In this document: in pieces, positions 1 to 64,000 of the stretch
Layout of the letters: the number at the start of each line of letters is the position of its first letter
Position numbering within the stretch: position 1 is the first letter of the stretch
Assembly: GCA_965229305.1 (NCBI GenBank)
Contig: CBDDIZ010000011.1
Span: 236-64,235 of the forward strand
Length of the DNA stretch: 64,000 nucleotides
Direction of reading: 5' to 3'
Source: Bryobacteraceae bacterium
GTDB lineage: Bacteria; Acidobacteriota; Terriglobia; Bryobacterales; Bryobacteraceae
The notes under the pieces: generated by a model
The model's database searches: none
Told to the model about the DNA's origin: nothing
Seen by the model: the letters and a program-made list of their open reading frames with translations, nothing else
Made by a program: the position numbers and the translations under genes

Positions 1-1
1 G

Positions 2-1576
<1,575 letters not shown>

Positions 1577-2276
1577 GTCGTCCCCGGTTCGACAAACAAA
1601 TGAGGGAAGGGCGGCGCGTGAAAGCGGAATTCGTCATCAGCGCCGCCGCTCCTCAACAATTTCCGCCCGGCGGGCTGCCTGAAGTGGCTTTGCTCGGGCG
1701 CAGCAACGTCGGCAAATCGACGCTGCTGAACGTGCTGGTGGGCAAGGAGGGTTTGGCGCGTGTGAGCCAAACGCCAGGCTGCACTCAGCTCATCAATTTC
1801 TTCCGGGTGGAAGATCGCTTCCATCTGGTCGACTTGCCAGGCTATGGCTACGCCAAGGTCCCGCGTGGTTTTAGCGACGGATGGAAGAAGCTCATTGAGA
1901 GCTACCTTCTGAACCGGGAAACCTTGCGGTTGTCGGTGTTACTGATCGACTCGCGGCGAGGCTGGATGGAGAAGGACCGGGAACTGCGAGACTGGCTCGT
2001 GTTCCACAATCGGCCGTTTGTGGTGGCCGCGACGAAAGTCGATAAACTGAACCAAAAAGAGGAGTATCACGGACTAGCTGCGATTCGTCGGGAACTCGGC
2101 GAAATGAAAGTCGAGCGGCCATCGTCTCCCCTTCCAAATCCCGGACCCCGGGACCCCGGAATAGACGAGAGCCCTCGAGGACTCACCTCAAGTGAACCCA
2201 ATCCCCATTCCCATCCTGATGAAAACATTGCGCTAGTTCCGATCTCGGCCCGTACGGGCCGGGGAGTGAGGGAACT

Positions 2277-3938
<1,662 letters not shown>

Positions 3939-3963
3939 TCCGCTACCGCACCTCAAAACAAAG

Positions 3964-3992
3964 AGCCCGGCGCCACTCGCGCCGGGCTTTTT
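3964..3992. terminator. Bidirectional rho-independent terminator between convergent rho and S8 protease genes
   Basis: 10-bp perfect stem AGCCCGGCGC / GCGCCGGGCT (3964-3973 / 3979-3988) with loop cactc. TTTTT follows on the + strand and CTTTGTTTT on the - strand. Confidence 0.65.
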
Positions 3993-6845
3993 CTATTGCA
4001 AGCGAAACGACTCGCCAAAGAAGTAGCGATTGTTGAGATAGACTCCGACATTCCAAGTCCCCGGCTTCGTCGCCGCCGTCGTCCCGCGAATCGGCAGCGC
4101 TGCTGAGAAACACCAGTTCCCGCCACTCGATAAGGGATCGAAGCGCCAAGTTCGCTGTTCGTTCCATTCGGGATCCCACCAGACGACCAGCAACTGATCA
4201 TTGGCTCTTGCTTCCTCAATGGAGAACCAGACGATCGCTTCCGTGTCGGAGATACCAAAGACGGTTGTTGGTGTAGGAACTGTGCAGAGGTTGGTTCGTG
4301 TCACTTGATAGGTCATGCGGCTCGCGCTGAGCTTGGCGGTGGCAATGCTGAACGATGTTTGCCCCACCCGAACCCCATTCCAAGACACCCGTACCGACCA
4401 TAGGCCCAGTTGTTGTGCGATTGAGGTTCCAGCAACATCCAGGTAGTCCCACATACAGAAGTTTCCGTTGGCCGTCAGCGCCGGGAGGGTCATCGTCCGC
4501 AGCACTGTTCCCCCAGGTCCGAACCATTCGAAGGTCGGCCGATCGCCGCGTTGTCCTCCCTCGACAACAAACCACGTCCACACCCTCGCGTCGCGTACCG
4601 TAAACTGATTCACCGCCGTCGGTACCGCGCACGACGAAGTCGTTACCGTCGACGCGGTGCGGAGACTGGTGAGCGTCACCGTCGGCACAGGCTGAACCAC
4701 CCGAACCACTTGCGCCGTTTGCCCCAGTTCCCAGACCTCGCCGTAGAGCTCGGCGACGGTCGAGAAACTCAGGGTAACGTTGCCGGCAGCAGCGGGAGCG
4801 ATTAATGAGGCCGTGCGGACGACCTTTCCTCCAACGGAGATCTGCGCGGCCTCCATCGTCGCCGGGGATAACCCCGGCGCGCCAACGACGGCTCCGATCT
4901 TTGACAGGGGAAGATCGCCCACGTTGCCGAATTCGCAAGTGACTTCAAAACGTGAACCAGCCGACACCTCTCCGGGCGCGGTGCATCGGCGCGTCGGCTC
5001 CGGCCCGTTCACCTCCCGGAAACCCGCGTGCGAAAGAGAAAGGCCGTAGCTTTCCGACGCGGCCCGATTGGTCGGGTCGCTGAGGCGGGTCACGCTGAGG
5101 ACGAAGTCGCCCGCGCCGTCGGAGTAGACCTGCTGAACGTTCTGGCCAGCGGTGTCGGACTTGCGAATCAAGGCACCCGTCGAAGTATGAAAGAGGGCCA
5201 AACCGAGGCGGTTCAGCCAGGCGCCGCGCTCATCGACCTGACGATTCCAAACCATGGTGGCCGAAAGCGCGCCGTTGGTCGACCCTCGGTAGAGCTTCCG
5301 GGCGTGAGGCGTCAGCAGGCTCAACTGGTTGACGCGGACGAAGTCCTTCCAGGCGAAGGCGCGTTCGAGGTTGGCAGAGCCCCACCCCCGGTCCGGCCGC
5401 CAGCCGTAGTGATCGGTCGTGTTCAGGAGGAGGCCTTTGATGGCTAACGCGTCACGGACGCCGGCATTCCTCAGGAGCGCAACAGCGCCCGCGATGTGAG
5501 GAGCTGCCATGCTGGTGCCGCCCAATGGGACGAGCTCACTGCTGCCGGCCTTGGCGGCGAGGATAGCTTCTCCAGGTGCCGCGAGATCGGGTTTGCGAAC
5601 CCCAAGACGGGTGGGGCCACGGCTACTGGAATCTGCGATACGGTCATCGTCGCGAGTTAACGTTCCCCGCGTATCGGTGTTGGCGACCGCGATGGCGTTC
5701 AGCGCACAGGCCGGGCAACCTACCGGCGCATCCGTCCCACTGTTGCCAGCCGCGGCGACGATCGTTACGCCGCTTACTTGGGCCGCATAGTCAATCACGC
5801 TGCCATACACCCACTCCGCTTCTTCGTCGTCGACCGACCCCAGACTCAGATTAACGACCGCCACCGGTGTTTCAACGAGCGCCCATTCGAGAGCGGTCAG
5901 GATGTCACTAAGTGAGAAGCCCCCTTTGCAATCCGGCTCTCGTCGAACTCTCTGGCCGGCCTTCAACGCGTACAACTTGCCCAAATCTGAGGCCACACCG
6001 GAGAACCGGAGGACTCCGCTGCCAAGCTGGTAAGGCGTCGGCCGACCAGCCGCAATGCTCGCTACATGCGTCCCGTGGCCGTCTTGGTCGAAGGGCGAGT
6101 CCGGATCGTCCAGGGCGCAGGGATTGTCTCGGCCGGCCCCAATGAACGATTTGGCTTCGATGTTCAGCCCAGAGAACATAGGGTGGTGTTGGTCAATGCC
6201 CGTGTCGATCACGGCCACCGACTCACCCCATCCTCGGTGGCCCTCGTTCCAAAACACCGGTGCGCCCAATACTTCAGGAGTCAGGTGCAGCATGCCGCCC
6301 ATCGTGGCATCGCGTGTTACACGCGTCACCGACGGATGGAGCTCGAGCGCCTCCAACGTTCGCTGATCGATGGTCGCGGAGATCGCATTGGTCAGCCAGA
6401 GATGACGGATGTGGCTGGCTCCTAGACCGCGCAGAAGCTGTTCGACGTCTTCATGAGCGTTCTGTCGATCTGCTCGAACGACGGTCAGGAACTCGCGCCG
6501 CATGCGAAGGACAACGTCATCCAGCCGCTCTCCCGCCGCCTCCACGGCCAGCTTTGAATGCCGTTGCCGGGCTACATCCACGCTGGCCTCAGCGTTCAAG
6601 CGAGAGAATCGCCATTTGTCTTCCATGGACTCGGCCAAGGGCTTCGCGGATCGCCCAGACAGATGAATGATTACCGGCGCCCTGGAACCGACTTTTAATC
6701 GCCCCCGGAGTTCCGCGTCGACGCGGGGCGGGGCAACATCGTCCTTCAATGGCGAGTTGACAACGACGTGCACATCCTCGATTTTCTTGGGGGGTTGGGC
6801 AGCAACAACGGCTACAAGGAGATTCAGAACAACGAATCTGTACAT
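3993..6845 (-). CDS. Secreted subtilisin-like serine protease (peptidase S8), 950 aa, with two related C-terminal ~95-aa domains
   Basis: Signal peptide MYRFVVLNLLVAVVAAQ. Catalytic triad contexts VIDTGID, HGTHVASIAAG, GTSMAAPHIAGA. C-terminal tail contains two similar W/C-containing modules. Confidence 0.9.
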   Translation of the reverse strand: MYRFVVLNLLVAVVAAQPPKKIEDVHVVVNSPLKDDVAPPRVDAELRGRLKVGSRAPVIIHLSGRSAKPLAESMEDKWRFSRLNAEASVDVARQRHSKLAVEAAGERLDDVVLRMRREFLTVVRADRQNAHEDVEQLLRGLGASHIRHLWLTNAISATIDQRTLEALELHPSVTRVTRDATMGGMLHLTPEVLGAPVFWNEGHRGWGESVAVIDTGIDQHHPMFSGLNIEAKSFIGAGRDNPCALDDPDSPFDQDGHGTHVASIAAGRPTPYQLGSGVLRFSGVASDLGKLYALKAGQRVRREPDCKGGFSLSDILTALEWALVETPVAVVNLSLGSVDDEEAEWVYGSVIDYAAQVSGVTIVAAAGNSGTDAPVGCPACALNAIAVANTDTRGTLTRDDDRIADSSSRGPTRLGVRKPDLAAPGEAILAAKAGSSELVPLGGTSMAAPHIAGAVALLRNAGVRDALAIKGLLLNTTDHYGWRPDRGWGSANLERAFAWKDFVRVNQLSLLTPHARKLYRGSTNGALSATMVWNRQVDERGAWLNRLGLALFHTSTGALIRKSDTAGQNVQQVYSDGAGDFVLSVTRLSDPTNRAASESYGLSLSHAGFREVNGPEPTRRCTAPGEVSAGSRFEVTCEFGNVGDLPLSKIGAVVGAPGLSPATMEAAQISVGGKVVRTASLIAPAAAGNVTLSFSTVAELYGEVWELGQTAQVVRVVQPVPTVTLTSLRTASTVTTSSCAVPTAVNQFTVRDARVWTWFVVEGGQRGDRPTFEWFGPGGTVLRTMTLPALTANGNFCMWDYLDVAGTSIAQQLGLWSVRVSWNGVRVGQTSFSIATAKLSASRMTYQVTRTNLCTVPTPTTVFGISDTEAIVWFSIEEARANDQLLVVWWDPEWNEQRTWRFDPLSSGGNWCFSAALPIRGTTAATKPGTWNVGVYLNNRYFFGESFRLQ

Positions 6846-6970
6846 CAGGTGAACCAGAAGTAGTATCCGGCTCCTGATGGCTGGTCACAATTCGTAACAA
6901 ACCTTAAGAATAAGGAGGGCTAGGTCGAATCGCACCGATGGCCTAAGGCGCCCCTTAGGCGTTGGCCGAG

Positions 6971-7008
6971 GAAACAAAAGCAAAACGGACCCGGTTTCCC
7001 GGGCCCGT
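6971..7008 (-). terminator. Rho-independent terminator downstream of the sigma-factor gene
   Basis: On the minus strand: stem ACGGGCCCGG / CCGGGTCCGT (one mismatch), loop GAAA, followed by TTTTGCTTTTGTTT. A second 8-bp hairpin GCCTAAGG/CCTTAGGC lies at 6941-6960. Confidence 0.55.
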
Positions 7009-7104
7009 TTCGTTTCTCACGGAAGACAATTGGAGGTAGCTTACATGAGACACTCGGTTCCCCCAGAGGGGGGGGTAAAACTAGAAGTCCTAACCGTTAT
7101 GGTA

Positions 7105-8178
7105 CTAAAAAGCTTGGCTGGAGTGAATCCCCGCCTGCTGTAAAGCAGTCGCCATCTTTTCGAGAGCCGACTTGTGAATTTGCGATACCCGGCTCTCATT
7201 GATCCCGAGCTGCATGCCGATTTCCTTCATAGTGAGCTCGTTCGTGTAATACAAAAGCACGACGCGCTGATAGCGTTCCGGTAGGACCTTCATCGCAATG
7301 GCCAGCATGTCCCGCAGTTGTTCGCGCGCACACATGGAATCTGGCTGCGTTTCCGGCTTCGACGGAAAGTCGGGGGCGGGGAGGTCTTCGTGCTCGGAGC
7401 CGCGCGTGGAGGCCGACACCAGGCCGACGTTGCGCAGGTCCAACATCATCTGCCGCCAGCGATCCACTTCCACGCCCATCTTGGCCGCGATTTCGGCTTC
7501 GGTGGGGTTGCGATGGAGCGTCGCGGCCAGATCACGGGTCACTTGTTCCACTTGCTTGTGCCGCCGGCGGAGGTCGCGCGAGGCCCAATCCAGTTGCCGG
7601 AGGCTGTCGAGGATGGCGCCCTTGATGCGATGCTTCGCATAGCTCGAGAAAGCGACCTTCTTTTCGGGATTGTATTTGCTCGAGGCATCGAACAGACCCA
7701 TGATGCCCGCATGCACCAGATCGTCGAGTTCAACATGCACCGGGAGGTTTTCGTGGACGCGAATCGCAATGGCCCGCACCAGCGGCAGATGATCCACCAC
7801 CACCTGATCGCGCACGGCCCGTGGATTCCCGCTCAAGTCGCCATCGGTCACCGCCGAACCATAAGTGGCGCGCGCCACCATGGCTTCGAGCTCGCACAGG
7901 CTGGCATCCGCGTCGAGGCTCAGCTCGCCGTCTTCGGTCTCGTCCAACTCCGCTTCCAACTCCAACTCGTCCTCGTCCGCCGCCAGCGCCAAGCCACCCA
8001 GACGCGGATCCTCTGCTTCGGCCATTTCCACCTGACTCCTCAACCGGCTCTTGCTCGAACGGCCAGGGAACGCCCTCACCGGCTGGCGAGCCGGTGGCCG
8101 GGCCGGCGAAATTTCGCGGACGGGCGGGGCCGCCGTCTTGATTTTGCTCTGTACGGCCGCGGTAGCTCTGGCTCTCAT
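7105..8178 (-). CDS. Group-3 RNA polymerase sigma factor (FliA/WhiG/SigB-like) with acidic N-terminal extension
   Basis: Region 2 (DDLVHAGIMGLFDASSKYNPEKKVAFSSYAKHRIKGAILD), region 3, and region 4 HTH (YYTNELTMKEIGMQLGINESRVSQIHKSAL). Alternative ATG at 8025 has a good SD (GGAGTCAGGTGGAA) and would remove 51 aa. Confidence 0.85.
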   Translation of the reverse strand: MRARATAAVQSKIKTAAPPVREISPARPPARQPVRAFPGRSSKSRLRSQVEMAEAEDPRLGGLALAADEDELELEAELDETEDGELSLDADASLCELEAMVARATYGSAVTDGDLSGNPRAVRDQVVVDHLPLVRAIAIRVHENLPVHVELDDLVHAGIMGLFDASSKYNPEKKVAFSSYAKHRIKGAILDSLRQLDWASRDLRRRHKQVEQVTRDLAATLHRNPTEAEIAAKMGVEVDRWRQMMLDLRNVGLVSASTRGSEHEDLPAPDFPSKPETQPDSMCAREQLRDMLAIAMKVLPERYQRVVLLYYTNELTMKEIGMQLGINESRVSQIHKSALEKMATALQQAGIHSSQAF

Positions 8179-8663
8179 GAAAGTGGCTTATCTCCTAGTT
8201 CGTAGCGGGCGATGGACAGTCCGGCACGGGGGACTTCATTCGTTGCAGCCTGACAGTCGCGGGGGAAGCCATGCGCAGGCGGCCTGTCTAAATGCAACTC
8301 GCGGGCCAATAAACACCGAAAACTCTTTTCCACAGGAAACTCAATGCCCGCCGTGGGTGCTGCAAACAGCAACAGAGCAGCGAAATTTACAAAAGAAACA
8401 ACAGCTTTCAGGCGTGCAGACAGATCGCAAACAAATCGTTCGCAGTCCCGGGTTGTTGAAAAATCAACCCGTTGGAGGGAGTCTTCCATCCGTTTCGATT
8501 CGGCCGTCCATGGTTCAACATGGTTCAGCGTTTCGGATTGGAACGAGTTCGCGGTGGGTTGCGAGCACTCGTTGTGACCTCAAGCCTCTTCGCCTCTAAG
8601 CTTGAAACAGAGGTGACGCGAAAGCAGTAGGTTGATCGGCTCAGTGCGTGGGGGGGAAGTACC

Positions 8664-8861
8664 TTAGTGACTCTCAGGTGTTTTTGAGTCGGGCGGCGCG
8701 GGCGCCCCGGCAGCCGCCAAATGCGCGATCACCACGCGCGCGGCGAGTCCAAATATCAGAATCCAAACGGCTTGGCGAAACTTGCCCTCCAGGGTAAGTC
8801 CGGCCATCGCCGCCAGTAGGCCCATCACGGCCATGGCTGCCCACAAGCGCGGGGAACGCAT
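8664..8861 (-). CDS. Small hypothetical membrane protein (~65 aa)
   Basis: Two hydrophobic helices (LWAAMAVMGLLAAMAGL, AVWILIFGLAARVVIAHL). No recognisable family. Start chosen at an internal ATG. Confidence 0.35.
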   Translation of the reverse strand: MRSPRLWAAMAVMGLLAAMAGLTLEGKFRQAVWILIFGLAARVVIAHLAAAGAPAPPDSKTPESH

Positions 8862-8960
8862 CGTGCCCCCAGTTTCGCACGCTCGGCATGAGCGAATCCT
8901 AATGCGGCCCACCTATGCCGACCAGCGTATGACCAGAGACTTAAGTTTCAGTGCTTTCCG

Positions 8961-10355
8961 CTACGCGAGGGGCGGTTTACGCAGGTGAAAATCGGTACGG
9001 TCTTCCAGCGCCGCAGCCACGCGCAGCACGCGCGCTTCCTGCCACAGCGGCCCCATGATCTGTAAACCCATCGGCATCCCCGTCGAAGAAAATCCACTCG
9101 GGATCGACGCCGCGGGCAGACCCAGGGCGTTCGCGCCGCGCATCAGACGGGTCGTCGCCAGGCGCGTGTCTTCTTCCACGCCATCGATCGTCACCGTCGC
9201 CACGCCGATCGGCGGCGCCGTAATCGGCGTACTCGGCGCCAGCAGCACGTCGCAGCGCGTGAACAGCTCGGCGAATTCGCCGCGGAACCGATCGATCGTC
9301 GTGAGTGCGTTCAGATAATCGATCGCGCTGACGGTCCTCCCGCGCTCCACATTGGGCTTCACCGCCTGGCCCAACAGCTGGGTGCGCTCGCCGCGCGGAT
9401 CGATCGAATGCGTGGACTCGGGCAACTGCACCGTCAGCGTCGCTTGGTTGAGCGCCAGGACGTCCGGCACCGCGACGTCCACCAGGGTCGCGCCGGCCGC
9501 TTGCGCCACCTTCGCCATCGCGTGGACGGCCGCCACCACCTCCGGATCCGCCCGGTCAAAGTAGAAGCTCGTCGGCAGACCCACGCGCAAACCCGCCAGT
9601 GAGATCTCGCCAGTCGGCGGGGTGAAGTCTTCCACCGGCCTATCGACCGATGCCGAATCACGCTCGTCGTAGCCGGCGATCGCATTCAGAATCAGGCCGC
9701 AATCGCGCACCGTGCGCGCCAACGGCCCCATGTGATCGAGCGAGTGCGCCAGCGGCAGGCAGCCGAACATACTCACGCGGCCATAGGTGGGCTTGATGCC
9801 GGCCACGCCGCAATAGGACGCCGGAATGCGGATGCTGCCCCCGGTATCGGTGCCCGTCCCGCACAGAATAAAGCCCAAGGCCAGGGCCGCGCCGCTCCCG
9901 CCACTCGACCCGCCTGGAATGCGCGTCACATCCCACGGATTCTTCACGCCGCCGAAGTGCTCGTTCTGCGACGTCACGCCGTAGGCCAATTCATGCAGAT
10001 TCAGCTTGCCGAGCGAGATGCAGCCTGCCAGCGCCATTTGGCTCACCACGGCCGCATCGAAGTCGGGCACCCAATCCCGGTAGATCAAGGACCCCGCTGT
10101 CGTCCGTACGCCGCGCGTCGCAAACAGGTCCTTATGTGCCACCGGAATCCCGTGCAGTGGACCGCGGTCGCGTCCGGCCGCCAGTTCCGCATCCGCCTTA
10201 CGGGCTTCTTCCCGCGCCGCCTCCGCCGTCAGGGTCAGAAACGAGTGAATCTGGCCATCCAGCTGTTCAATCTTCTTCAGACATTCGTCGACCAGCTCGA
10301 GGCAGGAGATCTGCCGGGCGCGCAGCGCCGCGGCGGTGGCAAAAATCGATTCCAT
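8961..10355 (-). CDS. Amidase (amidase-signature family, GatA-like)
   Basis: Amidase signature GGSSGGSGAALA and GTDTGGSIRIPASYCG. 464 aa. Confidence 0.9.
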   Translation of the reverse strand: MESIFATAAALRARQISCLELVDECLKKIEQLDGQIHSFLTLTAEAAREEARKADAELAAGRDRGPLHGIPVAHKDLFATRGVRTTAGSLIYRDWVPDFDAAVVSQMALAGCISLGKLNLHELAYGVTSQNEHFGGVKNPWDVTRIPGGSSGGSGAALALGFILCGTGTDTGGSIRIPASYCGVAGIKPTYGRVSMFGCLPLAHSLDHMGPLARTVRDCGLILNAIAGYDERDSASVDRPVEDFTPPTGEISLAGLRVGLPTSFYFDRADPEVVAAVHAMAKVAQAAGATLVDVAVPDVLALNQATLTVQLPESTHSIDPRGERTQLLGQAVKPNVERGRTVSAIDYLNALTTIDRFRGEFAELFTRCDVLLAPSTPITAPPIGVATVTIDGVEEDTRLATTRLMRGANALGLPAASIPSGFSSTGMPMGLQIMGPLWQEARVLRVAAALEDRTDFHLRKPPLA

Positions 10356-10455
10356 GGGGTGTCTTCGAGGGTATCAGAAGTTCATTTTCCCTTCGACCAG
10401 GGAATCCAAGCTGATGCTAGTGTCCCCGTTTGCATGCATTTGAAACGCTTCGCTG

Positions 10456-10484
10456 TTGACAAGGGCTCGCCGGCTTGATAGTCT
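10456..10484 (+). promoter_or_regulatory. Candidate sigma70-type promoter for the first TonB-dependent receptor
   Basis: TTGACA (10456-10461), 17-nt spacer, TAGTCT (10479-10484), 30 nt upstream of the ATG at 10515. GGAG lies at 10503. Confidence 0.35.
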
Positions 10485-10514
10485 TCTCCGAACCTTTCGG
10501 CTGGAGTCTTAACC

Positions 10515-13500
10515 ATGTATCGTTTTGTCTCTGTAGTACTCCTCACCGCTGTGTCGCTGTGGGCGCAATCCACCGGCACCGCCTCGCTCGTCGGCACCGT
10601 TTCCGACACCACCGGCGCCGTTGTTCCAGGCGCCAAGATTGCCGTTCGGAACACCGGCACCCAGTTTCTTTACGAGAGCCAAACCAACGCTGACGGCTCC
10701 TACTACGTTCCCAACCTGCCCTCCGGCACCTACGACCTCACCGTGGAAGGACAAGGCTTCAAGCGCTTTGTGCAGAGCGGCCTGATCCTCCGCATCAGCG
10801 AGTCCCCGCGCATCGACGTGAAGCTCGAGATCGGCAGTGTCACCGATAGTGTGAAGGTGGATGCCACGCCGCCCTTGCTCGAAACCGAGTCGGCCAGCTC
10901 CGGTCAGGTGCTCGATGGCGAGGTGGTGGAAAAGCTCCCCGTGATGCAGAAGTTCGTCCACCGCGTGCTGCTGTATATGCCCGGGATGACGAACATCAAC
11001 GGCCAGCATGCGGTCGGCCAGCGCCAGCGCGCCATCGGCTATTCGATGGACGGTGTGAATGGTAAGGAGCCCGCCGTCGGCCAGTTGGGTGACTATCAGC
11101 GCACCATGATCGCCTCGCTCGATTCCATCCAGGAATTCAAGATGTGGACCACGGGCTCGCCCGCCGAATTCGGCCACTCCGCCGGCGGCCAGTTAAGCCT
11201 CGTCTTCAAGGGAGGTACCAACCAGTTCCACGCGACGCTCGAAGACCGCTACACCAACGGCAAGCTCATCCATCGCGCCTATCTCGAACAATTGCCGCGC
11301 ACCGGCGCCTTCGCCTATCACGAGTGGGGCTTCACCGGCTCCGGCCCCATCATCAAGGACAAGACGTTCTTCTTCGGCGGCTTCCAGCAGCACTACGAGA
11401 AGGTGAGCGAGACGGTGATTGTCACCGTGCCGAGCCCGGAAATGCTGGCCGGCAACTTCAGCTTCGGCGGCCGCGGACTACCGCTCTACAACCCGTTCTC
11501 CACGCGCCAGAATGGCACCACCTGGGTGCGCGATGCGCTGCCCAACAACCAGGTGCCGCTCTCGCAAGTCGACCCTGTCGTCCGGAAACTGATCGACCTC
11601 AAGCCCTGGTTGCCGCAAAGCGATCCTGGCACCATCCAGCCCACCGGACCCGTCAACAACCTCACCTACAACGCCGGCGGCGCCTATGACTTCCGCCGGT
11701 ACGACGGCAAAGTGGATCACCAGTTCACCACGAACCACAAGATCTTTGGCCGCTACTCGCTGGTCCGTCACCGCAGCGAAGAGCGCCCTGTGCGCGAACT
11801 CTCGAGCGTCCTTTATGGCAACGTCTATGTGAAGCCGCTCGACCAGAGCAACATCGTTGTTTCGGACACGCTCACCTTGAGCCCCACCACCATCAACGAA
11901 GTTCGCCTCGGCTTCAATCGCCGCGTCAACTCCGCTGTTCCCGAGAGCTATGGGGCGGATTGGGCCAAGCAACTGGGGATCCCCGGCGTCTCGGCCGAGA
12001 CCTTCCCGGACTTCCAGAACTCCGGCGGCGCCCGCTATTACAACCTCGGCCCCGGCGGCAAGTCCAAGGACGTTGCCGAGGACTTTACCTTCCAGGAAAA
12101 CTTCACCAAGATCATCGGCAAGCACACCCTCAAGGTCGGCTATGAGCTGATGCGCACGCGCTACAACTCGCTGCAAGCCAGCCTGCCCTCCGGCCAGTAC
12201 CGCATGACCGGCACGGAGCTTCCGTTCACCCCCAACACCGGCAACCCGTTTGCGAATCTTCTGTTCGGCACGGTCGGCCAGGGCGTCTTCCAACAGGTCC
12301 GCGCCACGTGGCTGCCCCGCTGGTGGTCACAAGCCTGGTATGCGCAATCCACCTGGCGCCCGGTCCGCAATCTCACCGTCGAAATGGGCCTGCGCTGGAG
12401 CTATGAGTCTCCGTTCTCCACCAAATACGGCCAGCAATCGCAGTTCGACCCCACCGCCACGGACCCGCTCACCGGCCTCAAGGGCGCCATCATCCACGGC
12501 AAGGGCAATCTCGCCAAGCGCGACTTGAACAACTTCCAGCCGCGTCTCGGCATCGCCTGGAACTTCAATCCGCGCGCCGTCCTCCGGTCGAGCTTCGGCC
12601 TCTACACCGTGGACCTGATGACCAACGCCGCCGGCCAGAACTTCGAGGAGTACATTGCCACCGCGAACGTCCAGGCGCCGGTCGGTGATCCGCGCCATGC
12701 CTTCCTGCTTTCGCAAGGGCCGGGCGCCATTACGTTCCCCACCGCGGCCGATGGCTCGGTGCCCTTCGTCGGCACGAACTACGGCGGCCGCGCGGCTTCC
12801 TGGTTCGACCCGAACATGCGCCTGCCCTACGTCGGCATGTGGTCCACCGGCATTCAGTATCAGCTCACCAAGAACTGGGTGGCCGAAACGCTGTACCAGG
12901 GTTCGTCGGGCGTCGGCCTGCTCAACAACTGGGACATCAACGCCATCCCGCTGAACATCTCCACGGACCCCACCCAGCTCAACGCCATCTTCAACGCGTC
13001 GCAGAACTACAAGCCCTATCCGCAGTTCGGCTCCATCCAGCACTACTCGAACTACGGCCACAACTCGCACCATTCGGGCACCTTCCGCATCGAGCGCCGC
13101 TACGCCCAGGGCATGACCCTCACCGCCTTCTACCAGTTAGGCAAGACGCTCAACGACGGCGACGACGACGGCGGCCGCTCCGGCATTACCTTCTACAACC
13201 GCCAGCTCGAAAAGGGCCGCGCCAGCTACGACATCCGCCACCGCTTCGTCAGCGTCATGACCTACGAACTGCCCTTCGGCAAAGGCCGTAAGTTCATGAA
13301 TGGCGGCGGCGTGAAGAATTACTTCCTCGGCAATTGGGACCTCGCCTGGACCCAGACCTTCCAGAGCGGCCCGCCCATGCTGATCACCGCCGCCGGCAGC
13401 CCCAACCGTTACCTTCCCGGCATGGTCCGCCCGAACGCCGTCCTGCCTGCCGACCAGATGGTGGTGCCCGATTACTCCGTCGGCGCCCGCTTCCCGCTCG

Positions 13501-13835
13501 CCGCGCAGAACTCCTACTTCAACACCGCGGCCTTCGCCTACCCGCCGGCCTTCACCGCCGGGACGCTGGGCCGCAACGTCCTGGAAAGCCCCGGTCTCCA
13601 GTGGACCCAGCTTTCGCTCTCAAAAACGATTCTCGTGAAAGAGCGTTTCCGCTTCACCGTCCGCTGGGATTGCAACAATCCCACCAAGCAACCGCAGCTC
13701 GCCGACCCGGGCGGCGTCTACAATTTGCAGAGCATCGCCGCCTTCGGCCGCTTCAACGGGATTGGCCGCGGCAGCTTCTCCGACATCGGCACCGCGCGCA
13801 TGCACCACGTGATCGTTGGGCGCTTCGAATTCTAA
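10515..13835 (+). CDS. TonB-dependent receptor with N-terminal carboxypeptidase-regulatory-like domain (1106 aa)
   Basis: Signal peptide ends in WAQ. CarboxypepD_reg-like segment GTVSDTTGAVVPGAKIAVRNTGT..DGSYYVPNLPSGTYDLTVEGQGFK. Long beta-barrel ending in an aromatic residue (GRFEF). Confidence 0.9.
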   Translation: MYRFVSVVLLTAVSLWAQSTGTASLVGTVSDTTGAVVPGAKIAVRNTGTQFLYESQTNADGSYYVPNLPSGTYDLTVEGQGFKRFVQSGLILRISESPRIDVKLEIGSVTDSVKVDATPPLLETESASSGQVLDGEVVEKLPVMQKFVHRVLLYMPGMTNINGQHAVGQRQRAIGYSMDGVNGKEPAVGQLGDYQRTMIASLDSIQEFKMWTTGSPAEFGHSAGGQLSLVFKGGTNQFHATLEDRYTNGKLIHRAYLEQLPRTGAFAYHEWGFTGSGPIIKDKTFFFGGFQQHYEKVSETVIVTVPSPEMLAGNFSFGGRGLPLYNPFSTRQNGTTWVRDALPNNQVPLSQVDPVVRKLIDLKPWLPQSDPGTIQPTGPVNNLTYNAGGAYDFRRYDGKVDHQFTTNHKIFGRYSLVRHRSEERPVRELSSVLYGNVYVKPLDQSNIVVSDTLTLSPTTINEVRLGFNRRVNSAVPESYGADWAKQLGIPGVSAETFPDFQNSGGARYYNLGPGGKSKDVAEDFTFQENFTKIIGKHTLKVGYELMRTRYNSLQASLPSGQYRMTGTELPFTPNTGNPFANLLFGTVGQGVFQQVRATWLPRWWSQAWYAQSTWRPVRNLTVEMGLRWSYESPFSTKYGQQSQFDPTATDPLTGLKGAIIHGKGNLAKRDLNNFQPRLGIAWNFNPRAVLRSSFGLYTVDLMTNAAGQNFEEYIATANVQAPVGDPRHAFLLSQGPGAITFPTAADGSVPFVGTNYGGRAASWFDPNMRLPYVGMWSTGIQYQLTKNWVAETLYQGSSGVGLLNNWDINAIPLNISTDPTQLNAIFNASQNYKPYPQFGSIQHYSNYGHNSHHSGTFRIERRYAQGMTLTAFYQLGKTLNDGDDDGGRSGITFYNRQLEKGRASYDIRHRFVSVMTYELPFGKGRKFMNGGGVKNYFLGNWDLAWTQTFQSGPPMLITAAGSPNRYLPGMVRPNAVLPADQMVVPDYSVGARFPLAAQNSYFNTAAFAYPPAFTAGTLGRNVLESPGLQWTQLSLSKTILVKERFRFTVRWDCNNPTKQPQLADPGGVYNLQSIAAFGRFNGIGRGSFSDIGTARMHHVIVGRFEF

Positions 13836-13935
13836 CGGAGATCATTGATTAACATTATTTCTTCCTTAGACTCACTCTGATAAAACGGATTCGCTACGAG
13901 ATCCGGTATTTCTGCCTGAAATCGTTGCATTCCCC

Positions 13936-13978
13936 ATCACTCCGCCGTTACCCTCGGCGGAGTGATCCCTATTTCTTC
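13936..13978 (+). terminator. Candidate terminator after the first TonB-dependent receptor
   Basis: Perfect 12-bp stem ATCACTCCGCCG / CGGCGGAGTGAT (13936-13947 / 13955-13966). The following tract CCCTATTTCTTC is only moderately T-rich. Confidence 0.4.
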
Positions 13979-13979
13979 A

Positions 13980-14008
13980 TTGACTTCCTTCGTCACCGGC
14001 GCTAAGTT
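13980..14008 (+). promoter_or_regulatory. Candidate promoter for the second TonB-dependent receptor
   Basis: TTGACT, 17-nt spacer, TAAGTT, in an AT-rich intergenic region. SD AAGGGGA lies just before the ATG at 14043. Confidence 0.3.
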
Positions 14009-14042
14009 TTTATAAAGTTTTGTGTTGTTGATAAGGGGAAGA

Positions 14043-17000
14043 ATGAAACATTTTGGGACGGTCTGCCTGCGTTTTGTGGCGACTCTTGCCTGTCTGATTG
14101 CCCTCTCGGTGCCCTCGTCGGCCCAAACTCTGTATGGTTCGCTCGTTGGGAGCGTTCAAGACTCCTCTGGGGCGCTGATGCCCGATGCCAAGGTCTCGAT
14201 GACCAACAAAGGCACCGGCCTGGTCCTCGAAGGTGTCACAGATTCGAACGGCAATTTCACGGTGAGCAACGTGCCGCCCGGCACCTACGACGTGAAGGTC
14301 AATCTCGCTGGCTTCAAAGGCCAGTCGGTGACGGACCTGCTGATCACCGTCAATACGGTGAGCCGCCTCGACTTCAAAATGGAAGTTGGCGCGGTTAGCG
14401 ATCAGATCACGGTGGCTGCCGAAGTTACGCAATTACAGACAGATAAGGCGGATACTCACACGGAAATCCGCGCGGATCTCGTCAAAAACCTCCCTTTGCC
14501 CGGCCTACGTAACTACCAGACGTTCATCAATCTGGTCCCCGGCGCCACCCCTGGCGCCTTCCAAAATTCGGTCACTGATACGCCGCAGCGCTCGCTGCGG
14601 ACGAACATCAATGGCACCAACGCCAACAACAACGTCACCCGCATTGACGGCGCCGCCAGCGTGAACCTCTGGCTGCCCCACCACGCGGGCTACGTGATGC
14701 CGGCCGAAATGGTGGAAACCGTCAACGTCACCACCACCTCCGGCGACGCCGAACAGGGTATGGCTGGCGGCGCGGCGATCACCGTGGTGACCAAGAGCGG
14801 GACCAACTCTTTCCACGGCAGTGCCTTCGAATTTCACGATAATCAGCGCTTAAAGGCTCGCAACTTCTTCTCCACGATTGCCAAGCCGAAGAGCATCTAC
14901 AACAACTTCGGCGGCACGATCGGCGGCCCGATCGTCAAGAACAAGTTGTTCTTCTTTTACAGCCATGACAACACCCGTCAGCGCGTCGGGCAGTTCGCCA
15001 CCTACTCGGTGCCCAGCCCGACGATCCGCACCGGCAACTTCGGCAACATCAGCACCCTGATCTACGATCCGAACACGGGTAACACCGCCACCGGTACCGG
15101 CCGCAGCGTCTTCCCGGGCAATGTCATCCCGGCCTCGCGCATCAGCCCGATCGCCCAGAAGATTCAGGCCTACTACCCGACGCCGACCATCGCCCAGGAA
15201 CTGAACAACTACCAGGCTTCGATCGTGCCCACGTTCAACCGCATGTACAACGACATCAAGTTGAACTACCAGCGCAACGCGAACCACATGATCTGGGGTC
15301 GCTATGGCCAGATGGATGCGCTCTCGGGCGGCACCGGTATCTTCGGCGACGCCGTCGGTCCGGCCCCCGGTGCGGACGCCGCCCTTGGCGACACCACGGT
15401 GCGCAACATGTCGATCGGCCACACGATGACCCTCAGCTCGAACCTCCTGCTCGACGGCGTCATCGGTTACCAGCGCATGGATCAGTTCGTCCGCAACCAG
15501 GACTTCGGTAAGGACTTCGCCACCACACTGGGCATCCCCGGCCTGGGTGGAAGCGACCCCCGTGTGCAGGGCTTCCCGAACATCAGCTTCAATACCTACG
15601 CCAACTTCGGCGCGCCCGGCTGGACGCCCACCGAACGCAAGGAAGAAAGCTTCACCACTTCGCAGAACGTGCGCTGGGTGAAGGGCAAGCACAACCTCGC
15701 CTTCGGCTTTGACGGCGTGCTCCACCGCCTCACCCACTGGCAGCCGGAGAACGGCTTTGGCCCGCGCGGTGGCTTCAACTTCAACGGCGGCGTCACCGGC
15801 AACGGTTCGTTCAACAACTACAACAGCTACGCGGCCTTCCTCCTCGGCCTGCCGAACCAGATTCAGAAGGCCGTGCAGAACATCATCGCCACCGGCCGTG
15901 AATGGCAGTTCGGCCTCTACGCCCAGGACCGCTTCCAGCTCACCCGCAAGCTCACCGTTAGCTGGGGTCTGCGCTACGAGTACTACCCGCTCATGGGCCG
16001 CGCCAACGGCAAGGGTCTCGAGCGCCTGGTGCCCGAAACGAACCTGATCTATCTCGGCGGCCGCGGCAACGTCCCCCGCGACAATGGCTTCTCGGTCAGC
16101 AAAAAGAACTTCGCTCCCCGCCTGGGTATCGCTTACCGCGTCAACGACAAAACGGTCATCCGCACGGGCTACGGCATCAACTTCAGCCCGCTGCCCTGGT
16201 CGCGTCCGCTCCGTGGCTTCTACCCGGTCGTCATCAACCTGAACCTCGTCTCGGCGAACGACAACGTGGCCGTCCGCTCGCTGGCGGAAGGCATCCCGGC
16301 GATCCCCACCCCGGATCTCTCCTCCGGCGTCGTCGCTCTGCCGCGTGACGCGGACATGCGCACCCCGATCGGTGGCGAACTCCACCGTGGTTATACGCAG
16401 AGCTGGAACTTCACCATTGAACGCCGCCTGCCCGGTTCGATCGTTTCCCAAATCGCCTATGTCGGCACGCAGAGCACCCACCTCATGGGTGACCTCGACG
16501 TGAACTCCGGCCAGATTCTCGGCGCCGGCAACGCAGGACGTCCTTACTCGGCGCCCTTCGGCCGCAACATCGCCACCCTGCTCTGGGACGGCTACTTGAG
16601 CTCGAACTATCACGCGCTGCAGGCGCAGGTCCGCCGCTCGGCGAAGGGCCTGACGCTGCAGGGTGCCTACACTTGGTCTAAGGCGATCAACTTCGCCGAC
16701 GACGAAGGTTGGCAGGGCACGTCCTATAACTGGGCCCCGGCCTTCTATCGCAACCGCTCTGCCGCCGGTTATGACCGCCGCCACATGCTGCAACTCGGCT
16801 ACGTCTATGACCTGCCGCTCGGCAAGGGCCATCGTCTCGCCAGTGGCCGCGTTGCCTCGCAGGTCCTCGGTGGTTGGTCCATCTCGGGTGTCACCTCGGC
16901 CTACACGGGCACGCCGTTCTCGCCCAGTTCGCCCAGCGGTACGCTGAACCTTCCCGGCAACATCCAGACCCCGGATCAGGTGAAGCTCGATGTGGCTCGC

Positions 17001-17327
17001 CCCGAAGGCATCGGCCCCGGCACCACCTTCTACGACACCAGTGCCTTCGCGGCGGTCAACCTGAACGGTGGCCCGGCTCGCTTCGGCACCATGGGCCGCA
17101 ACAGCCTGCGCAACCCGGGCGTCTTCCGCAACGACCTTACGCTCGGCAAAACCTTCGGCTTCTGGGAAAAGGTGAACCTCACCTTCCGCGCCGAGGCGTA
17201 CAACTTCACCAACAGCCGGATCTCCACCAGCTTCTCCTCTACCGACGTCTCGAATGCGAACTTCCTTCGCGTCCTCAGCGCCTCGGACGAACGGCAAGTG
17301 CGATTCTCGCTGGCGCTCCGTTTCTAA
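14043..17327 (+). CDS. TonB-dependent receptor with carboxypeptidase-regulatory-like domain (~1094 aa)
   Basis: Signal peptide ..SVPSSAQT. GSVQDSSGALMPDAKVSMTNKGT..NGNFTVSNVPPGTYDVKVNLAGFK. C-terminal SLALRF. ATG at 14043 preferred over the track start because of the SD. Confidence 0.9.
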   Translation: MKHFGTVCLRFVATLACLIALSVPSSAQTLYGSLVGSVQDSSGALMPDAKVSMTNKGTGLVLEGVTDSNGNFTVSNVPPGTYDVKVNLAGFKGQSVTDLLITVNTVSRLDFKMEVGAVSDQITVAAEVTQLQTDKADTHTEIRADLVKNLPLPGLRNYQTFINLVPGATPGAFQNSVTDTPQRSLRTNINGTNANNNVTRIDGAASVNLWLPHHAGYVMPAEMVETVNVTTTSGDAEQGMAGGAAITVVTKSGTNSFHGSAFEFHDNQRLKARNFFSTIAKPKSIYNNFGGTIGGPIVKNKLFFFYSHDNTRQRVGQFATYSVPSPTIRTGNFGNISTLIYDPNTGNTATGTGRSVFPGNVIPASRISPIAQKIQAYYPTPTIAQELNNYQASIVPTFNRMYNDIKLNYQRNANHMIWGRYGQMDALSGGTGIFGDAVGPAPGADAALGDTTVRNMSIGHTMTLSSNLLLDGVIGYQRMDQFVRNQDFGKDFATTLGIPGLGGSDPRVQGFPNISFNTYANFGAPGWTPTERKEESFTTSQNVRWVKGKHNLAFGFDGVLHRLTHWQPENGFGPRGGFNFNGGVTGNGSFNNYNSYAAFLLGLPNQIQKAVQNIIATGREWQFGLYAQDRFQLTRKLTVSWGLRYEYYPLMGRANGKGLERLVPETNLIYLGGRGNVPRDNGFSVSKKNFAPRLGIAYRVNDKTVIRTGYGINFSPLPWSRPLRGFYPVVINLNLVSANDNVAVRSLAEGIPAIPTPDLSSGVVALPRDADMRTPIGGELHRGYTQSWNFTIERRLPGSIVSQIAYVGTQSTHLMGDLDVNSGQILGAGNAGRPYSAPFGRNIATLLWDGYLSSNYHALQAQVRRSAKGLTLQGAYTWSKAINFADDEGWQGTSYNWAPAFYRNRSAAGYDRRHMLQLGYVYDLPLGKGHRLASGRVASQVLGGWSISGVTSAYTGTPFSPSSPSGTLNLPGNIQTPDQVKLDVARPEGIGPGTTFYDTSAFAAVNLNGGPARFGTMGRNSLRNPGVFRNDLTLGKTFGFWEKVNLTFRAEAYNFTNSRISTSFSSTDVSNANFLRVLSASDERQVRFSLALRF

Positions 17328-17350
17328 CGGTTGCGTTTCCTCAAGAAAAC

Positions 17351-17385
17351 AACGGCTCCGGTTCCACCGGAGCCGTTTTCTTTTG
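17351..17385 (+). terminator. Rho-independent terminator after the second TonB-dependent receptor
   Basis: Perfect 11-bp stem AACGGCTCCGG / CCGGAGCCGTT, loop TTCCA, followed by TTCTTTTG. Confidence 0.75.
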
Positions 17386-17387
17386 CC

Positions 17388-18869
17388 ATGCTAAAGAGAA
17401 GCATGATTCCGGTCCTCTTCACCGCGCTCCTGCTGGCGCAGGTACCGAATCTCGAACAGAAAGCCGCCGCCGCCAAAGAGGCCATGGCCGACGGAAAGTT
17501 CCCCGAAGCCGCCGCCCTCTATGCCGACCTCGTCAAAGCGCTCCCCGGCAATGGCGGCCTGCTGATGAACCAGGGCATGGCGCTGCACATGGCCGGCGAG
17601 GATGCCCGCTCCATCCCCATCCTGGAAGCCGCCGTCAAGGCCGGCGCGCCGCCGCCCACGTACCTCTTCCTTGGCGCGTCTTACCTGCGCACCGGCCAAC
17701 CTGCCAAGGCCATCGCCCCCCTCAAGCGCTTCGCCGCGGCTGACCCGCAACACGTCGAAGTCCGCCTGATGCTGGTCGACGCCGCCACGGGCGCCGGCCA
17801 GCCCTCCGAAGCACTCCCGCCTCTTGAATCCCTCGCCAACCTCGACCCTCAGCGCCCGGCCGTTTGGTATCAGCTCGCGCGCACCTACGAAGACCTCGCC
17901 GCGGCCGACTTTATCCAGCTCGAAAAGAAGTTCCCCGAAAGCGGCCCCCACTTCGCCCTCCTGGCCGACTCGCGGTCCAAAGTCAGCCAAAGCCGCGCCG
18001 CCTTCTTCTTCTACCGCCAAGCCCTCACCAAAGCGCCCCGCATGCGCGGTCTCCACCAAGCCATCGCCGACATCTACCGCCGCGCTGGCGAGCCGTCCTG
18101 GGCTCTTAGCGAAGAGGCCGCCGAAGTGAAGCTCGGTCCGCCAGCCTGCCCGGCGCTCAATACGCCCGAATGCGCCTTCGCCGCCAGACAGTTCGGCAAG
18201 GCGATCGCGCTGGCGAAAGCGCAACCCACCGCCGACGGCTATTACTGGCGCATCCGTGCCTACGACGCTCTGGCCCGCAAGGCCTTCGCCCGCCTGGGGC
18301 AATTGCCCGAATCGCCCGAAGCGTTTCGCTTCCAGGCCGAAACTCATCGTGACGCCAACCGGCCTGCCGAAGCCGCGGCCGCTTGGCGCGAAGCTCTGCG
18401 CCTGGCGCCCAACCATCCCGACTTCCGCCGCGAACTCGTCGCCTCACTGATCCAGGCGAAGGACTACGAAGGCGCGCAGAAAGAGCTGGACCCGCTCCTC
18501 GCCGGCACCCCCACCGCCGACGTCCTCTTTTTGCAAGGCGACCTCCTGCTTGCCCAACAAGCGCCCGACAAAGCCATCGACGCCCTCACCAAGGCTGTCC
18601 GCGCTGACCCGCAGATGCTGCCCGCGCGCGCCGCGCTGGCCCGCGCTCTGTTGCAAGCTGGCCGAGCCGACGAAGCCTTGCCCCATGCCACCGCCGCCCT
18701 GCCCATCGACACCGATGGCAGCCTGCACTTCCAACTGGCACGTGCCTATCAAGCGGCCGGTAAGTCCGCCGAGGCCCAGGCCGCCATGGCCAAATACCAA
18801 CAGTTGCAAGCGCGCACGCGGGAGCAGGAACGCGTCGTCGACGAGCAGGTGAAGATCACGCCGCCATGA
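17388..18869 (+). CDS. Secreted TPR-repeat protein
   Basis: ATG lies directly after the terminator. Signal/anchor MLKRSMIPVLFTALLLAQ. Multiple TPR-like Ala-rich repeats. The track N-terminus (17331) runs through the terminator hairpin. Confidence 0.8.
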   Translation: MLKRSMIPVLFTALLLAQVPNLEQKAAAAKEAMADGKFPEAAALYADLVKALPGNGGLLMNQGMALHMAGEDARSIPILEAAVKAGAPPPTYLFLGASYLRTGQPAKAIAPLKRFAAADPQHVEVRLMLVDAATGAGQPSEALPPLESLANLDPQRPAVWYQLARTYEDLAAADFIQLEKKFPESGPHFALLADSRSKVSQSRAAFFFYRQALTKAPRMRGLHQAIADIYRRAGEPSWALSEEAAEVKLGPPACPALNTPECAFAARQFGKAIALAKAQPTADGYYWRIRAYDALARKAFARLGQLPESPEAFRFQAETHRDANRPAEAAAAWREALRLAPNHPDFRRELVASLIQAKDYEGAQKELDPLLAGTPTADVLFLQGDLLLAQQAPDKAIDALTKAVRADPQMLPARAALARALLQAGRADEALPHATAALPIDTDGSLHFQLARAYQAAGKSAEAQAAMAKYQQLQARTREQERVVDEQVKITPP

Positions 18870-20431
18870 TGCTCCTGGTCCTCCTCTCGCTCGCCCAGCT
18901 CCGTTTTGAAAATGCCGGCAGCGTGCCGTTCACGCTGCAAAACCATCCCACCGCCCAGAAGCAGATGATCGAGACGATGCCCGGTGGCATCGCTATCTTC
19001 GATTACAACGGCGACGGCCGCCCCGACCTGTTCTTCGCCAATGGCGCCGCCGTCCCCTCGCTGCGGAAGGAAGGCCCCAAGGACTGGAACCGCCTCTATC
19101 GCAACGATGGCGGCTGGAAGTTCACTGACGTCACCGAAGCTGCCGGCCTGCAAGGCGAAGGCTACGCCATGGGCGTCGCCGCTGGTGACTTCGACGGCGA
19201 CGGCCACCCGGACCTGTTCGTCGCCGGCGTCTACCGCAACACGCTCTACCGCAATCTCGGCAACGGCAAGTTTGCCGATGTCACTGTCGGCTCCGGCCTC
19301 AAAAGCGACGAATGGAGCGTCACCGCTGGCTGGTTCGACTTTGACCAGGACGGCAAGCTCGACCTGCTGGTCACCAACTACGGCAAATGGAACGCTGCCG
19401 AGAACCGCTTCTGCGGCGATGCCACCCGCGCCCTCCGCATCTATTGCCACCCCAAGTACTTCGATCCCCGGCCCAATCAGCTCTATCGCAATCTCGGCGG
19501 CGGCAAGTTCGAGGACGTCTCCGTCAAAAGCGGCATCGCCACCCACAAAGGCCGCGGCATGGCCATCGCCTTTGCCGACTACGATGGCGACGGCCGCCTG
19601 GACGTGTTCGTTACTAACGACAATCTCCCCAACTTCCTCTTCCACAATCTGGGCCAAGGCAAGTTCGAGGAGGTGGCACTACTGGCCGGCGTCGCCCTCC
19701 TCGATCATGGCAAACCCATTGCCAGCATGGGCGCCGACTTCCGCGACTACGACAACGATGGCCGGCCCGACATCGTTCTTACGGCCCTCAACGGCGAGAC
19801 CTTCCCCGTCTTCCACAACGAAGGCCGCGGGAGCTTCACGGATCGCACTTTCGCCACCCAGGTCGCCAAGCTCAGCAACACCCGTGGCGGCTGGGGCGTC
19901 GGTTGGGTGGATTTCGACAACGACGGCGCCAAGGACCTCTTCACCGCCAACTCCCACGTCAACGACCTCGTCGAAAAGTTCGAAGCCGCCCGCTATCTTC
20001 AACCCAACGCCGTCTTTCGCCAGGTGAAAGGCAAGTTCACCGAAGTGGCCGACAGTGGGCTCGACCCGGCCGTCGCCGCCCACCGCGGCGCTGCCTTTGC
20101 CGACCTCGATCGCGATGGCCGCGTCGATGTTGTCGTCACCGCGCTCGGCGCGCCAGTCGAACTCTGGCGCAATGTCACGCCCGACGCGGGCCACTGGCTC
20201 GCCCTCGATCTCGTCAACGGCCTGGGCGCGCGCGTCGAAGTGGACGGCCAACACCAGACCTTCACCTCCAGCCTCAGCTATGCCTCCTCGGTGCTGGACG
20301 GCGTCCACTTCGGCCTTGGCGCTGCGGCCACTCCGCGCCAAGTCACGATCGTCTGGCCCTCGGGCCAGCGCCAGGTCCTCACCGGCGTCGCCGTCGATCA
20401 GCGCCTCCGCGTTGTGGAACCGAAGCGATAG
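18866..20431 (+). CDS. FG-GAP/VCBS repeat protein with ASPIC/UnbV-like C-terminus (CRTAC1 family)
   Basis: Seven Ca-binding-type repeats (FDYNGDGRPDLF, GDFDGDGHPDLF, FDFDQDGKLDLL, ADYDGDGRLDVF, RDYDNDGRPDIV, VDFDNDGAKDLF, ADLDRDGRVDVV). ATGA overlap with the TPR gene. Confidence 0.8.
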   Translation: MMLLVLLSLAQLRFENAGSVPFTLQNHPTAQKQMIETMPGGIAIFDYNGDGRPDLFFANGAAVPSLRKEGPKDWNRLYRNDGGWKFTDVTEAAGLQGEGYAMGVAAGDFDGDGHPDLFVAGVYRNTLYRNLGNGKFADVTVGSGLKSDEWSVTAGWFDFDQDGKLDLLVTNYGKWNAAENRFCGDATRALRIYCHPKYFDPRPNQLYRNLGGGKFEDVSVKSGIATHKGRGMAIAFADYDGDGRLDVFVTNDNLPNFLFHNLGQGKFEEVALLAGVALLDHGKPIASMGADFRDYDNDGRPDIVLTALNGETFPVFHNEGRGSFTDRTFATQVAKLSNTRGGWGVGWVDFDNDGAKDLFTANSHVNDLVEKFEAARYLQPNAVFRQVKGKFTEVADSGLDPAVAAHRGAAFADLDRDGRVDVVVTALGAPVELWRNVTPDAGHWLALDLVNGLGARVEVDGQHQTFTSSLSYASSVLDGVHFGLGAAATPRQVTIVWPSGQRQVLTGVAVDQRLRVVEPKR

Positions 20432-20440
20432 AATCTTCCC

Positions 20441-22453
20441 GTGCGTTATCTGCTGCTGCTCACCGCGCTCGCGGCGCGCGCCGAAGTGGCGCCGCAACTG
20501 GTGTGGTCCGGGCCGAACGTCACGCTGCTGGGCAGTCCTTCGCCGGATGGCCAATGGCTCTCCTATGTCGATGCGGCGGAACTCGCCGTCCGCGGCGCAA
20601 ACGAGACGCGCCGCCTCACCCGCCGGCCGGCAGGCTCCAAAGAGTTTGCTTACTTCTCGATCTTCGCGCCCGACTCCCGGCGCCTCGCCTATGCCTGGTT
20701 CAACGCCGACGGCTTCTACGAACTCCGCACCACCACCATCGACGGCGAAGCACCTCGCGTCATCTACCGCAACGAAGAGACGGCGTTCGTCCAGCCCTGC
20801 GCCTGGTCGCCTGACGGCACGCAGATTCTCACGCTGCTTTTCCGCCGCGACAACACCAGCCAGATCGCCATCATCCCCGCCGCCGGCGGGCGTGCCCGCG
20901 TGCTGCGATCTTTGCCCTGGATCTATCCCAAGAAAATGGACTTCTCGCCCGATGGCCGGTGGATCGTCTATGACCGTTTCCGCGTCGAAGGCCGCCCCGA
21001 ACGTGCCGTCTATCTGCTCGCCGTCGATGGCGGCCAGGAGACGCCGTTGCTCGAGACCGCTGCCAGCCATCTGTTCCCGCTCTGGTCGCCCGACGGCCAG
21101 CGCATTTACTACGTTGACGAAGCCACCGCCGATCTCTACGCCGTCCGCGTGGAAGGCGCGCAACGCGCTGGGTCTCCGGAGCGCGTTGCGCAAGGCTTGG
21201 GGCGCCTTCTGCCGATGGCCATCACCGCCGCTCGCGACCTTTACTACGGCTTGCGCGCCGGCCGCACTGACGTGATGACGCCGGCCGGCGCCATCAAAAC
21301 TCGTTTCCCTGGCCAGAACAGTTCGCCCGCCTGGAGCGCCGACGGCCAGACCCTCGCCTACCTCTCGCGCCGCGGCACCGAGAACTATGGCCGCGAAAGC
21401 CGCGTCATCGTGCTGAATCGTCCTCAGGAGAACGACGAGCGCGAACTGCCCTGGTCCATTGCCCTGATGGAAGCCGTCGGCTGGGAGAGCCCGCAATCGT
21501 TGCTGATCACCGGCGCCGATAGCGTCGGTCGCGAAGGTACCTTTCGCTTGAACCTTGAGAGCGGCGAGTTCACTTGGCTCCATGCCGAACGCCGCCGTCA
21601 GTTCGGAGATGCCCAACGCGCCTGGACCGTCGGCGAGCAAAAGAACCAGGTCTGGAAGCTCAAGCTCCCGGCCGTGCGCGCCGCCGTGCCTCTGGGGCTC
21701 GATGCCTTTCTGCCCGTGCCCGCGGACAATCCTCTCACCCCCGAAAAAGTCGCCCTCGGTAAGCGCCTTTTCTTCGACCGACGCCTCTCCCGCGACAGCA
21801 CGATCGCCTGCTCCACCTGCCATCAGCCCGAGTACGCCTTCAGCGACTCGCGTCCGCTCGCCGTCGGCGTCGGCGGCCAAGTGGGTCCCCGTCGCAGTCC
21901 ACGGCTCGCCAATCGCGCTTACGGCTATCGCTTCTTCTGGGATGGCCGCGCCGAGAGTCTCGAAGCTCAGGTCGTGCAGCCCATCGAGAATCCCAAGGAG
22001 ATGGACCTGCCTGTTGCCGACGCCGCTCAGCGGGTCGGGCTCAGCGTGCTGGAATTGCAGCAGGCCCTCGCGAGTTACGTTCGCACCATCCTCTCCGGTG
22101 ACTCACCCTATGATCGCTACGGCGCCGGCGACCCGAATGCTCTCACGCCCGACCAACGCGCGGGGCTGGCACTCTTCCGCGGCAAAGCCCGTTGCGCCTC
22201 TTGCCACGTCGGCCCCAATCTCACCGACGAAAAGCTGCACGACACCGGCCTCGGCGACGGCGCCATGAAGACGCCTTCTCTGCGCGACGTCGCCAGGACT
22301 CCGCCATACATGCACAACGGCTCGCTCGCCACGCTCCCCAGCGTCATCGAACACTATCAGCGCCGGCTTTCCTTCCAACTAACTGCCGCTGAACAACAGC
22401 AGTTAGTCTCCTTCCTCCATTCCCTCTCCGGTACCCTGCGCGACGGTTACTAA
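20441..22453 (+). CDS. Fusion protein: TolB-like beta-propeller (PD40-type repeats) + di-haem cytochrome c peroxidase/MauG-like domain
   Basis: N-terminal ~400 aa contain repeats of the SPDG../WSPDGQ type. C-terminal ~265 aa contain CSTCH and CASCH, FFWDGRAESLEAQ and PSLRDVARTPPYMHNGSLATL. GTG start. Confidence 0.8.
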   Translation: MRYLLLLTALAARAEVAPQLVWSGPNVTLLGSPSPDGQWLSYVDAAELAVRGANETRRLTRRPAGSKEFAYFSIFAPDSRRLAYAWFNADGFYELRTTTIDGEAPRVIYRNEETAFVQPCAWSPDGTQILTLLFRRDNTSQIAIIPAAGGRARVLRSLPWIYPKKMDFSPDGRWIVYDRFRVEGRPERAVYLLAVDGGQETPLLETAASHLFPLWSPDGQRIYYVDEATADLYAVRVEGAQRAGSPERVAQGLGRLLPMAITAARDLYYGLRAGRTDVMTPAGAIKTRFPGQNSSPAWSADGQTLAYLSRRGTENYGRESRVIVLNRPQENDERELPWSIALMEAVGWESPQSLLITGADSVGREGTFRLNLESGEFTWLHAERRRQFGDAQRAWTVGEQKNQVWKLKLPAVRAAVPLGLDAFLPVPADNPLTPEKVALGKRLFFDRRLSRDSTIACSTCHQPEYAFSDSRPLAVGVGGQVGPRRSPRLANRAYGYRFFWDGRAESLEAQVVQPIENPKEMDLPVADAAQRVGLSVLELQQALASYVRTILSGDSPYDRYGAGDPNALTPDQRAGLALFRGKARCASCHVGPNLTDEKLHDTGLGDGAMKTPSLRDVARTPPYMHNGSLATLPSVIEHYQRRLSFQLTAAEQQQLVSFLHSLSGTLRDGY

Positions 22454-22482
22454 CTACAGCGCGGCCGGGGGGGACTCCCCAC

Positions 22483-23998
22483 CTTCTGTCAAGAGTTGAA
22501 GTTGGTTTGTTTGACGGGGGCTTCGCCCCTGCGACCCCAGGATTTATCGCTTTCGGGTAGACTGGTCGCGCGGAAGGGGCGACGCGAGTCGCCCCACCAG
22601 TCCACACTCAAGTCGACGCTCAGGTTGCATCCCTGCAGAGCCCTATCCTCCGCTTGAGCGTTTTGATTGTAGCCTGCGTTATGCCGATTCGGCGAGTGCC
22701 GGCTTACCGAAGGCCGGATCGTAGAGTGTGCCGGCTTGCAGCATGGCGATGAGGACGGCGAGCAGGCGATCTGTCACGCCGCGTAGCGCACGGCCATGAC
22801 TATGCCCCTTAGCGCGGAGTTGCTGATACTGCCGCTGACTGCGTTCATCATGTTGCGCACTGACGCGTGCCCAGTGATAAAACGCATTGCGCAAACGTAT
22901 GTTGCAACCTCGCCGCATCAGAACGACGCGGCTCTTCCCACTGCGGCGAGTAATGGGCGCTGCGCCGCCATAACTGCGGAGCGCATGATAGTCTCGATCC
23001 TGGATGGCTTCCGATGCCTCCGCGAGCATCGTGGCGGCTGCGACTCGACCCACTCCCGGCAAGGACAGGATGATAGCGGCGTCACGATGCTCATTGAGCT
23101 GCCCCGGTTCGCTGAGTTCGTTGAGGATCTCCGTAATCCGCGCCGCGACTTGTTCGCGCTGGACGCGCAACCGCCGGAGCAACGGCAGCAGGAACAGCAC
23201 GTGCTCGCTGGCGGCCTCCGCCGCGCCTGGCGCCAGGTATAACGCGGGTTCCCGCAGTTTCTTGAGCACATCGTCGGCGGTGTGGCGGCGAATGCGATGA
23301 CTTCTCAGCAGTTCCTCGACCTTCTTCTGCTTGAGTTTGCCGGCCTGCGCCGGCACCGGCGCCCACTCGACCAGCGTCCAGAACCAGGGCTCGTCCACAC
23401 CTGGGCACAAGTGCAGCATCTGAGGGTAATAGCGAACCAGCAGTTCGCGCAGTTGATGACCGAAGCGGACGGCTGTTTGCTGAAGATCCTCCTCGGTCTG
23501 CGACAGCTCACGTAGACGAATGATCAACGGGTCGTCTAGTTTGACACGCCGGAACAAGTGCATGTCCGTTCGCAGAGAATCGGCCAGTACCAACGCGTCG
23601 AACTGATCGCTCTTTGATCCAGCCACACAGTGCCGGTCGCGGAAGCGATCCATCTGCTTGGGGTTCAACGCGAAGACGGCGAATCCTCGCTCCAGCAGGC
23701 TTTCCACCACCGCGCCGCGCGGTGTCTCGATCGAGATCGCTACGCGTCCGGGTTGATTTTCACTGAGCTTCAACAGGCGCTCGATGAACTGAGCGATGCC
23801 GCTGCCGCTGTGCTCGATGGAGCCTTGCGCCACCGCCTTCCGGTCTGGCTGCAACGCGCAGAATTCGTGGGCTTCCTTCGCCCAATCAATGCCTACCAAC
23901 AATAACCAGTCTTCTTCTGGCATGGTCTCCTTTCCCACGACCAAGCCGCGAAGCCTCATCGAGCCCTGTACTGGTGCTCGCTGGCACAAACTCCCCAC
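22483..23998 (-). mobile_element. IS110-family insertion sequence (ends approximate)
   Basis: Single transposase gene sits between two unrelated chromosomal genes. No terminal inverted repeats, as usual for IS110. A 9-bp direct repeat ACTCCCCAC at 22474-22482 and 23990-23998 is the only boundary candidate and could be chance. Confidence 0.6.
22679..23923 (-). CDS. IS110-family transposase (DEDD RuvC-like N-domain + Transposase_20 C-domain)
   Basis: N-terminal VGIDWAKEAHEF. C-terminal helix-hairpin-helix LPGVGRVAAATMLAE. ATG at 23923 is preceded by GGAAAGGAGACC. Confidence 0.9.
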   Translation of the reverse strand: MPEEDWLLLVGIDWAKEAHEFCALQPDRKAVAQGSIEHSGSGIAQFIERLLKLSENQPGRVAISIETPRGAVVESLLERGFAVFALNPKQMDRFRDRHCVAGSKSDQFDALVLADSLRTDMHLFRRVKLDDPLIIRLRELSQTEEDLQQTAVRFGHQLRELLVRYYPQMLHLCPGVDEPWFWTLVEWAPVPAQAGKLKQKKVEELLRSHRIRRHTADDVLKKLREPALYLAPGAAEAASEHVLFLLPLLRRLRVQREQVAARITEILNELSEPGQLNEHRDAAIILSLPGVGRVAAATMLAEASEAIQDRDYHALRSYGGAAPITRRSGKSRVVLMRRGCNIRLRNAFYHWARVSAQHDERSQRQYQQLRAKGHSHGRALRGVTDRLLAVLIAMLQAGTLYDPAFGKPALAESA

Positions 23999-24160
23999 AG
24001 GACGTGCTCCACGGCCGCCCTGCGGCGGCGCACGTCCCCCCCAGGCGCTCTGTCGCAGGGGGCAAATATGGCGCTCGCCGCATTGTGGCCGAGTCTAGCT
24101 TCCTTCTACTACGGAAGCTGGTTCAAGGGTACAGGGCGTGCATTCCACGCGCGGCTCGTA

Positions 24161-24166
24161 TATAAT
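24161..24166 (+). promoter_or_regulatory. Candidate -10 box (TATAAT) for the third TonB-dependent receptor
   Basis: Perfect TATAAT lies 36 nt upstream of the ATG at 24202. No convincing -35. SD AAGGGAGGG at 24186-24194. Confidence 0.3.
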
Positions 24167-24201
24167 CCTGCCAATTCTTTTAGGTTAAGGGAGGGTTCAT
24201 C

Positions 24202-27200
24202 ATGAACCTATGCTGCCGCGGAGCCGCCTTGTTGCTGCTCGCCAGTGTTTCGATCCATGCGCAGGACGTCCGCGCGCGCGTCCAGGGACTCGTCACCGAT
24301 TCCTCACAAGCCGCGATTGCTGGTGCCGAAGTGGTGTTGCTGAACACCGCCACCAACGTCGCGGCCACCACCAAGACCAACGCCAGTGGACAGTACCTGT
24401 TTGACTTCGTCATCGCCGGTGAGTACAGCGTCACCGTCGAGTCCACCGGCTTCCGGAAGTTCGTCCAGAAAAACATTGTCGTGCAAAGCCGCGGTGACCT
24501 CACCGTTGATGCGCGCCTGGAACTCGGCGCCACCACCGAAGCGATCACCGTCGAAGGCGCCCCGGTCTCCGTGCAGTTCAACTCCTCCACCGTCGGTCTC
24601 ACGATCGACAAAAAAATGACCAACGAACTGCCCATCATCAATCGCAATCCTTTCCTGTTGGCGCAGTTGAATCCCGCCTCCGTTCTGCGCTCCACCACCG
24701 AGCAGAGCCCCTATCATCACTGGGCCTCCACGCAAATCGACGTCGGCGGCAACACGTCGACGAAGAACGACGTGGTGGTCGACGGCTCGCCCAACATGGC
24801 TTCGGAGAAGTCTTCCTACACGCCCACCATGGACGCGGTGCAGGAAGTCAGCGTGCAGCAGAACGCGGTGGATGCTGAGTTCGGCCACTCCGCCGGCGGC
24901 ATCATTACGGTGCAGATGAAGTCGGGCACCAACGCCTTCCACGGCACCGGTTACTACCTCGGCCGCAATCCCAGCATTAACGCCGTCGCCGACCAGATCA
25001 CCCGCCGCGCTAATCTGACGCGCAATCACATCTGGGGCGGCACGCTCGGCTCGCCCATCGTCCGCAACAAGATCTTCAACTTCGCCGCCTATGAAGAGTG
25101 GCGTAGTCAGGACCCGCGCTCGGTCGCTTTCACCATGCCCACGGACCTCGAACGAACCGGCGACTTCTCCAAGAGCCTCAACGCCCGCGGCGGCCTTCGC
25201 GCCATCTACAACCCCTTCACCACCGTCCTCAACGCCGATGGCACCGCCTCGCGTATGCCCTATCCCGGCAACATCATCCCCGTCAGTCAACAGGATCCCG
25301 TCGGCCGCCGCGTGATGAACGATATCTGGAAGCCTAATCTGGCGGGCACCGGCAGCGACTTGGTGAATAACTATCGCGCCGGGTTTGCCGAACGCGTCAA
25401 ATACTGGAACCTCTCGGACCGGGTCGATTGGAACGCCTCCGACAAGCTCAAAGTCTTCGGCCGCTACTCCATGTTCAAGACCTTCGTCACGCAGGACAAC
25501 TACGCGAACTCCGTCGCCGTTCAGCCCAACGGCAGCGAACGTCACGCTTGGACCACCGTGGGCGACGTCGTCTATACGCTCAGCGCCAGCACCGTCCTCA
25601 ACGTGCGCGGTGGCTACAATCGCATCTTCGATTCCTTCGCCGTCGCCGAGTCGCAGATCACCAGCGCCAAGCTCACCGAAATCCTCGGCGGCGATTGGCA
25701 CACCGCCTACTCGAAGAACGACCCCGCTCTTTACTACCCCGGCTTCACCGTCCGCCGTGGACCTTCGGCCGCCACGCTCGGCCGCACCGGTTACTGGTAT
25801 CAGGACCCCGACACTTACAACCTCCAATCGAAGGTCTCCCACGCTCGCGGCCGTCATTACTTCAAAGTCGGCGGCGAGTGGCGCTTACAGCGCGTGGTCG
25901 CCGTCCGTCCGCGTCCCATCTCCTTCGACATCCGTCAGGAACTTACGGCCAGTACGTTCCTGAATCCGGACCTCAACGTCTCGGGCGATGCTTGGGCCAC
26001 GCTGCTGGTTGGCGCGCTCGATACCAACACGCTGATCCAGTCTCTGCCTGTGCAGCGTCATCGTAATCGTTTCTACAGCCTCTATTTTCATGACGACATT
26101 AAGGTGTCGCAGCGCCTCACGATCAACGTCGGTCTGCGCTACGAGTACGAGTCGCCGCTGGTGGACCCGGAGAATCGCCTCTCGCGGTATCTTGACCTCA
26201 ACTCGCCCATTCCCGAGTTCCAAGGCTCTCGCGCGCCGGTGATCCCCGCCGCTGCCACCGCCTTGCGCAAGGAGTCTCCCATCTTCAACGGCGCCTGGAT
26301 CTTCACCGACGATGCGAATCGCGGCTCCTGGAATGCTCAGAAACTCCTGTTCATGCCTCGCCTGGGCCTGGCCTACCGCTTGAACGATAAGTCCTCGCTG
26401 CGCGTCGGCTATGCGCGCTACTTGGTCCCGGCTTCGCTCACCGACGGCCTGGACGTGCTGGGCAGCGTCTTCTACCCTGGCTTTGAAGCCACCAGTCGCG
26501 GCTTGCCCCTGCTCTCCGGCGTCCCGCAGTCCACGCTTCGCAATCCCTTCCCTGGCGGTCTGGTGCCGGTCAGCGGCAAGTCTTTCGGCCGTTACACCGA
26601 CCTCGGCGGCGCCCCTATCTTCTACAACCAGGACTTCCAGGTCGGTGTGAACGACCGTTACAACATCAGCCTCCAGCGCGCCCTGCCGGGACAAATGGTG
26701 GTGGATGCCACTTACTTCTTCAACATCGGCCGCAACGCCCCCGTCACGCGCAACCTGAATCAGGTCGACCCGCGCATCGGCTATGAACGTGGTGCCGCCA
26801 CTGCGGCCAACGTCGCAAATCCCTTCTTCAACCTGTTACCGGCCGAGCAGATGCCCGGTCAGTTGCGCACGCAATCCAGCGTGCCGATCTCGCAGTTGCT
26901 GCGCCTCTATCCGCAGTACGGCGACATCCAACAGCGCTTGAAAGGCATCGGCAAGAGCCGTTACCAGGCCTTGCAGATTCAGGTCCAGCGGCCTTTCGTC
27001 AAGGGCTTCAACATGGTGGTGGGTTACAACTACAATCGCGAGCGCAATCACGAGTATTACGACGAGCTCGATAACTACCTCAACAACCTCACCTTCCAGC
27101 CGGCCGTCAATCCGCGCCACCGCCTCACCGGCGCTTCCATCTATCAGCTGCCTTTCGGCAAAGGCAGAACCTTCATGTCGAATGCGAATCGCCTGGTCGA

Positions 27201-27621
27201 TGGCGTCTTCGGCGGCTGGTCGCTCAGCGGTCTCTTCTCGATCAACAGCGGCCAGTATCTGCGCTTCGGCGGCTTGCTGGTGAGTGGCGACCCGGCCATC
27301 GACAACCCCACGCGCGACCGCGTCTTCGACACCTCGAAGTTCCAGCGCCTGCCCGCCTTCACCCGCCGTACCAATCCCCTGCAGTACAGCGACGTCAAGT
27401 CGGCCATGTTCAAGAATCTTGACCTCACCCTGGCCAAGAACTTCGTCATCACCGAGCGCCTGAAGTTCGAGCTGCGCATGGAAAGCTACAACGCCACCAA
27501 CAGCTTCAATGGCGACCTGCCCAGCACCGCTTTCGGCACCTCCGCCTTCGGCGCCGTCACCGCGCAGCGCCCGGGTTATCTGGGCCGGCAATTCCAATAC
27601 AGCGGCCGCTTTACTTGGTAG
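24202..27621 (+). CDS. TonB-dependent receptor with carboxypeptidase-regulatory-like domain (1139 aa)
   Basis: Signal peptide ..SVSIHAQD. GLVTDSSQAAIAGAEVVLLNTATN..SGQYLFDFVIAGEYSVTVESTGFR. C-terminal GRFTW. Confidence 0.9.
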   Translation: MNLCCRGAALLLLASVSIHAQDVRARVQGLVTDSSQAAIAGAEVVLLNTATNVAATTKTNASGQYLFDFVIAGEYSVTVESTGFRKFVQKNIVVQSRGDLTVDARLELGATTEAITVEGAPVSVQFNSSTVGLTIDKKMTNELPIINRNPFLLAQLNPASVLRSTTEQSPYHHWASTQIDVGGNTSTKNDVVVDGSPNMASEKSSYTPTMDAVQEVSVQQNAVDAEFGHSAGGIITVQMKSGTNAFHGTGYYLGRNPSINAVADQITRRANLTRNHIWGGTLGSPIVRNKIFNFAAYEEWRSQDPRSVAFTMPTDLERTGDFSKSLNARGGLRAIYNPFTTVLNADGTASRMPYPGNIIPVSQQDPVGRRVMNDIWKPNLAGTGSDLVNNYRAGFAERVKYWNLSDRVDWNASDKLKVFGRYSMFKTFVTQDNYANSVAVQPNGSERHAWTTVGDVVYTLSASTVLNVRGGYNRIFDSFAVAESQITSAKLTEILGGDWHTAYSKNDPALYYPGFTVRRGPSAATLGRTGYWYQDPDTYNLQSKVSHARGRHYFKVGGEWRLQRVVAVRPRPISFDIRQELTASTFLNPDLNVSGDAWATLLVGALDTNTLIQSLPVQRHRNRFYSLYFHDDIKVSQRLTINVGLRYEYESPLVDPENRLSRYLDLNSPIPEFQGSRAPVIPAAATALRKESPIFNGAWIFTDDANRGSWNAQKLLFMPRLGLAYRLNDKSSLRVGYARYLVPASLTDGLDVLGSVFYPGFEATSRGLPLLSGVPQSTLRNPFPGGLVPVSGKSFGRYTDLGGAPIFYNQDFQVGVNDRYNISLQRALPGQMVVDATYFFNIGRNAPVTRNLNQVDPRIGYERGAATAANVANPFFNLLPAEQMPGQLRTQSSVPISQLLRLYPQYGDIQQRLKGIGKSRYQALQIQVQRPFVKGFNMVVGYNYNRERNHEYYDELDNYLNNLTFQPAVNPRHRLTGASIYQLPFGKGRTFMSNANRLVDGVFGGWSLSGLFSINSGQYLRFGGLLVSGDPAIDNPTRDRVFDTSKFQRLPAFTRRTNPLQYSDVKSAMFKNLDLTLAKNFVITERLKFELRMESYNATNSFNGDLPSTAFGTSAFGAVTAQRPGYLGRQFQYSGRFTW

Positions 27622-28481
27622 CAGCGCTGTACTTAGTCCTGGTGGCGCAGGATTTCGCCGGAACGAAAGCCTGCGCCGCCTGTCACGCCGAGATCGTGCA
27701 GAAACAGCAGCGCACTCATCATGCCCGCGCCCTTCAGCGCGGTGCTGACGGCCGTTGGGCCTTTGGCGCCGGCGCCCAGGCCATCACCTACGTCTCGCCC
27801 GCGGACGAAGACCATTACGTCGAACACGGCCTCTCCTGGTACCGCAAGACTCAGGCGCTCGCCCTCACGCCCGGCCACCCCAACGCGGCCGGCGTTCGCT
27901 ATCCCACCTTCAGCCCCGATGCCAACATCCTGCGTTGCTTTCAGTGCCATTCCACCGGCCAACTCACTTTGACGCCTCAGCGGACAGTGCAGCCCGCTGA
28001 AGAGGGCGTCCGCTGCGAGACCTGCCACGGACCCGGCCGCGCCCACGCTGCCGCACCCTCCGCCGCCAACATCGGTAACCCGCGTCGCCTCACCGCCGCC
28101 CAGATCAACGAGACCTGCGGCGAGTGCCATCGCATGCCTCCCGCGAAAGGCGTTGCGACCAACTTCGAGAACCCCTGGAACGTACGTCACCAGCCCGTCT
28201 ATTTCAGTCAAAGCGCGTGCTTCCTGAAAAGCGGCGGACGCCTCTCCTGCCTCACCTGCCACAACCCCCACGAAGACACGCCCGTCGACGCGCAATGCGC
28301 CTCGTGTCATCCGCAGGCGAAGCACCGCACGCCCGTCTCCGGTACGTGCGTCTCCTGTCACATGCCGGTGGTGAAGCCTTCTGACTTACTCGGCTTTGCG
28401 AATCATTGGATCGGCGTTTATCGCTCAACGGGTCCCGGCGCGAATCTGCTCCGCCCGCGCCCGCAAGGGAGCGGCCGTTGA
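27615..28481 (+). CDS. Heptahaem c-type cytochrome
   Basis: Seven CXXCH motifs: CAACH, CFQCH, CETCH, CGECH, CLTCH, CASCH, CVSCH. TTG start overlaps the receptor stop codon, so the start is uncertain. Confidence 0.8.
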   Translation: MVAALYLVLVAQDFAGTKACAACHAEIVQKQQRTHHARALQRGADGRWAFGAGAQAITYVSPADEDHYVEHGLSWYRKTQALALTPGHPNAAGVRYPTFSPDANILRCFQCHSTGQLTLTPQRTVQPAEEGVRCETCHGPGRAHAAAPSAANIGNPRRLTAAQINETCGECHRMPPAKGVATNFENPWNVRHQPVYFSQSACFLKSGGRLSCLTCHNPHEDTPVDAQCASCHPQAKHRTPVSGTCVSCHMPVVKPSDLLGFANHWIGVYRSTGPGANLLRPRPQGSGR

Positions 28482-29117
28482 CTGCCGGTTGGTCTGCTCC
28501 AGTAAATCGGCCAGATTCTCCAGCGCCGCGGCCGTCTCCGGCGCCTTGGGCCCGTGCGCCTTCTCGGCGATCGCGAGCGCGCGGCGAAAGTAAGTTTCAC
28601 TGCCGGCGACGTCACCCGCCATGGCGGAAAGCGCGCCCAGCATGCCGCACGCCGCCCCCGTCCGCGCATCCTGCGGTCCCAGTTGCTTCTCGAACACGGC
28701 AAGCGCACTCGCTGCCAGAGGCTTGGCTTCGGCCATGCCCCGGGCCAGCAGGAGCCCCGCGAGATTCAACCGCGTAACGGCCAACTCGACGTCGCCCGCC
28801 GGTAACGCTCGCACCCGAATCGCGAGCGCCCGCCGGTAGAGTTGCTCCGCCGTCGCGGCGTCCGTCGTCTCCAGGTGTACCGCCCAGTTATGCAGGATCG
28901 TGGCGGCCGCGGGCGTCGACGAAGTGCCGAGCGCGGCAGAGAGGTAAGGCGAGGCTGCGGCATAGTCGCCGCGCGACGCCAGATAGAGCGCCAGATCCCG
29001 CGCGCTTTCCATCGTCTGGCGAGCGGTCGGTCCCAGAGTTTGTTGACGCTGCTCGAGCGCCTGCCGGTAGAGCGGCGAAAAGTCCGTAATTGGTTGCGCG
29101 AGGAAGAACAGCAACAT
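28425..29117 (-). CDS. TPR-repeat protein (TPR_12-like)
   Basis: Repeats of the AEQLYRRALAIRV / ETYFRRALAIAEKAHGP type. 3' end overlaps the cytochrome gene convergently by 57 nt. Confidence 0.7.
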   Translation of the reverse strand: MLLFFLAQPITDFSPLYRQALEQRQQTLGPTARQTMESARDLALYLASRGDYAAASPYLSAALGTSSTPAAATILHNWAVHLETTDAATAEQLYRRALAIRVRALPAGDVELAVTRLNLAGLLLARGMAEAKPLAASALAVFEKQLGPQDARTGAACGMLGALSAMAGDVAGSETYFRRALAIAEKAHGPKAPETAAALENLADLLEQTNRQSTAAPLRARAEQIRAGTR

Positions 29118-29201
29118 GCGCTTTCGTAGTCAAAGATATCGCGTCGCACGGCCTGCTGGGCCGGGCAGCGCCCACAACGAGCTTGATATATTCGAGGTCC
29201 C

Positions 29202-31061
29202 ATGCACCGCCGACAGTTTCTAAAGCACACCGCTGGGGCCGCCGTTTTGTCGACGGCGGCGGCTCAGGCCGCGCCCAACCCGCGCGCGAAAGAATGGAAT
29301 CACTATGGCGGCGACGCTGGCGCCTCCCGCTATTCGCCTTGCGCCAAGATCACCAAGGCGAACGTCGCGAAGCTCAAAGTCGCCTGGACCCATCGCACCG
29401 GCGACGCCAGCTTGCGCCCCGCCACCGTCATCGAATGCACGCCCATTGTCGTCGATGGCGTCATGTATCTCTCCACCGCGCGCAACAAAGTGCAGGCTCT
29501 CGAGGCCGCCACCGGCAAACTCCTCTGGACCTTCGATCCCGGCCAGGGCGGCAGTGCCGGCTCGCGCCGCGCCCCCGGCATCTCGCGCGCCGTCACTTAC
29601 TGGGAATCCGGCGACGACCAACGCCTCTTCCACGCCTATCGTGATCAGCTTTGGGCCATCAACGCGAAGACCGGTCAGCCGGTCGCCTCCTTCGGCAAGG
29701 GCGGCATGATCGACCTCAAGCAGGACTTCGATCACGATATGTCGAAGCTCACCTTCAAGCATTCGAGCCCCGTGGTCGTCTACCGCAACGTCGTCATCAC
29801 CGGCGGCGGTGGCGGCGAAGGACCCTACCCCGAAGCTCCCGGCCACATCCGCGGCTTCGACGCCCTCACCGGCCAGCGCCTCTGGATCTTCCACACCGTT
29901 CCGAAGCCCGGCGAGTTCGGCCACGACACCTGGAGCGGCGATTCCTGGCAGTACACCGGCGGCACCAACAACTGGGGCGGCATGAGCGTCGACGAGAAAC
30001 GCGGCGTCGTCTACGCCGGCATCGGCTCGCCCAGCTTCGACTATTGGGGCGGCAATCGCCAGGGCAACAACCTCTTCGGCAACTGCGTCCTCGCACTCGA
30101 TGCGCTCACCGGTCAACGCAAGTGGCACTACCAGATCGTGCACCACGACGTCTGGGATTACGACATGCCCGCGCAGCCGGCCCTGGTTACCATCAAGCGC
30201 AATGGCAAAACGATCGATGCCGTCGTGCAGCCCACCAAGCAGTCCTATCTGTACTTCCTCGACCGCGATACAGGCCAGCCCATCTACGGCGTGGAGGAGC
30301 GTCCCGCACCTGCCGCCACCATGCCCGGTGAAGTCCTCTCCAAGACGCAGCCCCATCCGCTCAAGCCGCCGCCGCTTTCTCGCCAGGGCTTCCGCGCCGA
30401 GTGGATCACCGATATCAGCCCCGAAGCGCACGAGCACGTGAAGGCGCAGGTAGAGAAAGTCTCTTACGGCGATCTCTTCCACCCCGCCCCGATGACCGGC
30501 GGCATTGTTCATCCTGGCTTCCGCGGGGGCATGCTCTGGGGCGGCTGCAGCTTCGATCCCAAACGCAATCGCCTCTTCGCCAACTCGGACGAAGCCACCA
30601 ACGTCATCAGCTTCAAAGAAGCCGGCCCCGGCATGAACGTCCGCTTCGCTCTCGCGCAGCGCGCCGAGTTGGTCGACCACGAGGGTTACCCCGGCATCAA
30701 GCCGCCGTGGGGCTACCTCACGGCGGTCGATGCCAACAAGGGCGAGTTCGCCTGGCGCGTCGTCAATGGCGAGTTCCCCGAGCTCAAGAAGCGAGGCCTC
30801 AAGAAGACCGGCACTCCGTCCAACGGCGGTAGCATCTGCACGGCGGGCGGCGTCGTCTTCATGGCGGGCACCTTCGACAAGATGATGCGCGCGTTTGACT
30901 CCGATACCGGCGCCATCCTTTGGGAGTACGAACTGCCCGAATGTGGCTTCGCCACGCCCGCCACCTACGAGGTCAACGGCCGGCAGTTCGTCGTCATCGC
31001 CGCCGGAGGTGGTAGAAAGGGATCGAAGGCGCATGATGAGTTTGTGGCGTTCTCCCTCTAA
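29202..31061 (+). CDS. Periplasmic PQQ-dependent dehydrogenase (quinoprotein, 8-bladed propeller)
   Basis: Tat signal RRQFLKHTAGAAVLSTAAAQA. N-terminal WNHYGGDAGASRYSP..ITKANVAKLKVAW is typical of PQQ dehydrogenases. W-rich propeller repeats. Confidence 0.85.
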   Translation: MHRRQFLKHTAGAAVLSTAAAQAAPNPRAKEWNHYGGDAGASRYSPCAKITKANVAKLKVAWTHRTGDASLRPATVIECTPIVVDGVMYLSTARNKVQALEAATGKLLWTFDPGQGGSAGSRRAPGISRAVTYWESGDDQRLFHAYRDQLWAINAKTGQPVASFGKGGMIDLKQDFDHDMSKLTFKHSSPVVVYRNVVITGGGGGEGPYPEAPGHIRGFDALTGQRLWIFHTVPKPGEFGHDTWSGDSWQYTGGTNNWGGMSVDEKRGVVYAGIGSPSFDYWGGNRQGNNLFGNCVLALDALTGQRKWHYQIVHHDVWDYDMPAQPALVTIKRNGKTIDAVVQPTKQSYLYFLDRDTGQPIYGVEERPAPAATMPGEVLSKTQPHPLKPPPLSRQGFRAEWITDISPEAHEHVKAQVEKVSYGDLFHPAPMTGGIVHPGFRGGMLWGGCSFDPKRNRLFANSDEATNVISFKEAGPGMNVRFALAQRAELVDHEGYPGIKPPWGYLTAVDANKGEFAWRVVNGEFPELKKRGLKKTGTPSNGGSICTAGGVVFMAGTFDKMMRAFDSDTGAILWEYELPECGFATPATYEVNGRQFVVIAAGGGRKGSKAHDEFVAFSL

Positions 31062-31560
31062 GTGGTGTTGGCTGCTGGTCGCGATGCTCGCGGCCCAACA
31101 GCCGGATCGTCGTCAGAAAGAAGAGAAGCTTCCCGGCGACCCGGTTCCGCAGCCCATCGCCTACAGTCACAAGACCCACCTCGCGCAAGGCCTCAAATGC
31201 GCCAACTGCCACACCATGCCCGGCGAGGGCGAAGCGGCTACCTTCCCCAAAGAATCCACCTGCATGGGCTGCCACACGTCGATCAAAACCGATAGCCCCG
31301 AAATTCACAAGCTCGCCGACTTCGCCGCGAAGAAACAATCCGTCCCTTGGGCGCGCGTCTATCGCCTCCCGGACTTCGTCTGGTTCAGCCACGCGCTCCA
31401 TGTCAAGGTTGCGAAGACCGATTGCGCCGTCTGTCATGGCCAGGTCGCCGAGCGTGACGTGCTCTTCCAGGAGAAGTCGCTCAGCATGGCCACCTGCATG
31501 TCCTGCCATTCGAAACAAGGCGCCCCCAACGGCTGCGACGTCTGCCACGCCACGCAGTAA
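31033..31560 (+). CDS. Membrane-anchored pentahaem c-type cytochrome (c3/c7/ActA-like)
   Basis: Five CXXCH motifs: CANCH, CMGCH, CAVCH, CMSCH, CDVCH. N-terminal anchor WCWLLVAMLAA. ATG at 31033 overlaps the PQQ gene 3' end by 29 nt. Confidence 0.8.
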   Translation: MMSLWRSPSKWCWLLVAMLAAQQPDRRQKEEKLPGDPVPQPIAYSHKTHLAQGLKCANCHTMPGEGEAATFPKESTCMGCHTSIKTDSPEIHKLADFAAKKQSVPWARVYRLPDFVWFSHALHVKVAKTDCAVCHGQVAERDVLFQEKSLSMATCMSCHSKQGAPNGCDVCHATQ

Positions 31561-31562
31561 AC

Positions 31563-32336
31563 GTGAAGATCGCCACCTTCAACATCAACAACATCAACAA
31601 GCGCCTGGAGAATCTCCTCGCCTGGTTGAAGGCGGAGCAGCCGGACGTCGCCTGCCTGCAGGAGCTCAAGGCCGAACACTCCGCTTTCCCCGCCGCTACC
31701 TTGCGCGACGCGGGCTATGCAGCAGTCTGGCAAGGGGAGCGCTCCTGGAATGGCGTCGCTATCCTCGCCAGGGGCGCCGCTCCCGTCCTCACCCGCACAG
31801 CCCTTCCTGGCGACCCGGCGGATCGCCAGGCCCGCTACATCGAAGCTGCCGTCGGTGGCGTGCTCATCTCGTCGCTGTATCTCCCCAACGGCAATCCGCA
31901 GCCCGGGCCCAAGTTCTCTTACAAGCTTGCTTGGTTCGAGCGACTCCACCAACACGCCGCCGCCCTGCATCAAGCCGGCGTCCCCGTCGTTCTCGCCGGC
32001 GACTACAACGTCGTCCCCACCGTCGACGACATCTACCCCACGCGCTCGCTCGACGACAACGCCCTCATCCAACCCGCCAGCCGCGCGGCCTACGCCCGCC
32101 TGCTCGCGCAAGGCTGGACGGACTCTTTACGCGCGCTCTATCCCACCGGGCCGCTCTGGACCTTCTGGGACTACAAGCGCGAACGCTGGCCTGCCGATAA
32201 AGGCATGCGCCTGGATCATTTGCTCCTCTCGCCGCCCTTGGTGCCGCACCTTCGCCAGGCCGGCATGGACCGCTGGGTCCGCGGTGAAGAGAACGCCAGC
32301 GACCATGCTCCCGCCTGGATCATCCTCGACCTCTAA
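31563..32336 (+). CDS. xthA: Exodeoxyribonuclease III
   Basis: IATFNINNINKR, CLQELK, WNGVAILAR, LAGDYNV, SDHAPAWIILDL. GTG start. Confidence 0.9.
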   Translation: MKIATFNINNINKRLENLLAWLKAEQPDVACLQELKAEHSAFPAATLRDAGYAAVWQGERSWNGVAILARGAAPVLTRTALPGDPADRQARYIEAAVGGVLISSLYLPNGNPQPGPKFSYKLAWFERLHQHAAALHQAGVPVVLAGDYNVVPTVDDIYPTRSLDDNALIQPASRAAYARLLAQGWTDSLRALYPTGPLWTFWDYKRERWPADKGMRLDHLLLSPPLVPHLRQAGMDRWVRGEENASDHAPAWIILDL

Positions 32337-32373
32337 CAGTCCCCGTGCGCTGGGGATATACTGGCAGGCGCTC

Positions 32374-34215
32374 ATGCGCCTTGCCACTTCCCTCCTACTT
32401 CTCCTGCCCGCCTTCGCCGCGGACCCCTCCGTGCACGTCACCACGCCCATGGCCCCGCCTGCCTGGGCCCTGCTCGAACGCAAACTGCTGGCCGCCAACA
32501 CCGAAGCCGTCGACCGCTTCGCGCGTAAATACCTCGATAGCCGCGGCTATCTGTTGCATACCCCGCGCTGGGGCACGCTCGATGGTCCCGATGACGCCAT
32601 CGAGACTTACTTCAACTGGACGCTGCTCTATACCCTCGGTGGCGGCGATGCGCCCCTTGTCCATTACAAGAAAGCCTACGAAGGCCACCTGCGTCAGTAC
32701 GGCGAACTCCGCACCAAACTGACGGAACTCTCCAAGAACGGCGCTTACTACAAAGAATTCATCACGCAATCCGATTGGTTCCACATCGGTGAAGGCATGC
32801 GCGGCTTCCATTTTCTGGGTATGGCCGATCCCAGCGCCCCCCTCTATCGCGGCCGCGTCAAACGCTTCGCCGGCCTCTACATGAATGAAGACCCCGAGGC
32901 GCCGAACTACGATCCGCAGCACAAGATCATCAAGAGCATTTGGACCGGCAGCCAGGGGCCCATGCTCCGCCAAGCGACCACCTACGATTGGGTGGGCGAC
33001 CCCGTGCCCGGTAGCTTTCATCTCTTCCATAACCCGGCCGGCAAGAGCAAACTCCTCAACCTCGAAGCCAATTACAAAAAGATGCTCGCTCACTGCGACG
33101 AGTATCTCGATAGCGTCGGCGATAACTTCCTCAACCTTGCCGCCACCAATCTCTTTGTCAATGCCTACGCCCTCACCGGCGAAGCCAAATACAAGCAGTG
33201 GATTGAGGACTACGTCGGCGCCTGGCGTCAGCGCGCGGCCCAGACGGGTGGCAACATCCCTTCGAATATCGGGCTCGATGGCAAGCTCGGCGGCGCGCAC
33301 AACGGTCAATGGTGGAAGGGCACTTACGGCTGGAACTTCACCATCTTCGATGGCGAACTCGAGAAGATCGCTCATCGCAATTACTTCACCGCCGGCTCCT
33401 GGCCCGGCTTCAGCAACGCCCTGTTAGTCACCGGCGACCAGGGCTTCATCGACGTGCTTCGCAAACAGATGGACAACATCTACGCGCAGAAGAAGATCGT
33501 CAATGGCCGGCCGATGCTTCCCATCATGTATGGCGACCCCCGGGGCTATAAGTACGATGGCCCGCCCGAGTGGTATCAGTACACGCCCGACCTGATGACG
33601 GACCGTCTGGCGGAAATCTACTTCTGGTCCATGAATCGCAAAGACCTGGAACGCCTCCCGCTCACCGGCTTCCTCGGCTATCTCGAAGGCAAGGACCCGG
33701 ACTATCCCCTCAAAGCCCTGCAAAAAGACTTCGCCGAACTGCGCAAGAACATGTCCGAAATCGACCACGACGAGACTACCCCGGACACTCGCCTCGCCGA
33801 CTATCTCCTCGAGCTCAACCCCGCCGTCACCGACACGCTCACCAATCTCACCATGGGCGCCTACTTCGGCCGCGGCCGCATCTGGACGCTACATGCCCGC
33901 TTCCGCTACTTCGATCCGGCCCGTCAGCGTCCGGGCTTGCCCGAGGACGTGGGCGCGCTGGTGGAGAAGCTCGGCGCCGATTCCGCCACGCTCACTCTCG
34001 TCAACACCAACCCCATCGACGCCCGCACCGTCAGCGTGCAGGCCGGTGGCTATGGCGAACATCACTTCCAGAGCGTCCTGGTCAATGGGCAGCGTGTCGC
34101 GGTCAACGGACCCCTGCTCACCGTCAGGCTCGATGCCGGTTCCGGCGCCAAGCTTGAATTTGAGATGGCCCGCTACCGGAATCCGCTGACGCTCACGCTG
34201 CCCTGGAATCGTTAG
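32374..34215 (+). CDS. Secreted hypothetical protein (~613 aa), family not recognised
   Basis: ATG at 32374 gives the signal peptide MRLATSLLLLLPAFAADP. Normal amino-acid composition. The track's longer N-terminus overlaps xthA and is Pro/Ser/Arg junk. Confidence 0.6.
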   Translation: MRLATSLLLLLPAFAADPSVHVTTPMAPPAWALLERKLLAANTEAVDRFARKYLDSRGYLLHTPRWGTLDGPDDAIETYFNWTLLYTLGGGDAPLVHYKKAYEGHLRQYGELRTKLTELSKNGAYYKEFITQSDWFHIGEGMRGFHFLGMADPSAPLYRGRVKRFAGLYMNEDPEAPNYDPQHKIIKSIWTGSQGPMLRQATTYDWVGDPVPGSFHLFHNPAGKSKLLNLEANYKKMLAHCDEYLDSVGDNFLNLAATNLFVNAYALTGEAKYKQWIEDYVGAWRQRAAQTGGNIPSNIGLDGKLGGAHNGQWWKGTYGWNFTIFDGELEKIAHRNYFTAGSWPGFSNALLVTGDQGFIDVLRKQMDNIYAQKKIVNGRPMLPIMYGDPRGYKYDGPPEWYQYTPDLMTDRLAEIYFWSMNRKDLERLPLTGFLGYLEGKDPDYPLKALQKDFAELRKNMSEIDHDETTPDTRLADYLLELNPAVTDTLTNLTMGAYFGRGRIWTLHARFRYFDPARQRPGLPEDVGALVEKLGADSATLTLVNTNPIDARTVSVQAGGYGEHHFQSVLVNGQRVAVNGPLLTVRLDAGSGAKLEFEMARYRNPLTLTLPWNR

Positions 34216-34892
34216 TTAGTCCGCCGCGCGGAGTACTTGGTCAAAGTGTCGACGTAGGTCTTCGCCACCGCCGGCGTCGACTCCTTCTCGAAAATCTCGC
34301 GATTCTTCATCTTGCGCTTCGGCCCGCCATAGAGATCGGCGATCGCGTCCTCGTCTTCGCGAATCGTCGCGCCGGCCAGCGAGACGCCCGCGAAGGCTCC
34401 GCGGCTGCGCGAATAGCTGAGGATCTCCGCGCGCATCTGGGCGTCCGTCGCGGCATTGGCATCGCGCCCCACCGGCCCGCCGGCGACGCTCGCGTCCGCG
34501 CCGATCGTGAACTTGTTGTTCAGCAGCTTATTGATCCCCGCTTGATTCATCACCAGCAGCACGACGTCCACCTCGGCCCCGCCCGCCTGCAAACCGATGC
34601 TGCCGCCCTCGATCCGCACGGCGCCCGGCGCCGTCCACGCACTGCCATCCTTCGTCCGGCAAGTGATAAAGCCGCGCCCGAAGCGCGCTCCGAAGATAAA
34701 AGCGCCCTTCTTCAACCCGGGTACCACCACCGCGCATTCGCTCTTGATCAACAGATCCTTCGGAATGCTCTTTTCCCCTTGAGTCATTACCTCATTCACC
34801 ACCAGCGTGGCGGCCTCCAGGCGCTTCTCGAGAGCCGTCTGCGCCGGCAGGGTCAGCACGGCGCAAAACGCGGCGAACAACAGTTTCTTCAT
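34212..34892 (-). CDS. Lipid-binding SYLF (Ysc84/DUF500) domain protein, secreted
   Basis: Signal peptide. GAFIFGARFGRGFITCR..GGSIGLQAGGAEVDVVLLVMN..FTIGADASVAGGPVGRDA..SRGAFAGVSLAGATI. Confidence 0.8.
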   Translation of the reverse strand: MKKLLFAAFCAVLTLPAQTALEKRLEAATLVVNEVMTQGEKSIPKDLLIKSECAVVVPGLKKGAFIFGARFGRGFITCRTKDGSAWTAPGAVRIEGGSIGLQAGGAEVDVVLLVMNQAGINKLLNNKFTIGADASVAGGPVGRDANAATDAQMRAEILSYSRSRGAFAGVSLAGATIREDEDAIADLYGGPKRKMKNREIFEKESTPAVAKTYVDTLTKYSARRTN

Positions 34893-34956
34893 CGCGAATC
34901 TCCTTCAGATGGAACCCGGATGCAATCCGCGCCATCCAACGGTACGGTCGATACCG

Positions 34957-35361
34957 ATGAAAACGCTCCTCACAACCCTGTTCCTGGCCATCATGGCTAT
35001 TGCCGCTCAGGATAACACCGGTACTACTTCCGCGATACTGGAAGAACGCGACTGGAAAATGACTGAGTTAGAGGGCCAACCTCTGCCCGAAGGCCTCAAG
35101 CGCATTCCCCAACTCCGCTTCAGCAAAGGAAAGGTGAGCGGCAACTCCGGCTGCAATCAAATCTTTGGCGGCTATCAGGCTCAGGACGGCCGCCTCAAGT
35201 TCGGCATGTTGGGCGGCACCTTGATGGCTTGCGCTCCCCCGGACGTCGAAGCCTCCACCAAGAAGGCCCTGGGCAAAGTCGCTCGCTACAACCTGGTCAA
35301 AGGCCAGCTCTCCCTGTTGGATGCACAAGGAAAAGTGCTGGCCCGATTTGTGGCCCTCTAA
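34957..35361 (+). CDS. META-domain (HslJ-like) protein, secreted
   Basis: Signal peptide MKTLLTTLFLAIMAIAAQ. META motifs SGNSGCNQIFGGY and GGTLMAC. Confidence 0.75.
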   Translation: MKTLLTTLFLAIMAIAAQDNTGTTSAILEERDWKMTELEGQPLPEGLKRIPQLRFSKGKVSGNSGCNQIFGGYQAQDGRLKFGMLGGTLMACAPPDVEASTKKALGKVARYNLVKGQLSLLDAQGKVLARFVAL

Positions 35362-35425
35362 TTGCTCTTGTTTAGTCGTGCGCCACACAAGGCGCGCAAT
35401 TGTTGCCGAAAACGGAGCTCACCCG

Positions 35426-35800
35426 ATGAAACTTGCCCTGCTGGCTGCCTTCTCGATCTCGTTCCTCAGTGCGGAGATCACCAACTTTGCTGACGTCAAG
35501 CATGACTACGTCCCGTCGGACTCGGGCAAAGTCGAAAAGAAAGACGGCATGCTCCACATCGACACGGGCGAGCGCGTGCTCAGCTTCAGTTCGGACAACC
35601 GTGTCCTGGTCAACATCCGCTACGAGAGAATCCGGGAAGTGGTCTATCAGCGCAACAATGATCATCTGTTGACCATCTATTTCCGCAGCGGCGGCCTACG
35701 CGATTCCGCCCGCTTCCGTCTCGACGGATCCAATCGCGACGAGATCTTACGCAGGCTTAGCACCCAATTGCCGGACGACACACAACGCTCCGGCTTCTAG
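35426..35800 (+). CDS. Small secreted hypothetical protein (124 aa)
   Basis: Signal peptide MKLALLAAFSISFLSA. No recognisable motif. Confidence 0.5.
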   Translation: MKLALLAAFSISFLSAEITNFADVKHDYVPSDSGKVEKKDGMLHIDTGERVLSFSSDNRVLVNIRYERIREVVYQRNNDHLLTIYFRSGGLRDSARFRLDGSNRDEILRRLSTQLPDDTQRSGF

Positions 35801-35817
35801 AAACGAGGATAAATAAG

Positions 35818-36582
35818 ATGAAGCAGTTTTTGACTCTGGGGTTCCTGACCGTTGCTGCCGCCGCCTGGCTGCCGGCTCAGCGAGGCATGGTGAACATTAC
35901 GCCCCGCATTACCGGCGGGGATTCCGTCAACGGGAAATGCATTATCCGCATCATGGTCGATGACACGGTGAACGTGCGCATCGGCAACGGCCAAATCCGC
36001 GTGGAGACGCTCGCCGGCCAGCCCAGCCGTGATGACGGCACCGAGTGCAGTTCGGTCCTCCGCAACGGACGCAACCTCTCCGACTTCCGCTTCCGCGGCA
36101 TCGACGGCCGTGGCGAGGTCCGCCTCCAATCGGACCCCCGCAATGACCCGCGCGGCGAAGCCGTCGTCTACATTCGGGACTCCAAGGGCGGCGACGAAGG
36201 CTACACCTTCGAAGTCAGCTGGTCCGGTGACAACGGGCAGTTCAACAACAGCGGCAACGGCGGCTTCTTTGGCAATCGCCCCGGCAACAACAATGGCTAT
36301 AACAACGGCTATAACAATGGCCAATACAATAGCGGCAACGCCAGCTATGACCGGGCGGTGAACTCCTGCATGGATCGCGTGCGCAATCAGATTCAGCGCG
36401 ACTATCGGGCGAACAACATCACGTTCGACAACATCAACACAGACAATGGCAACGGCCGCCGCGACCGCGTTTCGGGCACCGCTCGCACCGATAGCGGTCG
36501 CCGCGGTGATCGTTTCCGTTTCGACTGCGACGTCAACCTGAACAACGGCAACGTGCGCAACGTCAACATCAGCCGCAACTAA
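35818..36582 (+). CDS. Secreted hypothetical protein with Asn/Gly/Tyr-rich linker
   Basis: Signal peptide. Two globular halves are joined by GQFNNSGNGGFFGNRPGNNNGYNNGYNNGQYNSGN. Confidence 0.55.
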   Translation: MKQFLTLGFLTVAAAAWLPAQRGMVNITPRITGGDSVNGKCIIRIMVDDTVNVRIGNGQIRVETLAGQPSRDDGTECSSVLRNGRNLSDFRFRGIDGRGEVRLQSDPRNDPRGEAVVYIRDSKGGDEGYTFEVSWSGDNGQFNNSGNGGFFGNRPGNNNGYNNGYNNGQYNSGNASYDRAVNSCMDRVRNQIQRDYRANNITFDNINTDNGNGRRDRVSGTARTDSGRRGDRFRFDCDVNLNNGNVRNVNISRN

Positions 36583-37592
36583 GCCAACTTCGCGACGCGG
36601 CCGCTGTTGGCCGCGTCGCGAGTCTTTAGGCAGATCTCGTTCATCCGCCAGATGTCTTCGGTGGTGATCGGGTCGGGCCCGTTTAGATAGAGGGCTCGCA
36701 AAAATTCGACTAACAGGCTTTGCGGCGCCGGCAAAGGGTGAATCACCTTGGTCGGCGCTTCGTACGTCATCAGGGTCACGCCCGTCGACGCTTGATACTC
36801 CACCACGCCTTTGGTCCCGGCCAGCCGCAGGCGGTCGTCTTCATGCGTCGCAGCTCCGGTCGGCCTCAGATAATCCATCCGCAGTGTGGCCACGCCACCG
36901 TTATCGAGGTGAAACAGAGCTGCCGCCGTGTTCTCCCGATCGCCCAATTCCGGCCAACCCAACCGCGCCTGGAATGCCGCGGCCGCCACGAACTCCCGCC
37001 CGCTCGTCCACCGCATGAGATCCGCCATGTGGATCCCCACCCACGGGATCGTCCCGCCGTAGCTCGCTGCCTTGTTGCGCCACTTCACGTCGGGAGCCGG
37101 CTTATATGACTTCTGCCCGCCGATCTGCGCAACCTCCCCGATTTGCCCCGACGCCACAATATGCTTCAATGCCTGAAAGTGCGGCGTAAAGCGCAACGGG
37201 AGCATCATGGTGTGCCGCACCCGGCTCTTTTCCACTGCTTGGCGGCACTTCACCAGATCCGTCATCTTGATCGCATACGGCTTTTCGGCAATGAAGTTCA
37301 AGCCGCGTTCCGCACAGGCCATAATGGCCGCCGCCCGCGCCCCGTTGTCATTGCAAACCGCGACGATGTCGGGCTTCTCCCGGTCCAGCACCGGCCGATA
37401 GTCCTCACCGCTGTTGACTTGTGCCACAATCTGTAGCTCCGGCAAAGATTTTGCCGGCGTTGTGACCTCCGCGGTATGGCCTTCTTTGCCAATAATGACG
37501 ATACGTACCTTGCGGGGTAGGTGCAGTGGCTCGGCGGCAGCGGAGGCTGCCGCGAACATCACCGCCCGGCGGCTGAGACTTGTCCTCACCAT
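36579..37592 (-). CDS. Gfo/Idh/MocA-family oxidoreductase with Tat-like signal
   Basis: N-terminal SRRAVMFAAASAAA followed by Rossmann segment VRIVIIGKEGH. Typical family length (337 aa). Confidence 0.8.
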   Translation of the reverse strand: MVRTSLSRRAVMFAAASAAAEPLHLPRKVRIVIIGKEGHTAEVTTPAKSLPELQIVAQVNSGEDYRPVLDREKPDIVAVCNDNGARAAAIMACAERGLNFIAEKPYAIKMTDLVKCRQAVEKSRVRHTMMLPLRFTPHFQALKHIVASGQIGEVAQIGGQKSYKPAPDVKWRNKAASYGGTIPWVGIHMADLMRWTSGREFVAAAAFQARLGWPELGDRENTAAALFHLDNGGVATLRMDYLRPTGAATHEDDRLRLAGTKGVVEYQASTGVTLMTYEAPTKVIHPLPAPQSLLVEFLRALYLNGPDPITTEDIWRMNEICLKTRDAANSGRVAKLA

Positions 37593-37625
37593 GACGAGTC
37601 CAGCATACTAAACAGAGAGTGTTTC

Positions 37626-38225
37626 ATGAGTAACCAACGCCTGGCCTGCATCTTGCTTGGAGCTTGGCTGTGTGGAAGTTTGTTAATTGCTTGCATTGCT
37701 TTTGGCAACTTCAAGGTGGCGGACCGGATGCTGATGAGCCCGTCGCTGCCCGGCGCCGCGAAAGCCATCCAGACCCTCGGCACGGTTGATGCCCGTTATC
37801 TGTTGCGGCATGAAGTCGGCGAAATCAATCGCACCATCTTCGAGTACTGGGGCTTGGCCCAGTTGGCCTTTGGCGTCATCCTGTTTTTCCTGCTGTTGTT
37901 CGGCACCACGGTGAACTACAAGCTCTTGGCGATCTCCGCGGTGATGGTGCTGCTGGTCGGCATCAATCAGTTCGCCGTTCTGCCCAGCATCATCGGGCTG
38001 GGCCGCGCGGTCGAGTTCAGCGACATCCCTAAGTTTCCGTCGCAACGGCAGCAACTGGCCGCCATGCAAACGGTTTACACCGGCTTTGAATGTTTGAAGG
38101 CGCTCACCGGCCTTGGGCTCGCCGTGCTACTGGTCTTTTCCCGCGCGGATCGGAAACGCCGCGGACGCCGTGCCTCCGACGTCAACTCGATCGATCACGC
38201 CGATTACAGCCATATCAATCGGTGA
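37626..38225 (+). CDS. Hypothetical integral membrane protein (~199 aa)
   Basis: ATG at 37626. Four predicted hydrophobic helices. 3' end overlaps the last BMC-P gene convergently. Confidence 0.55.
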   Translation: MSNQRLACILLGAWLCGSLLIACIAFGNFKVADRMLMSPSLPGAAKAIQTLGTVDARYLLRHEVGEINRTIFEYWGLAQLAFGVILFFLLLFGTTVNYKLLAISAVMVLLVGINQFAVLPSIIGLGRAVEFSDIPKFPSQRQQLAAMQTVYTGFECLKALTGLGLAVLLVFSRADRKRRGRRASDVNSIDHADYSHINR

Positions 38226-38441
38226 GTTGGGCCGGCCCACGCTGGTCATCGCACTATAGCCTTCGGTCGTCAGCAGCACGCATTCCCCGATTCCGACGCC
38301 GATCGCATCGAAGGCGATCACCGCGTTCCCCTTATCGGATCCGTCCAGCTCCAGTGGCTGCACCACCAGCGCCGTACACCCCTGGTGACTGGCATGCTTC
38401 TCCGTGGCCACCATCTCGCCGATTACGCGCGCAATTAGCAT
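38127..38441 (-). CDS. Bacterial microcompartment vertex protein BMC-P (EutN/CcmL family), paralog 3
   Basis: MLIARVIGEMVATEK...DMAVIGVIDRV matches the EutN/CcmL pattern, with a ~17-aa C-terminal tail. Confidence 0.85.
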   Translation of the reverse strand: MLIARVIGEMVATEKHASHQGCTALVVQPLELDGSDKGNAVIAFDAIGVGIGECVLLTTEGYSAMTSVGRPNSPIDMAVIGVIDRVDVGGTASAAFPIRAGKDQ

Positions 38442-38716
38442 CCCGGACGCTCCACGTGCAGCTCATCGACGATTCCCACGATCGTCGCATTCGTGGGAAC
38501 TTCGGTCGGCAGAAACGGAAAGCTCGATTCTTTCCCGCCGCACCAGTAAATCAATTCGCCGGCGCCTACGGACCCCGTGCCGTCCGTACAGATGATCTGC
38601 TTGCCGGTGGGTTTGAGTTCGGTCGTCATCGGCTGCACCACCATCAGGCGTTGCGCCGTCAGCCCAGGATCCTTCACCGTGGCCCACACCCGGCCCACCA
38701 CGCGCCCCACTTGCAT
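38435..38716 (-). CDS. BMC-P (EutN/CcmL family), paralog 2
   Basis: MQVGRVVGRVWATVKDPGL...ATIVGIVDEL. Confidence 0.85.
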   Translation of the reverse strand: MQVGRVVGRVWATVKDPGLTAQRLMVVQPMTTELKPTGKQIICTDGTGSVGAGELIYWCGGKESSFPFLPTEVPTNATIVGIVDELHVERPGC

Positions 38717-38988
38717 CAGCGTTGATCCAGGTCGACGGTATCGACAATCGCCACGATGGCTTGGTCGACCGGTTTATCCTTGCAGCCTTCCGCCAATCGG
38801 GCCGAACTGCCACCCACCAGCAGCACCTTTTCCCGATTGCCTGCTCCCACCGTATCGACGGCGATCACGTACCCCGCCTCGTCATGTCCTTCCGGCGACA
38901 CCGGCTTGACGATCAGGAGCTTCTGGCCTTCCAGGCGCGGATCCTTGCGCGTGGCCACCACCGTGCCGACGACTCGGGCCAGAATCAA
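38716..38988 (-). CDS. BMC-P (EutN/CcmL family), paralog 1
   Basis: MILARVVGTVVATRKDPRLEGQKLLIV...DQAIVAIVDTV. Confidence 0.9.
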   Translation of the reverse strand: MILARVVGTVVATRKDPRLEGQKLLIVKPVSPEGHDEAGYVIAVDTVGAGNREKVLLVGGSSARLAEGCKDKPVDQAIVAIVDTVDLDQR

Positions 38989-39001
38989 GAGCTTCCCTCG
39001 C

Positions 39002-39286
39002 TTACTTGCTCGCCTTGCCGATCGGCAGGACGTCTTCCAGGCTCGGATGCGGCCGCGGAATCACGTGGACAGCGATCAGTTCGCCCACCCGGCGCGCCGC
39101 GGCGGCGCCCGCGTCCGTGGCCGCGCGCACCGCGGCCACATCGCCGCGCACCAGCGCCGTCACATATCCGGAACCGATCTTTTCCCAGCCCACCAAGTTC
39201 ACCTTAGCGGCCTTCACCATCGCGTCGGCGGCTTCAATCATCGCCACCATGCCGCGGGTTTCCACCATACCGAGTGCTTCACCCAT
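39002..39286 (-). CDS. BMC-H hexameric shell protein (Pfam00936, PduA/EutM/CcmK-like)
   Basis: [57 protein letters not shown]. Confidence 0.9.
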
Positions 39287-39315
39287 TGCGTTTCGTCTTC
39301 TCCAGCCCTCTTATG

Positions 39316-40086
39316 CTACCGCGCTTTCAGAGCTTCATCCACCAAGGCAATCAGTTCTTCGCGCGTCACATAAAATCGTTCGCCGTCGCTCGGAAGTTCT
39401 TCCGCCACCACCGGACAGCCCGGCGCCGCCGAGTTCCGCGACGCGATGCCGTAGCGGGATCTGGCGTCGAACAGCTTGTCCACTTCTTCGCGCGGCAAGA
39501 GCTTCGCGCCGCCCAGCAACTCCGCCACCAGCGTAATCCGCGACGAATGCTCTACGGTCTCCATCAGGTAGTACGCCTTCCAGACGTCCGTCCCGTAGCA
39601 CGTGACGCCGTGATTCCCCAACAGGATCGCGTCGTAGTTGGGGATCAGCGGCAGCATCGGCTTCAGCAGCTCTTCGGTGCCCGGCAAACCGTAAGCGGCC
39701 AGAGGTACACACCCCAGCGCCACAATCACTTCCGGCAGAATCGCCTGATTCAGGCTCCGGCCCGCCGCCGCAAAACCCGTCCCGATTGGCGGATGACAAT
39801 GCACCACGGCCTGGATGTCCGGCCGCAGCCGGTAGATCGCCAGGTGCATGTTGATCTCGCTGGTCCGCTCCCGGGTTCCGGCCACCTTTTTGCCTTCCGG
39901 ATTCACAATGATCAGGTCATCGGGCTTCATCCGGCCCTTGCTGATCCCCGTGGGCGTACACAGGATCCGTTCGGCGTCCAGCCGGATGCTGATGTTGCCG
40001 TCATTGGACGCAACCCAGCCTTTCGTCCAGCAAAGCCGCCCAATCTCGACAATATCTTCGCGGAGTTCCGCTTCAGTTTTGGCCAT
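39316..40086 (-). CDS. Class II aldolase/adducin-family protein (fuculose/rhamnulose-1-P aldolase-like) with ~40-aa C-terminal extension
   Basis: GNISIRL.., metal-ligand context VVHCHPPIGTGFAAAG, LLGNHGVTCYG. Extra C-terminus ends in TREELIALVDEALKAR. Confidence 0.9.
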   Translation of the reverse strand: MAKTEAELREDIVEIGRLCWTKGWVASNDGNISIRLDAERILCTPTGISKGRMKPDDLIIVNPEGKKVAGTRERTSEINMHLAIYRLRPDIQAVVHCHPPIGTGFAAAGRSLNQAILPEVIVALGCVPLAAYGLPGTEELLKPMLPLIPNYDAILLGNHGVTCYGTDVWKAYYLMETVEHSSRITLVAELLGGAKLLPREEVDKLFDARSRYGIASRNSAAPGCPVVAEELPSDGERFYVTREELIALVDEALKAR

Positions 40087-40126
40087 TCGTGCGCAGGAAA
40101 CCTAATTCTAGCAATAGAATAGGAAA

Positions 40127-40969
40127 GTGGAGAATCGTCCCATGTGCCCGAACTGCCGGGCCCTGCTTTCAACCGCGGACCGTGTCTGCCCCTACTGCGA
40201 GTTTCAGATCCAGCCCCCTCTGCCCCCCGTGCCGCGCCGCCGGGCCGAGGCCACCGAAGTCCTCGGCGGCTTCATTCCGCAGGACCGTTTCGTTACCTTC
40301 ATCATCCTCACCATCAACGTCGCGCTTTACTTAGCCTGCTCCCTGATGAATCCCGACGGCACCGCCTTCGGCGACATGAGCACGCGCGTTCTGATGTTGT
40401 TCGGCGCCAAGCGCGGCGATTTCATCCTGGAGAACGGACAATGGTTCCGCCTGGTCACCGCCGGCTTCCTGCATGGCGGCCTTCTGCACCTGCTGATGAA
40501 CTCCTGGGCCCTCCTCGACGTCGGCTCCTTCGTCGAACGCACCTTCGGCATCTGGCGCTACCTCGCCATCTACTTTGCCTCCACCGTCGGCGGCTTCTAC
40601 CTCAGCGCCAAAATGTCCTACTACGTCCCCTCGGTCGGCTCTTCCGCCGGCATCTTCGGCCTCATCGGCTCCATGATTGCCCTCGGCCTCATCGACCGTT
40701 CTGCCATGGGAGAAGAAATTAAACAACAAGCCATCCGTTGGGCTATGTACGGCCTGCTGATGGGCCTGCTACCATTCAATGTCGACAACGCCGCGCACGT
40801 CGGTGGTCTCTTCACGGGTCTGGTAGTCACTTGGGCTGCCGGCTTCCCCTCGGCCTTCATGAACTGGAAGGAACGTCTGTGGCAGGTGCTGGGCTCGCTC
40901 AGCCTCATCCTCACCGGCCTTTCGTTCCTGCGTTGGTATTGGTGGTTCGCGAGTCTTCAGTCGCAGTGA
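40127..40969 (+). CDS. Rhomboid-family intramembrane serine protease with N-terminal zinc ribbon
   Basis: CPNC..CPYC; GFLHGGLLHLLMNSWAL; catalytic GSSAGIFGLIG; AHVGGLFTG. Confidence 0.85.
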   Translation: MENRPMCPNCRALLSTADRVCPYCEFQIQPPLPPVPRRRAEATEVLGGFIPQDRFVTFIILTINVALYLACSLMNPDGTAFGDMSTRVLMLFGAKRGDFILENGQWFRLVTAGFLHGGLLHLLMNSWALLDVGSFVERTFGIWRYLAIYFASTVGGFYLSAKMSYYVPSVGSSAGIFGLIGSMIALGLIDRSAMGEEIKQQAIRWAMYGLLMGLLPFNVDNAAHVGGLFTGLVVTWAAGFPSAFMNWKERLWQVLGSLSLILTGLSFLRWYWWFASLQSQ

Positions 40970-41922
40970 TTCAGCTTGATCCAAATATCGTGGGTGCTAC
41001 ACTCGAATCGGTAGCCTCGGCAGTGCAACGGACCTACAACCGCTCGCAGGTAATACGTCTGCTCGACTTGGACGAGCGCCGCCTCCGAACCTGGGAACGC
41101 CTCAAGCTGATCCCGATCCAGGACACCTACACCTACCAGGATCTGCTCTCCCTGCGCTCGCTCCGCAAGCTCGCCGAACAAGGCATCCGCGCGGACCGTC
41201 TGCAGCGCACCTTCCGCTCCATTCGCGAACGGCTCCGCGACGTCAAGAACCCGCTCAACGAGCTCAAGTTTTTCCTCGATGGCAAACGCGTCGGCGTCCA
41301 GGGCGCCGGCTATCGCCTGGATCCGCGCACCGGCCAACTCCTCTTCGACTTTGAATCGCGCAACGTCACCGCTTTGCCGGCATCCCACGTCGCCGCCGCT
41401 GAAGAGAGCGAGAAGCGCCGTCTGCACGCCGAAGCCGAACGCCTCTTTCACCGCGCCCTTGAAGCCGAACAGGCCCATGCGCCCGTCCGCGAAGTGATGG
41501 GCGTCTACGAAGCTGCCCTCCGTTGCAATCCCGCTCTCGCGCCCGCGCTGGTCAACATCGGCACTCTCTACTTCAACGCCCGCTGTCATCGCGACGCCGA
41601 ACGTTACTACGCCCGCGCCGTCGAAGCCGACCCCGGCTATCCGCTCGCCCACTTCAATCTCGCCAACCTCTTCGACGAGCGCGGCGACCGCGTCAACGCC
41701 CTCAAGCACTACCTCAAAGCCCTCGAGCTCAACGAGGGTTACGCCGACGCCCACTACAACATTGCCCTCCTCTACCAGGGCACCGGAGACCGCCTCCGCG
41801 CCCTCCGCCACTGGAAGACCTACCTGAAGCTCGATCCCGGCTCCTCCTGGGCCCAGGTCGCCAAACGCGAACTCCACAAGCTCCGCGAGGCCACCATCAT
41901 CTCCGGCCCTAAGCGCGCCTGA
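40966..41922 (+). CDS. MerR-like HTH + TPR-repeat protein
   Basis: GTG start overlaps the rhomboid stop (GTGA). N-terminal YNRSQVIRLLDLDERRLRTWERLKLI. C-terminal TPRs (ERYYARAVEADPGYPLAHFNLANLF, KHYLKALELNEGYADAHYNIALLY). Confidence 0.6.
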   Translation: MIQLDPNIVGATLESVASAVQRTYNRSQVIRLLDLDERRLRTWERLKLIPIQDTYTYQDLLSLRSLRKLAEQGIRADRLQRTFRSIRERLRDVKNPLNELKFFLDGKRVGVQGAGYRLDPRTGQLLFDFESRNVTALPASHVAAAEESEKRRLHAEAERLFHRALEAEQAHAPVREVMGVYEAALRCNPALAPALVNIGTLYFNARCHRDAERYYARAVEADPGYPLAHFNLANLFDERGDRVNALKHYLKALELNEGYADAHYNIALLYQGTGDRLRALRHWKTYLKLDPGSSWAQVAKRELHKLREATIISGPKRA

Positions 41923-41945
41923 CCCTCCTCAAGCCAGTGATATGA

Positions 41946-43409
41946 TTGCGGCCCATGCCGCAGTTTCCCCCCTGGGACCGGGACCATCTTCCCTCCCCAC
42001 CCGACCTCAGCCGCCGCCCCTGGACCGCCCTCATCGGCCCCGGTCTCCTCATGGTCGGCGCCAACATCGGCGGCGGCGAATGGCTCTTCGGCCCCCTCGT
42101 CACCGCCCAATACGGCGGCTCCGTCATGTGGCTTGCGACCGTCTCCATCCTCCTGCAGCTCTTCTACAACCTCAGCGTCATGCGGTACACACTCTACACC
42201 GGCGAACCGGTGATGATCGGCTTCTTCCGCACTTGGCCCGGCCCTCTCTTCTGGGGCCTCTTCTACCTCAGCTTCGAATTTGGCAGCGTCTGGCCTTACC
42301 TCAGCTCGAACGCCGCCGTCCCTCTCGCCTCAGTCATCCTTGGCCGTCTTCCCGGCGCGGCCGACGCCGCGCTGGTCCGCAACCTCAGCTATGCCGTCTT
42401 TCTCACGGCCTTCGTGCCGCTCGTCTTCGGCGGCAAGATCTACACCACCCTCGAGCGCGTCATGGTCGCCAAGCTGACGCTCATCCTCGCTTACCTTTCC
42501 TTCGTCACCATCTTCTTTGTCAGCGCCACCACGTGGAAAGAGATCGGCGTCGGCCTCGTTCAATTTGGCCAACTCCCCGCCGGCGACTTCAACTGGGCCA
42601 CGCTTGCGGCCTTTGCCGCCATCGCCGGCGCCGGTGGTCTCACCAACATGGGCTTCTCCAACTACGCGCGCGATAAGGGTTGGGGCATGGGCGCGCAAAC
42701 CGGCGCCATTCCCAGCGCCATCGGCGGACGCTCCATCAAGCTCTCGCACACCGGCAAAGTCTTTGACCTCGGCCCCGAATCGCTCGCGCGCTGGCGTGGC
42801 TGGCTGCGCCACATCCGCCGCGATCAACTCCTGCTCTGGGCTCCCGGCTGCATCCTCGGCGTCGCCCTGCCCGCTATGTTCTCGCTCGAGTTCATCCGCG
42901 GGATCAAGAACGTCGATGGCAACGCCGTGGCCGCCATCACCGCCCAAGGCATCGCGGACCGTCACGGCGTCATCTTCTGGTACCTCACGCTGCTCTGCGG
43001 CTTCCTCATCATGGCCCCCACCCAGGTCAGCCAACTGGATGCCATCTGCCGCCGCTGGACGGACGTCCTTTGGGTCGGCTCCAAGACCCTCCACCGCCGC
43101 GAAGGTCACGAAGTCAAATACGTCTACTACGCCATCCTCGCCGCCTATGGCGTCTGGGGCCTGGTCGCTCTCCGCATGACTCCGGACCCGCTCGTGCTCG
43201 CCATTGCCAGCGGCGTCATGATGAACTTCGCCCTCGGCTTCTCGGCGCTCCACACCCTCTACGCTTTGCTGGTCTTGCTGCCGAAGCCGCTCCGACCCGG
43301 CTTCGTCCTGTGTGCCGGCCTGGTGCTCTGCGCCGTGTTTTATCTGGGAATATCGGTGATCGCCTTCGCCCAGCAATGGCCGAAAGTGCGCGTCTGGCTA
43401 GGTGTGTGA
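41946..43409 (+). CDS. Polytopic membrane transporter, Nramp-family-like
   Basis: About 11 hydrophobic helices. GPGLLMVGANIGGGE aligns with the Nramp GPGxL..DPGN region, but DPGN is not conserved. TTG start at 41946; first ATG at 41955. Confidence 0.45.
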   Translation: MRPMPQFPPWDRDHLPSPPDLSRRPWTALIGPGLLMVGANIGGGEWLFGPLVTAQYGGSVMWLATVSILLQLFYNLSVMRYTLYTGEPVMIGFFRTWPGPLFWGLFYLSFEFGSVWPYLSSNAAVPLASVILGRLPGAADAALVRNLSYAVFLTAFVPLVFGGKIYTTLERVMVAKLTLILAYLSFVTIFFVSATTWKEIGVGLVQFGQLPAGDFNWATLAAFAAIAGAGGLTNMGFSNYARDKGWGMGAQTGAIPSAIGGRSIKLSHTGKVFDLGPESLARWRGWLRHIRRDQLLLWAPGCILGVALPAMFSLEFIRGIKNVDGNAVAAITAQGIADRHGVIFWYLTLLCGFLIMAPTQVSQLDAICRRWTDVLWVGSKTLHRREGHEVKYVYYAILAAYGVWGLVALRMTPDPLVLAIASGVMMNFALGFSALHTLYALLVLLPKPLRPGFVLCAGLVLCAVFYLGISVIAFAQQWPKVRVWLGV

Positions 43410-44588
43410 CCGCGAGGTTCGCATCGACAGGACCATCGCCAGCGTCAGCAGCGTCACCGCGAACCCCGTCCAGTACGGCGCGCTCGGTGCCAGCGCATCG
43501 AACGTCAAACCCGCCCACAACGGACCCACCACCCGCGACAAGCTTGCCAGCGACTGGTTCACGCCCATCACCGCGCCTTGCTCGGTCTCCGCCGCCTGCT
43601 GACTCAGCAAACCCTGCAGCGCCGGCACCGCCACGCCGCTCCCCAGCGACAACAGCGTCAACGCACCGTACAGATAGCCCGGCCCTGGCGCAAAGATCAG
43701 CGCCAGAAAGCCCAGCGCACCCAACACGAGCGCGCCATGAATCAGCTTCCGCTCGCCAAACATCGGCATCAGACGCCGAATCAGCCCGCCCTGAATGATC
43801 GTCACCATCACGCCCAGATAGCTCAACAGGAGCCCGTTCTGCCGCTCATTCAAGCTGAACTTCGCGAGCGTATACACCGCAAAATGGCTCTGCAGGCCGC
43901 TATACGCAAAGCTCAACGCAAACCCCGCCCACAACAGCCGGCTAAACCGCGGCCGCTTCAGCGCCGCGCCGATCGCCTTGAACGGATTCAGATGGCTCCA
44001 CTGCAACGGCGTTGTCGTCCGCCGCTCCGGCGGCAGCGACTCCGGCAGAAAGAAGTAGCTCAACACGGTCGTCACCAGCGCCAGCCCGCCGGCGGCAAAC
44101 GCCGGCGCCTGCAAACTGGTGTTCGCCAGCAATCCTCCGATCGCCGGTCCCATCATGAAGCCCAACCCGAACGCCGCACCAATCAGCCCGAACGACTTTG
44201 CGCGATCTTCCGGCGGCGTCACGTCGGCAATGTAGGCCTGCGCGGCCGAGATATTGCCGCCCGTGATCCCGTCCAGAATGCGCGCCGCAAACATCACCGC
44301 CAGGTTCGGCGCCAAGCCGAACAGGAAGTGCCCGATGGCCGTGCCAAACAGGCTCACCAGCAGGACGGGCCGCCGGCCATAACGGTCGGAAAGCGCGCCC
44401 AGCACGGGCGTCATCAGGAATTGCGCGGCGGAAAACACCAACACCAGCAGCCCCACCGTCAGCGCATCGCTGCGGAAGTGGCGCACCAGGTAAGGGGTGA
44501 TTGGAATCAGAATCCCGACGCCGAGCAAATCGAGGAACAGCGTCAGAAAGATCAGGGCAAGTGGACGGCGGTTCGACAGAGCTTCCAT
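43398..44588 (-). CDS. MFS transporter (DHA1/TetA-like)
   Basis: 12 TM helices. Motif [15 protein letters not shown]. Confidence 0.85.
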
Positions 44589-44643
44589 TGTCGCAGGATT
44601 GTCCGCGCCCCAGCCACGTCACCCGATTCCCACAAAGCGCATA

Positions 44644-45153
44644 ATGAAAGCGATGCGTCTTCTGTTTGCTCTTGCTTCTTTCACCTGCCTGTTGATGGCC
44701 CAAGCGCCGGCGGTTCGCCGTGCCCCCAGCTTTGCTCTGCCCGACCAGAACGGTCAGTTCCATGACCTGGTCGATTACCGCGGCAAAGTCGTGATCGTTG
44801 AAATCATGAAGACCTCCTGCCCCCACTGCAAGGCGTTTACCAGCGTCCTGGAAAAGCTGAAAGCCAAGTATCCCGGCAAGCTCGAGGTCCTTTCGATCGT
44901 CAACCCGCCCGACACCCGCGAAGCCATGCTGGCCTACGTGGGCGAAACCAAAAGCACCTCGCCGCTGCTCTTCGACATGGGGCAGGTCGCCTATTCCTAC
45001 GTGCGCTCCGGCCGCGTCGAACTGCCCCGCGTTTTCCTTGTTGACCAGCAGGGTATGATCCGGGGCGACGTCAGCTATACCGACGCCACCAAACCGTTCT
45101 TCGAAAAGGGCGGAGTGATCACCGAGGTTGATAAACTCTTCGCCAGAAAGTAG
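44644..45153 (+). CDS. Secreted thioredoxin-fold protein (TlpA/redoxin-like)
   Basis: Signal peptide MKAMRLLFALASFTCLLMAQA. CPHC active site in the context GKVVIVEIMKTSCPHCKAF. Confidence 0.8.
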   Translation: MKAMRLLFALASFTCLLMAQAPAVRRAPSFALPDQNGQFHDLVDYRGKVVIVEIMKTSCPHCKAFTSVLEKLKAKYPGKLEVLSIVNPPDTREAMLAYVGETKSTSPLLFDMGQVAYSYVRSGRVELPRVFLVDQQGMIRGDVSYTDATKPFFEKGGVITEVDKLFARK

Positions 45154-45156
45154 CCA

Positions 45157-46386
45157 TTGACGCCCAAGGCCACATTCCGCCTGGTGGCCTGTTTCATCGG
45201 GCTTCTGCCGCTGCTGGCCATCGATGACCTGCACCCGGCCGTTCGCGCTGGCGATCTGGAGAAGGTTCGCGCCTTGCTCAAGGCCGGTGCGAACGTCAAC
45301 ACCCGGGACTCGCTCGGGGGCACGCCTCTGCACGACGCCGCCTGGGCCGGCGACCTCGACATGGTCGACCTTCTGCTCGACGCCCACGCCGACCCCAATG
45401 CTGCCCACAGCGAAGGCGGCTCCTCGCCCCTCCACTACGCCATCCTCACCAACCACCTCGACGTCGCCCGCCGCCTCCTCGAACGCGGCGCCAACCCCAA
45501 GCAGAGATACCGCGGCGGATCCACCGCCCTTCACCTTGCCGCCAGTCGCGGCCACACCGAAATCGTTCTGCTCCTGCTCCAGGGTGGTGTGCCGGTCAAC
45601 GTCGCCGATGGCACCGGCTCCACCGCGCTCGACGAAGCCGCCTGGCGCGGCCACACCGAAATCGTCCGGTTGCTGCTCAAACGCGGCGCCAACCCCAAGG
45701 TAAAGAACACCGAAACCGGGTCCACGCCCCTTCACGAGGCCGCCGTCAAAGGCCACACCGAAATCGTCGCGCTCCTCCTCGATGCCGGCGCCGAACTCAC
45801 CGCCAAGGATCTCTCCGGCTCTACCGCCCTCGACGAGGCTATCCGTCATCAACACACCAAAGTCGTCGATCTGCTGATTCAGCGCGGGGCCAAGATCACC
45901 GGAGCCACCGGCAACGATGCGCTCAAACAGCTCGAACAAGCCGTCCTGCGCGGCCAGGGCGACATCGTCACCCTCCTCCTGGACCGCGGCGCCAGCGCTG
46001 ACTCCCGCACCTCCTCCGGCTCCACCCTGCTTCACGACGCCGCCCTCAAAGGTCACCGCGACGTCGCCGCCTTGCTGCTCGATCGCGGAGCCCACGTCAA
46101 CGCGCGTAACTCTGCCGGCGCCAACGCCTTACACGATGCCGCTCTCGCCGGCCAAGCCGCCACCGCCGCCCTGCTCATCGACCGCGGCGCCGACCCCAAC
46201 GTCACTGACCTCGAAACCGGCGCCACCCCCCTTCATCTCGCCGCCAGTTGGGGACGCCTCGCCGTGGTCGACCTTCTCCTCGAACGCGGCGCCGACCCCC
46301 GCCGGAAGAACCGCTCCGGCCAAACGCCGCTCGACCTGGCCGTCGCCGCCAACCAGGCCGAAGTCGTCGCCCGCCTCCGCCGGTAA
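45157..46386 (+). CDS. Ankyrin-repeat protein (about 11 repeats)
   Basis: Repeated G.TPLH.AA..GH..IV.LLL..GA.. units. TTG start, so the start is uncertain. Confidence 0.85.
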   Translation: MTPKATFRLVACFIGLLPLLAIDDLHPAVRAGDLEKVRALLKAGANVNTRDSLGGTPLHDAAWAGDLDMVDLLLDAHADPNAAHSEGGSSPLHYAILTNHLDVARRLLERGANPKQRYRGGSTALHLAASRGHTEIVLLLLQGGVPVNVADGTGSTALDEAAWRGHTEIVRLLLKRGANPKVKNTETGSTPLHEAAVKGHTEIVALLLDAGAELTAKDLSGSTALDEAIRHQHTKVVDLLIQRGAKITGATGNDALKQLEQAVLRGQGDIVTLLLDRGASADSRTSSGSTLLHDAALKGHRDVAALLLDRGAHVNARNSAGANALHDAALAGQAATAALLIDRGADPNVTDLETGATPLHLAASWGRLAVVDLLLERGADPRRKNRSGQTPLDLAVAANQAEVVARLRR

Positions 46387-46525
46387 ACACCCTACGTCCT
46401 TCTCGGGAATCTCCCCTAAGTCCCTGCTTTTCTTACTCATCTGCCTCGGTTTCCTTAGTCGCTGTCCCCCAAAAGGTGTGCGGCGAGCCTAAAGACTTGA
46501 CCTTAGCGAACCGATGAGGTGCTAA

Positions 46526-48271
46526 GTGCGAGGATCCAATTTGGTTGCGATGCGTTCCACGTCCCCCGTTCTGGCCGACGCGGCGCACGTGCTCACGGAC
46601 GAGTTGCTCAGCCATCTCACCAAGCTTGGCCGCGTGCTGACCGGGCAGCTCGATTCGCTCGAGCGCAAGTACCTGGCCCGCCTCGAAAAGGCGAATCACG
46701 ACGCCAAACAGCGTCGCGCGCTCGCGTTCATCACCCTGGGCGCGGCTCTCCGCTTCGTTAAGGCCGGCACGGATCGGCCCCTGTTCGCTTTCCTCGAACA
46801 GGTGGAGTACAACGGCCGCCGGCTCGCCAAGCTCAATCTGCACCCCAGCCTCGTGATGAAGGCTCTTGCTGAATACGACCGTCTGCTCGAAGAGGTGCTC
46901 GGCGAATCCGCCGCCCGCTTCGGCTGGGCCCGCGAACAGATTCACTTCTGTGTCGTCCTCACGCTCAACAACTCGTACTTCCACGTGCGCGAAGCCGAAA
47001 CCGCCGCGCACTCCGAGCTCTTCCACATCGAAATCGAATCACGCAGCCTGAAAGACCTGCTCGGCGGCTCTATGGCGGTGCTCGCCAGCTACTGCCGCGC
47101 CGACATCGCCGAAGTCTATCTGTTCGACGAAGCCAACGAGCGTTGGATGCCGCAGATGGAGCCTGCCCGCCCCACTGCCGCGGCTACCAAGACACGCAAG
47201 CAGGTGGGCAAGCCCTTCTGCACCGTGAACACGCCGGAGGCTCGGCCGCATCCCGGCGTGCTGGACCCGTCCTGGCACGGGCGCTTCGAGACCTGCTGGT
47301 CGATGCCCCTGGTGCTGGGCAAGCGCCTCGCCGGCGTGATGCAGTTCGGTTTCGAGAAGCCTTATGAATGGCTGCCCCGCGAACAGGATCTGCTCGCCCT
47401 GGTCGCCGAACGCTGTCTGCTTGGGGCTGAAAAGGTCAAACTCATGCAGGACCTCGCCGAGAGCGAAGAACAGGTCCGCCAACTTGCCTCCCGCATGTTG
47501 CAGGTCGAAGAAGTGGAGCGCCGGCGCATCAGCCGCGAACTCCACGACGAAACCGGCCAGTCGATGCTCTGCATCCGCCTGCAGCTCGAAATGGCCGAAA
47601 AGATTCTGGAAAGCGCCGCCAACCTTGCGGAGATCGAACCCGGCATTCGCAAGGTGAAAGAGGTGCGCGAGATGACCGAGACCACCATTCTCGAAATCCG
47701 CCGCCTGATTGCCGCCTTGAGCCCCGCCGTGCTCGAGCAGCTCGGTCTCGCCCCCGGTCTGCGCCAATTGGCCAGCCGCTTCCAGCGTGCCCACGGCGCT
47801 CAGATTTATTTGCGCACCGGCCGTCTCGGCCCGGTGCCGAAGCAAACCGAAAGCATCGTGTACCGCCTGGTGCAGGAATGCATTAACAACATCGGCAAAC
47901 ATTCGCACGCCGAGAACGTAAACATTTCCGTCCAATCCGCCGATCACCTCCTACAGTTGAGTGTCGAGGATGACGGCGTTGGATTTTGCGTCGAGGAGGC
48001 GTTTAGTAAACGTGACTCCTACGGATTGGCAGGTCTTCGCGAACGCGTAGCTCTGCTGGGTGGTGTGTGCATTGTGGAGAGCCGCCAGCGGTCGGCTGTG
48101 AAGGCAAGCCCGAACGCGAAGTCCGCCCCGAAGCGGCGGTCGCTCGATCCCCACGACTTGTGGAATACGAGCGCCAGCGGCACCCGGATCCGGATCGAGA
48201 TACCGATCCCTGTCGAAACGGCGGGATTGGCGCGAGATTCAGTGGCTGCGACAACTTGGCAGGCCGGTTAA
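46526..48271 (+). CDS. Sensor histidine kinase (GAF-like + HisKA_3 + HATPase_c), NarL-type partner
   Basis: H-box ISRELHDETGQSM, N-box ECINNIGKHS, VEDDGVGF, GLAGLRERVALLGG. Alternative ATG at 46550. Confidence 0.85.
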   Translation: MRGSNLVAMRSTSPVLADAAHVLTDELLSHLTKLGRVLTGQLDSLERKYLARLEKANHDAKQRRALAFITLGAALRFVKAGTDRPLFAFLEQVEYNGRRLAKLNLHPSLVMKALAEYDRLLEEVLGESAARFGWAREQIHFCVVLTLNNSYFHVREAETAAHSELFHIEIESRSLKDLLGGSMAVLASYCRADIAEVYLFDEANERWMPQMEPARPTAAATKTRKQVGKPFCTVNTPEARPHPGVLDPSWHGRFETCWSMPLVLGKRLAGVMQFGFEKPYEWLPREQDLLALVAERCLLGAEKVKLMQDLAESEEQVRQLASRMLQVEEVERRRISRELHDETGQSMLCIRLQLEMAEKILESAANLAEIEPGIRKVKEVREMTETTILEIRRLIAALSPAVLEQLGLAPGLRQLASRFQRAHGAQIYLRTGRLGPVPKQTESIVYRLVQECINNIGKHSHAENVNISVQSADHLLQLSVEDDGVGFCVEEAFSKRDSYGLAGLRERVALLGGVCIVESRQRSAVKASPNAKSAPKRRSLDPHDLWNTSASGTRIRIEIPIPVETAGLARDSVAATTWQAG

Positions 48272-48307
48272 CCGGGCCGGCGATTCAGAAAGAGAGATTA
48301 AAACAAG

Positions 48308-48973
48308 ATGGCCAAAATTCGAATTCTGTTGGCGGACGACCATACCCTGTTCCGTCAAGGTATTAAAACTCTCATCAATGCCGAAGCGGACATGGAGGTC
48401 GTTGGCGAAGCCGCCAACGGAGGAGACGCTGTCGATAAGGCCGGCGAAGTACGCCCGGACCTCGTCCTGATGGACATCGGCATGCCCGGCCTGTCCAGCT
48501 TCGAGGCGACGCGCCAGATCAAAAAGAATCGGCCCGAAACCAAGGTTTTGCTGCTCACCATGTACGACGACGAGGATTATCTCGTCGAAGGCATGGAAGT
48601 GGGCGCCAGCGGCTACGTCCTCAAGGACAGCCCCACCCAACAACTGGTCGCGGCCATCCGCGACATCTGCCGTGGCGGCAGCTACCTCAGCCCGCGCATG
48701 CTCTCGCAGTTGGTTGACGACTTCCGCACCCGCATCAAGAGCGCGAACCGCCTGCCCCGCTTCGCCACGCTCACCACGCGCGAACGCGAAGTGCTCAAGC
48801 TGCTCGCTGAAGGCAATTCGGTGAAGGAAATCGCCTGCGACCTGAACCTGAGCGTCAAGACCGTTGAAGCTCACAAGTTCAACCTGATGCGCAAGCTCGA
48901 TATCCACAACAAGGCGCAACTGGTGCAGTACGCCATCCAGAAGAAGATCATCAAGATCCCCAACCTCGTCTAG
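48308..48973 (+). CDS. NarL/LuxR-family response regulator
   Basis: Receiver domain (ILLADDH, DLVLMDIGMPG). LuxR HTH (LTTREREVLKLLAEGNSVKEIACDLNLSVKTVEAHKFNLMRKL). Confidence 0.9.
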   Translation: MAKIRILLADDHTLFRQGIKTLINAEADMEVVGEAANGGDAVDKAGEVRPDLVLMDIGMPGLSSFEATRQIKKNRPETKVLLLTMYDDEDYLVEGMEVGASGYVLKDSPTQQLVAAIRDICRGGSYLSPRMLSQLVDDFRTRIKSANRLPRFATLTTREREVLKLLAEGNSVKEIACDLNLSVKTVEAHKFNLMRKLDIHNKAQLVQYAIQKKIIKIPNLV

Positions 48974-49049
48974 TTTTTTGTCCGCTGGTAGCTGGAGTGT
49001 CTCACGAAGGGGCCCGAAATGGGCCCTTTCGGCGTTACAATCAGGCCAG

Positions 49050-49946
49050 ATGACTCCCCTTTCGCGCCGTTCTCTGCTCGCTTCCGCCTTGGCCGCTCCG
49101 GCCGCCCTCTCCGCCGCTCCCCGCCTGCCCATCAAAAAGGCCGTGCTGCTCTCGATGCTGCCGGCGGACCTGAGCTTCAACGAGCGTTTCCAACTCGCCG
49201 CCGACTGCGGCTTCGAACAGGTAGAGGCGTACACCGTGGCCGACGAGAAGACAGCCGAGGAGATTAAGAAGGCCTCCGACCTCGCGAAGGTGCCGATTCA
49301 CTCGGTCATGAATTCGGACCATTGGAAGTTCCCCCTCTCCTCGCCCGACCCCGAAGTCGTCGCCAAGTGCCGCACCGGCATGGAAACCAGCATCCGCAAT
49401 GCGAAGCTCTGGGGCGCCGAGACCGTGCTCCTGGTGCCTGCGGTGGTGGATGCCAAGACCAGCTACGCCGATGCCTGGAAGCGTTCGCAGGCCGAGATCC
49501 GCAAGATGATCCCGCTGGCCAAGGAGTCGAAGGTCATCATCGCCGTGGAAGAGGTCTGGAACAAGTTCCTCACCAGCCCGCTCGAGTTCGCGCGTTACGT
49601 CGACGAGTTCAAGAGCCCTTGGGTCCGCGCTTACTTCGACGTCGGCAACGTGGTGCTGTTCGGCTTCCCGCAGGACTGGATCCGGACGCTCGGCCCGCGC
49701 ATCGTCAAGCTGCACATCAAGGACTTCCGCTTCAAGGCCACGCCGACTTCCGGCGGCAAGAACGTCGCCGACTTCTGCGACCTGCGCGAAGGCCAGATCG
49801 ATTGGCCCGAGATCTACAAAGCCCTCGCCGAGATTGGCTACAAGGGAAGCGCCACTGTCGAGTTGGGCCGCGGCGATAAGGCCAAGCTCACCGAGATCAG
49901 CCGGCGCTTTGACCTGATCCTGACGGGTGCTCCGCTCGGCTCGTAA
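49050..49946 (+). CDS. Sugar phosphate isomerase/epimerase (xylose-isomerase-like TIM barrel) with Tat-like signal
   Basis: SRRSLLASALAAPAALSA. TIM-barrel motifs IAVEEVWNKF, YFDVGNV, HIKDF. Confidence 0.8.
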   Translation: MTPLSRRSLLASALAAPAALSAAPRLPIKKAVLLSMLPADLSFNERFQLAADCGFEQVEAYTVADEKTAEEIKKASDLAKVPIHSVMNSDHWKFPLSSPDPEVVAKCRTGMETSIRNAKLWGAETVLLVPAVVDAKTSYADAWKRSQAEIRKMIPLAKESKVIIAVEEVWNKFLTSPLEFARYVDEFKSPWVRAYFDVGNVVLFGFPQDWIRTLGPRIVKLHIKDFRFKATPTSGGKNVADFCDLREGQIDWPEIYKALAEIGYKGSATVELGRGDKAKLTEISRRFDLILTGAPLGS

Positions 49947-50110
49947 ACTCGCGCGTCAAGGCAGCCCGTCACCTTAGCGACGGCGAAGCTCGGCGTCGGC
50001 CGCCTCGCCCAGTACAAAGCAACGGCCTGCCAGCACACCCGAGACATACGGATGCCGCGGGTTCTCCCCGCCATGGGTAGCCGCTACATGGACTGGCGAT
50101 CAGGCACGCG
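49897..50110 (-). pseudogene. Decayed, internally deleted copy of the qhpE (small subtilisin) gene
   Basis: Matches 51528-~51622 and then ~52035-52153 of the intact gene, so about 410 bp are missing. Residual translation contains FAVAKVTGCLDAR versus FAVANVTGCLAREL. The start codon is lost. Confidence 0.6.
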
Positions 50111-50474
50111 GTTAAGCGTTTCCCCACGGTCGGGCGCTACGCCGCGTTTGGATAAAGGGCGCACTGGTGGCATGTAGTCGGATCGCTGGCCGCACGCAAA
50201 GCAGTCCGTTGGCCGGGAAATCTCAACGGCAATCCGCCATCAAGGCAAGCGGCTTCGCGAACTCGGCGTAGCTGTTCGAAGTACTGCAAGATGCGCTTGA
50301 CTCCTTTGGCGTCGCCACGCCGGAGCCCAAAAGGAAAAGACCCCGGCGCAAGAGAGCTTCTCGGACTGAAGGCTTCCTCGGCCGCAACTGACTTTCGGTT
50401 TTAAAAGATCCTGCGAGCGGGCTGGACAGACTGGCGTCGGAACTGCCGCTCACGCGCGCGAACGAACGAGGCGA

Positions 50475-51230
50475 ACAACAGGGCGGCCAGGGCCGCGCGA
50501 AGGTCCGGAAGAACGCTTGGGTTCCCCCGAGAACCTGAGAGGCGAGTTCGTTTGTTTTGAGCGAGATCGCCGGGTTTGTTTTCTAACTTTTATTCTTCGG
50601 GCGGGTGGTTTTTGAGGTTGCGGGCGAAGTGGGTGAGGTGACGCGGCGTGTCGAGGCTGACGGGGTGGGGGGGCGCCAGCCACGATGTGAGGCGACGATG
50701 TCGTCGACGAGTTCGCAGATCTGTTCGAAGGAGGCCGGGTTGTCTCCTTCGAGGACGGCGTTGATGGCGTCGTTGATCAGGGGCCAGAGATGCTCCTGGG
50801 TGGGGGAGTCAGTGGGATGGCTTTTGACGAGGACCACACGGTGGTCCGGGTGGTTGGCCTGGAGCTCTTCTTCGTACGCGCGGCGGCGTGCTTCGCGCCG
50901 CTTTTCGAGTTCGGCGTCAGTTAGAAGGACCCAGTGGCGTCCGGAACTGAAGTCCGGGACGGGCAGCGAATCGTAGTCGAAGTCAGTGTAACGAGTCATG
51001 ACGGAGTTCTCCGAGGGTGAGAGTAACAGGTCACTTCGGATCTCCGGCCCGGCCGTGGGGCTCCGGTCCTTTGCCTTCAGGGAGTTACGAGAAACGAATT
51101 CTTCGTGACCGGGGAATGGCGGCGCGTCGGAGGGTGAGCGACTTCGATCCCGCGGGAGCGTTTTTGCGGGCACCGGTTAAGGGGGAGAGGGGAGAAGGTG
51201 GCGGCGGCGTGGGAACGGGCGCGGTCGGGG
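50475..51230 (-). repeat. Repeat R, copy 1 (~0.75 kb; intact ORF)
   Basis: Aligns by eye along its length with 60516-61237 in the same orientation. Includes the ORF, ~100 bp of 3' non-coding sequence and ~230 bp of 5' region. Confidence 0.85.
50583..50999 (-). CDS. Hypothetical protein of repeat R (138 aa), family not recognised
   Basis: ATG at 50999 is preceded by GGAGAACTCCGTC. Sequence MTRYTDFDYDSLPVPDFSSGRHWVLLTDAELEKRREARRRAYEEELQ... A second, frameshifted copy lies at 60625-61040. Confidence 0.5.
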   Translation of the reverse strand: MTRYTDFDYDSLPVPDFSSGRHWVLLTDAELEKRREARRRAYEEELQANHPDHRVVLVKSHPTDSPTQEHLWPLINDAINAVLEGDNPASFEQICELVDDIVASHRGWRPPTPSASTRRVTSPTSPATSKTTRPKNKS

Positions 51231-51381
51231 TCTGTGTGGAACTGGCCGCCGTGGGTTTGTTGCGGAGTCAGTTCCGTAGGAACTAGTTGCATGGGTTCTT
51301 CTATCTTCCACGTGATGCAGCGTGTAGCCCTTTGGCGTGTCGGATAGTCCTACTGCTTGGTTAGCCAGCGCCGAATCCTTT

Positions 51382-51577
51382 GGCGGCAAGAACGTCGCCG
51401 ACTTCTGCGACCTGCGCGAAGGTCAGATCGATTGGCCCTGAGATCTACAAAGCCCTCGCCGAGATTGGCTACAAGGGAAGCGCCACTGTCGAACTGGGCC
51501 GCGGCGATAAGGCCAAGCTCACCGAGATCAGCCGGCGCTTTGACCTGATCCTGACTGGCGCTCCGCTCGGCTCGTAA
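51382..51577 (+). pseudogene. Duplicated 3' fragment of the sugar phosphate isomerase gene
   Basis: Near-identical to 49752-49946. I counted about six differences, including a 1-nt insertion at 51439 that creates an in-frame TGA. There is no 5' part of the gene. Confidence 0.8.
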
Positions 51578-52145
51578 GCTCGCGCGCCAGGCAGCCCGTC
51601 ACATTGGCGACAGCGAAACTCACCCCATGCAGGTTTGCCTTCGGCGGCCGCCCCGGAATGGGGCGCGGCCAGCCGCAGGCTTCGTAATTCGGCCCGTAGC
51701 GGTCGCGCGGAATGCGGTCGTCCCAACGCACCGCGATCACTCCCGGCAGCGACCCGGGCAGCGTCTCCGCCGCAGCTATCAGGCGAATGCCTAGTTCCGC
51801 CGCGCGCCGCACCCGTTCGGCGAAGCGCTCGCGATGAGCCTCGTTCGGCGTCCCTAACGACAGGTTGATCAAGTCCACCGGCTGCGCCAGCGCCCAATCG
51901 AGCGCCTCGAGCAGAACGTCGATCGAGGTCACCAACTGCTGATGGAAGATCTTGGCGATGTAGAGCTCGGCGTCGGGCGCCTTCTCGCAAATGGCTCCCG
52001 CCACGGCCGTCCCGTGGCCCAGATAGTCCAGGTAGAAGTCGTCCGCCTCGCCAGGCACAAAGCAACGGCCCGCCACCACCCCCGCGATATGGGGATGCCG
52101 CGGGTTCACCCCGCTATCGATCACCGCTACACGGACTGGCGGCAA
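51528..52145 (-). CDS. qhpE: Small subtilisin-like serine protease, QhpE-type (leader peptidase of the gamma subunit)
   Basis: 205 aa. Triad contexts VAVIDSGVN, LGHGTAVAG, HGVSFAVANVTG. Last gene of the qhp operon. Confidence 0.7.
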   Translation of the reverse strand: MPPVRVAVIDSGVNPRHPHIAGVVAGRCFVPGEADDFYLDYLGHGTAVAGAICEKAPDAELYIAKIFHQQLVTSIDVLLEALDWALAQPVDLINLSLGTPNEAHRERFAERVRRAAELGIRLIAAAETLPGSLPGVIAVRWDDRIPRDRYGPNYEACGWPRPIPGRPPKANLHGVSFAVANVTGCLARELTSRAERQSGSGQSAG

Positions 52146-53752
52146 TGCACGCGCCCTTCCCGCAACTCCAGCACCTCGCCCATAGCCTGCTCCGGCTGAT
52201 GCGTAATCAGCAACGTGGTGCGGCCCTGCGCCGCCCGCTTCAGCGTCCCCATCACGTCGGCCGCCGTCGCGGCATCCAGGGCGGCCGTGGGTTCATCCAG
52301 CAGCAACACCAGGGGTGCGCGCAGCAACGCCCGCGCCACCGCCACGCGTTGCCGTTCGCCGGCGGAAAGCGCCGTGCCCCGTTCGCCGGCCATCTGGTCC
52401 AGCGGCAAGCTCAAGGCCGCCTCGCGCGCCGCCCGCTCAATCTCCGCGACGGCCGCCTGCGGGCGCGCGTAAGCGATGTTATCGGCCATGGTCGTGTTGA
52501 ACAGAATCGGTGTTTGCTCCACGATGGCGATCTGGTCTCGCAGCACGGCGAGCGGCCATTCCCGCAAGGGCCTTCCGTCGAGCAGAATCTCGCCCGAGGT
52601 AGGGTCGTAGAGCCGGGCCAGCAGATCCACGAGAGTCGACTTGCCGGCCCCGCTCGCCCCCAGCAGCGTGTACGCTTGGCCGGCCTTCAGGCGAAAGCTG
52701 GCCCCCGTCAAGACGCCTTCGAACTGCACCTCGCGGAACTCGATCTCTCCTCTGAGAGGCGCCGCCGCGCCGCCGGGGTCGCGCACCTCGACGGGCAGAT
52801 CGAAGACCTCAAACACCCGCCGCAGCGACACCGCGCCGGTGACCAGGCCGCCATAGAGCGACATCAGGCTTTGCACCGGCCCCAGCAGACGGCCATGGTA
52901 GGCGAGGAAGGCGATCAACGCCCCCAGCGTCATCGTGCCGTCCAGCACCTGCTGGCCGCCGAGCAGAAACACGGCCGCCGTCGAGAGCGTAACGGCCGTG
53001 GTGGGGATGGCGCCGGCCACGAAGTTCGTCCGCTGCATCCGCAGCAAGGCCTCGACGAAGCCATGGTTCGCTGCCCGGAAGCGTTCGGCTTCGCGCTCCT
53101 GCGCGTTGCTCAGTACGGTGAGCCGCAAGCCGGTGAGCGACTCGATCAGGAAGCTGCCGATCGACGCACTGCGCTCCCGCAGCACGCGCACCTGGCTCGC
53201 GAGCCGATGCTGCATCCGGCGCACCAACCATAACGTCAGCGGCAACACGGCCACGCTCACCGCGAACAGCAACGGACTGAGCCGTAGCATCAGCACCGCC
53301 GCTCCGGAGAGGAACAGGACGTTGGCTAGCAGAGCGAGCAACGTATCGGCGGTGACGCGCTGCACTTCGGCGATGTCGTTGCTCAAGCGCGAGACAAAGT
53401 CACCGAGCCGCGCGTGCGCATGACGCCGCGGCGACAGCGCCTGCAGATGGCGATACATGTCGAGCCGCATAGCGAAGAGCACGGCTGCCGACACGCGCAC
53501 GTAAGCGTAGCTGGAGGCGACGTTCAGCACAAACCCCACGACGGTGAGCAAGGCCATCAACCCGGCGGCCTGCCACAGGGTTGGCATGTCGCGCGCGAGT
53601 AAGCCTTCATCCACCAGGCGCTGATTCAGCAGCGGCACCAGCAGACCCGCGGCCGTAGAGAACAGGCTGAGGAGGATGATGCCCGCCAGCGCCGCGCGAT
53701 GCGGCGTCAGATACGGCAGCACGCGCCGGTACTCGCTAAGCTTGGCTTCCAT
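52127..53752 (-). CDS. qhpF: ABC exporter, fused permease/ATPase (QhpF-type)
   Basis: Six N-terminal TM helices. Walker A GASGAGKST, signature LSAGERQR, Walker B LLLDEPTAALD. Confidence 0.8.
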   Translation of the reverse strand: MEAKLSEYRRVLPYLTPHRAALAGIILLSLFSTAAGLLVPLLNQRLVDEGLLARDMPTLWQAAGLMALLTVVGFVLNVASSYAYVRVSAAVLFAMRLDMYRHLQALSPRRHAHARLGDFVSRLSNDIAEVQRVTADTLLALLANVLFLSGAAVLMLRLSPLLFAVSVAVLPLTLWLVRRMQHRLASQVRVLRERSASIGSFLIESLTGLRLTVLSNAQEREAERFRAANHGFVEALLRMQRTNFVAGAIPTTAVTLSTAAVFLLGGQQVLDGTMTLGALIAFLAYHGRLLGPVQSLMSLYGGLVTGAVSLRRVFEVFDLPVEVRDPGGAAAPLRGEIEFREVQFEGVLTGASFRLKAGQAYTLLGASGAGKSTLVDLLARLYDPTSGEILLDGRPLREWPLAVLRDQIAIVEQTPILFNTTMADNIAYARPQAAVAEIERAAREAALSLPLDQMAGERGTALSAGERQRVAVARALLRAPLVLLLDEPTAALDAATAADVMGTLKRAAQGRTTLLITHQPEQAMGEVLELREGRVHCRQSV

Positions 53753-53755
53753 TCT

Positions 53756-54760
53756 TCAGACCTTGTAGTAGCACATGTAGCCGGAGTGGCAGTGCGCCGG
53801 CGACTCCCGCAGCGCGATCGCGCGCTCAATCACCGTTGGCTTCGGCACCCCAGCCCGCACGCGTTTCACGATATCGGCCACCATCTTGACGCTTGCGAAC
53901 TTCTTGAGGGGCGCGGCTTCGCGGCCCACGATCTTCAGCGACTCTACACCCATCCGCGCCAGGTCCGGAATGGCACACAGGCCGCACGGGCCATAGGGCA
54001 GTCCCTTGGCCGTTGAGCCGCAGCCATTGCCGTTCAGATACCAAACCCACTCGCGATAGTCCTCGAGGTTGCGGCGCAACCAAGCCCGGCGCCGCGTCGA
54101 GAAGTAGCCGCCGTGCCATTCGAACTCCGTCTTCATCTCCGACAGGCTGGTGCAGAAGGCGCCCACCGAATGGTGATGCGTGGTCGCGCAGAAGCCTTCT
54201 TCAAAGGCGCACCCGTCGTTCAGCATGAAGACCTCGATCTCGCACTGGCCACGCGTGGCGGCGGTGAGGTTGCCGATCTCCGCCAAGGTCACCGAGCGTG
54301 GCAGGATGACGCGGGTGGGCCCGAAGTTCAACAGGAAGCGAATCGCCTCGACATTCAAAGCGGCGGCGACGGAACTGACGTGCGCGCCGGCGTGCAACCG
54401 CAACTCGCTTAGGCGCAGCAGCAGGTTGACGTCGGTGACGATGAAGGCGTCGACGCCGCAGTCTTCGCTGAGCCGGGTGGCGAGTTCGACGACTAATTCG
54501 GTTTGCTCGGCCGTGTAATAGGGCGCGTTGAAGGTGACGAACAAGGGCAGGCCGCGCGCATGAGCGGCATCGGCGAGCGCGCGCAGATCGGCGAAGGTTT
54601 CGAGCGAACTGCCCTTCGTGGAGCGGCGGTTCAGCCACACCGCGCCCTGGTAACGTTCGAGCCATTCTCGCGGGACGAAGCCGCAGAAGAGCTCCTCAGC
54701 GCCGGCGGCGTGGAGCATCTCGAGTTCGTCGAGCTCGCGAATGGGGGCCAGGATCTTCAT
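53756..54760 (-). CDS. Peptidase-U32-family protein (UbiU/UbiV/RlhA/TrhP superfamily)
   Basis: MKILAPIRELDELEMLHAAGAEELFCG, GVDAFIVTDVNLL, RVILPRSVTLAEI. EIEVFMLNDGCAFEEGFC resembles the U32 signature E-x-F-x-H-G-[SA]-[LM]-C-x4-G-x-C. Further Cys residues in FCTSL and GPCGLC. Confidence 0.8.
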   Translation of the reverse strand: MKILAPIRELDELEMLHAAGAEELFCGFVPREWLERYQGAVWLNRRSTKGSSLETFADLRALADAAHARGLPLFVTFNAPYYTAEQTELVVELATRLSEDCGVDAFIVTDVNLLLRLSELRLHAGAHVSSVAAALNVEAIRFLLNFGPTRVILPRSVTLAEIGNLTAATRGQCEIEVFMLNDGCAFEEGFCATTHHHSVGAFCTSLSEMKTEFEWHGGYFSTRRRAWLRRNLEDYREWVWYLNGNGCGSTAKGLPYGPCGLCAIPDLARMGVESLKIVGREAAPLKKFASVKMVADIVKRVRAGVPKPTVIERAIALRESPAHCHSGYMCYYKV

Positions 54761-55653
54761 GCGGCTGCCTTCGCTTCCGCTAGCAGCGGGACGCGCGGCT
54801 GGATGTTCAGGCGCCGCACTTGCCCTTGCCGCGCGGCCGTTAGGAGGGACGCCACCAGGGCCGGCGTGTGCGTGTAGAAGTAGGTGTTGCCTTTGAGCCA
54901 GAAGCGCTGGTCGCGGTTCTCAAAGGGCGAGTTGGTATAGCTGTGTTCGAGCAAAAACGTCTGACACTCGTGGCGGCAAGGGGCAGCGGGCTGGAACTTG
55001 TCGGCTTTGGTATAGCCGAGCCCGGCCGCCTGGCAGACGCGGGCCGTGGAGATGAAGCCATAGGGCAGGTACGCGGCCAAGTCGATGCCGGCGCCGAAGT
55101 CGTTACCTTGGGGCAGTCCGTCGATCTCGGCCAGCCGCACATCGAAGCGGCGCAGCATGGCCAGATAGGCGCGATTGTCGAGGTTCGAACCTTGCAGGAC
55201 ACGCAGGGTGGGGCTGGCGGGTGCCTCGGCGTAAAGGCTCATCACGCGCGGGTCGCGCAGGCTCTTGTGGAGCAGGCGGCCTTGTACGGGGACCAGTGCC
55301 GGATAGTCGCGGCGCAGCACATTCAGCACGCCCCAGTCGTTGAAGACGACTTCGTCGCCGGGGCGCAAGCTGGCGAACAGAGGGAGCAGTTTGGCGAGGC
55401 CGCGGTCGCTCACGTAGGGCGTCAGCAGCGTGAAAGGCTTGGGGCAGGCGGCGCGTACGTTCGCGAGGCTCCCGGGGATGAGGTGCTCGCAGAACTCGGT
55501 GCCGTAGAGGTAGCGGTCCACGGGCAGATCGCCCACTTGCGCGGCGACCCCTGTGAGCCACGGCCGCAGCTTCTCGCTGGTTTCCCACCGGAAGGCTTCG
55601 CCGAGAGTGGCGATGCACTCAGCCGAGTCGCGGATGTGGAGCGCGACTTCCAT
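54757..55653 (-). CDS. Divergent U32-like protein (possible partner subunit), otherwise hypothetical
   Basis: 4-nt overlap with the downstream U32 gene. EVVFNDWGVLNVLRRDYPALVPVQGRLL resembles the U32 ...D.A.L.....P... segment. Cys residues in YGFISTARVCQAAG and APCRHEC. The call rests on weak by-eye similarity. Confidence 0.4.
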   Translation of the reverse strand: MEVALHIRDSAECIATLGEAFRWETSEKLRPWLTGVAAQVGDLPVDRYLYGTEFCEHLIPGSLANVRAACPKPFTLLTPYVSDRGLAKLLPLFASLRPGDEVVFNDWGVLNVLRRDYPALVPVQGRLLHKSLRDPRVMSLYAEAPASPTLRVLQGSNLDNRAYLAMLRRFDVRLAEIDGLPQGNDFGAGIDLAAYLPYGFISTARVCQAAGLGYTKADKFQPAAPCRHECQTFLLEHSYTNSPFENRDQRFWLKGNTYFYTHTPALVASLLTAARQGQVRRLNIQPRVPLLAEAKAAA

Positions 55654-55660
55654 GCCTGGT

Positions 55661-56725
55661 TTAGTTCAGCACCGGGACGAGCGAGGTGGTCATGTCGGCG
55701 GCGACATCGATGTCCTTCACCAGTTGCAGAGTCTGGGCATCGTACAGCTCGATCGTGTTGCCGGCGCCGTAGATGATGATGTGCTTGCCATCGGAGGTGA
55801 GGCCGAGGCTGAACCGCGTGCGGCCGGCAAAGGTGGCGCGCTTGACGATTCTGGGACCCGTCATGTCGATGATGACGAACTCGCAGTGGCGGTCGCCGTG
55901 TTCGCCGCTGATGGTGACGGTGTAGCCGGTTTTGCGGTCGGGCGAGAGGCGCAGGCCGGTCATGCCCTGGACGGCGGGCCCGATGGGAGTGAAGTCGATC
56001 TTGCGGGTGCTGAGGTTCAGATGCGCGATGCCCCACATGCGTTTGTGGACGATGGGGTCCGTGCTGTTGAAGATGGCGGTCATCATGCCCGGGGCGTCAT
56101 GCGGGTCGTCGGCGGGCGAAAGAAAGATGGACTCCATGCCGGGGAAGGCTGGGCGCGAGAGCTCGATGGTCTCCACGAGTTTGAAGTCGGCCGTATCGAA
56201 GATGTAGATGTTGTCGCGGAAGACCCACAGGTACTTGCCGTCGGGTGAGACTTTGAACTGCCCTCGGCCGCCGAAGGCGGAGGCTTCTTTGGGGATGTCG
56301 GCGGTACGGACGATCTTCTTCTCCTTGAGGTCAACGACGGCGAACTTGGGCTTATCGACTTCGAAACGGTCGATTTTCTTCTCGGCGATGGTGACGGAGA
56401 GATAGAGGAAGCGATCGGTGGGATCGAGCCCGCCGCCGCCGATGCGGACTTTTTTGTTGGCGGTGCCGAGGGTGAAGGAGTCGATCACTTTGCGGGAGGC
56501 GAGGTCGATGGTTTCGACGCCCGAGTCCCGGGTGGTGACGGCGATGAGCTTTTTGCGGTCCTGCGAGAGGTAGAGTGTCCGCGCGACGTCGGTCTGCAGC
56601 TTGATGCGGTCGACGACGGCGACACGGGCTTCGTCGATCACCAGCAGGTCGCGCGGCCAGCCGCCGACGTACAGGTAGGTGGGGTCGGCGGCGAAGGCAA
56701 GTAAGTAGGTGAGGGTCGTCAACAT
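55661..56725 (-). CDS. qhpB: Quinohemoprotein amine dehydrogenase beta subunit (7-bladed beta-propeller), QhpB-type
   Basis: 354 aa with signal peptide MLTTLTYLLAFAA. All-beta repeat character. Located immediately after the gamma-subunit gene, as in known qhp operons. Confidence 0.65.
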   Translation of the reverse strand: MLTTLTYLLAFAADPTYLYVGGWPRDLLVIDEARVAVVDRIKLQTDVARTLYLSQDRKKLIAVTTRDSGVETIDLASRKVIDSFTLGTANKKVRIGGGGLDPTDRFLYLSVTIAEKKIDRFEVDKPKFAVVDLKEKKIVRTADIPKEASAFGGRGQFKVSPDGKYLWVFRDNIYIFDTADFKLVETIELSRPAFPGMESIFLSPADDPHDAPGMMTAIFNSTDPIVHKRMWGIAHLNLSTRKIDFTPIGPAVQGMTGLRLSPDRKTGYTVTISGEHGDRHCEFVIIDMTGPRIVKRATFAGRTRFSLGLTSDGKHIIIYGAGNTIELYDAQTLQLVKDIDVAADMTTSLVPVLN

Positions 56726-56731
56726 GGTGGT

Positions 56732-57079
56732 TTATGGGAAGACGAGGTCGATGTTGCGCCAGTCTTTGGTGGCGCTGGCGCACTTGGTGGCCCAGTCCGG
56801 GTAGTTGTTGTAATGGTCGGGCACTTGGGCGGGCCAGAAGCAGGTGACGTAGCAGTCGTAAAGGTCGCGTTCGGCGGGCTGGCAGAGACCGGCGGTGCCG
56901 CCGGCGGAATCGACTTCCCAACCGGGCGAAAAGACAATGGAGCAGCCGACGGGATAGTGCGGCCGCGGGGCGGGCGGCCCGTTGCCGCCTTGTTGCAGCG
57001 CGTAGATATCGCCCTGCGAGGCCGCGACGTACTGTTCGATGCGCCGGGCTTTTTTATTGATCGCTTTCAGGTGCTTCAT
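56732..57079 (-). CDS. qhpC: Quinohemoprotein amine dehydrogenase gamma subunit precursor (CTQ- and thioether-crosslinked peptide), 115 aa
   Basis: MKHLKAINKK...GCSIVFSPGWE..GLCQPAERDLYDCYVTCFWPAQVPD. The C-x8-E, C-x5-D and C-x3-C-x-W-x5-D spacing equals the Cys7-Glu16, Cys27-Asp33, Cys37/Trp43 (CTQ) and Cys41-Asp49 pattern recalled for Paracoccus QhpC. Sits between the radical SAM and beta-subunit genes. Confidence 0.8.
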   Translation of the reverse strand: MKHLKAINKKARRIEQYVAASQGDIYALQQGGNGPPAPRPHYPVGCSIVFSPGWEVDSAGGTAGLCQPAERDLYDCYVTCFWPAQVPDHYNNYPDWATKCASATKDWRNIDLVFP

Positions 57080-57089
57080 GCGCGGTGCT

Positions 57090-58613
57090 CTATTGCAGAG
57101 GCTTCCTTTGTTCGAAGTGGTCGAGAAACGAGGGGTTCTGGACGGCGATGTCGCCGTAGATCTGGAGACAAACGTCGGTCCAGCCGCGAATCCAATCGCA
57201 GAAGTGCAGGTTCGGATGGCCGGTGTCGCCGTAGCGGACGAAGGCTTCGTGGTGGCAACCGCCGGCGCACAGCGGCCGGGCGAAGCAGGAGTGGCAATCG
57301 AACTTGGCGGAGATATGGCCGCGGTCGAGAAAGGCTTGCTGCTTTTCGCGATCGAGTCCGCCGGCGAGGACGTTGCCGAGGGCATGCGAGTCCGAGTCGA
57401 CGAAGCGATGGCAGGGAGCGATGTCGCCAGAAGGGCCGACGCCGACGAGGCCTAAGCCGGCTCCGCAAGGGTGCGACTTATTGATGCCCGCGTGGAGTTC
57501 GGCCAGCGTATCGGAGACGTTCGAGAAGCCATGCTGGCGGCCGGCGAGAGCCCAATCGCGGTATTCGGCGGCGAGCTCTTTGAACTGCTCGAAGATCCGG
57601 TCCAGGTGATTCGCTTCGATGGTGTAGAGTCGCTTGGGCGCCGCGGTGACCGGGGCGAAGCCGACCTCGGCGAAGCCGAACTCCTCGCGTAGATGATGGA
57701 AGATCTCTTTGACGTTGGTCACCTGCCGGGTGAGCGTGACGCGCGCGGCGATGGGACGTGTGGAGTGCTGAGCGATGAGCGCTTTCACCTTGGGGGCGAG
57801 CACGTCGTAGCTGCCTTTGCCGTTGGCGTAGACGCGCAGGGCGTCGTGCTGCTCCTTGGGGCCATCCATCGAGACGGTGACGCCAATGCGGTGTTCGACG
57901 AGGAAGTCGATGATCTCGGGGGTGAGCAGGGTGCCGTTGGTGGTGAGCGAGAAATCGAGGTATTGGCCGTGTTCGCGGGCTTTCGCGGTGGCGTAGTCGA
58001 CAACCCATTTCAGGAGCGGGAAGTTCATCAGCGTTTCGCCGCCGAAGAAGGTGAGGTGGACGGCGCGCCGGCCCTGGGCGGAGGCGAAGAGGTGATCGAC
58101 CGAAGCTTGCGCGACTTCGGTGCTCATGAACTTGGGTTTGCCGGAAGGCGTGGCCACCTTGTCCTCGCCGAACTCGTAGCAATATTGGCAGGAGAGGTTG
58201 CACTGGTTGGTGAGGTTCAGCACCAACGACTGCAAGGGGAAATTGGCGACGGGCTCCTGCGGCGGATCCTGGTGGCCTTGCGGGTCGCGGATGGCCCGGG
58301 CGGCGAGCAGATCGGTGACCGCCTCTTCGGCGTCGAGCGGAGTGAGTCCTTCGGCGACCAGGGCCGTCAGGAGTTCGCCAATGCGGCGCGGCTGGTCGCG
58401 GAGGAGGCGCAGGGCGCGGCCGGCGGCGGGAGAGACCGCGAAGATGCCGCCGCTGGGGACGAGGTAGAGAAACTGCGTGCCTTGGGTGGTGAACTCGTGA
58501 AACTCAGCCAGGCTGAGAGGCGCTAACGGGGCGGCCGAGGGGATACCGGTCATTCGCTCACTGGTCATTGGTCCATCGGTCAGGGGGCTGTCGGTCATGG
58601 GGCTGTCGGTCAC
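57090..58613 (-). CDS. qhpD: Radical SAM/SPASM peptide maturase, QhpD-type
   Basis: CNLSCQYCYE radical-SAM cluster motif. C-terminal SPASM Cys clusters (CGAG..C, CHSCFARPLCAGGCHHE). GTG start overlaps the qhpA stop (GTGA). Confidence 0.9.
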   Translation of the reverse strand: MTDSPMTDSPLTDGPMTSERMTGIPSAAPLAPLSLAEFHEFTTQGTQFLYLVPSGGIFAVSPAAGRALRLLRDQPRRIGELLTALVAEGLTPLDAEEAVTDLLAARAIRDPQGHQDPPQEPVANFPLQSLVLNLTNQCNLSCQYCYEFGEDKVATPSGKPKFMSTEVAQASVDHLFASAQGRRAVHLTFFGGETLMNFPLLKWVVDYATAKAREHGQYLDFSLTTNGTLLTPEIIDFLVEHRIGVTVSMDGPKEQHDALRVYANGKGSYDVLAPKVKALIAQHSTRPIAARVTLTRQVTNVKEIFHHLREEFGFAEVGFAPVTAAPKRLYTIEANHLDRIFEQFKELAAEYRDWALAGRQHGFSNVSDTLAELHAGINKSHPCGAGLGLVGVGPSGDIAPCHRFVDSDSHALGNVLAGGLDREKQQAFLDRGHISAKFDCHSCFARPLCAGGCHHEAFVRYGDTGHPNLHFCDWIRGWTDVCLQIYGDIAVQNPSFLDHFEQRKPLQ

Positions 58614-60412
58614 TGGGCGACCTCGGGCTGATCCCAGCGCATGTACATGGGGACGGCGACGACCAGATAGGTCTTGGCGGTGAGGGGCGTGGTAGCGCCA
58701 GGCGGCGTAAAGGTGGCGACCACCCAGACATCGCCGTAGTTGTTGGCGTTGAACTTGCGCTTCTCGTTGGGGCCTTCGAGGTTCGGGGTGAACAGGCCAT
58801 CAGCGCTGAGCGAGCCGACGAACTCCTTGTCATCATCGCCATAGTGGGAGGCGAACTCCTCGAGCGACCACTTCGCTTTCACCGGACCGAGCGGGACGTC
58901 GTCGGCCGTGTGGGGCTTCCCATCGAGGCCGTTGGACCAGGCGGTCGCTTCGAACTGGTAGAAGCCTTTGGGGTGCGTGTTGCCGCCGAGGCGGGCGAGG
59001 GCGCTGCCGGGCGTTTTGAGGTAGTCGATTTTCTGGTAGACGGCGAGGGCGCCGGGCAGCCCGGTGCGGCGAACGAAGATGTCGCGTTTCCCGGTGACGG
59101 CTTGCGCGGCGACGTCGACCTTGAGGGTGAGGCCGGTGGGCGATTGCGCGGTGATGGCGGTGACGGTGAGGCCGGTACCGAGGTCGAGGTCGGCGGGGGT
59201 GAGGCCGGTGGGCAGGCCATCGCCTAGGAGGCGCAGGGTGGCGCCTTTGGCGCCGGCGGGAAGCGCCTCAAGGTCAGTGGTGAGCAGAAGAGGACCGTCA
59301 CCGGCACGGCGGAGGGTGACGTCATAGCCGAACTCGTTATATCCGCCCCAGAACCAGCGCCCTTCGGCGGATTGCTGATCGCGGGAGAAGGTCATCACTT
59401 CCCGTTCTTCTTCGTGGGAGTTCGCGGTGGAGCGGCCGCGCCAGGCATAGCCGGTATAGACCACCGCTTTACCGGTGCGGGTGACCTTTTCGCCGGTTTG
59501 GAGCGAGGTGAGCGTGGTGCGAGCGGTGAACTCGTCGGGGCCGGCGTTCTCGATGATCATTTCGCCGACGAATTTGCCTTGGCCGGGGAGGACGGCGGTG
59601 ACGGCCCACCGGCCGGCCAGTTTGGGGGCGCGGCGGGTCGCCTGCCACTGAGCCCATTCGGGAGTGTGCAACGGGTTCGATTTGGCGAAGTGTTCGAGGG
59701 CGAGCTCGAAGGGCTCTTTGGCGGGAGGCGCTGGATTGGACGCCGGAGCCGGGGGACTGCCGCGGCCGGGCGGGCGGCGGAAGGAGGTGAACTCGACGAC
59801 CGGGAAGTAGCCGCGGTGCATGGCGCCCAGCAGGTCCCACTCTTCTTTGGTGCGTCGCCAGGAGTTGGGCTGGGCGAGCGGGTGGCAGGCGGCGCAGGAG
59901 TCGCGCAAGGTGTCCGAAGGGAGGACTTCGCTTTCCGGCTGGCGCTTCTCCCAATACCAGGCGACGGGCTTAGCTTCTTCGGGGGCGAGGCCATGGGTTT
60001 CGCTGAGGGCTTTGACGATTTCGCGCGCTTCGGCGGGGCTGAGAGCGAGGCCATTCAAGCGGACCATGCGTTTGATGATCTGCTGCCAGCCTTCGGGCGT
60101 GGTGCGTTCAAAAGCGAGCCGGGTGAGGTGGCCCTGGCCGTCGTCGCGATGGCAGCCGCCGCATTTGGCTTTGACGGTGGCGTTGGTGACGGGGATGCCG
60201 GGCTCGGGTCTTGCGCCAGGGGTGGCGGGCGGAGCAGTTTGAGCGAGCAGGAGGGAGCCGGCAGCGAACAGGAGGACAGCGGCGCGGGTCAGCAGCAAGA
60301 TGGGCTCCCTTCGAATGGACTTTTCGACAGTACGGACGGGGACAACACGACGCAAGGCTGCAGGGTTGCGACGAGGTCGGCGGAGACCTTGAGTTTTTGA
60401 TCGTAGTCGCAT
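58610..60412 (-). CDS. qhpA: Quinohemoprotein amine dehydrogenase alpha subunit (di-haem cytochrome c domain + beta domains), QhpA-type
   Basis: CGGCH and CAACH. RTTPEGWQQIIKRMVRLNGLALSPAEAREIVKAL is typical of the QhpA haem domain. Signal/anchor LLTRAAVLLFAAGSLLLAQT. The true start may lie downstream of 60412. Confidence 0.8.
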   Translation of the reverse strand: MRLRSKTQGLRRPRRNPAALRRVVPVRTVEKSIRREPILLLTRAAVLLFAAGSLLLAQTAPPATPGARPEPGIPVTNATVKAKCGGCHRDDGQGHLTRLAFERTTPEGWQQIIKRMVRLNGLALSPAEAREIVKALSETHGLAPEEAKPVAWYWEKRQPESEVLPSDTLRDSCAACHPLAQPNSWRRTKEEWDLLGAMHRGYFPVVEFTSFRRPPGRGSPPAPASNPAPPAKEPFELALEHFAKSNPLHTPEWAQWQATRRAPKLAGRWAVTAVLPGQGKFVGEMIIENAGPDEFTARTTLTSLQTGEKVTRTGKAVVYTGYAWRGRSTANSHEEEREVMTFSRDQQSAEGRWFWGGYNEFGYDVTLRRAGDGPLLLTTDLEALPAGAKGATLRLLGDGLPTGLTPADLDLGTGLTVTAITAQSPTGLTLKVDVAAQAVTGKRDIFVRRTGLPGALAVYQKIDYLKTPGSALARLGGNTHPKGFYQFEATAWSNGLDGKPHTADDVPLGPVKAKWSLEEFASHYGDDDKEFVGSLSADGLFTPNLEGPNEKRKFNANNYGDVWVVATFTPPGATTPLTAKTYLVVAVPMYMRWDQPEVAQ

Positions 60413-60515
60413 TCGCGAGGCGAGTCAAATGAGGGAGGTCGGCGCGACGGGGCGGCTGGTGGGCGCCCGAGGTCAGCGCGACGGCAGACCTCGGGCGATG
60501 AGGCGTTTCGGTTAT

Positions 60516-61237
60516 CAAACAGCAGGGCGGCCGAGGCCGCGATGGTCCGGAAAAACGCTTGGGTTCCCGCGGGAACCTGAGAGGCGAGTTCGTTTGTTTT
60601 GAGCGAGATCGCCGGGTTTGTTTTCTAACTTTTATTTTTTGGCTGGTGGTTTTTGAGGTTGCGGGCGAGGTGGGTGAGGTGACGCGGCGTGTCCAGACGG
60701 ACAGGGCGGGGGTTGCGCCAGCCACGATGTGAGGCGACGATGTCGTCGACAAGTTCGCAGATCTGTTCGAAGGCGGCCGGGTGGTCTTCTTCGAGAACGG
60801 CGTTGATGGCGTCGTTGATCAGGGGCCACAGATGCTCCTGGGTGGGCGAGTAAGTGGGATGGCTTTTGACGAGGACCACACGGTGGTCGGGTGGTTGGCC
60901 TGGAGCTCTTCTTCGTACGCGCGGCGGCGTGCTTCGCGCCGCTTTTCCAGTTCGGCGTCAGGTAGAAGGACCCAATGGCGTCCGGAACTGAAGTCCGGGA
61001 CGGGAAGCGAGTCGTAGTCGAAGTCAGTATAACGAGTCATGACGGAGTTCTCCGAGGGTGAGAGTAACAGGTCACTTACGATCTGCGGGCCGGCGGAGTG
61101 GATCAGATCTTTTGTCTTCAGGAAGTTACGAGAAACGAATTCTTCGTGAACGGGAACTGGCGGCGGGGCGGAACGTGAGGGGGCGCCGATGGAGGCGGAG
61201 AAGGTGGCGCGGCTTGGCAACGGGTGAGGTCGGTGAG
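60516..61237 (-). repeat. Repeat R, copy 2 (frameshifted ORF)
   Basis: Aligns with 50475-51230 and is roughly nine-tenths identical by eye in the ORF part. Contains the perfect 16-bp palindrome GGTTCCCGCGGGAACC at 60562-60577. Confidence 0.85.
60625..61040 (-). pseudogene. Frameshifted copy of the repeat-R ORF
   Basis: A 1-nt deletion near 60888 (GGTGGTCGGG versus GGTGGTCCGGG in copy 1) splits the reading frame into track ORFs 60819-61220 and 60625-60879. Confidence 0.75.
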
Positions 61238-61335
61238 CTGAGTTTGCGGTTAGGCTCTGGACGCGTCGCCGGGTGGATGCGGCGATGGCGGGCTAAGGTT
61301 GCGGTCGGTACCCTCGCTTGCGTCGGTGGTCCCGC

Positions 61336-61366
61336 ATTCTCTTTCCTGGTGCCGGACATGACCTAC
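61336..61366. repeat. Imperfect direct repeat, left copy
   Basis: ATTCTCTTTCCTGGTGCCGGACATGACCTAC matches 63346-63376 at 25 of 31 positions. The core TTCCTGGTGCCG is identical. Confidence 0.6.
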
Positions 61367-61520
61367 ATGTCTATGACAATGAGACCGTCGATGGCGGCGT
61401 GAACAAGGTGAACGACTACATCAAGATCGATGTTGCTGAAGCAACTCCGATGCTTGGAATGCTTCCTGTGTAGCATTTCGTTTGCATACCCGGTGCGCTT
61501 GATCGAAAAGCTTGGCCCGT

Positions 61521-61916
61521 TCAAACCTCCGTTCCCCACCCGTCATAAACAGCCTCACACTGAGCCGCTAGCCGCACCATTCCTTCGGTAAAGTCATCTC
61601 CGAGAATTTGGTCCGGCACGATAAGCGCTCCTGCTTCGATCCCCCATCGGTCTTCATCCTCTGGAGCCGGGGAAGGAGACAGCAGCTTAACGAGGAAGCC
61701 TTTCTTGAACAACTCCCGAGCCAGAACCGAAGCATCTCGCTGACTCCACGCCCAGAAGTGAATATCCGCAGGACACTGTTCACTCAAGTTCACTCCCTTA
61801 CCGACGAGTACTTGCCTCAAGTCAGCATTCCGTTTGCGGTGTTTCGCCAACGACTCGTGGACGTGGTCAGCCATTGGGTCCACAACTTCAATTCTGATTG
61901 AGCGGTCCGTATTCAT
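61521..61916 (-). CDS. RraB-like (regulator of ribonuclease activity B / DUF1260) domain protein
   Basis: ..ADIHFWAWSQRDASVLARELFKKGFLV..WGIEAGALIVPD..MVRLAAQCEAVYDGWGTEV. The C-terminal YDGWGT is characteristic. Start uncertain (61916 or 61874). The long N-terminus in the track looks non-coding. Confidence 0.6.
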   Translation of the reverse strand: MNTDRSIRIEVVDPMADHVHESLAKHRKRNADLRQVLVGKGVNLSEQCPADIHFWAWSQRDASVLARELFKKGFLVKLLSPSPAPEDEDRWGIEAGALIVPDQILGDDFTEGMVRLAAQCEAVYDGWGTEV

Positions 61917-62323
61917 CTTCAATGCGTTTCTGGCGTTTCGGGCCAATCGGGTTTCGCTAGTTTGTAGTCTGCGAGCCTGGCTTGTTCGCCGTGCCACCAA
62001 GTTCGTTGATTCTTGTCTGCTCGGCGACTTCACGAGCGTGGGATGGAAGCCGTATCTGGCGGATGGCAGTCGTGTATGGCGCCGCGCGGAGAGGCCAACA
62101 CCGCACGGAGAAGCCAAATGAAACATCGATTCCCATTCTGAAACTGACTCCTCTTCCGCGCAGCGAAACATGACCTCCCTTAACTCATTGATCCGCCGTC
62201 GTGGAATGCGGCGGGCGTGAGTAACTTGGGCGCCTACCGCGCGACTTACCGCCCTCATCAACTCTACGCCGTCAGCTAGGGGGCAATCGGGGCTCCACTC
62301 GATCAAAACCAGGGTCTATCGCC

Positions 62324-62600
62324 ATGACTTGGCTGCTCCTCGCTCCGTTCGCGGGGCAGCATGATGCCACCAGTTCTCTGCTTACCCATCGGGCCGGTCC
62401 CGTCAGTTGGGCACCTCGCTATGACGCCCAGTTTCTCGATGGCGCATCCTTCAACCCCTTTCTCCGCTACGTCGAACTGAACCCCGTTCGCGCCGGACTC
62501 ACCCATCGGGCGATCGAGTGGCCCTGGTCGAGCGCCAAGGTCCATGGCGCCGGCGTGGACCCCGATCCATCGCTCTCCGGCGACCGTTGGCCGCCCGTAT
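62324..62600 (+). pseudogene. C-terminal fragment of an IS200/RAYT-like (Y1) transposase
   Basis: FNPFLRYVELNPVRAGLTHRAIEWPWSSAKVH matches the conserved C-terminal Y..NPV.AGLV....WSS block. The catalytic N-terminal part is absent. Confidence 0.5.
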
Positions 62601-62743
62601 TCCGGCGGCAGGAGACCGTGGCGGTCGACAGGCATCGATCTCTTGATCAGCAGATCGAAGCCGAGCGCGCGAATCGTAATGGCTTCGCCGCTCTGCCGCC
62701 TTTCGCCTGTCGGATTCCCTCGCCGCCTTCTCGATCAGCCGGA

Positions 62744-63100
62744 TCATTTCTGCTTCCGAAAAGCAATTCCGAAGTCTGGGTCGACTGACAAGTCAATTCC
62801 TAACGGCGTTCGCGACGCATCCATGCTGCACATGTCAATGCGCTTGCCGAACCCATCTCTTGCGACGGACAAACATGGTCTGAGCAGCACATGCCCGCTC
62901 GAATAGTTCCAAGAGCCTTCAATCCGCTCGGTTGCAATCGTCTGAGAGAAATTCCCGTCTGGACCCAAGACAAGAGCGGATCTCCCTGCGTCAGACTCAA
63001 GCTGGTACCGACCGGAGAGCTCTCTGGAACTACTTGGGGTACACGCCACCGAAACAAGCAGCAAAACAATGAGAAGGACGAGAGCTGGTTCATATCGCAT
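62744..63100 (-). CDS. Small putative lipoprotein (118 aa)
   Basis: ATG at 63100 is preceded by GAGGAGAAC. Signal peptide with lipobox-like LLVSVAC. Confidence 0.45.
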   Translation of the reverse strand: MRYEPALVLLIVLLLVSVACTPSSSRELSGRYQLESDAGRSALVLGPDGNFSQTIATERIEGSWNYSSGHVLLRPCLSVARDGFGKRIDMCSMDASRTPLGIDLSVDPDFGIAFRKQK

Positions 63101-63345
63101 GAGTTCTCCTCTGTCCATGCAAAAGTCTGGAGGACATTGTTCGTCGGCCGGTCGGGCGCCCTGGATTGTCCCAAGCATTGGCTCTCTGACCAATCCACGG
63201 TCCCCACGTAGCCTGACCGACGAACGAGGAAACCCAACGCAAATTGGCGCGTACTGGATTTTACCGCCAGAGGGATAGCTCTCCGCGGTCAAACAAGCCA
63301 CCCGGGTTGTATTCGTAGTGGTGGGGTCGGCGATCCCCGCATCGG

Positions 63346-63376
63346 CCTCTCCTTCCTGGTGCCGAACATGGCCCAC
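63346..63376. repeat. Imperfect direct repeat, right copy
   Basis: CCTCTCCTTCCTGGTGCCGAACATGGCCCAC lies 2010 bp from the left copy. Weaker similarity extends ~15 bp further left (TCCCGCAT / TCCCCGCAT). Confidence 0.6.
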
Positions 63377-63392
63377 CCCTCGGCGGGATCTC

Positions 63393-63653
63393 TCACGCGC
63401 CCCGTTTTCGCAGCCGACTCGCCCATAAGAGCAGTGCCATGATCGCTAGAACCAATGACTCGTTCAATGCGATCTCCCAGCTTTTGGGAATCGCTAAGGG
63501 ATTGGGGTTCGTGTAGGACGGCGTCACGTGATAGAGCCATGCAATGACCTCTCTCATCCCGCCACGTAGCGCTAGCCTCGCCACGTAGGCTCCGCGCAAG
63601 GCTTGGAACACACCGAGTGCGAGAAACAGCGACCAAGCCACGGTACCGATCAC
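63393..63653 (-). CDS. Small hypothetical membrane protein
   Basis: GTG at 63653 gives VIGTVAWSLFLALGVFQAL and a second helix LVLAIMALLLWA. Begins 20 nt after the upstream HEXXH ORF stop. Start uncertain. Confidence 0.3.
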   Translation of the reverse strand: MIGTVAWSLFLALGVFQALRGAYVARLALRGGMREVIAWLYHVTPSYTNPNPLAIPKSWEIALNESLVLAIMALLLWASRLRKRGA

Positions 63654-63672
63654 CGAGCGGACTCTCGAAGCG

Positions 63673-64000
63673 CTATCTGGGGGCAAAGCGCCTCGCTCCC
63701 CTGTTGAACATGCCGCGGTTGGTCGGGAATCCTGGAGTCGGAATGGGGCGCGGCCCAAACTGCGACATTCGAATCGCATCCGTTTGAATGTCGGCCGCTG
63801 TGTTCGAGCCAAAGCCAACAATCTGAGAGAACCCGGGGCCGAGATCCGCTATCGGCCTCGTCGTATCACTCGCAAGACGGTGGCCGATCTCATGCGGTGG
63901 CGTGCCGCGGTGAAAATTGTTGAAATTCAGGAGGGTCATTGCAACTCCGGCGGAGATTCCGATTTTCCGCTGGCGGCCGAGCTTCCAATCTGGTTCGAGT
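63673..64000 (-). CDS. C-terminal part of a HEXXH-motif protein (putative zinc metallopeptidase domain); 5' end outside window
   Basis: The reading frame stays open from the ATG at 63939 up to the window edge (..LEPDWKLGRQRKIGISAGVAMTLLNFNNFHRGTPPHEIGH..). There is a single HEIGH motif and the family was not recognised. Confidence 0.35.
   Translation of the reverse strand, partial: LEPDWKLGRQRKIGISAGVAMTLLNFNNFHRGTPPHEIGHRLASDTTRPIADLGPGFSQIVGFGSNTAADIQTDAIRMSQFGPRPIPTPGFPTNRGMFNRGARRFAPR

Follow-up and report, generated by a model that had tools for sequence, protein, structure and literature searches.

A stripped ACI-type shell-and-aldolase cassette in a Bryobacteraceae acidobacterium

Results

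A compact microcompartment cassette with five intact genes

A five-gene cassette on the minus strand of a 64-kb stretch of DNA (the whole of which is called the window below) encodes a class II aldolase (ALD1), one bacterial microcompartment (BMC) hexamer protein (BMC-H) and three pentamer proteins (BMC-P1 to BMC-P3), and is a stripped variant of the ACI locus type, without the hydroxyacid dehydrogenase and the small cysteine-containing protein. Judged from its sequence and from related loci, the cassette is probably the shell-and-vertex main locus of a split ACI-type microcompartment. It comprises the following features, listed with its two neighbours:

37626-38225, plus strand: c7, a predicted four-TM protein of 199 aa, convergent neighbour of the cassette, with a sub-threshold DUF4149 match (E=6e-4)
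38127-38441, minus strand: BMC-P3, 104 aa, PF03319 (E=1.1e-23), start overlapping the P2 stop
38435-38716, minus strand: BMC-P2, 93 aa, PF03319 (E=1.4e-21), start overlapping the P1 stop
38716-38988, minus strand: BMC-P1, 90 aa, TTG start, PF03319 (E=1.3e-29)
39002-39286, minus strand: BMC-H, 94 aa, PF00936 (E=5e-30)
39316-40086, minus strand: aldolase ALD1, 256 aa, PF00596 (E=1.8e-46)
39319-39369, minus strand: C-terminal encapsulation-peptide helix of ALD1, residues 240-256, VTREELIALVDEALKAR
39370-39447, minus strand: linker between the ALD1 core and the encapsulation peptide, residues 214-239, poorly conserved and indel-prone
40127-40969, plus strand: rhomboid protease, PF01694 (E=5e-31)

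The preliminary description had recognized five co-directional, tightly packed genes here, and all five open reading frames were recovered and confirmed with Pfam. From ALD1 onwards, successive genes are separated by 29 nt and 13 nt and then overlap by 1 nt (TGATG) and by 7 nt (ATGCTAA); the cassette is one operon, translationally coupled. Its genes are under strong purifying selection, with dN/dS values of 0.015-0.13 against the closest orthologues (for which dS is saturating) and no higher than 0.21 when a more distant orthologue is compared, and are therefore not pseudogenes; the pseudogenization of the shell genes that had been considered earlier is excluded by the intact reading frames and these low ratios. 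An Rfam search of the 64 kb gave no match. A scan for sigma-70 consensus promoters, which is uninformative for Acidobacteria, returned 0 sites, and the single terminator-like site, inside the rhomboid gene, came from a scan that is likewise uninformative, its yield being below chance expectation.

The host is a Bryobacteraceae acidobacterium: the closest relatives of the aldolase and of BMC-H lie in Bryobacteraceae and Bryobacterales MAGs, the source of the loci in which BMC-H is 95-97% identical, and the named best ALD1 homologues (66-91% identity) are assigned to Bryobacteraceae, Bryobacterales or Acidobacteria. As ALD1 is at most 91% identical to the matches retrieved, the window comes from a different genus or species.

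Shell proteins

BMC-H passes the NCBIfam EutM model (142.6 bits, cut-off 133), carries the canonical edge lysine region (DAMVKAAKV) and a PRPH motif, and has EutM and the Haliangium HO-5815 hexamer (5djb) as its nearest solved shells. Its identity across Acidobacteriota is 83-97%, with dN/dS of 0.015-0.03. The three BMC-P proteins are only 27-40% identical in pairs (P1/P2, 33%; P2/P3, 27%; P1/P3, 40%) and are therefore true paralogues, so that, with three PF03319 matches and one PF00936 match, the initial reading of three different EutN/CcmL pentamer paralogues beside one Pfam00936 hexamer protein holds. Among solved structures, BMC-P1 is nearest to 5v74, the pentamer of the HO shell, and every related locus has an orthologue at its position (56-93% identity); positional orthologues of BMC-P2 and BMC-P3 are 37-83% and 35-78% identical, respectively.

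The aldolase and its C-terminal helix

ALD1 had been described as a fuculose/rhamnulose-phosphate-aldolase-like enzyme. Membership in the class II aldolase family stands (PF00596), but the specific sugar-phosphate name does not: ALD1 reaches no NCBIfam equivalog cut-off, and its top scores (OtnC, 118 bits; FucA, 114 bits) are a tie far below the cut-offs, for which reason the name fuculose or rhamnulose aldolase was rejected. This family also includes decarboxylases, epimerases and dehydratases. Of the solved structures, that of L-fuculose-phosphate aldolase (6btd, E=1.8e-26) comes closest and aligns with residues 8-213. Four residues that are invariant across 29 homologues, E77, H96, H98 and H159, we take to be the catalytic Glu and the three Zn-binding His (FucA numbering), and ALD1 is accordingly predicted to be a catalytically intact class II aldolase.

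Beyond the part aligned with FucA structures lies the linker, which is variable in length (one homologue has a 37-aa insertion), followed by a C-terminal helix whose residues T241, R242, L245 and L248 are invariant in the same 29 homologues. The motif [TS][RY]xEL.xL[IV][DE][DE]A terminates the orthologous aldolase in all three classes of related locus described below. AlphaFold2 (AF2) places a helix at residues 242-255 and gives pLDDT <50 at residues 204-232; the model as a whole is moderate (pLDDT 67, from a shallow alignment) and was used only for the C-terminal helix and the linker. With a hydrophobic moment of 0.51, comparable to those of the encapsulation peptides (EPs) of the PduL/AldDh cassette discussed below, the predicted amphipathic helix on its flexible linker has the form of an encapsulation peptide.

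Neighbours and missing enzymes

The flanking genes agree with the early account, in which a rhomboid protease and a membrane protein border the cassette. The 3' end of c7 overlaps that of BMC-P3 by 99 bp. Regardless of the other flanks, and with aldolase-less loci included, c7 adjoins P3 in 19 of 23 Bryobacterales-type species loci, and its C-terminal motif, (V/I)D(K/H)A(N/D)(H/Y)xH(V/I)(N/D)(R/G), is conserved; whether c7 is a member of the microcompartment system is uncertain.

Aldehyde dehydrogenase (AldDh), PduL, acetate kinase and BMC-T had been noted as missing within 10 kb on either side, an absence that now extends to the full 64 kb. A Pfam scan of most called genes found no PF00171, PF06130, PF00871, PF00389/02826 or second PF00936, and when PduL, BMC-T, AldDh and the hydroxyacid dehydrogenase and small EP protein of ACI were used as tblastn queries against all 64 kb, they matched only genes of the cassette itself. 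The window also has none of the components that accompany aldolase and shell genes in a PVM locus, namely a DeoR regulator, AldDh, phosphotransacylase (PTAC) and acetate kinase. Absent from the window, a PF00171 AldDh is present in members of the family at a distal locus, and for all 23 Bryobacterales-type loci the sequence within 10 kb contains neither AldDh nor PduL.

The cassette recurs across Acidobacteria

Nearly all of the 80 related species loci retrieved keep the order ALD-H-P1-P2-P3, each pentamer being orthologous by position; the loci fall into three classes. Vicinamibacterales loci join the cassette to a 2-hydroxyacid dehydrogenase and a Cys-containing protein of 76 aa whose EP is N-terminal, in exact agreement with Sutter's description of ACI; Acidiferrales/Terriglobia loci consist of the cassette alone; and Bryobacterales loci have the cassette alone between unrelated flanks. 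Aldolase-less H-P-P-P cassettes are abundant in Bryobacterales, which shows the cassette to be above all a shell module, able to take cargo from genes at other sites.

ACI rather than PVM

Checked against the published BMC catalogues, the locus is ACI (Sutter 2021), the same loci having been named 'PVM-like' in Axen 2014; a literature search for work on ACI later than Sutter 2021 found none. In the 2021 catalogue, PVMlike is mostly Firmicutes and PVM is restricted to Planctomycetes and Verrucomicrobia (PMC8217296), and the earlier 'PVM-like' classification is therefore superseded. By its gene content and order, the window cassette matches ACI and not PVM, with a fit to ACI that is incomplete. 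The PVM or PVM-like label of the preliminary description is thus unsupported: the host is acidobacterial, gene order and the aldolase with its C-terminal EP fit ACI, and the window pentamers are nearer to Vicinamibacterales ACI pentamers than to those of PVM-layout loci. Nor is a BMC-P triplet with a class II aldolase a hallmark of PVM, as had been supposed, since ACI and FRAG also have BMC-P triplets and HO pairs BMC-P with an aldolase in a satellite locus (PMC8217296).

Shared with the published ACI type are the acidobacterial host, the PF00596 aldolase with a C-terminal EP, a canonical BMC-H with three different adjacent BMC-P genes, a main locus without AldDh and a gene order identical to that of the Vicinamibacterales loci agreeing with the published account. 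By contrast, the window has no 2-hydroxyacid dehydrogenase (by Pfam, and by tblastn with the Vicinamibacterales protein c12), which is also absent from all Bryobacterales-type and Acidiferrales-type loci, and no small protein of ~80 aa bearing three Cys and an EP at its N-terminus, which Bryobacterales and Acidiferrales loci lack as well; tblastn with the small proteins c14 and c16 matched neither the window nor any of the Bryobacterales-type loci. Likewise missing from the window, and from Bryobacterales and Acidiferrales loci, are the remaining proteins of unknown function that the canonical main locus contains. The host differs too, being Bryobacteraceae, whereas ACI is reported primarily from Acidobacteria subdivisions 4 and 6; Ca. 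Solibacter Ellin6076, of the same family, is typed as ACI (PMC8217296). Finally, in the published ACI AldDh the EP lies near the C-terminus and is accompanied by a 50-aa domain (PMC8217296), whereas in the window's relatives AldDh bears its EP at the N-terminus and belongs to a PduL-T-H-AldDh-aldolase cassette.

The nearest solved structures of BMC-H and BMC-P1 link the cassette to HO, and the ACI aldolase is most similar to HO/MIC3 aldolases (PMC8217296). In HO type I genomes, an aldolase and two BMC-P genes share a satellite locus (PMC8217296). HO, however, is found in Myxococcota and encodes three BMC-T proteins and AldDh at its main locus, and the window locus, with BMC-H and all three BMC-P, itself counts as a main locus by Sutter's definition of at least one H and at least one P (PMC8217296).

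A distal enzyme cassette in relatives

A PduL-BMC-T-BMC-H-AldDh-Aldolase_II cassette occurs in assemblies of Solibacter, Bryobacteraceae and other Acidobacteria, and none of those examined contains a BMC-P gene. The pair formed by AldDh and the second aldolase (ALD2) also occurs as an Acidobacteria-attributed AldDh locus, again without BMC-P. EP-like helices are found at the N-termini of PduL and AldDh and at the C-terminus of ALD2; the Bryobacteraceae AldDh, with its N-terminal EP, groups with PVM. AlcDh, which the metabolosome paradigm sets beside an aldehyde-generating signature enzyme, AldDh and PTAC, was seen in neither the shell cassette nor the distal cassette.

In the PVM pathway, a ketose-1-phosphate is cleaved to DHAP and lactaldehyde, a step followed by AldDh and then PTAC. 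The distal cassette is collinear with the full PVM locus minus pentamers, acetate kinase and DeoR, the PVM core being PduL-H-H-(P)-AldDh-(P)-(P)-aldolase, and the early PVM assignment, which fails for the window cassette, is apt for this distal cassette of its relatives. The likeness of the window itself to PVM, a class II aldolase as signature enzyme with a BMC-P triplet, is common to ACI, HO and FRAG and does not discriminate. Moreover, a PVM-layout locus (L135) holds shell, AldDh, PTAC, acetate kinase and DeoR at one site, whereas the window has only aldolase and shell, and PVM hosts are Planctomycetes and Verrucomicrobia, in contrast to the Bryobacteraceae host here.

S. usitatus, from the same bacterial family as the window, has five BMC loci with three BMC-H, three BMC-T and three BMC-P in total, and one of its aldolase loci, without BMC-P, was proposed to work with the other (PMC4207490). 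Its 'PVM-like' loci share the two-locus logic put forward here, with one aldolase locus carrying BMC-P and the other carrying AldDh without BMC-P; the second, BMC-P-less type was recovered in Solibacter relatives. The co-occurrence of both cassettes in one genome rests on Axen 2014 for S. usitatus (PMC4207490). No single assembly with both was found when accession prefixes (10 cassette aldolases against 10 AldDhs) and sample ids were compared, a comparison that drew on the best 120 matches, in lists centred on different clades, such that a mismatch is not evidence of absence.

Discussion

The preliminary description had left two options, a split locus or a very reduced organelle. The split is the better of the two, given the pentamer-less enzyme cassette of relatives and the presence of both loci in S. 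usitatus (Axen 2014). In a split organelle, BMC-H would build the facets and the three non-redundant BMC-P would form the vertices, while the C-terminal helix of ALD1 would attach the enzyme to the shell's inner surface during assembly. Once enclosed, ALD1 would cleave a ketose-1-phosphate, for which L-fuculose-1-P or L-rhamnulose-1-P are the precedents, to DHAP and a reactive aldehyde that the shell would retain. The aldehyde-consuming half, as relatives and the literature suggest, would be encoded at a distant locus, with EP tags on an acylating AldDh, PduL and a second aldolase, alongside one BMC-T and a second BMC-H. This distal cassette has no pentamer, and the two loci would therefore depend on each other for a closed, functional organelle.

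Alternatively, the cassette could be self-sufficient, with ALD1 as the sole cargo of a shell of BMC-H and BMC-P and with no AldDh or PduL in the genome; such a shell would then enclose one step only, an aldol cleavage or condensation or else one of the decarboxylase or epimerase reactions of the aldolase family. Shells of BMC-H and BMC-P only do close in synthetic HO and carboxysome systems, and the cassette recurs as an autonomous unit with unrelated flanks in three acidobacterial orders. The window holds no partner enzyme, no assembly among the matches compared has both cassettes, and an AldDh satellite is reported in 'most', not all, ACI genomes (PMC8217296). Yet the lack of linkage between the loci reflects a limit of sampling and is not a negative result, the PduL-T-H-AldDh-ALD2 cassette of the same family needs a pentamer from just such a cassette as this one, and the frequency of H-P-P-P versions indicates that the shell module can do without the aldolase. 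Since each characterized aldolase-containing BMC (PVM, GRM5) also couples its aldolase with AldDh, we consider a self-sufficient organelle unlikely.

That a full PVM or PVM-like fucose/rhamnose locus lies elsewhere, with this cassette as its satellite and the shell genes here as redundant paralogues, has considerably less in its favour and is improbable. The aldolase and pentamer triplet do characterize PVM too, the enzyme cassettes of relatives are PVM-related, and the S. usitatus loci fell into the 'PVM-like' cluster of Axen 2014 (PMC4207490); but the catalogued host ranges of PVM and PVMlike do not accommodate a Bryobacteraceae host, and the window pentamers lie on the ACI side. All Acidobacteria-attributed AldDh loci examined were without BMC-P, which would make the window triplet the sole source of pentamers and not a redundant one, and S. 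usitatus has exactly three BMC-P in total (PMC4207490). Least credible of all, and very improbable, is the view that an organelle once present has been lost and left a decaying or silent cassette behind. In its favour, the surroundings have no core enzymes, regulator or BMC-T, and no sigma-70 consensus promoter was detected, by a scan that carries no information for Acidobacteria; against a remnant stand the five intact reading frames, the low dN/dS against close relatives (with dS saturating), the invariance of catalytic and EP residues, and the translational coupling that has been kept.

If the split organelle preferred here is real, the shell cassette of one lineage would serve an enzyme core whose affinity is to a different type, PVM. 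The Bryobacteraceae organelle may thus be a chimera, in which an ACI-lineage shell and vertex cassette serves a PVM-lineage enzyme core that lost its pentamers. A free-standing nano-organelle, with a shell of BMC-H and three BMC-P around one aldolase-family enzyme and no AldDh in the genome, is a slim prospect; if it exists, it would rank as the smallest metabolic BMC in nature, with the ACI shell put to a use other than that of a metabolosome.

The five-gene cassette is common in soil Acidobacteria and its type is already catalogued as ACI; the finding refines the published BMC catalogue for Bryobacterales and overturns nothing known. ACI is nonetheless among the largest BMC types without an experimentally known function, and Acidobacteria are dominant soil bacteria. 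With one hexamer, three pentamers and one EP-tagged enzyme, the five-gene version is approximately the simplest natural kit, which would offer a handle on why BMC-P triplets exist and on the targeting of ACI cargo, as well as a compact chassis for shell engineering.

Organization of the cassette

Open reading frames, Pfam assignments and gene junctions confirm the preliminary description of an aldolase gene packed together with one BMC-H and three BMC-P genes of bacterial microcompartments (BMCs). All five are co-directional on the minus strand (38127–40086), and their Pfam assignments are unambiguous.

Genes of the cassette and its neighbours
36579–37592, GFO/IDH/MocA oxidoreductase
37626–38225 (+), four-transmembrane (4-TM) protein, 199 aa, convergent to the cassette
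38127–38441 (−), BMC-P3, 104 aa (PF03319, E = 1.1e-23)
38435–38716 (−), BMC-P2, 93 aa (PF03319, E = 1.4e-21)
38716–38988 (−), BMC-P1, 90 aa (PF03319, E = 1.3e-29)
39002–39286 (−), BMC-H, 94 aa (PF00936, E = 5e-30)
39316–40086 (−), aldolase ALD1, 256 aa (PF00596, E = 1.8e-46)
40127–40969, rhomboid protease, divergent from the cassette

The first two junctions measure 29 and 13 nt, with a purine-rich stretch ahead of each, and the last two are overlaps (TGATG, then ATGCTAA); such spacings and overlaps typify a single, translationally coupled operon. The edge-lysine and PRPH motifs are present as usual in BMC-H, which also passes the NCBI EutM model, and the three pentamer proteins share only 27–40% pairwise identity. 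The start codons of ALD1 and the rhomboid gene lie just 40 bp apart (40087–40126). Any promoter region used by both must therefore reach into the coding starts, unless one of the two starts has been annotated too far upstream; the interval yielded no sigma-70 consensus.

ALD1 as candidate cargo

The alignment of ALD1 to solved L-fuculose-phosphate aldolases stops at residue 213. Among 29 homologues, the core is conserved as far as RYG213 and a PGCPV motif, followed by a linker of variable length (in one case with a 37-residue insertion) and a terminal segment that is again conserved, ERFYVTREELIALVDEALKAR, with T241, R242, L245 and L248 invariant. An AlphaFold2 model of moderate overall confidence places a helix at 242–255 behind a segment with pLDDT <50; this helix is amphipathic and resembles the terminal helices of BMC enzymes encoded elsewhere in relatives. 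As judged from alignment and model, the C-terminal anatomy is that of a standard BMC encapsulation peptide (EP), from which targeting is predicted. Also invariant in the 29 homologues are E77, which we take to be the catalytic glutamate, and H96, H98 and H159, presumably the three zinc-binding histidines (FucA numbering). Because these catalytic-type residues are retained, ALD1 should be catalytically competent. The substrate could not be named: every NCBIfam equivalog scores far under its cut-off, with 3-oxo-tetronate-4-phosphate decarboxylase and FucA scoring alike.

Other contents of the window

Over the 64 kb, 47 genes were called and most were scanned with Pfam, together with two alternative open reading frames. 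None of those scanned encodes an aldehyde dehydrogenase (AldDh), PduL/PTAC, acetate kinase, BMC-kind alcohol dehydrogenase, 2-hydroxyacid dehydrogenase, DeoR regulator or, beyond the cassette, a further BMC domain. A tblastn search of the whole window with relatives' PduL, BMC-T, AldDh and second aldolase, and with accessory proteins of the catalogued ACI type, matched the cassette alone. The absence of other BMC enzymes, claimed for 10 kb on either side, thus extends, as far as scanned, over the window.

An apparent quinohemoprotein amine dehydrogenase cluster (51528–60412, minus strand), aldehyde-producing and with no obvious BMC tie, also includes a U32 peptidase.

Genes of the amine dehydrogenase cluster
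51528–52145 (−), S8 subtilase, apparently truncated
52127–53752 (−), ABC exporter
55661–56725 (−), beta-propeller-like open reading frame
57090–58613 (−), radical-SAM maturase
58610–60412 (−), alpha subunit, with Qn_am_d and haem-binding domains

A PQQ-dependent alcohol/glucose dehydrogenase (29202–31061, plus strand; PF01011, E = 1e-187) is situated 8 kb away from the cassette, near a multihaem cytochrome c reading frame (27615–28481). An IS110-family transposase (DEDD_Tnp_IS110 and Transposase_20; 22679–23998, minus strand) sits between two of three reading frames of ~1,100 aa, the Pfam-scanned one of which (10515–13835) encodes a CarboxypepD_reg/OMP beta-barrel protein. Nine ankyrin repeats make up nearly the whole of a 409-aa protein (45157–46386, plus strand; E = 1e-82) of a kind unusual for a free-living bacterium, adjoined by a GAF histidine kinase paired with a LuxR response regulator (46526–48973).

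Distribution in relatives

Wherever the best ALD1 homologues (66–91% identity) are named, they belong to Bryobacteraceae and Bryobacterales. Relatives' loci hold the identical five genes in identical order within unrelated surroundings: rhomboid and GFO genes (L001-3), mreBCD and ceramidase (GCA_025056455.1), or transaldolase and M20 peptidase (L092-98). A BMC-H scan with one genome per GTDB species returned 425 relatives; in essentially all of the best 80 of these, tblastn recovered the order ALD-H-P1-P2-P3, each pentamer matching its positional counterpart best.

Clustering of the flanking genes (clusters c) separates three locus classes. Class A (Vicinamibacterales and allies) reads c16-ALD-H-P1-P2-P3-c14-c12, c14 being a protein of 76 aa whose N terminus forms an amphipathic helix and whose tail is Cys-rich, and c12 a 2-hydroxyacid dehydrogenase. 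In class B (Acidiferrales and other Terriglobia), a bare cassette lies between the housekeeping genes gdh and ruvAB. Class C (Bryobacterales), to which the window belongs, is likewise bare, often with a divergent rhomboid gene ahead. The aldolases of classes A and B end in the same terminal motif as ALD1.

In 19 of 23 class C species, aldolase-less ones included, a convergent 4-TM gene follows the cassette. Its family (~195–200 aa; 11889–12488 in L001) has DUF4149 as sole match, below threshold (E = 6e-4), and most members end in (V/I)D(K/H)A(N/D)(H/Y)xH(V/I)(N/D)(R/G); in the window this gene and BMC-P3 overlap by 99 bp at their 3' ends. The rhomboid and membrane-protein neighbours were correctly described, but 'unrelated' may not suit the latter, which, judged by synteny, may be linked to the organelle.

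Four Bryobacterales species loci (L007, L033, L072 and L075) combine H-P1-P2-P3 with the 4-TM gene but contain no aldolase within 10 kb. One aldolase-less variant is abundant in metagenomes, its exact BMC-H being indexed in 191 collection blocks, which indicates that a pure shell cassette is common. In these four loci and in L182-L189, further Bryobacterales loci with BMC-H and the BMC-P triplet yet no aldolase in the surrounding 10 kb, the 4-TM gene is followed by a GAF/sigma-54 activator.

A distal enzyme cassette

With the BMC-associated AldDh of S. usitatus as query (Axen et al. 2014 supplementary alignment, PMC4207490), many proteins 71–97% identical, named Solibacter or Bryobacteraceae, were retrieved. 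Outside the window, their contexts (L086-L091, L099-L110 and L181) reveal a second compact cassette: PduL (PF06130), a BMC-T with two PF00936 domains, BMC-H, AldDh and an Aldolase_II protein of ~350 aa. Like the window-type cassette, it also occurs in unrelated flanks; BMC-P was never present in the contexts examined. EP-like amphipathic helices occur at the N termini of PduL and AldDh and at the C terminus of the second aldolase. Among the sampled loci compared, no single assembly showed both cassettes.

A metagenome scan with a Bryobacteraceae AldDh returned a graded series. At identities of at least 83%, most loci complete enough to judge carry the five-gene distal cassette; at 70–77%, most are bare AldDh-aldolase pairs, one attributed to Bryobacteraceae; and at 69% or less, most complete enough to judge have the PVM layout, PduL-H/T-H-P-AldDh-P-P-aldolase. 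One such locus, L135, was confirmed to encode acetate kinase, DeoR and a PduS/PduT-like pair as well. L111, L117, L120 and L179 are examples of bare AldDh-aldolase pairs that lack shell genes. The distal cassette is collinear with the core of L135, minus pentamers, acetate kinase and DeoR, and given this series it looks like a PVM-type core lacking these components.

Assignment to a BMC type

The ACI type occurs in Acidobacteria only. In its main locus are encoded a PF00596 aldolase with C-terminal EP, a hydroxyacid dehydrogenase, BMC-H, an adjacent BMC-P triplet and three homologue-less proteins, one of them ~80 aa long with three Cys and an EP at its N terminus, the AldDh lying on a satellite locus (Sutter et al. 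2021, PMC8217296). Gene by gene, class A loci fit this description. In common with ACI, the window has the aldolase with its putative EP, BMC-H, the BMC-P triplet and the gene order but, unlike ACI, lacks the hydroxyacid dehydrogenase and small proteins. BMC-T of Ca. Solibacter Ellin6076 (Acid_2257) and Sulfopaludibacter and a Solibacterales BMC-P are labelled ACI in the published trees (PMC8217296), so Bryobacterales systems are already filed there.

The preliminary description had assigned the cassette to the PVM group, reasonably from sequence alone, and Axen et al. 2014 (PMC4207490) named the S. usitatus loci 'PVM-like'. Under the 2021 definitions, PVMlike is mostly Firmicutes, while PVM does not extend beyond Planctomycetes and Verrucomicrobia (PMC8217296); together with the ACI match, these host ranges do not uphold that label. 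The window pentamers are also nearer to those of class A, which places the cassette in the ACI lineage rather than as a displaced piece of a PVM-type core.

Identity of the window pentamers to class A (ACI) and PVM-layout loci
P1: class A 55–66%; PVM layout 30–58%
P2: class A 37–50%; PVM layout 29–35%
P3: class A 35–48%; PVM layout 29–48%

A probable dispersed organelle

The comparisons show an intact operon, conserved as a unit, for a single facet protein, three paralogous vertex proteins and a predicted-competent aldolase with a putative EP. The preliminary description had left two readings, a split locus or a reduced organelle with the aldolase as only cargo; the distal cassettes of relatives favour the former. 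The EP would bring ALD1 into the shell, where it would yield DHAP and a reactive aldehyde; EP-tagged AldDh and PduL from a distant locus, which would also contribute BMC-T and a second BMC-H, would convert the aldehyde to acyl-CoA and then acyl-phosphate. Since the distal locus lacks a pentamer and S. usitatus possesses three BMC-P genes and no more, we infer that the two loci are mutually dependent, and on this analysis the window's genome probably carries a distal locus.

A free-standing organelle containing the aldolase alone would match the enzyme-poor window, and we consider it rather improbable; the aldolase-less H-P-P-P cassettes support the locus as shell module of a dispersed system. 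A full PVM locus with this cassette as its redundant satellite is unlikely, as is a decaying remnant, which the bareness of the cassette might suggest: dN/dS is 0.015–0.13 for all five genes against the closest orthologues (L001 and L006; dS near or above 1), so that selection maintains them, contrary to the pseudogenization earlier raised for the shell genes. The cassette is a new, stripped member of the already catalogued ACI type.

Follow-up and report, generated by a model that had tools for sequence, protein, structure and literature searches.

Where bacterial chromosomes carry direct repeats (copies of IS, REP or rrn, for example), RecA-dependent exchange can delete or amplify a segment, and tandem segmental duplications leave scars. 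Two further types of system are relevant here: the REP-associated tyrosine transposases (RAYTs), which are typically single-copy, and the IS110 family, some elements of which target specific sequences, as IS621 does in REP sequences. In the window, i.e. the whole 64,000-nucleotide stretch of Bryobacteraceae DNA under analysis, the amine-dehydrogenase (qhp) operon lies between two direct repeats, R1 and R2. An earlier note had proposed that these repeats allow RecA-mediated excision or amplification of the operon, or could mark a composite mobile unit; a link with duplication and recombination is retained in part below, as the residue of a past duplication and as homologous exchange, and the composite unit is not.

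The repeat pair and its surroundings

A repeat search, MAFFT and BLASTN delimited a single direct-repeat pair, R1 (50474-51138) and R2 (60518-61179), in direct orientation and with a spacing of ~10,042 bp. The two copies are identical at 610 of 666 alignment columns (91.6%), with 5 gap columns, their similarity is well above chance (BLAST E-value 0.0), and the longest exact-match stretches measure 64, 60, 48 and 36 nt. Repeats of ~0.75 kb had been proposed around the operon: the pair and its orientation stand, but the well-aligned part is shorter, at ~0.67 kb. Past positions 51138 and 61179, each copy adjoins a member of a separate dispersed element, E, and these two members, E1 and E2, gave no mutual alignment. 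As the earlier note had stated, the qhp operon is the only intact content between the repeats, the rest consisting of E1, 127 nt of unique DNA and a 3' fragment of gene X. Table 1 reports the coordinates of all these features.

Table 1. Features of the qhp locus, in window coordinates
Feature	Position	Strand	Description
Gene X	48978-49946	+	Intact xylose-isomerase-like TIM-barrel protein (PF01261, E 1.7e-36); left neighbour of the locus
Segment A	49752-49991	+	Final 195 nt of X, followed by the 45-nt 3' end of the qhpE remnant; duplicated as A'
qhpE'	49947-50113	-	Pseudogene remnant; C-terminal 45 nt fused to N-terminal ~119 nt
IS110 stump	50147-50379	+	Frameshifted 3' remainder of a gene for an IS110-family transposase
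R1 3' tail	50380-50582	-	Includes ~80-nt hairpin-bearing motif (~50520-50600) overlapping the final R codons
R1 ORF	50583-50999	-	138 aa, open; last ~24 codons outside the family consensus frame
R1 upstream region	51000-51138	-	51000-51030 family-wide; 51031-51138 locus-specific extension
E1	51154-51254	+	Element found elsewhere directly 3' of a multicopy RAYT-like Y1 transposase gene
Filler	51255-51381		127 nt, unique
Segment A'	51382-51621	+	Piece of the X 3' end (51382-51567; non-functional, one inserted nt), then the true qhpE 3' end
qhp operon	51528-60412	-	Eight genes; Pfam and NCBIfam matches
qhpE	51528-52145	-	
qhpF	52127-53752	-	
U32-family gene	53756-54760	-	One of the U32 pair in the qhp operon
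U32 partner gene	54757-55653	-	Other member of the U32 pair
qhpB	55661-56725	-	
qhpC	56732-57073	-	
qhpD	57090-58613	-	
qhpA	58610-60412	-	
R2 3' tail	60518-60624	-	Short 107-nt version; hairpin motif present
R2 ORF remnant	60625-61040	-	Interrupted by a 1-nt deletion
R2 upstream region	61041-61179	-	Holds the locus-specific extension (61072-61179)
E2	61181-61366	+	Composite RAYT-downstream element; left border of a ~6.5-kb stretch missing in the sister species

Both R copies beside qhp are damaged. The ORF of R1, which had been described as intact, is indeed open over 138 aa, but it contains two compensating 1-nt indels (50599 and 50671), so that its last ~24 codons leave the family consensus frame. 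In R2 the reported frameshift near 60888 was confirmed, one C being missing between 60887 and 60888. In agreement with the reported lack of recognisable transposase features, the 138-aa product found no match in Pfam, NCBIfam, PHROGs or PADLOC. The R2 tail ends after 107 nt, and that of R1 runs on leftward into IS110-related sequence. At the opposite end, the 108-nt extension is common only to R1, R2 and the R2 orthologue of the sister species (G005), with no other match in the own genome.

R1 sits in a patch of ~1.4-1.6 kb, found only in this genome, which also contains the decayed qhpE remnant, the IS110 transposase stump and the Y1-transposase-associated element, next to the duplicated 3' end of X. 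The order of the parts is X-A, qhpE', the stump, R1, E1, A', qhpE to qhpA, R2 and E2. A and A', which were also aligned three-way with the sister species, are 94.6% identical over a 241-nt alignment, and their X-coding part differs by 4 substitutions and 1 indel in 185 nt (~2%). The qhpE' remnant, which carries an internal deletion of 417 nt, shows 81% identity to qhpE (52038-52153), with mismatches distributed 7/7/7 over the codon positions, as neutral decay predicts; a stop replaces its start codon, and ATHGG stands in place of the catalytic Asp motif VIDSG. Its own changes amount to ~16%, comparable to the neutral divergence between this genome (G000) and the sister species. The IS110 stump aligns, at the DNA level and with 78-87% identity, only with the last ~80 codons of a 438-aa transposase gene of the sister species (contig C113). 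E1 is 81% identical to another own-genome element (C33:230435-230528), E copies numbering more than 25 at 86-96%; no Y1 transposase gene is present at E1, and neither R1 nor R2 keeps one. The filler found no match in the own genome or in the sister-species loci, and an Rfam search of 49500-62500 (E <= 1) gave no match.

In the sister species, a contig collinear with the window (C117) carries the qhp operon at the same site with 87-91% identity. There X directly abuts qhpE, with neither R1 patch nor A' duplicate, and an R2 orthologue, likewise broken, lies upstream of qhpA (19558-20202). R2 is thus an old resident of this position, being common to both species. Synteny with the sister species stops at 61185. 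A full IS110-family copy forms a 1.83-kb insertion specific to the sister species on contig C113, its protein matching PF01548 and PF02371. The HK-RR-X synteny is retained in G005, G007 and G001, and the location of qhp varies among congeners; in G001, a third congener, the operon lies elsewhere with no R nearby. In metagenome contigs, exact-pattern searching found neither the R1 left flank nor the X/qhpE junction. The closest metagenomic R homologue (P0002) was considered as an R1-type patch and rejected, as it belongs to another sister-species locus (G005:C116).

The R family

R, a small gene on the minus strand whose flanks are conserved as well, was found by BLASTN and tblastn at ~19 loci of the own genome, with 24 profile matches. 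The earlier note had named a high-copy dispersed family with no special association with qhp as a finding that would refute its reading; a dispersed multicopy family is what R proves to be. The subfamily of R1 and R2 (A-type) comprises four near-full own-genome copies (R1, R2, C35 and C31) plus fragments, while the 12 B-type copies are 98-100% identical to each other and share 56% amino-acid identity with R1. R is present in all 8 genomes of the genus, with 6-19 matches in each of the 7 congeners, and was not found in the 150 other genomes sampled from the order; the family (~130-138 aa) is restricted to this genus and related Bryobacteraceae.

Ten B-type ORFs vary at 52 sites, 47 of them third codon positions, and at only 5 amino-acid positions, and the differences between C35 and C31 fall 6/0/24 over the three codon positions. 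This excess of synonymous differences among copies indicates that R is a protein-coding gene under purifying selection. The AlphaFold2 model of the protein, built from an 11-row alignment, is poor and mostly helical (pLDDT 66, pTM 0.29). Both subfamilies conserve the R tail, which is also conserved 3' of the IS110 transposase gene of the sister species, and the core of its hairpin motif occurs at 25 sites in the own genome. The hairpin shows nearly no covariation (1 of 14 pairs). Its assignment as the REP of the RAYT-like gene was rejected: the motif travels with R and not with the transposase gene.

Where R is complete, its neighbours are a terminase-large-subunit-like gene, a gene for a RAYT/IS200-like Y1 transposase and a further small gene. 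As a tentative reading, R might mark a compact, multicopy module of Bryobacteraceae that has not been described before and would be a mobile or selfish element of a new type. Such a module would perhaps consist of R, a 130-230-aa protein with an NALKHGL-type N-terminal motif, a terminase-large-subunit-like ATPase/nuclease and the Y1 transposase. It would conceivably be bounded by the hairpin motif and E repeats, in which case the qhp repeats might be stripped-down remains of it that recombination has kept similar, a speculation to which we give limited credence. The more original part of the work is this side lead, a small gene under purifying selection that is linked to terminase-like and multicopy Y1 transposase genes.

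Origin of the R1 patch

R1 and R2 both belong to the R family, and both are decaying. R1 adjoins partial copies of exactly the two genes at the far end of the operon, qhpE and X, in tandem-duplication order, and for this reason the pair looks like the residue of a past duplication. The two copies share locus-specific sequence together with collinear duplicates of the flanking genes, as a local segmental duplication does. We therefore consider it somewhat more probable than an even chance that R1 and R2 are the scar of an old X'-qhp-R duplication, mostly deleted since and followed by gene conversion. Specifically, the segment running from the X 3' end through the qhp operon to R (with E) would have been duplicated in this lineage after its split from the sister species. 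Deletion would then have removed most of the left-hand copy, from qhpF to qhpA, an event probably linked to an IS110-family insertion at the R1 tail, and a further 417 nt would have been lost within the qhpE remnant. Gene conversion with other R copies may have held the family-shared core of R1 and R2 at ~94% identity, and conversion may likewise have held the X fragment near-identical to X.

Divergence is uneven along the duplicated segments, identity being 81.5% in the extension, 81% in qhpE', 94% in the R core and ~98% in the X part of A/A'. Over the family-shared tail and ORF, R1 and R2 are 93.5-94.2% identical to each other and both are 94-95% identical to C35; the positional orthologues of tail and ORF in the sister species are only 74-90% identical. 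Judged from the sequences, the R core appears to have undergone concerted evolution, being homogenised with other family copies, and this would imply ongoing homologous exchange. The uneven divergence as a whole could be explained by such gene conversion. Three-way site-pattern counts were 12:1:3 for the X 3' end and 8:4:19 for the N-terminal part of qhpE.

Several observations stand against the duplication. The X part of A/A' differs by ~2%, against 18-19% elsewhere, and this needs either later conversion or a separate, younger event. The IS110-related left flank of R1 is no simple copy of that of R2, E1 and E2 cannot be aligned, and the filler has no counterpart to the right of R2. In addition, the ML tree of the A-type R copies is unresolved, R1 grouping with R2 weakly (76/57), and the AU tests, which rejected no alternative R1 placement, permit other positions. 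A rival that we regard as rather unlikely is that template switching, or else illegitimate or ectopic recombination, placed a second R relic between X and qhpE together with its IS110 stump and E element. The same event would have duplicated a target of ~0.25-0.8 kb (A plus qhpE), and a second operon would never have existed. This independent arrival would fit the unique filler, the younger event suggested by the near-identity of A and A', an R1 core equidistant from R2 and C35, and the long tail and IS110 stump of R1, which resemble those of other long-tailed R copies and the C113 insertion and not those of R2. It does not predict, however, an extension confined to R1, R2 and the sister-species R2 orthologue, the value of ~81% common to extension and qhpE remnant, or an order of parts exactly as in a tandem duplication. 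We consider it improbable that the patch was already present before the two species split and was lost in the sister species by recombination between A and A'. Such an exchange yields exactly the clean X-qhpE junction observed there, and the own changes of the qhpE remnant are of the order of neutral interspecies divergence; the site patterns, on the other hand, date the coalescence of the duplicates after the split, a signal that gene conversion could mimic in part, and in the extension R1 and R2 match each other at 81.5% and the sister species at 69-72%.

A chimeric R1 patch, produced by joining repeat-bearing contigs in a metagenome-type assembly, appears very improbable. The own genome is a 42-contig assembly of 91% completeness, R, E and IS sequences interrupt the assemblies of congeners, and sister-species contigs terminate at full R modules; against this, the duplicated parts are diverged (81-95%) and not identical, and a qhpE remnant that has decayed in a specific way and lost an internal segment is not something that an assembler makes. 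The least probable reading of all, to which we assign hardly any weight, is the composite mobile unit of the earlier note, in which the two R copies would bound a transposon or excisable island and this unit would have delivered qhp to its present site. A catabolic operon bracketed by direct repeats, an R family linked with transposase genes and a qhp position that differs among congeners could suggest it. The claim fails on an R without transposase or other recombinase, on two damaged copies, on the sister-species operon at the same site with R2 alone and on the G001 operon lacking a nearby R.

In conclusion, the repeats are most likely a record of past amplification and decay, and the operon is not carried by them. 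Overall this is ordinary biology, and a tempting wrong inference, that a repeat-bracketed catabolic operon is a composite transposon, is removed; its replacement is a dated and testable history of duplication, IS-associated deletion and gene conversion. As far as can be judged from repeat length (0.67 kb) and from the exact-match tracts, which reach 64 nt, homologous recombination between the two direct copies could delete the operon. The operon would then be one homologous exchange from loss, which may bear on the patchy occurrence of amine oxidation in the genus. In addition, the comparison of locus-specific with family-shared segments offers a small-scale example of how concerted evolution misleads the dating of repeats.

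Comparison with known systems

The locus resembles IS-flanked composite catabolic transposons in that two repeat copies of the same orientation flank a catabolic operon. It differs from them in that neither repeat contains a transposase gene, the IS110 stump lies outside the shared repeat, and presence or absence does not concern the whole unit, as the sister species keeps operon and R2 without R1. In addition, no pair of inverted repeats of >=30 nt was found in 48000-64000, unlike the terminal inverted repeats of a composite transposon.

With REP/RAYT systems (IS200/IS605 superfamily) the R family shares a Y1 transposase as companion of the complete gene, with short hairpin-bearing repeats and tandem repeats nearby. 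The companion transposase scores 31.5 bits against PF01797 (Y1_Tnp; cut-off 23) and 64.3 bits against NF047646 (REP_Tyr_transpos), which is under the cut-off of 80 for this RAYT model. Unlike RAYTs, its gene exists in at least 9 full copies at >=97% amino-acid identity, and the 80-nt hairpin motif accompanies R instead of the transposase gene; the window holds only a fragment of this gene (62324-62788). As for IS110 elements with specific targets, the likeness lies in a DEDD-type transposase gene in fixed orientation against the hairpin tail of R. The full C113 copy, with its DEDD transposase and both Pfam domains, belongs to the IS110 family; unlike an intact element, the window keeps only the 3' stump, and the tail would be either the IS end or its preferred target.

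From segmental duplication systems the locus differs in that R1 and R2 are 8% diverged and both damaged, and one operon copy would already have been lost. Like repeat-mediated exchange systems, it shows short identical tracts and signs of gene conversion among copies, and like the scars of segmental duplications, it combines direct repeats ~10 kb apart round a dispensable operon with partial duplicates of the flanking genes at the junction.

Direct repeats around the qhp operon

The two repeats in direct orientation that an earlier note described around the qhp operon are directly supported: in the best alignment (50474-51138 against 60518-61179, spacing about 10,042 bp), 610 of 666 columns are identical (91.6%), with 5 gap columns. 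They are copies of the small gene R, R1 on the left and R2 on the right. Past 51138 and 61179 each repeat carries its own member of E, a dispersed element; because E1 and E2 do not align with each other, the solid repeat amounts to 0.67 kb, and not to the proposed ~0.75 kb. Copy 2 is indeed frameshifted near 60888. The reading frame of copy 1, reported as intact, is open, but two compensating indels (50599 and 50671) shift its last ~24 codons off the family consensus frame. The interval between R1 and R2 contains E1, unique DNA, a 3' fragment of the xylose-isomerase-like gene X and the eight qhp genes.

Features of the qhp locus in left-to-right order, followed by collinear blocks and R copies elsewhere (window positions unless a contig is named)
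Feature	Position	Strand	Description
X	48978-49946	+	intact, with segment A at its end
qhpE' remnant	49947-50113		417 nt lost internally
Filler			33 nt
IS110-family transposase 3' stump	50147-50379		frameshifted; adjoins R1 tail on left
R1			tail, ORF, upstream region
R1 3' motif	50520-50600		~80 nt
R1 ORF	50999->50583	-	open, 138 aa
Extension	51031-51138		108 nt, upstream of R1 ORF
E1			
Unique DNA			127 nt
A'			X 3' fragment and true qhpE end
qhp operon	51528-60412	-	intact
R2, then E2			
R2 3' motif	60562-60642		~80 nt
R2 ORF	61040->60625	-	one C missing between 60887 and 60888
G005:C117 1-10729	39261-49991		93%
G005:C117 10475-17663	51363-58554		91%
G005:C117 17650-20202	58601-61185		87%
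A-type R, near-full	C35:273040-273675		
A-type R, near-full	C31:89941-90457		
Module, complete R	C30:70834-75711		own genome
Module, C-type R	C22:15228-18655		
Module, C-type R	C20:55685-59058		

The qhp site in related genomes

A contig of the same-genus genome G005 is collinear with the window. There X adjoins qhpE directly, and 255 nt match both A (49737-49991) and its duplicate A' (51363-51621); window 49992-51362 has no counterpart in G005. Metagenome contigs, scanned by exact pattern once with the R1 left flank and once with the X/qhpE junction, gave no match. In this single-copy state of the sister species an R copy, likewise broken, lies upstream of qhpA, and R2 is therefore ancestral at the qhp site. 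Synteny stops at 61185, which lies six bases from where the R1/R2 homology ends, and restarts ~6.5 kb on, outside the window. The ~6.5 kb right of R2 (61186-64000, on to C11:~67910) are missing in G005, which has 520 nt instead; this stretch begins with E2 and holds a RAYT fragment (62324-62788) as well as an RraB-like gene; past the window come a complete RAYT-like gene (C11:65692-66246) and then a further E copy. The 3' ends of X and qhpE overlap convergently by ~39 nt, an ancestral arrangement (window 51528-51567; G005:C117 about 10650-10690) that sets the last ~13 qhpE codons antisense to the end of X.

Two further congeners, G007 and G001, retain HK-RR-X with different DNA after X, and the qhp operon of G001 lies at another locus, with neither R nor X nearby. 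These arrangements indicate that the bracketing is peculiar to the window's genome and that the repeat, a dispersed multicopy family, has no general link to the operon. The G001 operon (L015, G001:C2:44000-62000) has the order qhpA-D-C-B-F-E, with qhpF directly after qhpB, and lacks the U32-family pair of the window and G005. None of six ORFs scanned ~4 kb either side of it carries an FAD monooxygenase Pfam domain, and two adjacent ORFs have no Pfam match at all.

Origin of the R1 patch

The order of parts in the R1 patch matches the expectation for a tandem duplication of 'A-qhp-R-E', then loss of qhpF-qhpA from the left copy. That the flanking genes are partly duplicated and that an extension is specific to the locus is directly supported; the events behind this would be a tandem duplication of the qhp operon region, an IS-associated deletion of one copy and gene conversion among R copies. 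The earlier suggestion of a composite mobile unit, with the operon carried between the two repeats, is rejected, as the locus lacks the defining features of a composite transposon. In conclusion, the repeat had been observed correctly, and its explanation is ordinary.

As for the age of the putative tandem duplication, the extension, which R1 and R2 share with the R2 orthologue alone, is 81.5% identical between R1 and R2 and 69-72% to G005. Similarly, qhpE' is 81% identical to qhpE, with neutral decay indicated by mismatches spread 7/7/7 over codon positions; in three-way counts, 8 differences separate both copies from G005, 4 belong to the functional copy alone and 19 to the remnant alone. 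Both locus-specific parts agree in suggesting a duplication after the G005 split and put it at about two thirds of that time. The family-shared tail and ORF (R1-R2 93.5-94.2%; either against the C35 copy 94-95%; G005 positional orthologues 74-90%) display the pattern of concerted evolution, so that the overall 91.6% cannot date the repeat. In the ML tree the R1-R2 pairing is weakly supported (76/57), and AU tests reject no placement. The X-coding parts of A and A' are about 98% identical; a difference of only about 2% requires either subsequent conversion or a younger event, and this is the main loose end of the duplication history.

The R family and its module

BLASTN and tblastn searches of the own 7.16-Mb, 42-contig assembly divided the R copies into two subfamilies: A-type, that of R1 and R2, with four near-full copies and additional fragments on C39, C16 and C1, and B-type, with 12 copies showing 98-100% amino acid identity among themselves and 56% to R1. 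The family profile matched 24 times in this genome, 6-19 times per genome in seven congeners, where many copies are broken, and not once in a sample of 150 other genomes from the order. Homologues among 5.8 billion database proteins form 113 clusters, none of which has a name; where a source is named it is a Bryobacteraceae MAG, and the majority lie on contigs <2 kb. The protein has no family match in Pfam, NCBIfam, PHROGs or PADLOC, and its AlphaFold2 model is poor.

At the R 3' end lies an ~80-nt motif, a GGTTC-loop-GAACC hairpin followed by GTTTGTTTTGAGCGAGATCGCCGGGTTTGTTTTC, whose core occurs at 25 genomic sites, ~5 of them solo. Longer R tails are homologous to DNA 3' of an IS110-family transposase gene, which G005:C113 carries as a 1.83-kb insertion when compared with C19 of the window's genome. 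Every R copy takes its final codons and its stop from the motif, which extends further 3'; the motif also forms the right end of the IS110-family insertion in G005:C113 and is frequent at contig ends in congeners.

Upstream of several R copies, in divergent orientation, lies a RAYT/IS200-like Y1 transposase gene (above the PF01797 cut-off; NF047646 64 bits, under its cut-off of 80), with at least 9 full copies at ≥97% amino acid identity; E is the sequence immediately 3' of this gene. In the fullest order R is followed by a 130-230-aa protein, a protein resembling a terminase large subunit (PF03237; E 1e-37 against PHROG terminase families) and the Y1 transposase. Modules with a complete R also occur on the unrelated Bryobacteraceae contigs L033 and L034; others carry a C-type R, a third and more divergent paralogue. 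The modules have neither capsid nor portal genes nearby. R1 and R2 have E and lack the transposase gene; given the full contexts elsewhere, we therefore conclude that they are stripped relics of a larger module. The 130-230-aa protein has no family match; a 'NALKHGL'-type motif lies in its N-terminal part. In addition, a 1,331-bp IS with an orfA/orfB-type transposase (e.g. C33:230895-232225), possibly IS3-like by its ORF layout, has at least 11 own-genome copies (98-100% identity), one inserted directly after an R/RAYT module.

The R/terminase-like/Y1 module merits separate attention. Among ten B-type R ORFs (e.g. C33:229278-229673), 47 of the 52 variable nucleotide sites fall at third codon positions and 5 amino acid positions vary. 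This dominance of third positions marks R as a real gene, and the pattern points to strong purifying selection across the gene's many copies, like that in active lineages of mobile elements.

What the first reader, a model, noticed from the sequence alone, without database searches (positions are those of the whole stretch)
53756..55653. A U32-family gene pair sits where the flavin monooxygenase QhpG is expected in the qhp operon
In the characterised qhp operons (Paracoccus denitrificans and Pseudomonas putida, qhpADCBEFG(R)), conversion of the gamma-subunit Trp into cysteine tryptophylquinone needs the FAD-dependent monooxygenase QhpG. I see no FAD/NAD(P)-binding monooxygenase ORF anywhere in this window. 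Instead, two genes overlapping by 4 nt lie between qhpB and the exporter. 53756-54760 is a clear peptidase-U32-family protein with a U32-signature-like EVFMLNDGCAFEEGFC and extra Cys residues. 54757-55653 looks like a divergent second U32-like subunit. Established knowledge: U32 members UbiU/UbiV (a heterodimer), RlhA and TrhP are Fe-S-containing, O2-independent hydroxylases rather than proteases. Inference: this pair could be an O2-independent hydroxylase that oxygenates the QhpC tryptophan, giving an oxygen-independent route to a tryptophylquinone cofactor. I am not aware that this has been described. A less exciting alternative is a peptidase role in leader removal.
Basis: partly seen in the sequence, partly recalled or inferred. 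Interest (0 to 1): 0.8.

Follow-up and report, generated by a model that had tools for sequence, protein, structure and literature searches.

The report
U32 iron-sulfur pair replacing QhpG
In this amine-dehydrogenase (qhp) operon, the oxygen-requiring flavin enzyme that normally starts building the enzyme's tryptophan-derived quinone cofactor is missing. In its place is a conserved pair of iron-sulfur 'U32' proteins related to the oxygen-independent hydroxylase UbiU/UbiV, which points to an undescribed, possibly oxygen-free way of making the cofactor.

Summary
On the minus strand the window carries qhpA-D-C-B, then two genes overlapping by 4 nt (P2 54757-55653, P1 53756-54760), then qhpF-qhpE. 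No QhpG-like gene lies anywhere in the 64 kb.

- **P1** is a clear U32 protein (PF01136, E=2.8e-28) and retains the UbiU cluster cysteines.
- **P2** matches no Pfam or NCBIfam model. It belongs to a large unannotated family (1,757 clusters at 50% identity) with four invariant Cys in the UbiV arrangement. Profile-profile comparison aligns all four onto the UbiV ligands. Five of five informative distant members sit next to a U32 gene.
- **Association with qhp.** In 66 metagenome loci with close P2 homologues, qhpB is upstream in 36/36, P1 is downstream in 35/35, and none has a QhpG-like gene.
- **Exclusivity.** Of 80 species-level qhp loci, 57 carry a QhpG-type gene, 3 carry the pair, 20 carry neither, and none carries both.
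- **Substrate.** QhpC keeps every residue needed for the cofactor.

Best reading (confidence about 0.6): a UbiU/UbiV-like two-subunit Fe-S hydroxylase that replaces QhpG in hydroxylating the QhpC tryptophan. This is inference. No biochemistry exists, and an unlinked qhpG elsewhere in the genome could not be excluded. No paper in the searched library describes this.

The parts
58610..60412 (-). qhpA, quinohemoprotein amine dehydrogenase alpha (dihaem) subunit
   Evidence: NCBIfam TIGR03908 at 500 bits (cutoff 274). Pfam Qn_am_d domains II-IV and Dehyd-heme_bind also match.
57090..58613 (-). qhpD, radical SAM/SPASM maturase that forms the thioether crosslinks in QhpC
   Evidence: NCBIfam TIGR03906 at 602 bits (cutoff 453).
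56732..57085 (-). qhpC, gamma subunit and precursor of the cysteine tryptophylquinone cofactor
   Evidence: NCBIfam NF037958 at 136 bits (cutoff 50). The core motif GC..F.PGWE.D...LCQP.E.DLY.C...CFWPAQVPD is conserved, including the cofactor Trp and Cys.
55661..56725 (-). qhpB, beta-propeller subunit
   Evidence: NCBIfam TIGR03907 at E=2e-17, below its cutoff. Its position is conserved in all related loci.
54757..55653 (-). P2, a 298-aa UbiV-like partner subunit (putative [4Fe-4S] protein) from a previously unannotated family
   Evidence: - No Pfam or NCBIfam hit.
- 433 close homologues and 1,757 clusters at 50% identity.
- C55, C207 and C230 are invariant and C226 is at least 90% conserved.
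- hhalign against a 9-sequence UbiV family: local probability 65%, E=6e-5; global probability 87.5%, E=4e-7, with all four Cys on the UbiV ligands.
- The AF2 model (pLDDT 83) is a beta/alpha barrel type.
- A U32 gene lies next to every informative homologue.
53756..54760 (-). P1, a 334-aa U32-family protein, the UbiU-like catalytic-type subunit (putative [4Fe-4S] protein)
   Evidence: - PF01136 at E=2.8e-28.
- hhalign against the UbiU family: probability 99.8%, E=1.4e-27 over 284 columns.
- Nine invariant Cys: 26, 184, 191, 203, 247, 259, 262, 324, 330.
- Foldseek rank 2 is 5d88, the U32 peptidase Mk0906.
- Overlaps P2 by ATGA.
52127..53752 (-). qhpF, ABC exporter of the processed gamma subunit
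   Evidence: Pfam ABC_membrane plus ABC_tran. Its position is conserved downstream of P1.
51528..52145 (-). qhpE, subtilisin-like leader peptidase, possibly with an altered C-terminus
   Evidence: NCBIfam NF049966 QhpE at 144 bits (cutoff 165) and Pfam Peptidase_S8. Its last roughly 20 codons lie inside a duplicated segment.
50496..51138 (.). Left copy of a ~0.65-kb direct repeat that brackets the operon
   Evidence: the repeat finder families D1, D2, D4 and D6, 86-93% identical to 60538-61179, with a spacing of 10,041 nt.
60538..61179 (.). Right copy of the direct repeat that brackets the operon

Best explanation
P1 (U32, UbiU-like) and P2 (UbiV-like) are two co-translated subunits of an iron-sulfur hydroxylase that is an integral part of a variant qhp operon, qhpADCB-P2-P1-FE.

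**Proposed action.** It takes over the job of the FAD monooxygenase QhpG. After QhpD has installed the thioether crosslinks in QhpC in the cytoplasm, the pair introduces the two hydroxyl groups on the indole ring of the cofactor tryptophan (the W of CFWPAQ). QhpE then removes the leader and QhpF exports the subunit.

**Proposed chemistry.** By analogy with UbiU/UbiV, TrhP and RlhA, the reaction would not use O2. Prephenate is the proposed O donor for UbiU-V, with the [4Fe-4S] clusters carrying electrons.

**Shown here:** operon membership, U32 identity of P1, a UbiV-like Cys architecture and remote homology for P2, obligatory P1-P2 pairing, and mutual exclusion with QhpG-type genes in qhp loci.

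**Inferred:** heterodimer formation, Fe-S binding, the substrate (QhpC Trp), and oxygen independence.
For: **Operon membership**
- Tight or overlapping gene spacing in the window.
- The same order in Blastocatellia and other Acidobacteriota MAGs.
- In 66 metagenome loci: qhpB upstream 36/36, P1 downstream 35/35, qhpF/E downstream 19/22.

**Exclusion with QhpG**
- 0/66 pair-type metagenome loci have a QhpG-like gene.
- Of 80 species-level qhp loci, 29 have a QhpG-like gene, 28 a short divergent QhpG-like gene, 3 the pair, 20 neither and 0 both. Fisher p=0.02 at species level.
- In sphingomonads the short QhpG-like gene sits between qhpB and qhpF, the same slot as the pair.

**Chemistry fits**
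- P1 is U32, and hhalign to the UbiU family gives 99.8%.
- The cluster Cys are conserved in both proteins. The ligand identities come from PMC6747719.
- U32 enzymes hydroxylate aromatic carbons without O2, and UbiU-V stands in for class A flavin monooxygenases (PMC6747719; PMC10990095). QhpG is the same kind of flavoenzyme. It matches the FAD_binding_3 Pfam family and inserts two O atoms from O2 (PMC7876137).

**The need remains.** QhpC keeps the cofactor Trp/Cys and the crosslink residues.

**Pairing is general.** Five of five informative distant P2-like proteins abut a U32 gene.

**Coupling to QhpD.** The QhpD tree sorts by accessory type, as expected if QhpD works in complex with its hydroxylase. 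The QhpCDG ternary complex is documented in PMC7876137.
Against: - No activity data exist for this pair. Direct in vitro hydroxylation has not been shown for any U32 enzyme (PMC10990095).
- 20 of 80 qhp loci have neither a QhpG-type gene nor the pair within 10 kb. The hydroxylase can therefore be unlinked, and a qhpG elsewhere in this genome cannot be excluded. Only 64 kb was available.
- P2's link to U32/UbiV is remote: no Pfam hit, only weak HMM scores, and the best figure comes from global-mode hhalign, whose E-value is less well calibrated.
- Foldseek of the P2 model found only generic TIM barrels.
- The fourth P1 ligand is ambiguous (C247 or C259), and the alignments disagree about C203.
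- The association rests on few evolutionary events.
- From general knowledge, cultured Bryobacteraceae and Blastocatellia are mostly aerobes, so the selective reason for an O2-free route is unclear.
Confidence: 0.6

Rival explanations
1. The pair belongs to the qhp operon but performs a different maturation step. Examples are forming or oxidising the Cys-Trp quinone, hydroxylating another residue, or acting as a redox partner or chaperone of QhpD. Trp hydroxylation would then be done by an unlinked QhpG-type flavoenzyme or happen later in the periplasm.
For: - Twenty of 80 qhp loci have no linked hydroxylase candidate at all, including L031, L014 and L015, whose QhpD sequences lie among the pair-type ones. 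Unlinked or alternative routes therefore exist.
- P1 has five invariant Cys beyond the UbiU set: C26, C247 or C259, C262, C324 and C330. This hints at an extra metal site and perhaps different chemistry.
Against: - Strict mutual exclusion with QhpG-type genes (0 of 57 and 0 of 66).
- The pair occupies the same slot as the short QhpG-like gene.
- No other maturation step is known to need a dedicated cytoplasmic enzyme in QhpG-type operons (PMC7876137).
Confidence: 0.22
2. The pair is a protease, as the family name 'peptidase U32' suggests. It would process or degrade QhpC, for example by leader removal or quality control.
For: The family is named for reported collagenase activity of PrtC-type members, which Kimura et al. 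place in separate subfamilies (PMC5727448). P1 passes the PF01136 threshold.
Against: - The operon already encodes the dedicated leader protease QhpE and it is conserved downstream.
- QhpG-type operons need no second protease.
- The conserved features of both proteins are Fe-S-type Cys motifs, not a protease active site.
- Every functionally characterised member closest to P1 (UbiU, TrhP) is linked to hydroxylation.
Confidence: 0.06
3. The pair has nothing to do with the amine dehydrogenase. It would be an anaerobic ubiquinone or RNA hydroxylase that happens to lie inside the operon.
For: NCBIfam's best matches for P1 are UbiU and TrhP.
Against: - Both matches are far below the equivalog cutoffs (73 vs 440 bits, 46 vs 534 bits).
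- The close P2 subfamily is found only in qhp loci (36/36 and 35/35) across several acidobacterial classes.
- No SCP2/UbiT gene accompanies the pair here, whereas UbiT flanks ubiUV in E. coli and in the six annotated proteobacterial ubiUV loci fetched.
Confidence: 0.03

Closest known systems
UbiU-UbiV, the O2-independent ubiquinone hydroxylase of E. coli and other Proteobacteria
   Same: - Two adjacent, often overlapping genes.
- One clear U32 protein with a CX6C...C...C motif, plus a shorter partner whose first Cys lies far upstream of a C...CX3C group.
- Both stand in for class A flavin monooxygenases that hydroxylate an aromatic ring more than once.
- P1 vs the UbiU family: hhalign 99.8%. 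P2 vs the UbiV family: 65% local, 87.5% global.
   Different: - P1 scores 73 bits against the UbiU equivalog (cutoff 440) and is only about 29% identical over the N-terminal 190 residues.
- P1 groups with other P2-partnered U32 proteins, not with UbiU.
- P1 carries extra invariant Cys.
- Gene order is partner first.
- There is no UbiT/SCP2 lipid carrier.
- The presumed substrate is a crosslinked 12-kDa protein, not a prenylated phenol.
QhpG, the FAD-dependent monooxygenase of canonical qhp operons (NCBIfam NF049967)
   Same: Same operon context and, in the sphingomonad variant, the same position between qhpB and qhpF. The two are mutually exclusive across qhp loci. The proposed reaction is the same: dihydroxylation of the QhpC tryptophan.
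   Different: There is no sequence or fold relationship. QhpG is a Rossmann-fold flavoprotein that uses O2 (PMC7876137). The pair consists of TIM-barrel-type Fe-S proteins.
TrhP and RlhA, U32 proteins needed for O2-independent hydroxylation of tRNA U34 and 23S rRNA C2501
   Same: U32 domain, conserved four-Cys motif, and hydroxylation of an sp2 ring carbon. TrhP has an O2-dependent alternative, TrhO, giving dual pathways.
   Different: They are single-subunit proteins with C-terminal extensions and act on RNA. P1 scores 46 bits against the TrhP model (cutoff 534).
Mk0906, the U32 protein of Methanopyrus kandleri (PDB 5d88)
   Same: It is the only solved U32 structure found. The P1 model matches it at Foldseek E=6e-6 with TM 0.56 on the target.
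   Different: Its function is unknown, and it is not among the top 50 matches of the P2 model.

Membership tests
Peptidase U32 family (Pfam PF01136) | Score above the Pfam gathering threshold - P1 | tested here: met
   99.2 bits against a cutoff of 22.4, E=2.8e-28, residues 99-331.
Peptidase U32 family (Pfam PF01136) | Score above the Pfam gathering threshold - P2 | tested here: not met
   - No hit for P2 or for any of 56 close homologues, even at E<=10.
- 5 of 106 distant family members give weak PF01136 hits, best E=0.0045.
- Only profile-profile comparison shows the relationship.
UbiU (NCBIfam NF047963 equivalog) | Score above the curated cutoff | tested here: not met
   73 bits against a cutoff of 440, and only residues 1-193 match. 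P1 is UbiU-like but is not UbiU.
UbiU-type [4Fe-4S] site | Four Cys in a CX6CX16CX38C motif (C169, C176, C193, C232; PMC6747719) | tested here: inconclusive
   - C184 and C191 align unambiguously with C169 and C176.
- C203 aligns with C193 in MAFFT but not in hhalign.
- UbiU C232 (YPTLC) corresponds best to C259 (LPYGPC).
- All these Cys are 100% conserved in 120 homologues.
UbiV-type [4Fe-4S] site | CXnCX12CX3C, with the first Cys far upstream (C39, C180, C193, C197; PMC6747719) | tested here: met
   P2 has C55-X151-C207-X18-C226-X3-C230. Three are invariant and C226 is at least 90% conserved over 106 diverse members. Global hhalign places them on the four UbiV ligands. The spacing of the middle gap differs (18 vs 12).
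UbiU-UbiV-type two-subunit enzyme | The two proteins form a heterodimer and are encoded side by side | not testable with these tools
   Only the genetic proxy could be tested: a 4-nt overlap in the window, P1 downstream of P2 in 35/35 loci, and a U32 gene adjacent to five of five informative distant P2-like proteins. No multimer prediction was available.
UbiU-UbiV-type two-subunit enzyme | O2-independent, prephenate-dependent hydroxylation | not testable with these tools
   This needs anaerobic reconstitution or 18O-shikimate labelling. The basis is analogy with PMC10990095.
qhp (quinohemoprotein amine dehydrogenase) operon | Structural genes qhpA, qhpB, qhpC plus the maturation genes qhpD, qhpE, qhpF | tested here: met
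   NCBIfam scores: qhpA 500 (cutoff 274), qhpD 602 (453), qhpC 136 (50). qhpB (63) and qhpE (144) are below their cutoffs but are the best hits and syntenic. qhpF is an ABC exporter.
qhp (quinohemoprotein amine dehydrogenase) operon | qhpG flavin monooxygenase (NF049967) in the operon | tested here: not met
   - No tblastn or HMM hit in the 64-kb window.
- No Rossmann motif at the start of any ORF of 250 aa or more.
- The rest of the genome was not available.

The most novel reading that the evidence does not exclude
The pair is the first U32 hydroxylase that acts on a protein. It would be an O2-independent (prephenate-type) peptidyl-tryptophan dihydroxylase that gives an anoxic route to a tryptophylquinone cofactor.

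The unannotated P2-like family (about 1,750 clusters at 50% identity) would then mark a widespread, unrecognised class of two-subunit U32 enzymes. These would work alongside radical SAM maturases on ribosomal peptides and cofactors.
Probability: 0.45. Interest if true: 0.85.

Novelty: new variant of a known kind. Interest (0 to 1): 0.74.

Why it matters
- **An O2-free route to a quinone cofactor.** Tryptophylquinone cofactors are thought to need molecular oxygen for the first ring hydroxylation. In QHNDH this is done by QhpG, which works next to the oxygen-sensitive radical SAM enzyme QhpD. A U32 Fe-S pair in QhpG's place would remove that conflict and allow the cofactor, and amine oxidation linked to it, to be made without O2.
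- **A new substrate class for U32 enzymes.** It would extend U32 hydroxylases from quinone lipids and RNA to proteins. It would add a third case of paired O2-dependent and O2-independent hydroxylation routes, after UbiIHF vs UbiUV and TrhO vs TrhP.
- **A tractable assay.** A small, soluble, mass-spectrometry-friendly substrate (QhpC) could give the in vitro assay that the U32 field still lacks (PMC10990095).
- **Annotation.** About 1,750 clusters of 'hypothetical proteins' can be read as UbiV-like partners of U32 enzymes.

Tried and rejected
- **Pairwise BLAST** of P2 against UbiV and against P1 gave nothing significant.
- **hhalign against a single UbiV sequence.** The close P2 alignment gave nothing. 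The diverse alignment gave probability 2%. The signal appeared only after building a 9-sequence UbiV family from plasmid records.
- **P2 HMM against UbiV** scored 2.5 bits, which is not meaningful on its own.
- **Pfam on P2 relatives.** Ten short distant P2-like proteins gave no U32 hit.
- **Sequence searches of the PDB** with P1, A1 and A2 found no relative.
- **Foldseek of the P2 model** gave only generic TIM barrels with TM about 0.3.
- **tblastn with one QhpG** missed the divergent short QhpG-like genes. I replaced it with HMMs.
- **Clustering of unassigned ORFs** in the 14 reasonably complete qhp loci with neither hydroxylase type found no shared alternative enzyme. It found only antisense shadow ORFs, TonB-type receptors and PQQ-type dehydrogenases.
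- **A false literature lead.** A preprint with 44 'U32' hits is about residue U325 of a selenoprotein.
- **Literature searches** for quinohemoprotein + U32, tryptophylquinone + prephenate, and U32 + RiPP found nothing relevant.
- **Source organism.** It could not be named from the cluster or contig look-ups. The nearest named relatives are Bryobacteraceae MAGs.
Full report
**1. What is in the sequence**

On the minus strand between 51.5 and 60.4 kb there is one tightly packed operon:

| Gene | Coordinates | Product / size |
|---|---|---|
| qhpA | 58610-60412 | alpha subunit |
| qhpD | 57090-58613 | radical SAM maturase |
| qhpC | 56732-57085 | gamma subunit |
| qhpB | 55661-56725 | beta subunit |
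| P2 | 54757-55653 | 298 aa |
| P1 | 53756-54760 | 334 aa |
| qhpF | 52127-53752 | ABC exporter |
| qhpE | 51528-52145 | leader peptidase |

- NCBIfam and Pfam identify qhpA, qhpD and qhpC above their curated cutoffs. qhpB and qhpE are best hits below cutoff. qhpF is an ABC exporter.
- P2 and P1 overlap by ATGA. P2 starts 7 nt after qhpB, and qhpF starts 3 nt after P1.
- P1 matches PF01136 Peptidase_U32 (E=2.8e-28).
- P2 matches nothing in Pfam or NCBIfam.
- The arrangement qhpB-P2-P1 recurs, with an identical P2 protein, in three independent assemblies. It is not an assembly artefact.

**2. Is QhpG really missing?**

I took bona fide QhpG sequences from plasmid-borne qhp operons of Pseudomonas nitroreducens, Paracoccus seriniphilus and Leisingera. 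The first two were scanned with NCBIfam and score 529 and 390 bits against NF049967 (cutoff 240).

- Neither tblastn nor an HMM of these sequences finds anything in the 64-kb window.
- An HMM of a divergent short QhpG-like protein (section 5) also finds nothing.
- A crude scan finds no N-terminal Rossmann GxGxxG motif in any ORF of 250 aa or more.
- The rest of the genome is not available. The source contig is 68.8 kb.

**3. What P1 is**

- P1 has 518 detectable homologues. The top 120 are 66-84% identical, and all carry PF01136.
- Against a small UbiU family built from E. coli and eight plasmid or chromid copies, hhalign gives probability 99.8%, E=1.4e-27 over 284 columns.
- P1 is not UbiU. 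The UbiU equivalog scores 73 bits (cutoff 440) and TrhP 46 bits (cutoff 534).
- Nine Cys are invariant: C26, C184, C191, C203, C247, C259, C262, C324 and C330.
- The UbiU cluster ligands are C169, C176, C193 and C232 in a CX6CX16CX38C motif (PMC6747719).
  - P1 C184 and C191 align with the first two in every alignment.
  - C203 aligns with C193 in MAFFT (VGAFC vs IGAC) but not in hhalign.
  - UbiU's YPTLC232 lines up with P1's LPYGPC259.
- The AF2 model (pLDDT 77, low in the Cys loops, as expected without the cluster) has the U32 structure 5d88 as its second-best PDB match (E=6e-6).

**4. What P2 is**

- *Family size.* P2 has 433 close homologues, almost all unnamed, from Bryobacteraceae, Blastocatellia and other Acidobacteriota. 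A profile search of 1.84 billion cluster representatives finds 1,757 at E<=1e-3 and 343 at E<=1e-30. This is a large family with no Pfam model.
- *Conserved residues.* In 106 diverse members (25-53% identical to P2) the invariant residues include G51, E53, C55, D106, G108, G125, R126, C207 and C230. C226 is at least 90% conserved.
- *Cys pattern.* This gives C-X151-C-X18-C-X3-C. UbiV has C39-Xn-C180-X12-C193-X3-C197, with its first Cys also far upstream (PMC6747719).
- *Homology statistics.*

| Comparison | Result |
|---|---|
| P2 family vs UbiV single sequence | probability 2% |
| vs 9-sequence UbiV family, local mode | probability 65%, E=6e-5, 87 columns, C55 on C39 |
| vs UbiV family, global mode | probability 87.5%, E=4e-7, 249 columns, all four Cys on the UbiV ligands, C-terminal VRL..Q motif also aligned |
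| Yardstick: UbiU family vs UbiV family | probability 95%, E=2e-8 |
| P2 family vs P1 family | probability 38%, E=3e-4, same register |
| P2 family vs UbiU family | probability 58%, E=1e-4, same register |

- PF01136 is the most frequent weak Pfam hit among P2-like proteins (5/106).
- The AF2 model (pLDDT 83, pTM 0.84) alternates strands and helices and matches only TIM barrels.
- *The strongest argument is genomic.* Five of five informative distant P2-like proteins sit directly next to a PF01136 gene, often overlapping it. These are P0388, P0344, P0303, P0376 and P0268.
- Those U32 partners form a group with P1 (28-35% identity over the full length), distinct from UbiU. They share C26, a CGxC motif and a C-terminal Cx5C.
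- I conclude that P2 is a remote, UbiV-like member of the U32 superfamily and the dedicated partner of P1-type U32 proteins. Heterodimer formation and Fe-S binding are inferred.

**5. Association with qhp**

*Forward direction.* A metagenome scan with the close P2 alignment returned 66 loci. Wherever the contig reaches far enough:
- qhpB lies upstream in 36/36;
- P1 lies downstream in 35/35, in 10 cases with 0.4-5.5 kb of inserted genes between them;
- qhpF or qhpE follows in 19/22;
- no locus has a QhpG-like gene (0/66).

Blastocatellia and other acidobacterial MAGs show the same order.

*Reverse direction.* A scan of one genome per species with a QhpD alignment returned 80 qhp loci from Acidobacteriota, Gemmatimonadota, Sphingomonadales and others. 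HMM classification gave:

| Accessory gene within 10 kb | Loci |
|---|---|
| QhpG-like | 29 |
| Short (~330 aa) divergent QhpG-like protein | 28 |
| The U32 pair (L030, L044, L066) | 3 |
| Neither | 20 |
| Both | 0 |

- The short divergent protein scores 61.6 bits against NF049967, with LodB and GoxB next.
- In sphingomonads it lies between qhpB and qhpF, exactly where the pair lies here.
- Fisher's exact test gives p=0.02 for the species set and about 1e-10 if 19 complete metagenome loci are added.
- These loci are not independent. In an NJ tree, QhpD sorts by accessory type with only a few switches, so the p-values overstate the evidence.
- That sorting is itself informative. QhpD, QhpC and QhpG form a ternary complex (PMC7876137), so QhpD should co-evolve with whatever hydroxylase it works with.

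**6. Is the hydroxylation still needed?**

QhpC from pair-type operons keeps the whole core GC..F.PGWE.D....LCQP.E.DLY.C...CFWPAQVPD. This includes the three thioether Cys with their Glu/Asp partners, the cofactor Cys, and the cofactor Trp, which is the W before P. The preceding Trp of the Pseudomonas and Paracoccus sequences is Phe here. The residue assignments rest on my reading of the published numbering (Trp43, Cys37). QhpC does not differ systematically between pair-type, QhpG-type and 'neither' loci. The same cofactor is therefore expected, and something must hydroxylate the Trp.

**7. Mechanism proposed**

- QhpG is a class A-type flavin monooxygenase that adds two O atoms from O2 to the crosslinked QhpC (PMC7876137).
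- In ubiquinone synthesis, flavin monooxygenases of the same kind (UbiI/H/F) are replaced under anoxia by the U32 Fe-S heterodimer UbiU-UbiV. That enzyme hydroxylates the ring at several positions with prephenate as the O donor (PMC6747719; PMC10990095).
- The pair here has the same composition, sits in QhpG's place, and excludes QhpG. The most economical reading is that P1-P2 hydroxylates the indole ring of the QhpC Trp without O2, next to the O2-sensitive QhpD.
- Operon membership, family assignment, Cys conservation, pairing and exclusion are shown. Substrate, O donor, cluster binding and dimerisation are inferred.

**8. Rivals**

- *A different maturation step, with an unlinked QhpG.* This cannot be excluded, because a quarter of qhp loci have no linked hydroxylase.
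- *A protease role.* This is unlikely, because QhpE is present and the conserved residues are Cys motifs.
- *An unrelated function.* The 36/36 and 35/35 synteny excludes this.

**9. Novelty**

No paper in the searchable library combines quinohemoprotein with U32, or tryptophylquinone with prephenate. The QhpG paper and the U32 papers I read do not mention such operons. The library is incomplete, since subscription journals are missing. I rate this a new variant of a known kind: a UbiU/UbiV-like hydroxylase recruited to protein cofactor biogenesis. It comes with a by-product, the recognition of a large unannotated partner family.

**10. Limits**

- There is no multimer prediction and no model coordinates to measure Cys-Cys distances.
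- The genome-contig scan kept 80 of at least 567 relatives, ranked by similarity to the window's QhpD, so the type frequencies are not population estimates.
- ORF calling was stop-to-stop.
- The tree has no support values.

Noticed in passing
window 50496-51138 and 60538-61179: Direct repeats of about 0.65 kb (86-93% identical, spacing 10,041 nt) bracket the entire qhp operon. Each contains a related ORF (50583-51173 and 60819-61220, minus strand). This suggests the operon sits in a duplicated or mobilised 10-kb unit.
   Followed up: partly
window 49752-50110 versus 51382-51589 and 52038-52153: The 3' end of the ORF at 48978-49946 is duplicated (95-98%) at 51382-51589, where it overlaps the last ~20 codons of qhpE. 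An 81% copy of the qhpE 5' end lies at 49995-50110. It looks like a tandem duplication with one copy largely deleted. qhpE (205 aa) scores below its NCBIfam cutoff, so its C-terminus may be altered.
   Followed up: partly
L006:14.9-15.9 kb (Novosphingobium sp. RL4) and 28 of the loci L010-L089: A short (~330 aa) divergent QhpG-like protein scores 61.6 bits against NCBIfam QhpG (cutoff 240) and has no Pfam hit. It is the accessory gene in many Bryobacterales, Terriglobia and sphingomonad qhp operons and is probably annotated as hypothetical.
   Followed up: partly
L090, L091, L094, L170 (metagenome and MAG contigs): Distant P2-like/U32 pairs lie in clusters rich in radical SAM, SPASM, B12-radical SAM, PqqD and methyltransferase genes. 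This suggests the two-subunit U32 module is used widely in peptide or cofactor maturation.
   Followed up: partly
L002:10939-11571, L005:4688-4942, and L103, L107, L108, L114: In 10 of 35 related loci, extra genes (Uma2-family, ParE-like toxin and others; 0.4-5.5 kb) are inserted between P2 and P1 or after P1. The 4-nt overlap seen in the window is therefore not universal.
   Followed up: no
L031, L014, L015, L010 and 16 other loci of L010-L089: Twenty of 80 qhp loci have neither a QhpG-type gene nor the U32 pair within 10 kb. They include a Blastocatellia locus (L031) whose QhpC is nearly identical to that of a pair-type locus (L044). Clustering of leftover ORFs found no shared alternative enzyme.
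   Followed up: partly
L002:8313-8855; L005:201-2440; L019:11808-14087: Some related operons carry an extra unannotated 180-aa ORF between qhpC and qhpB. Others carry two tandem qhpB-like genes.
   Followed up: no
window 46526-48973: A GAF/histidine-kinase-like ORF (46526-48271) and a LuxR-type response regulator (48308-48973) lie about 2.5 kb from the operon's qhpE end, that is, downstream of its last gene. They may regulate the operon in place of the AraC-type QhpR of Proteobacteria. I read this from the translations only.
   Followed up: no
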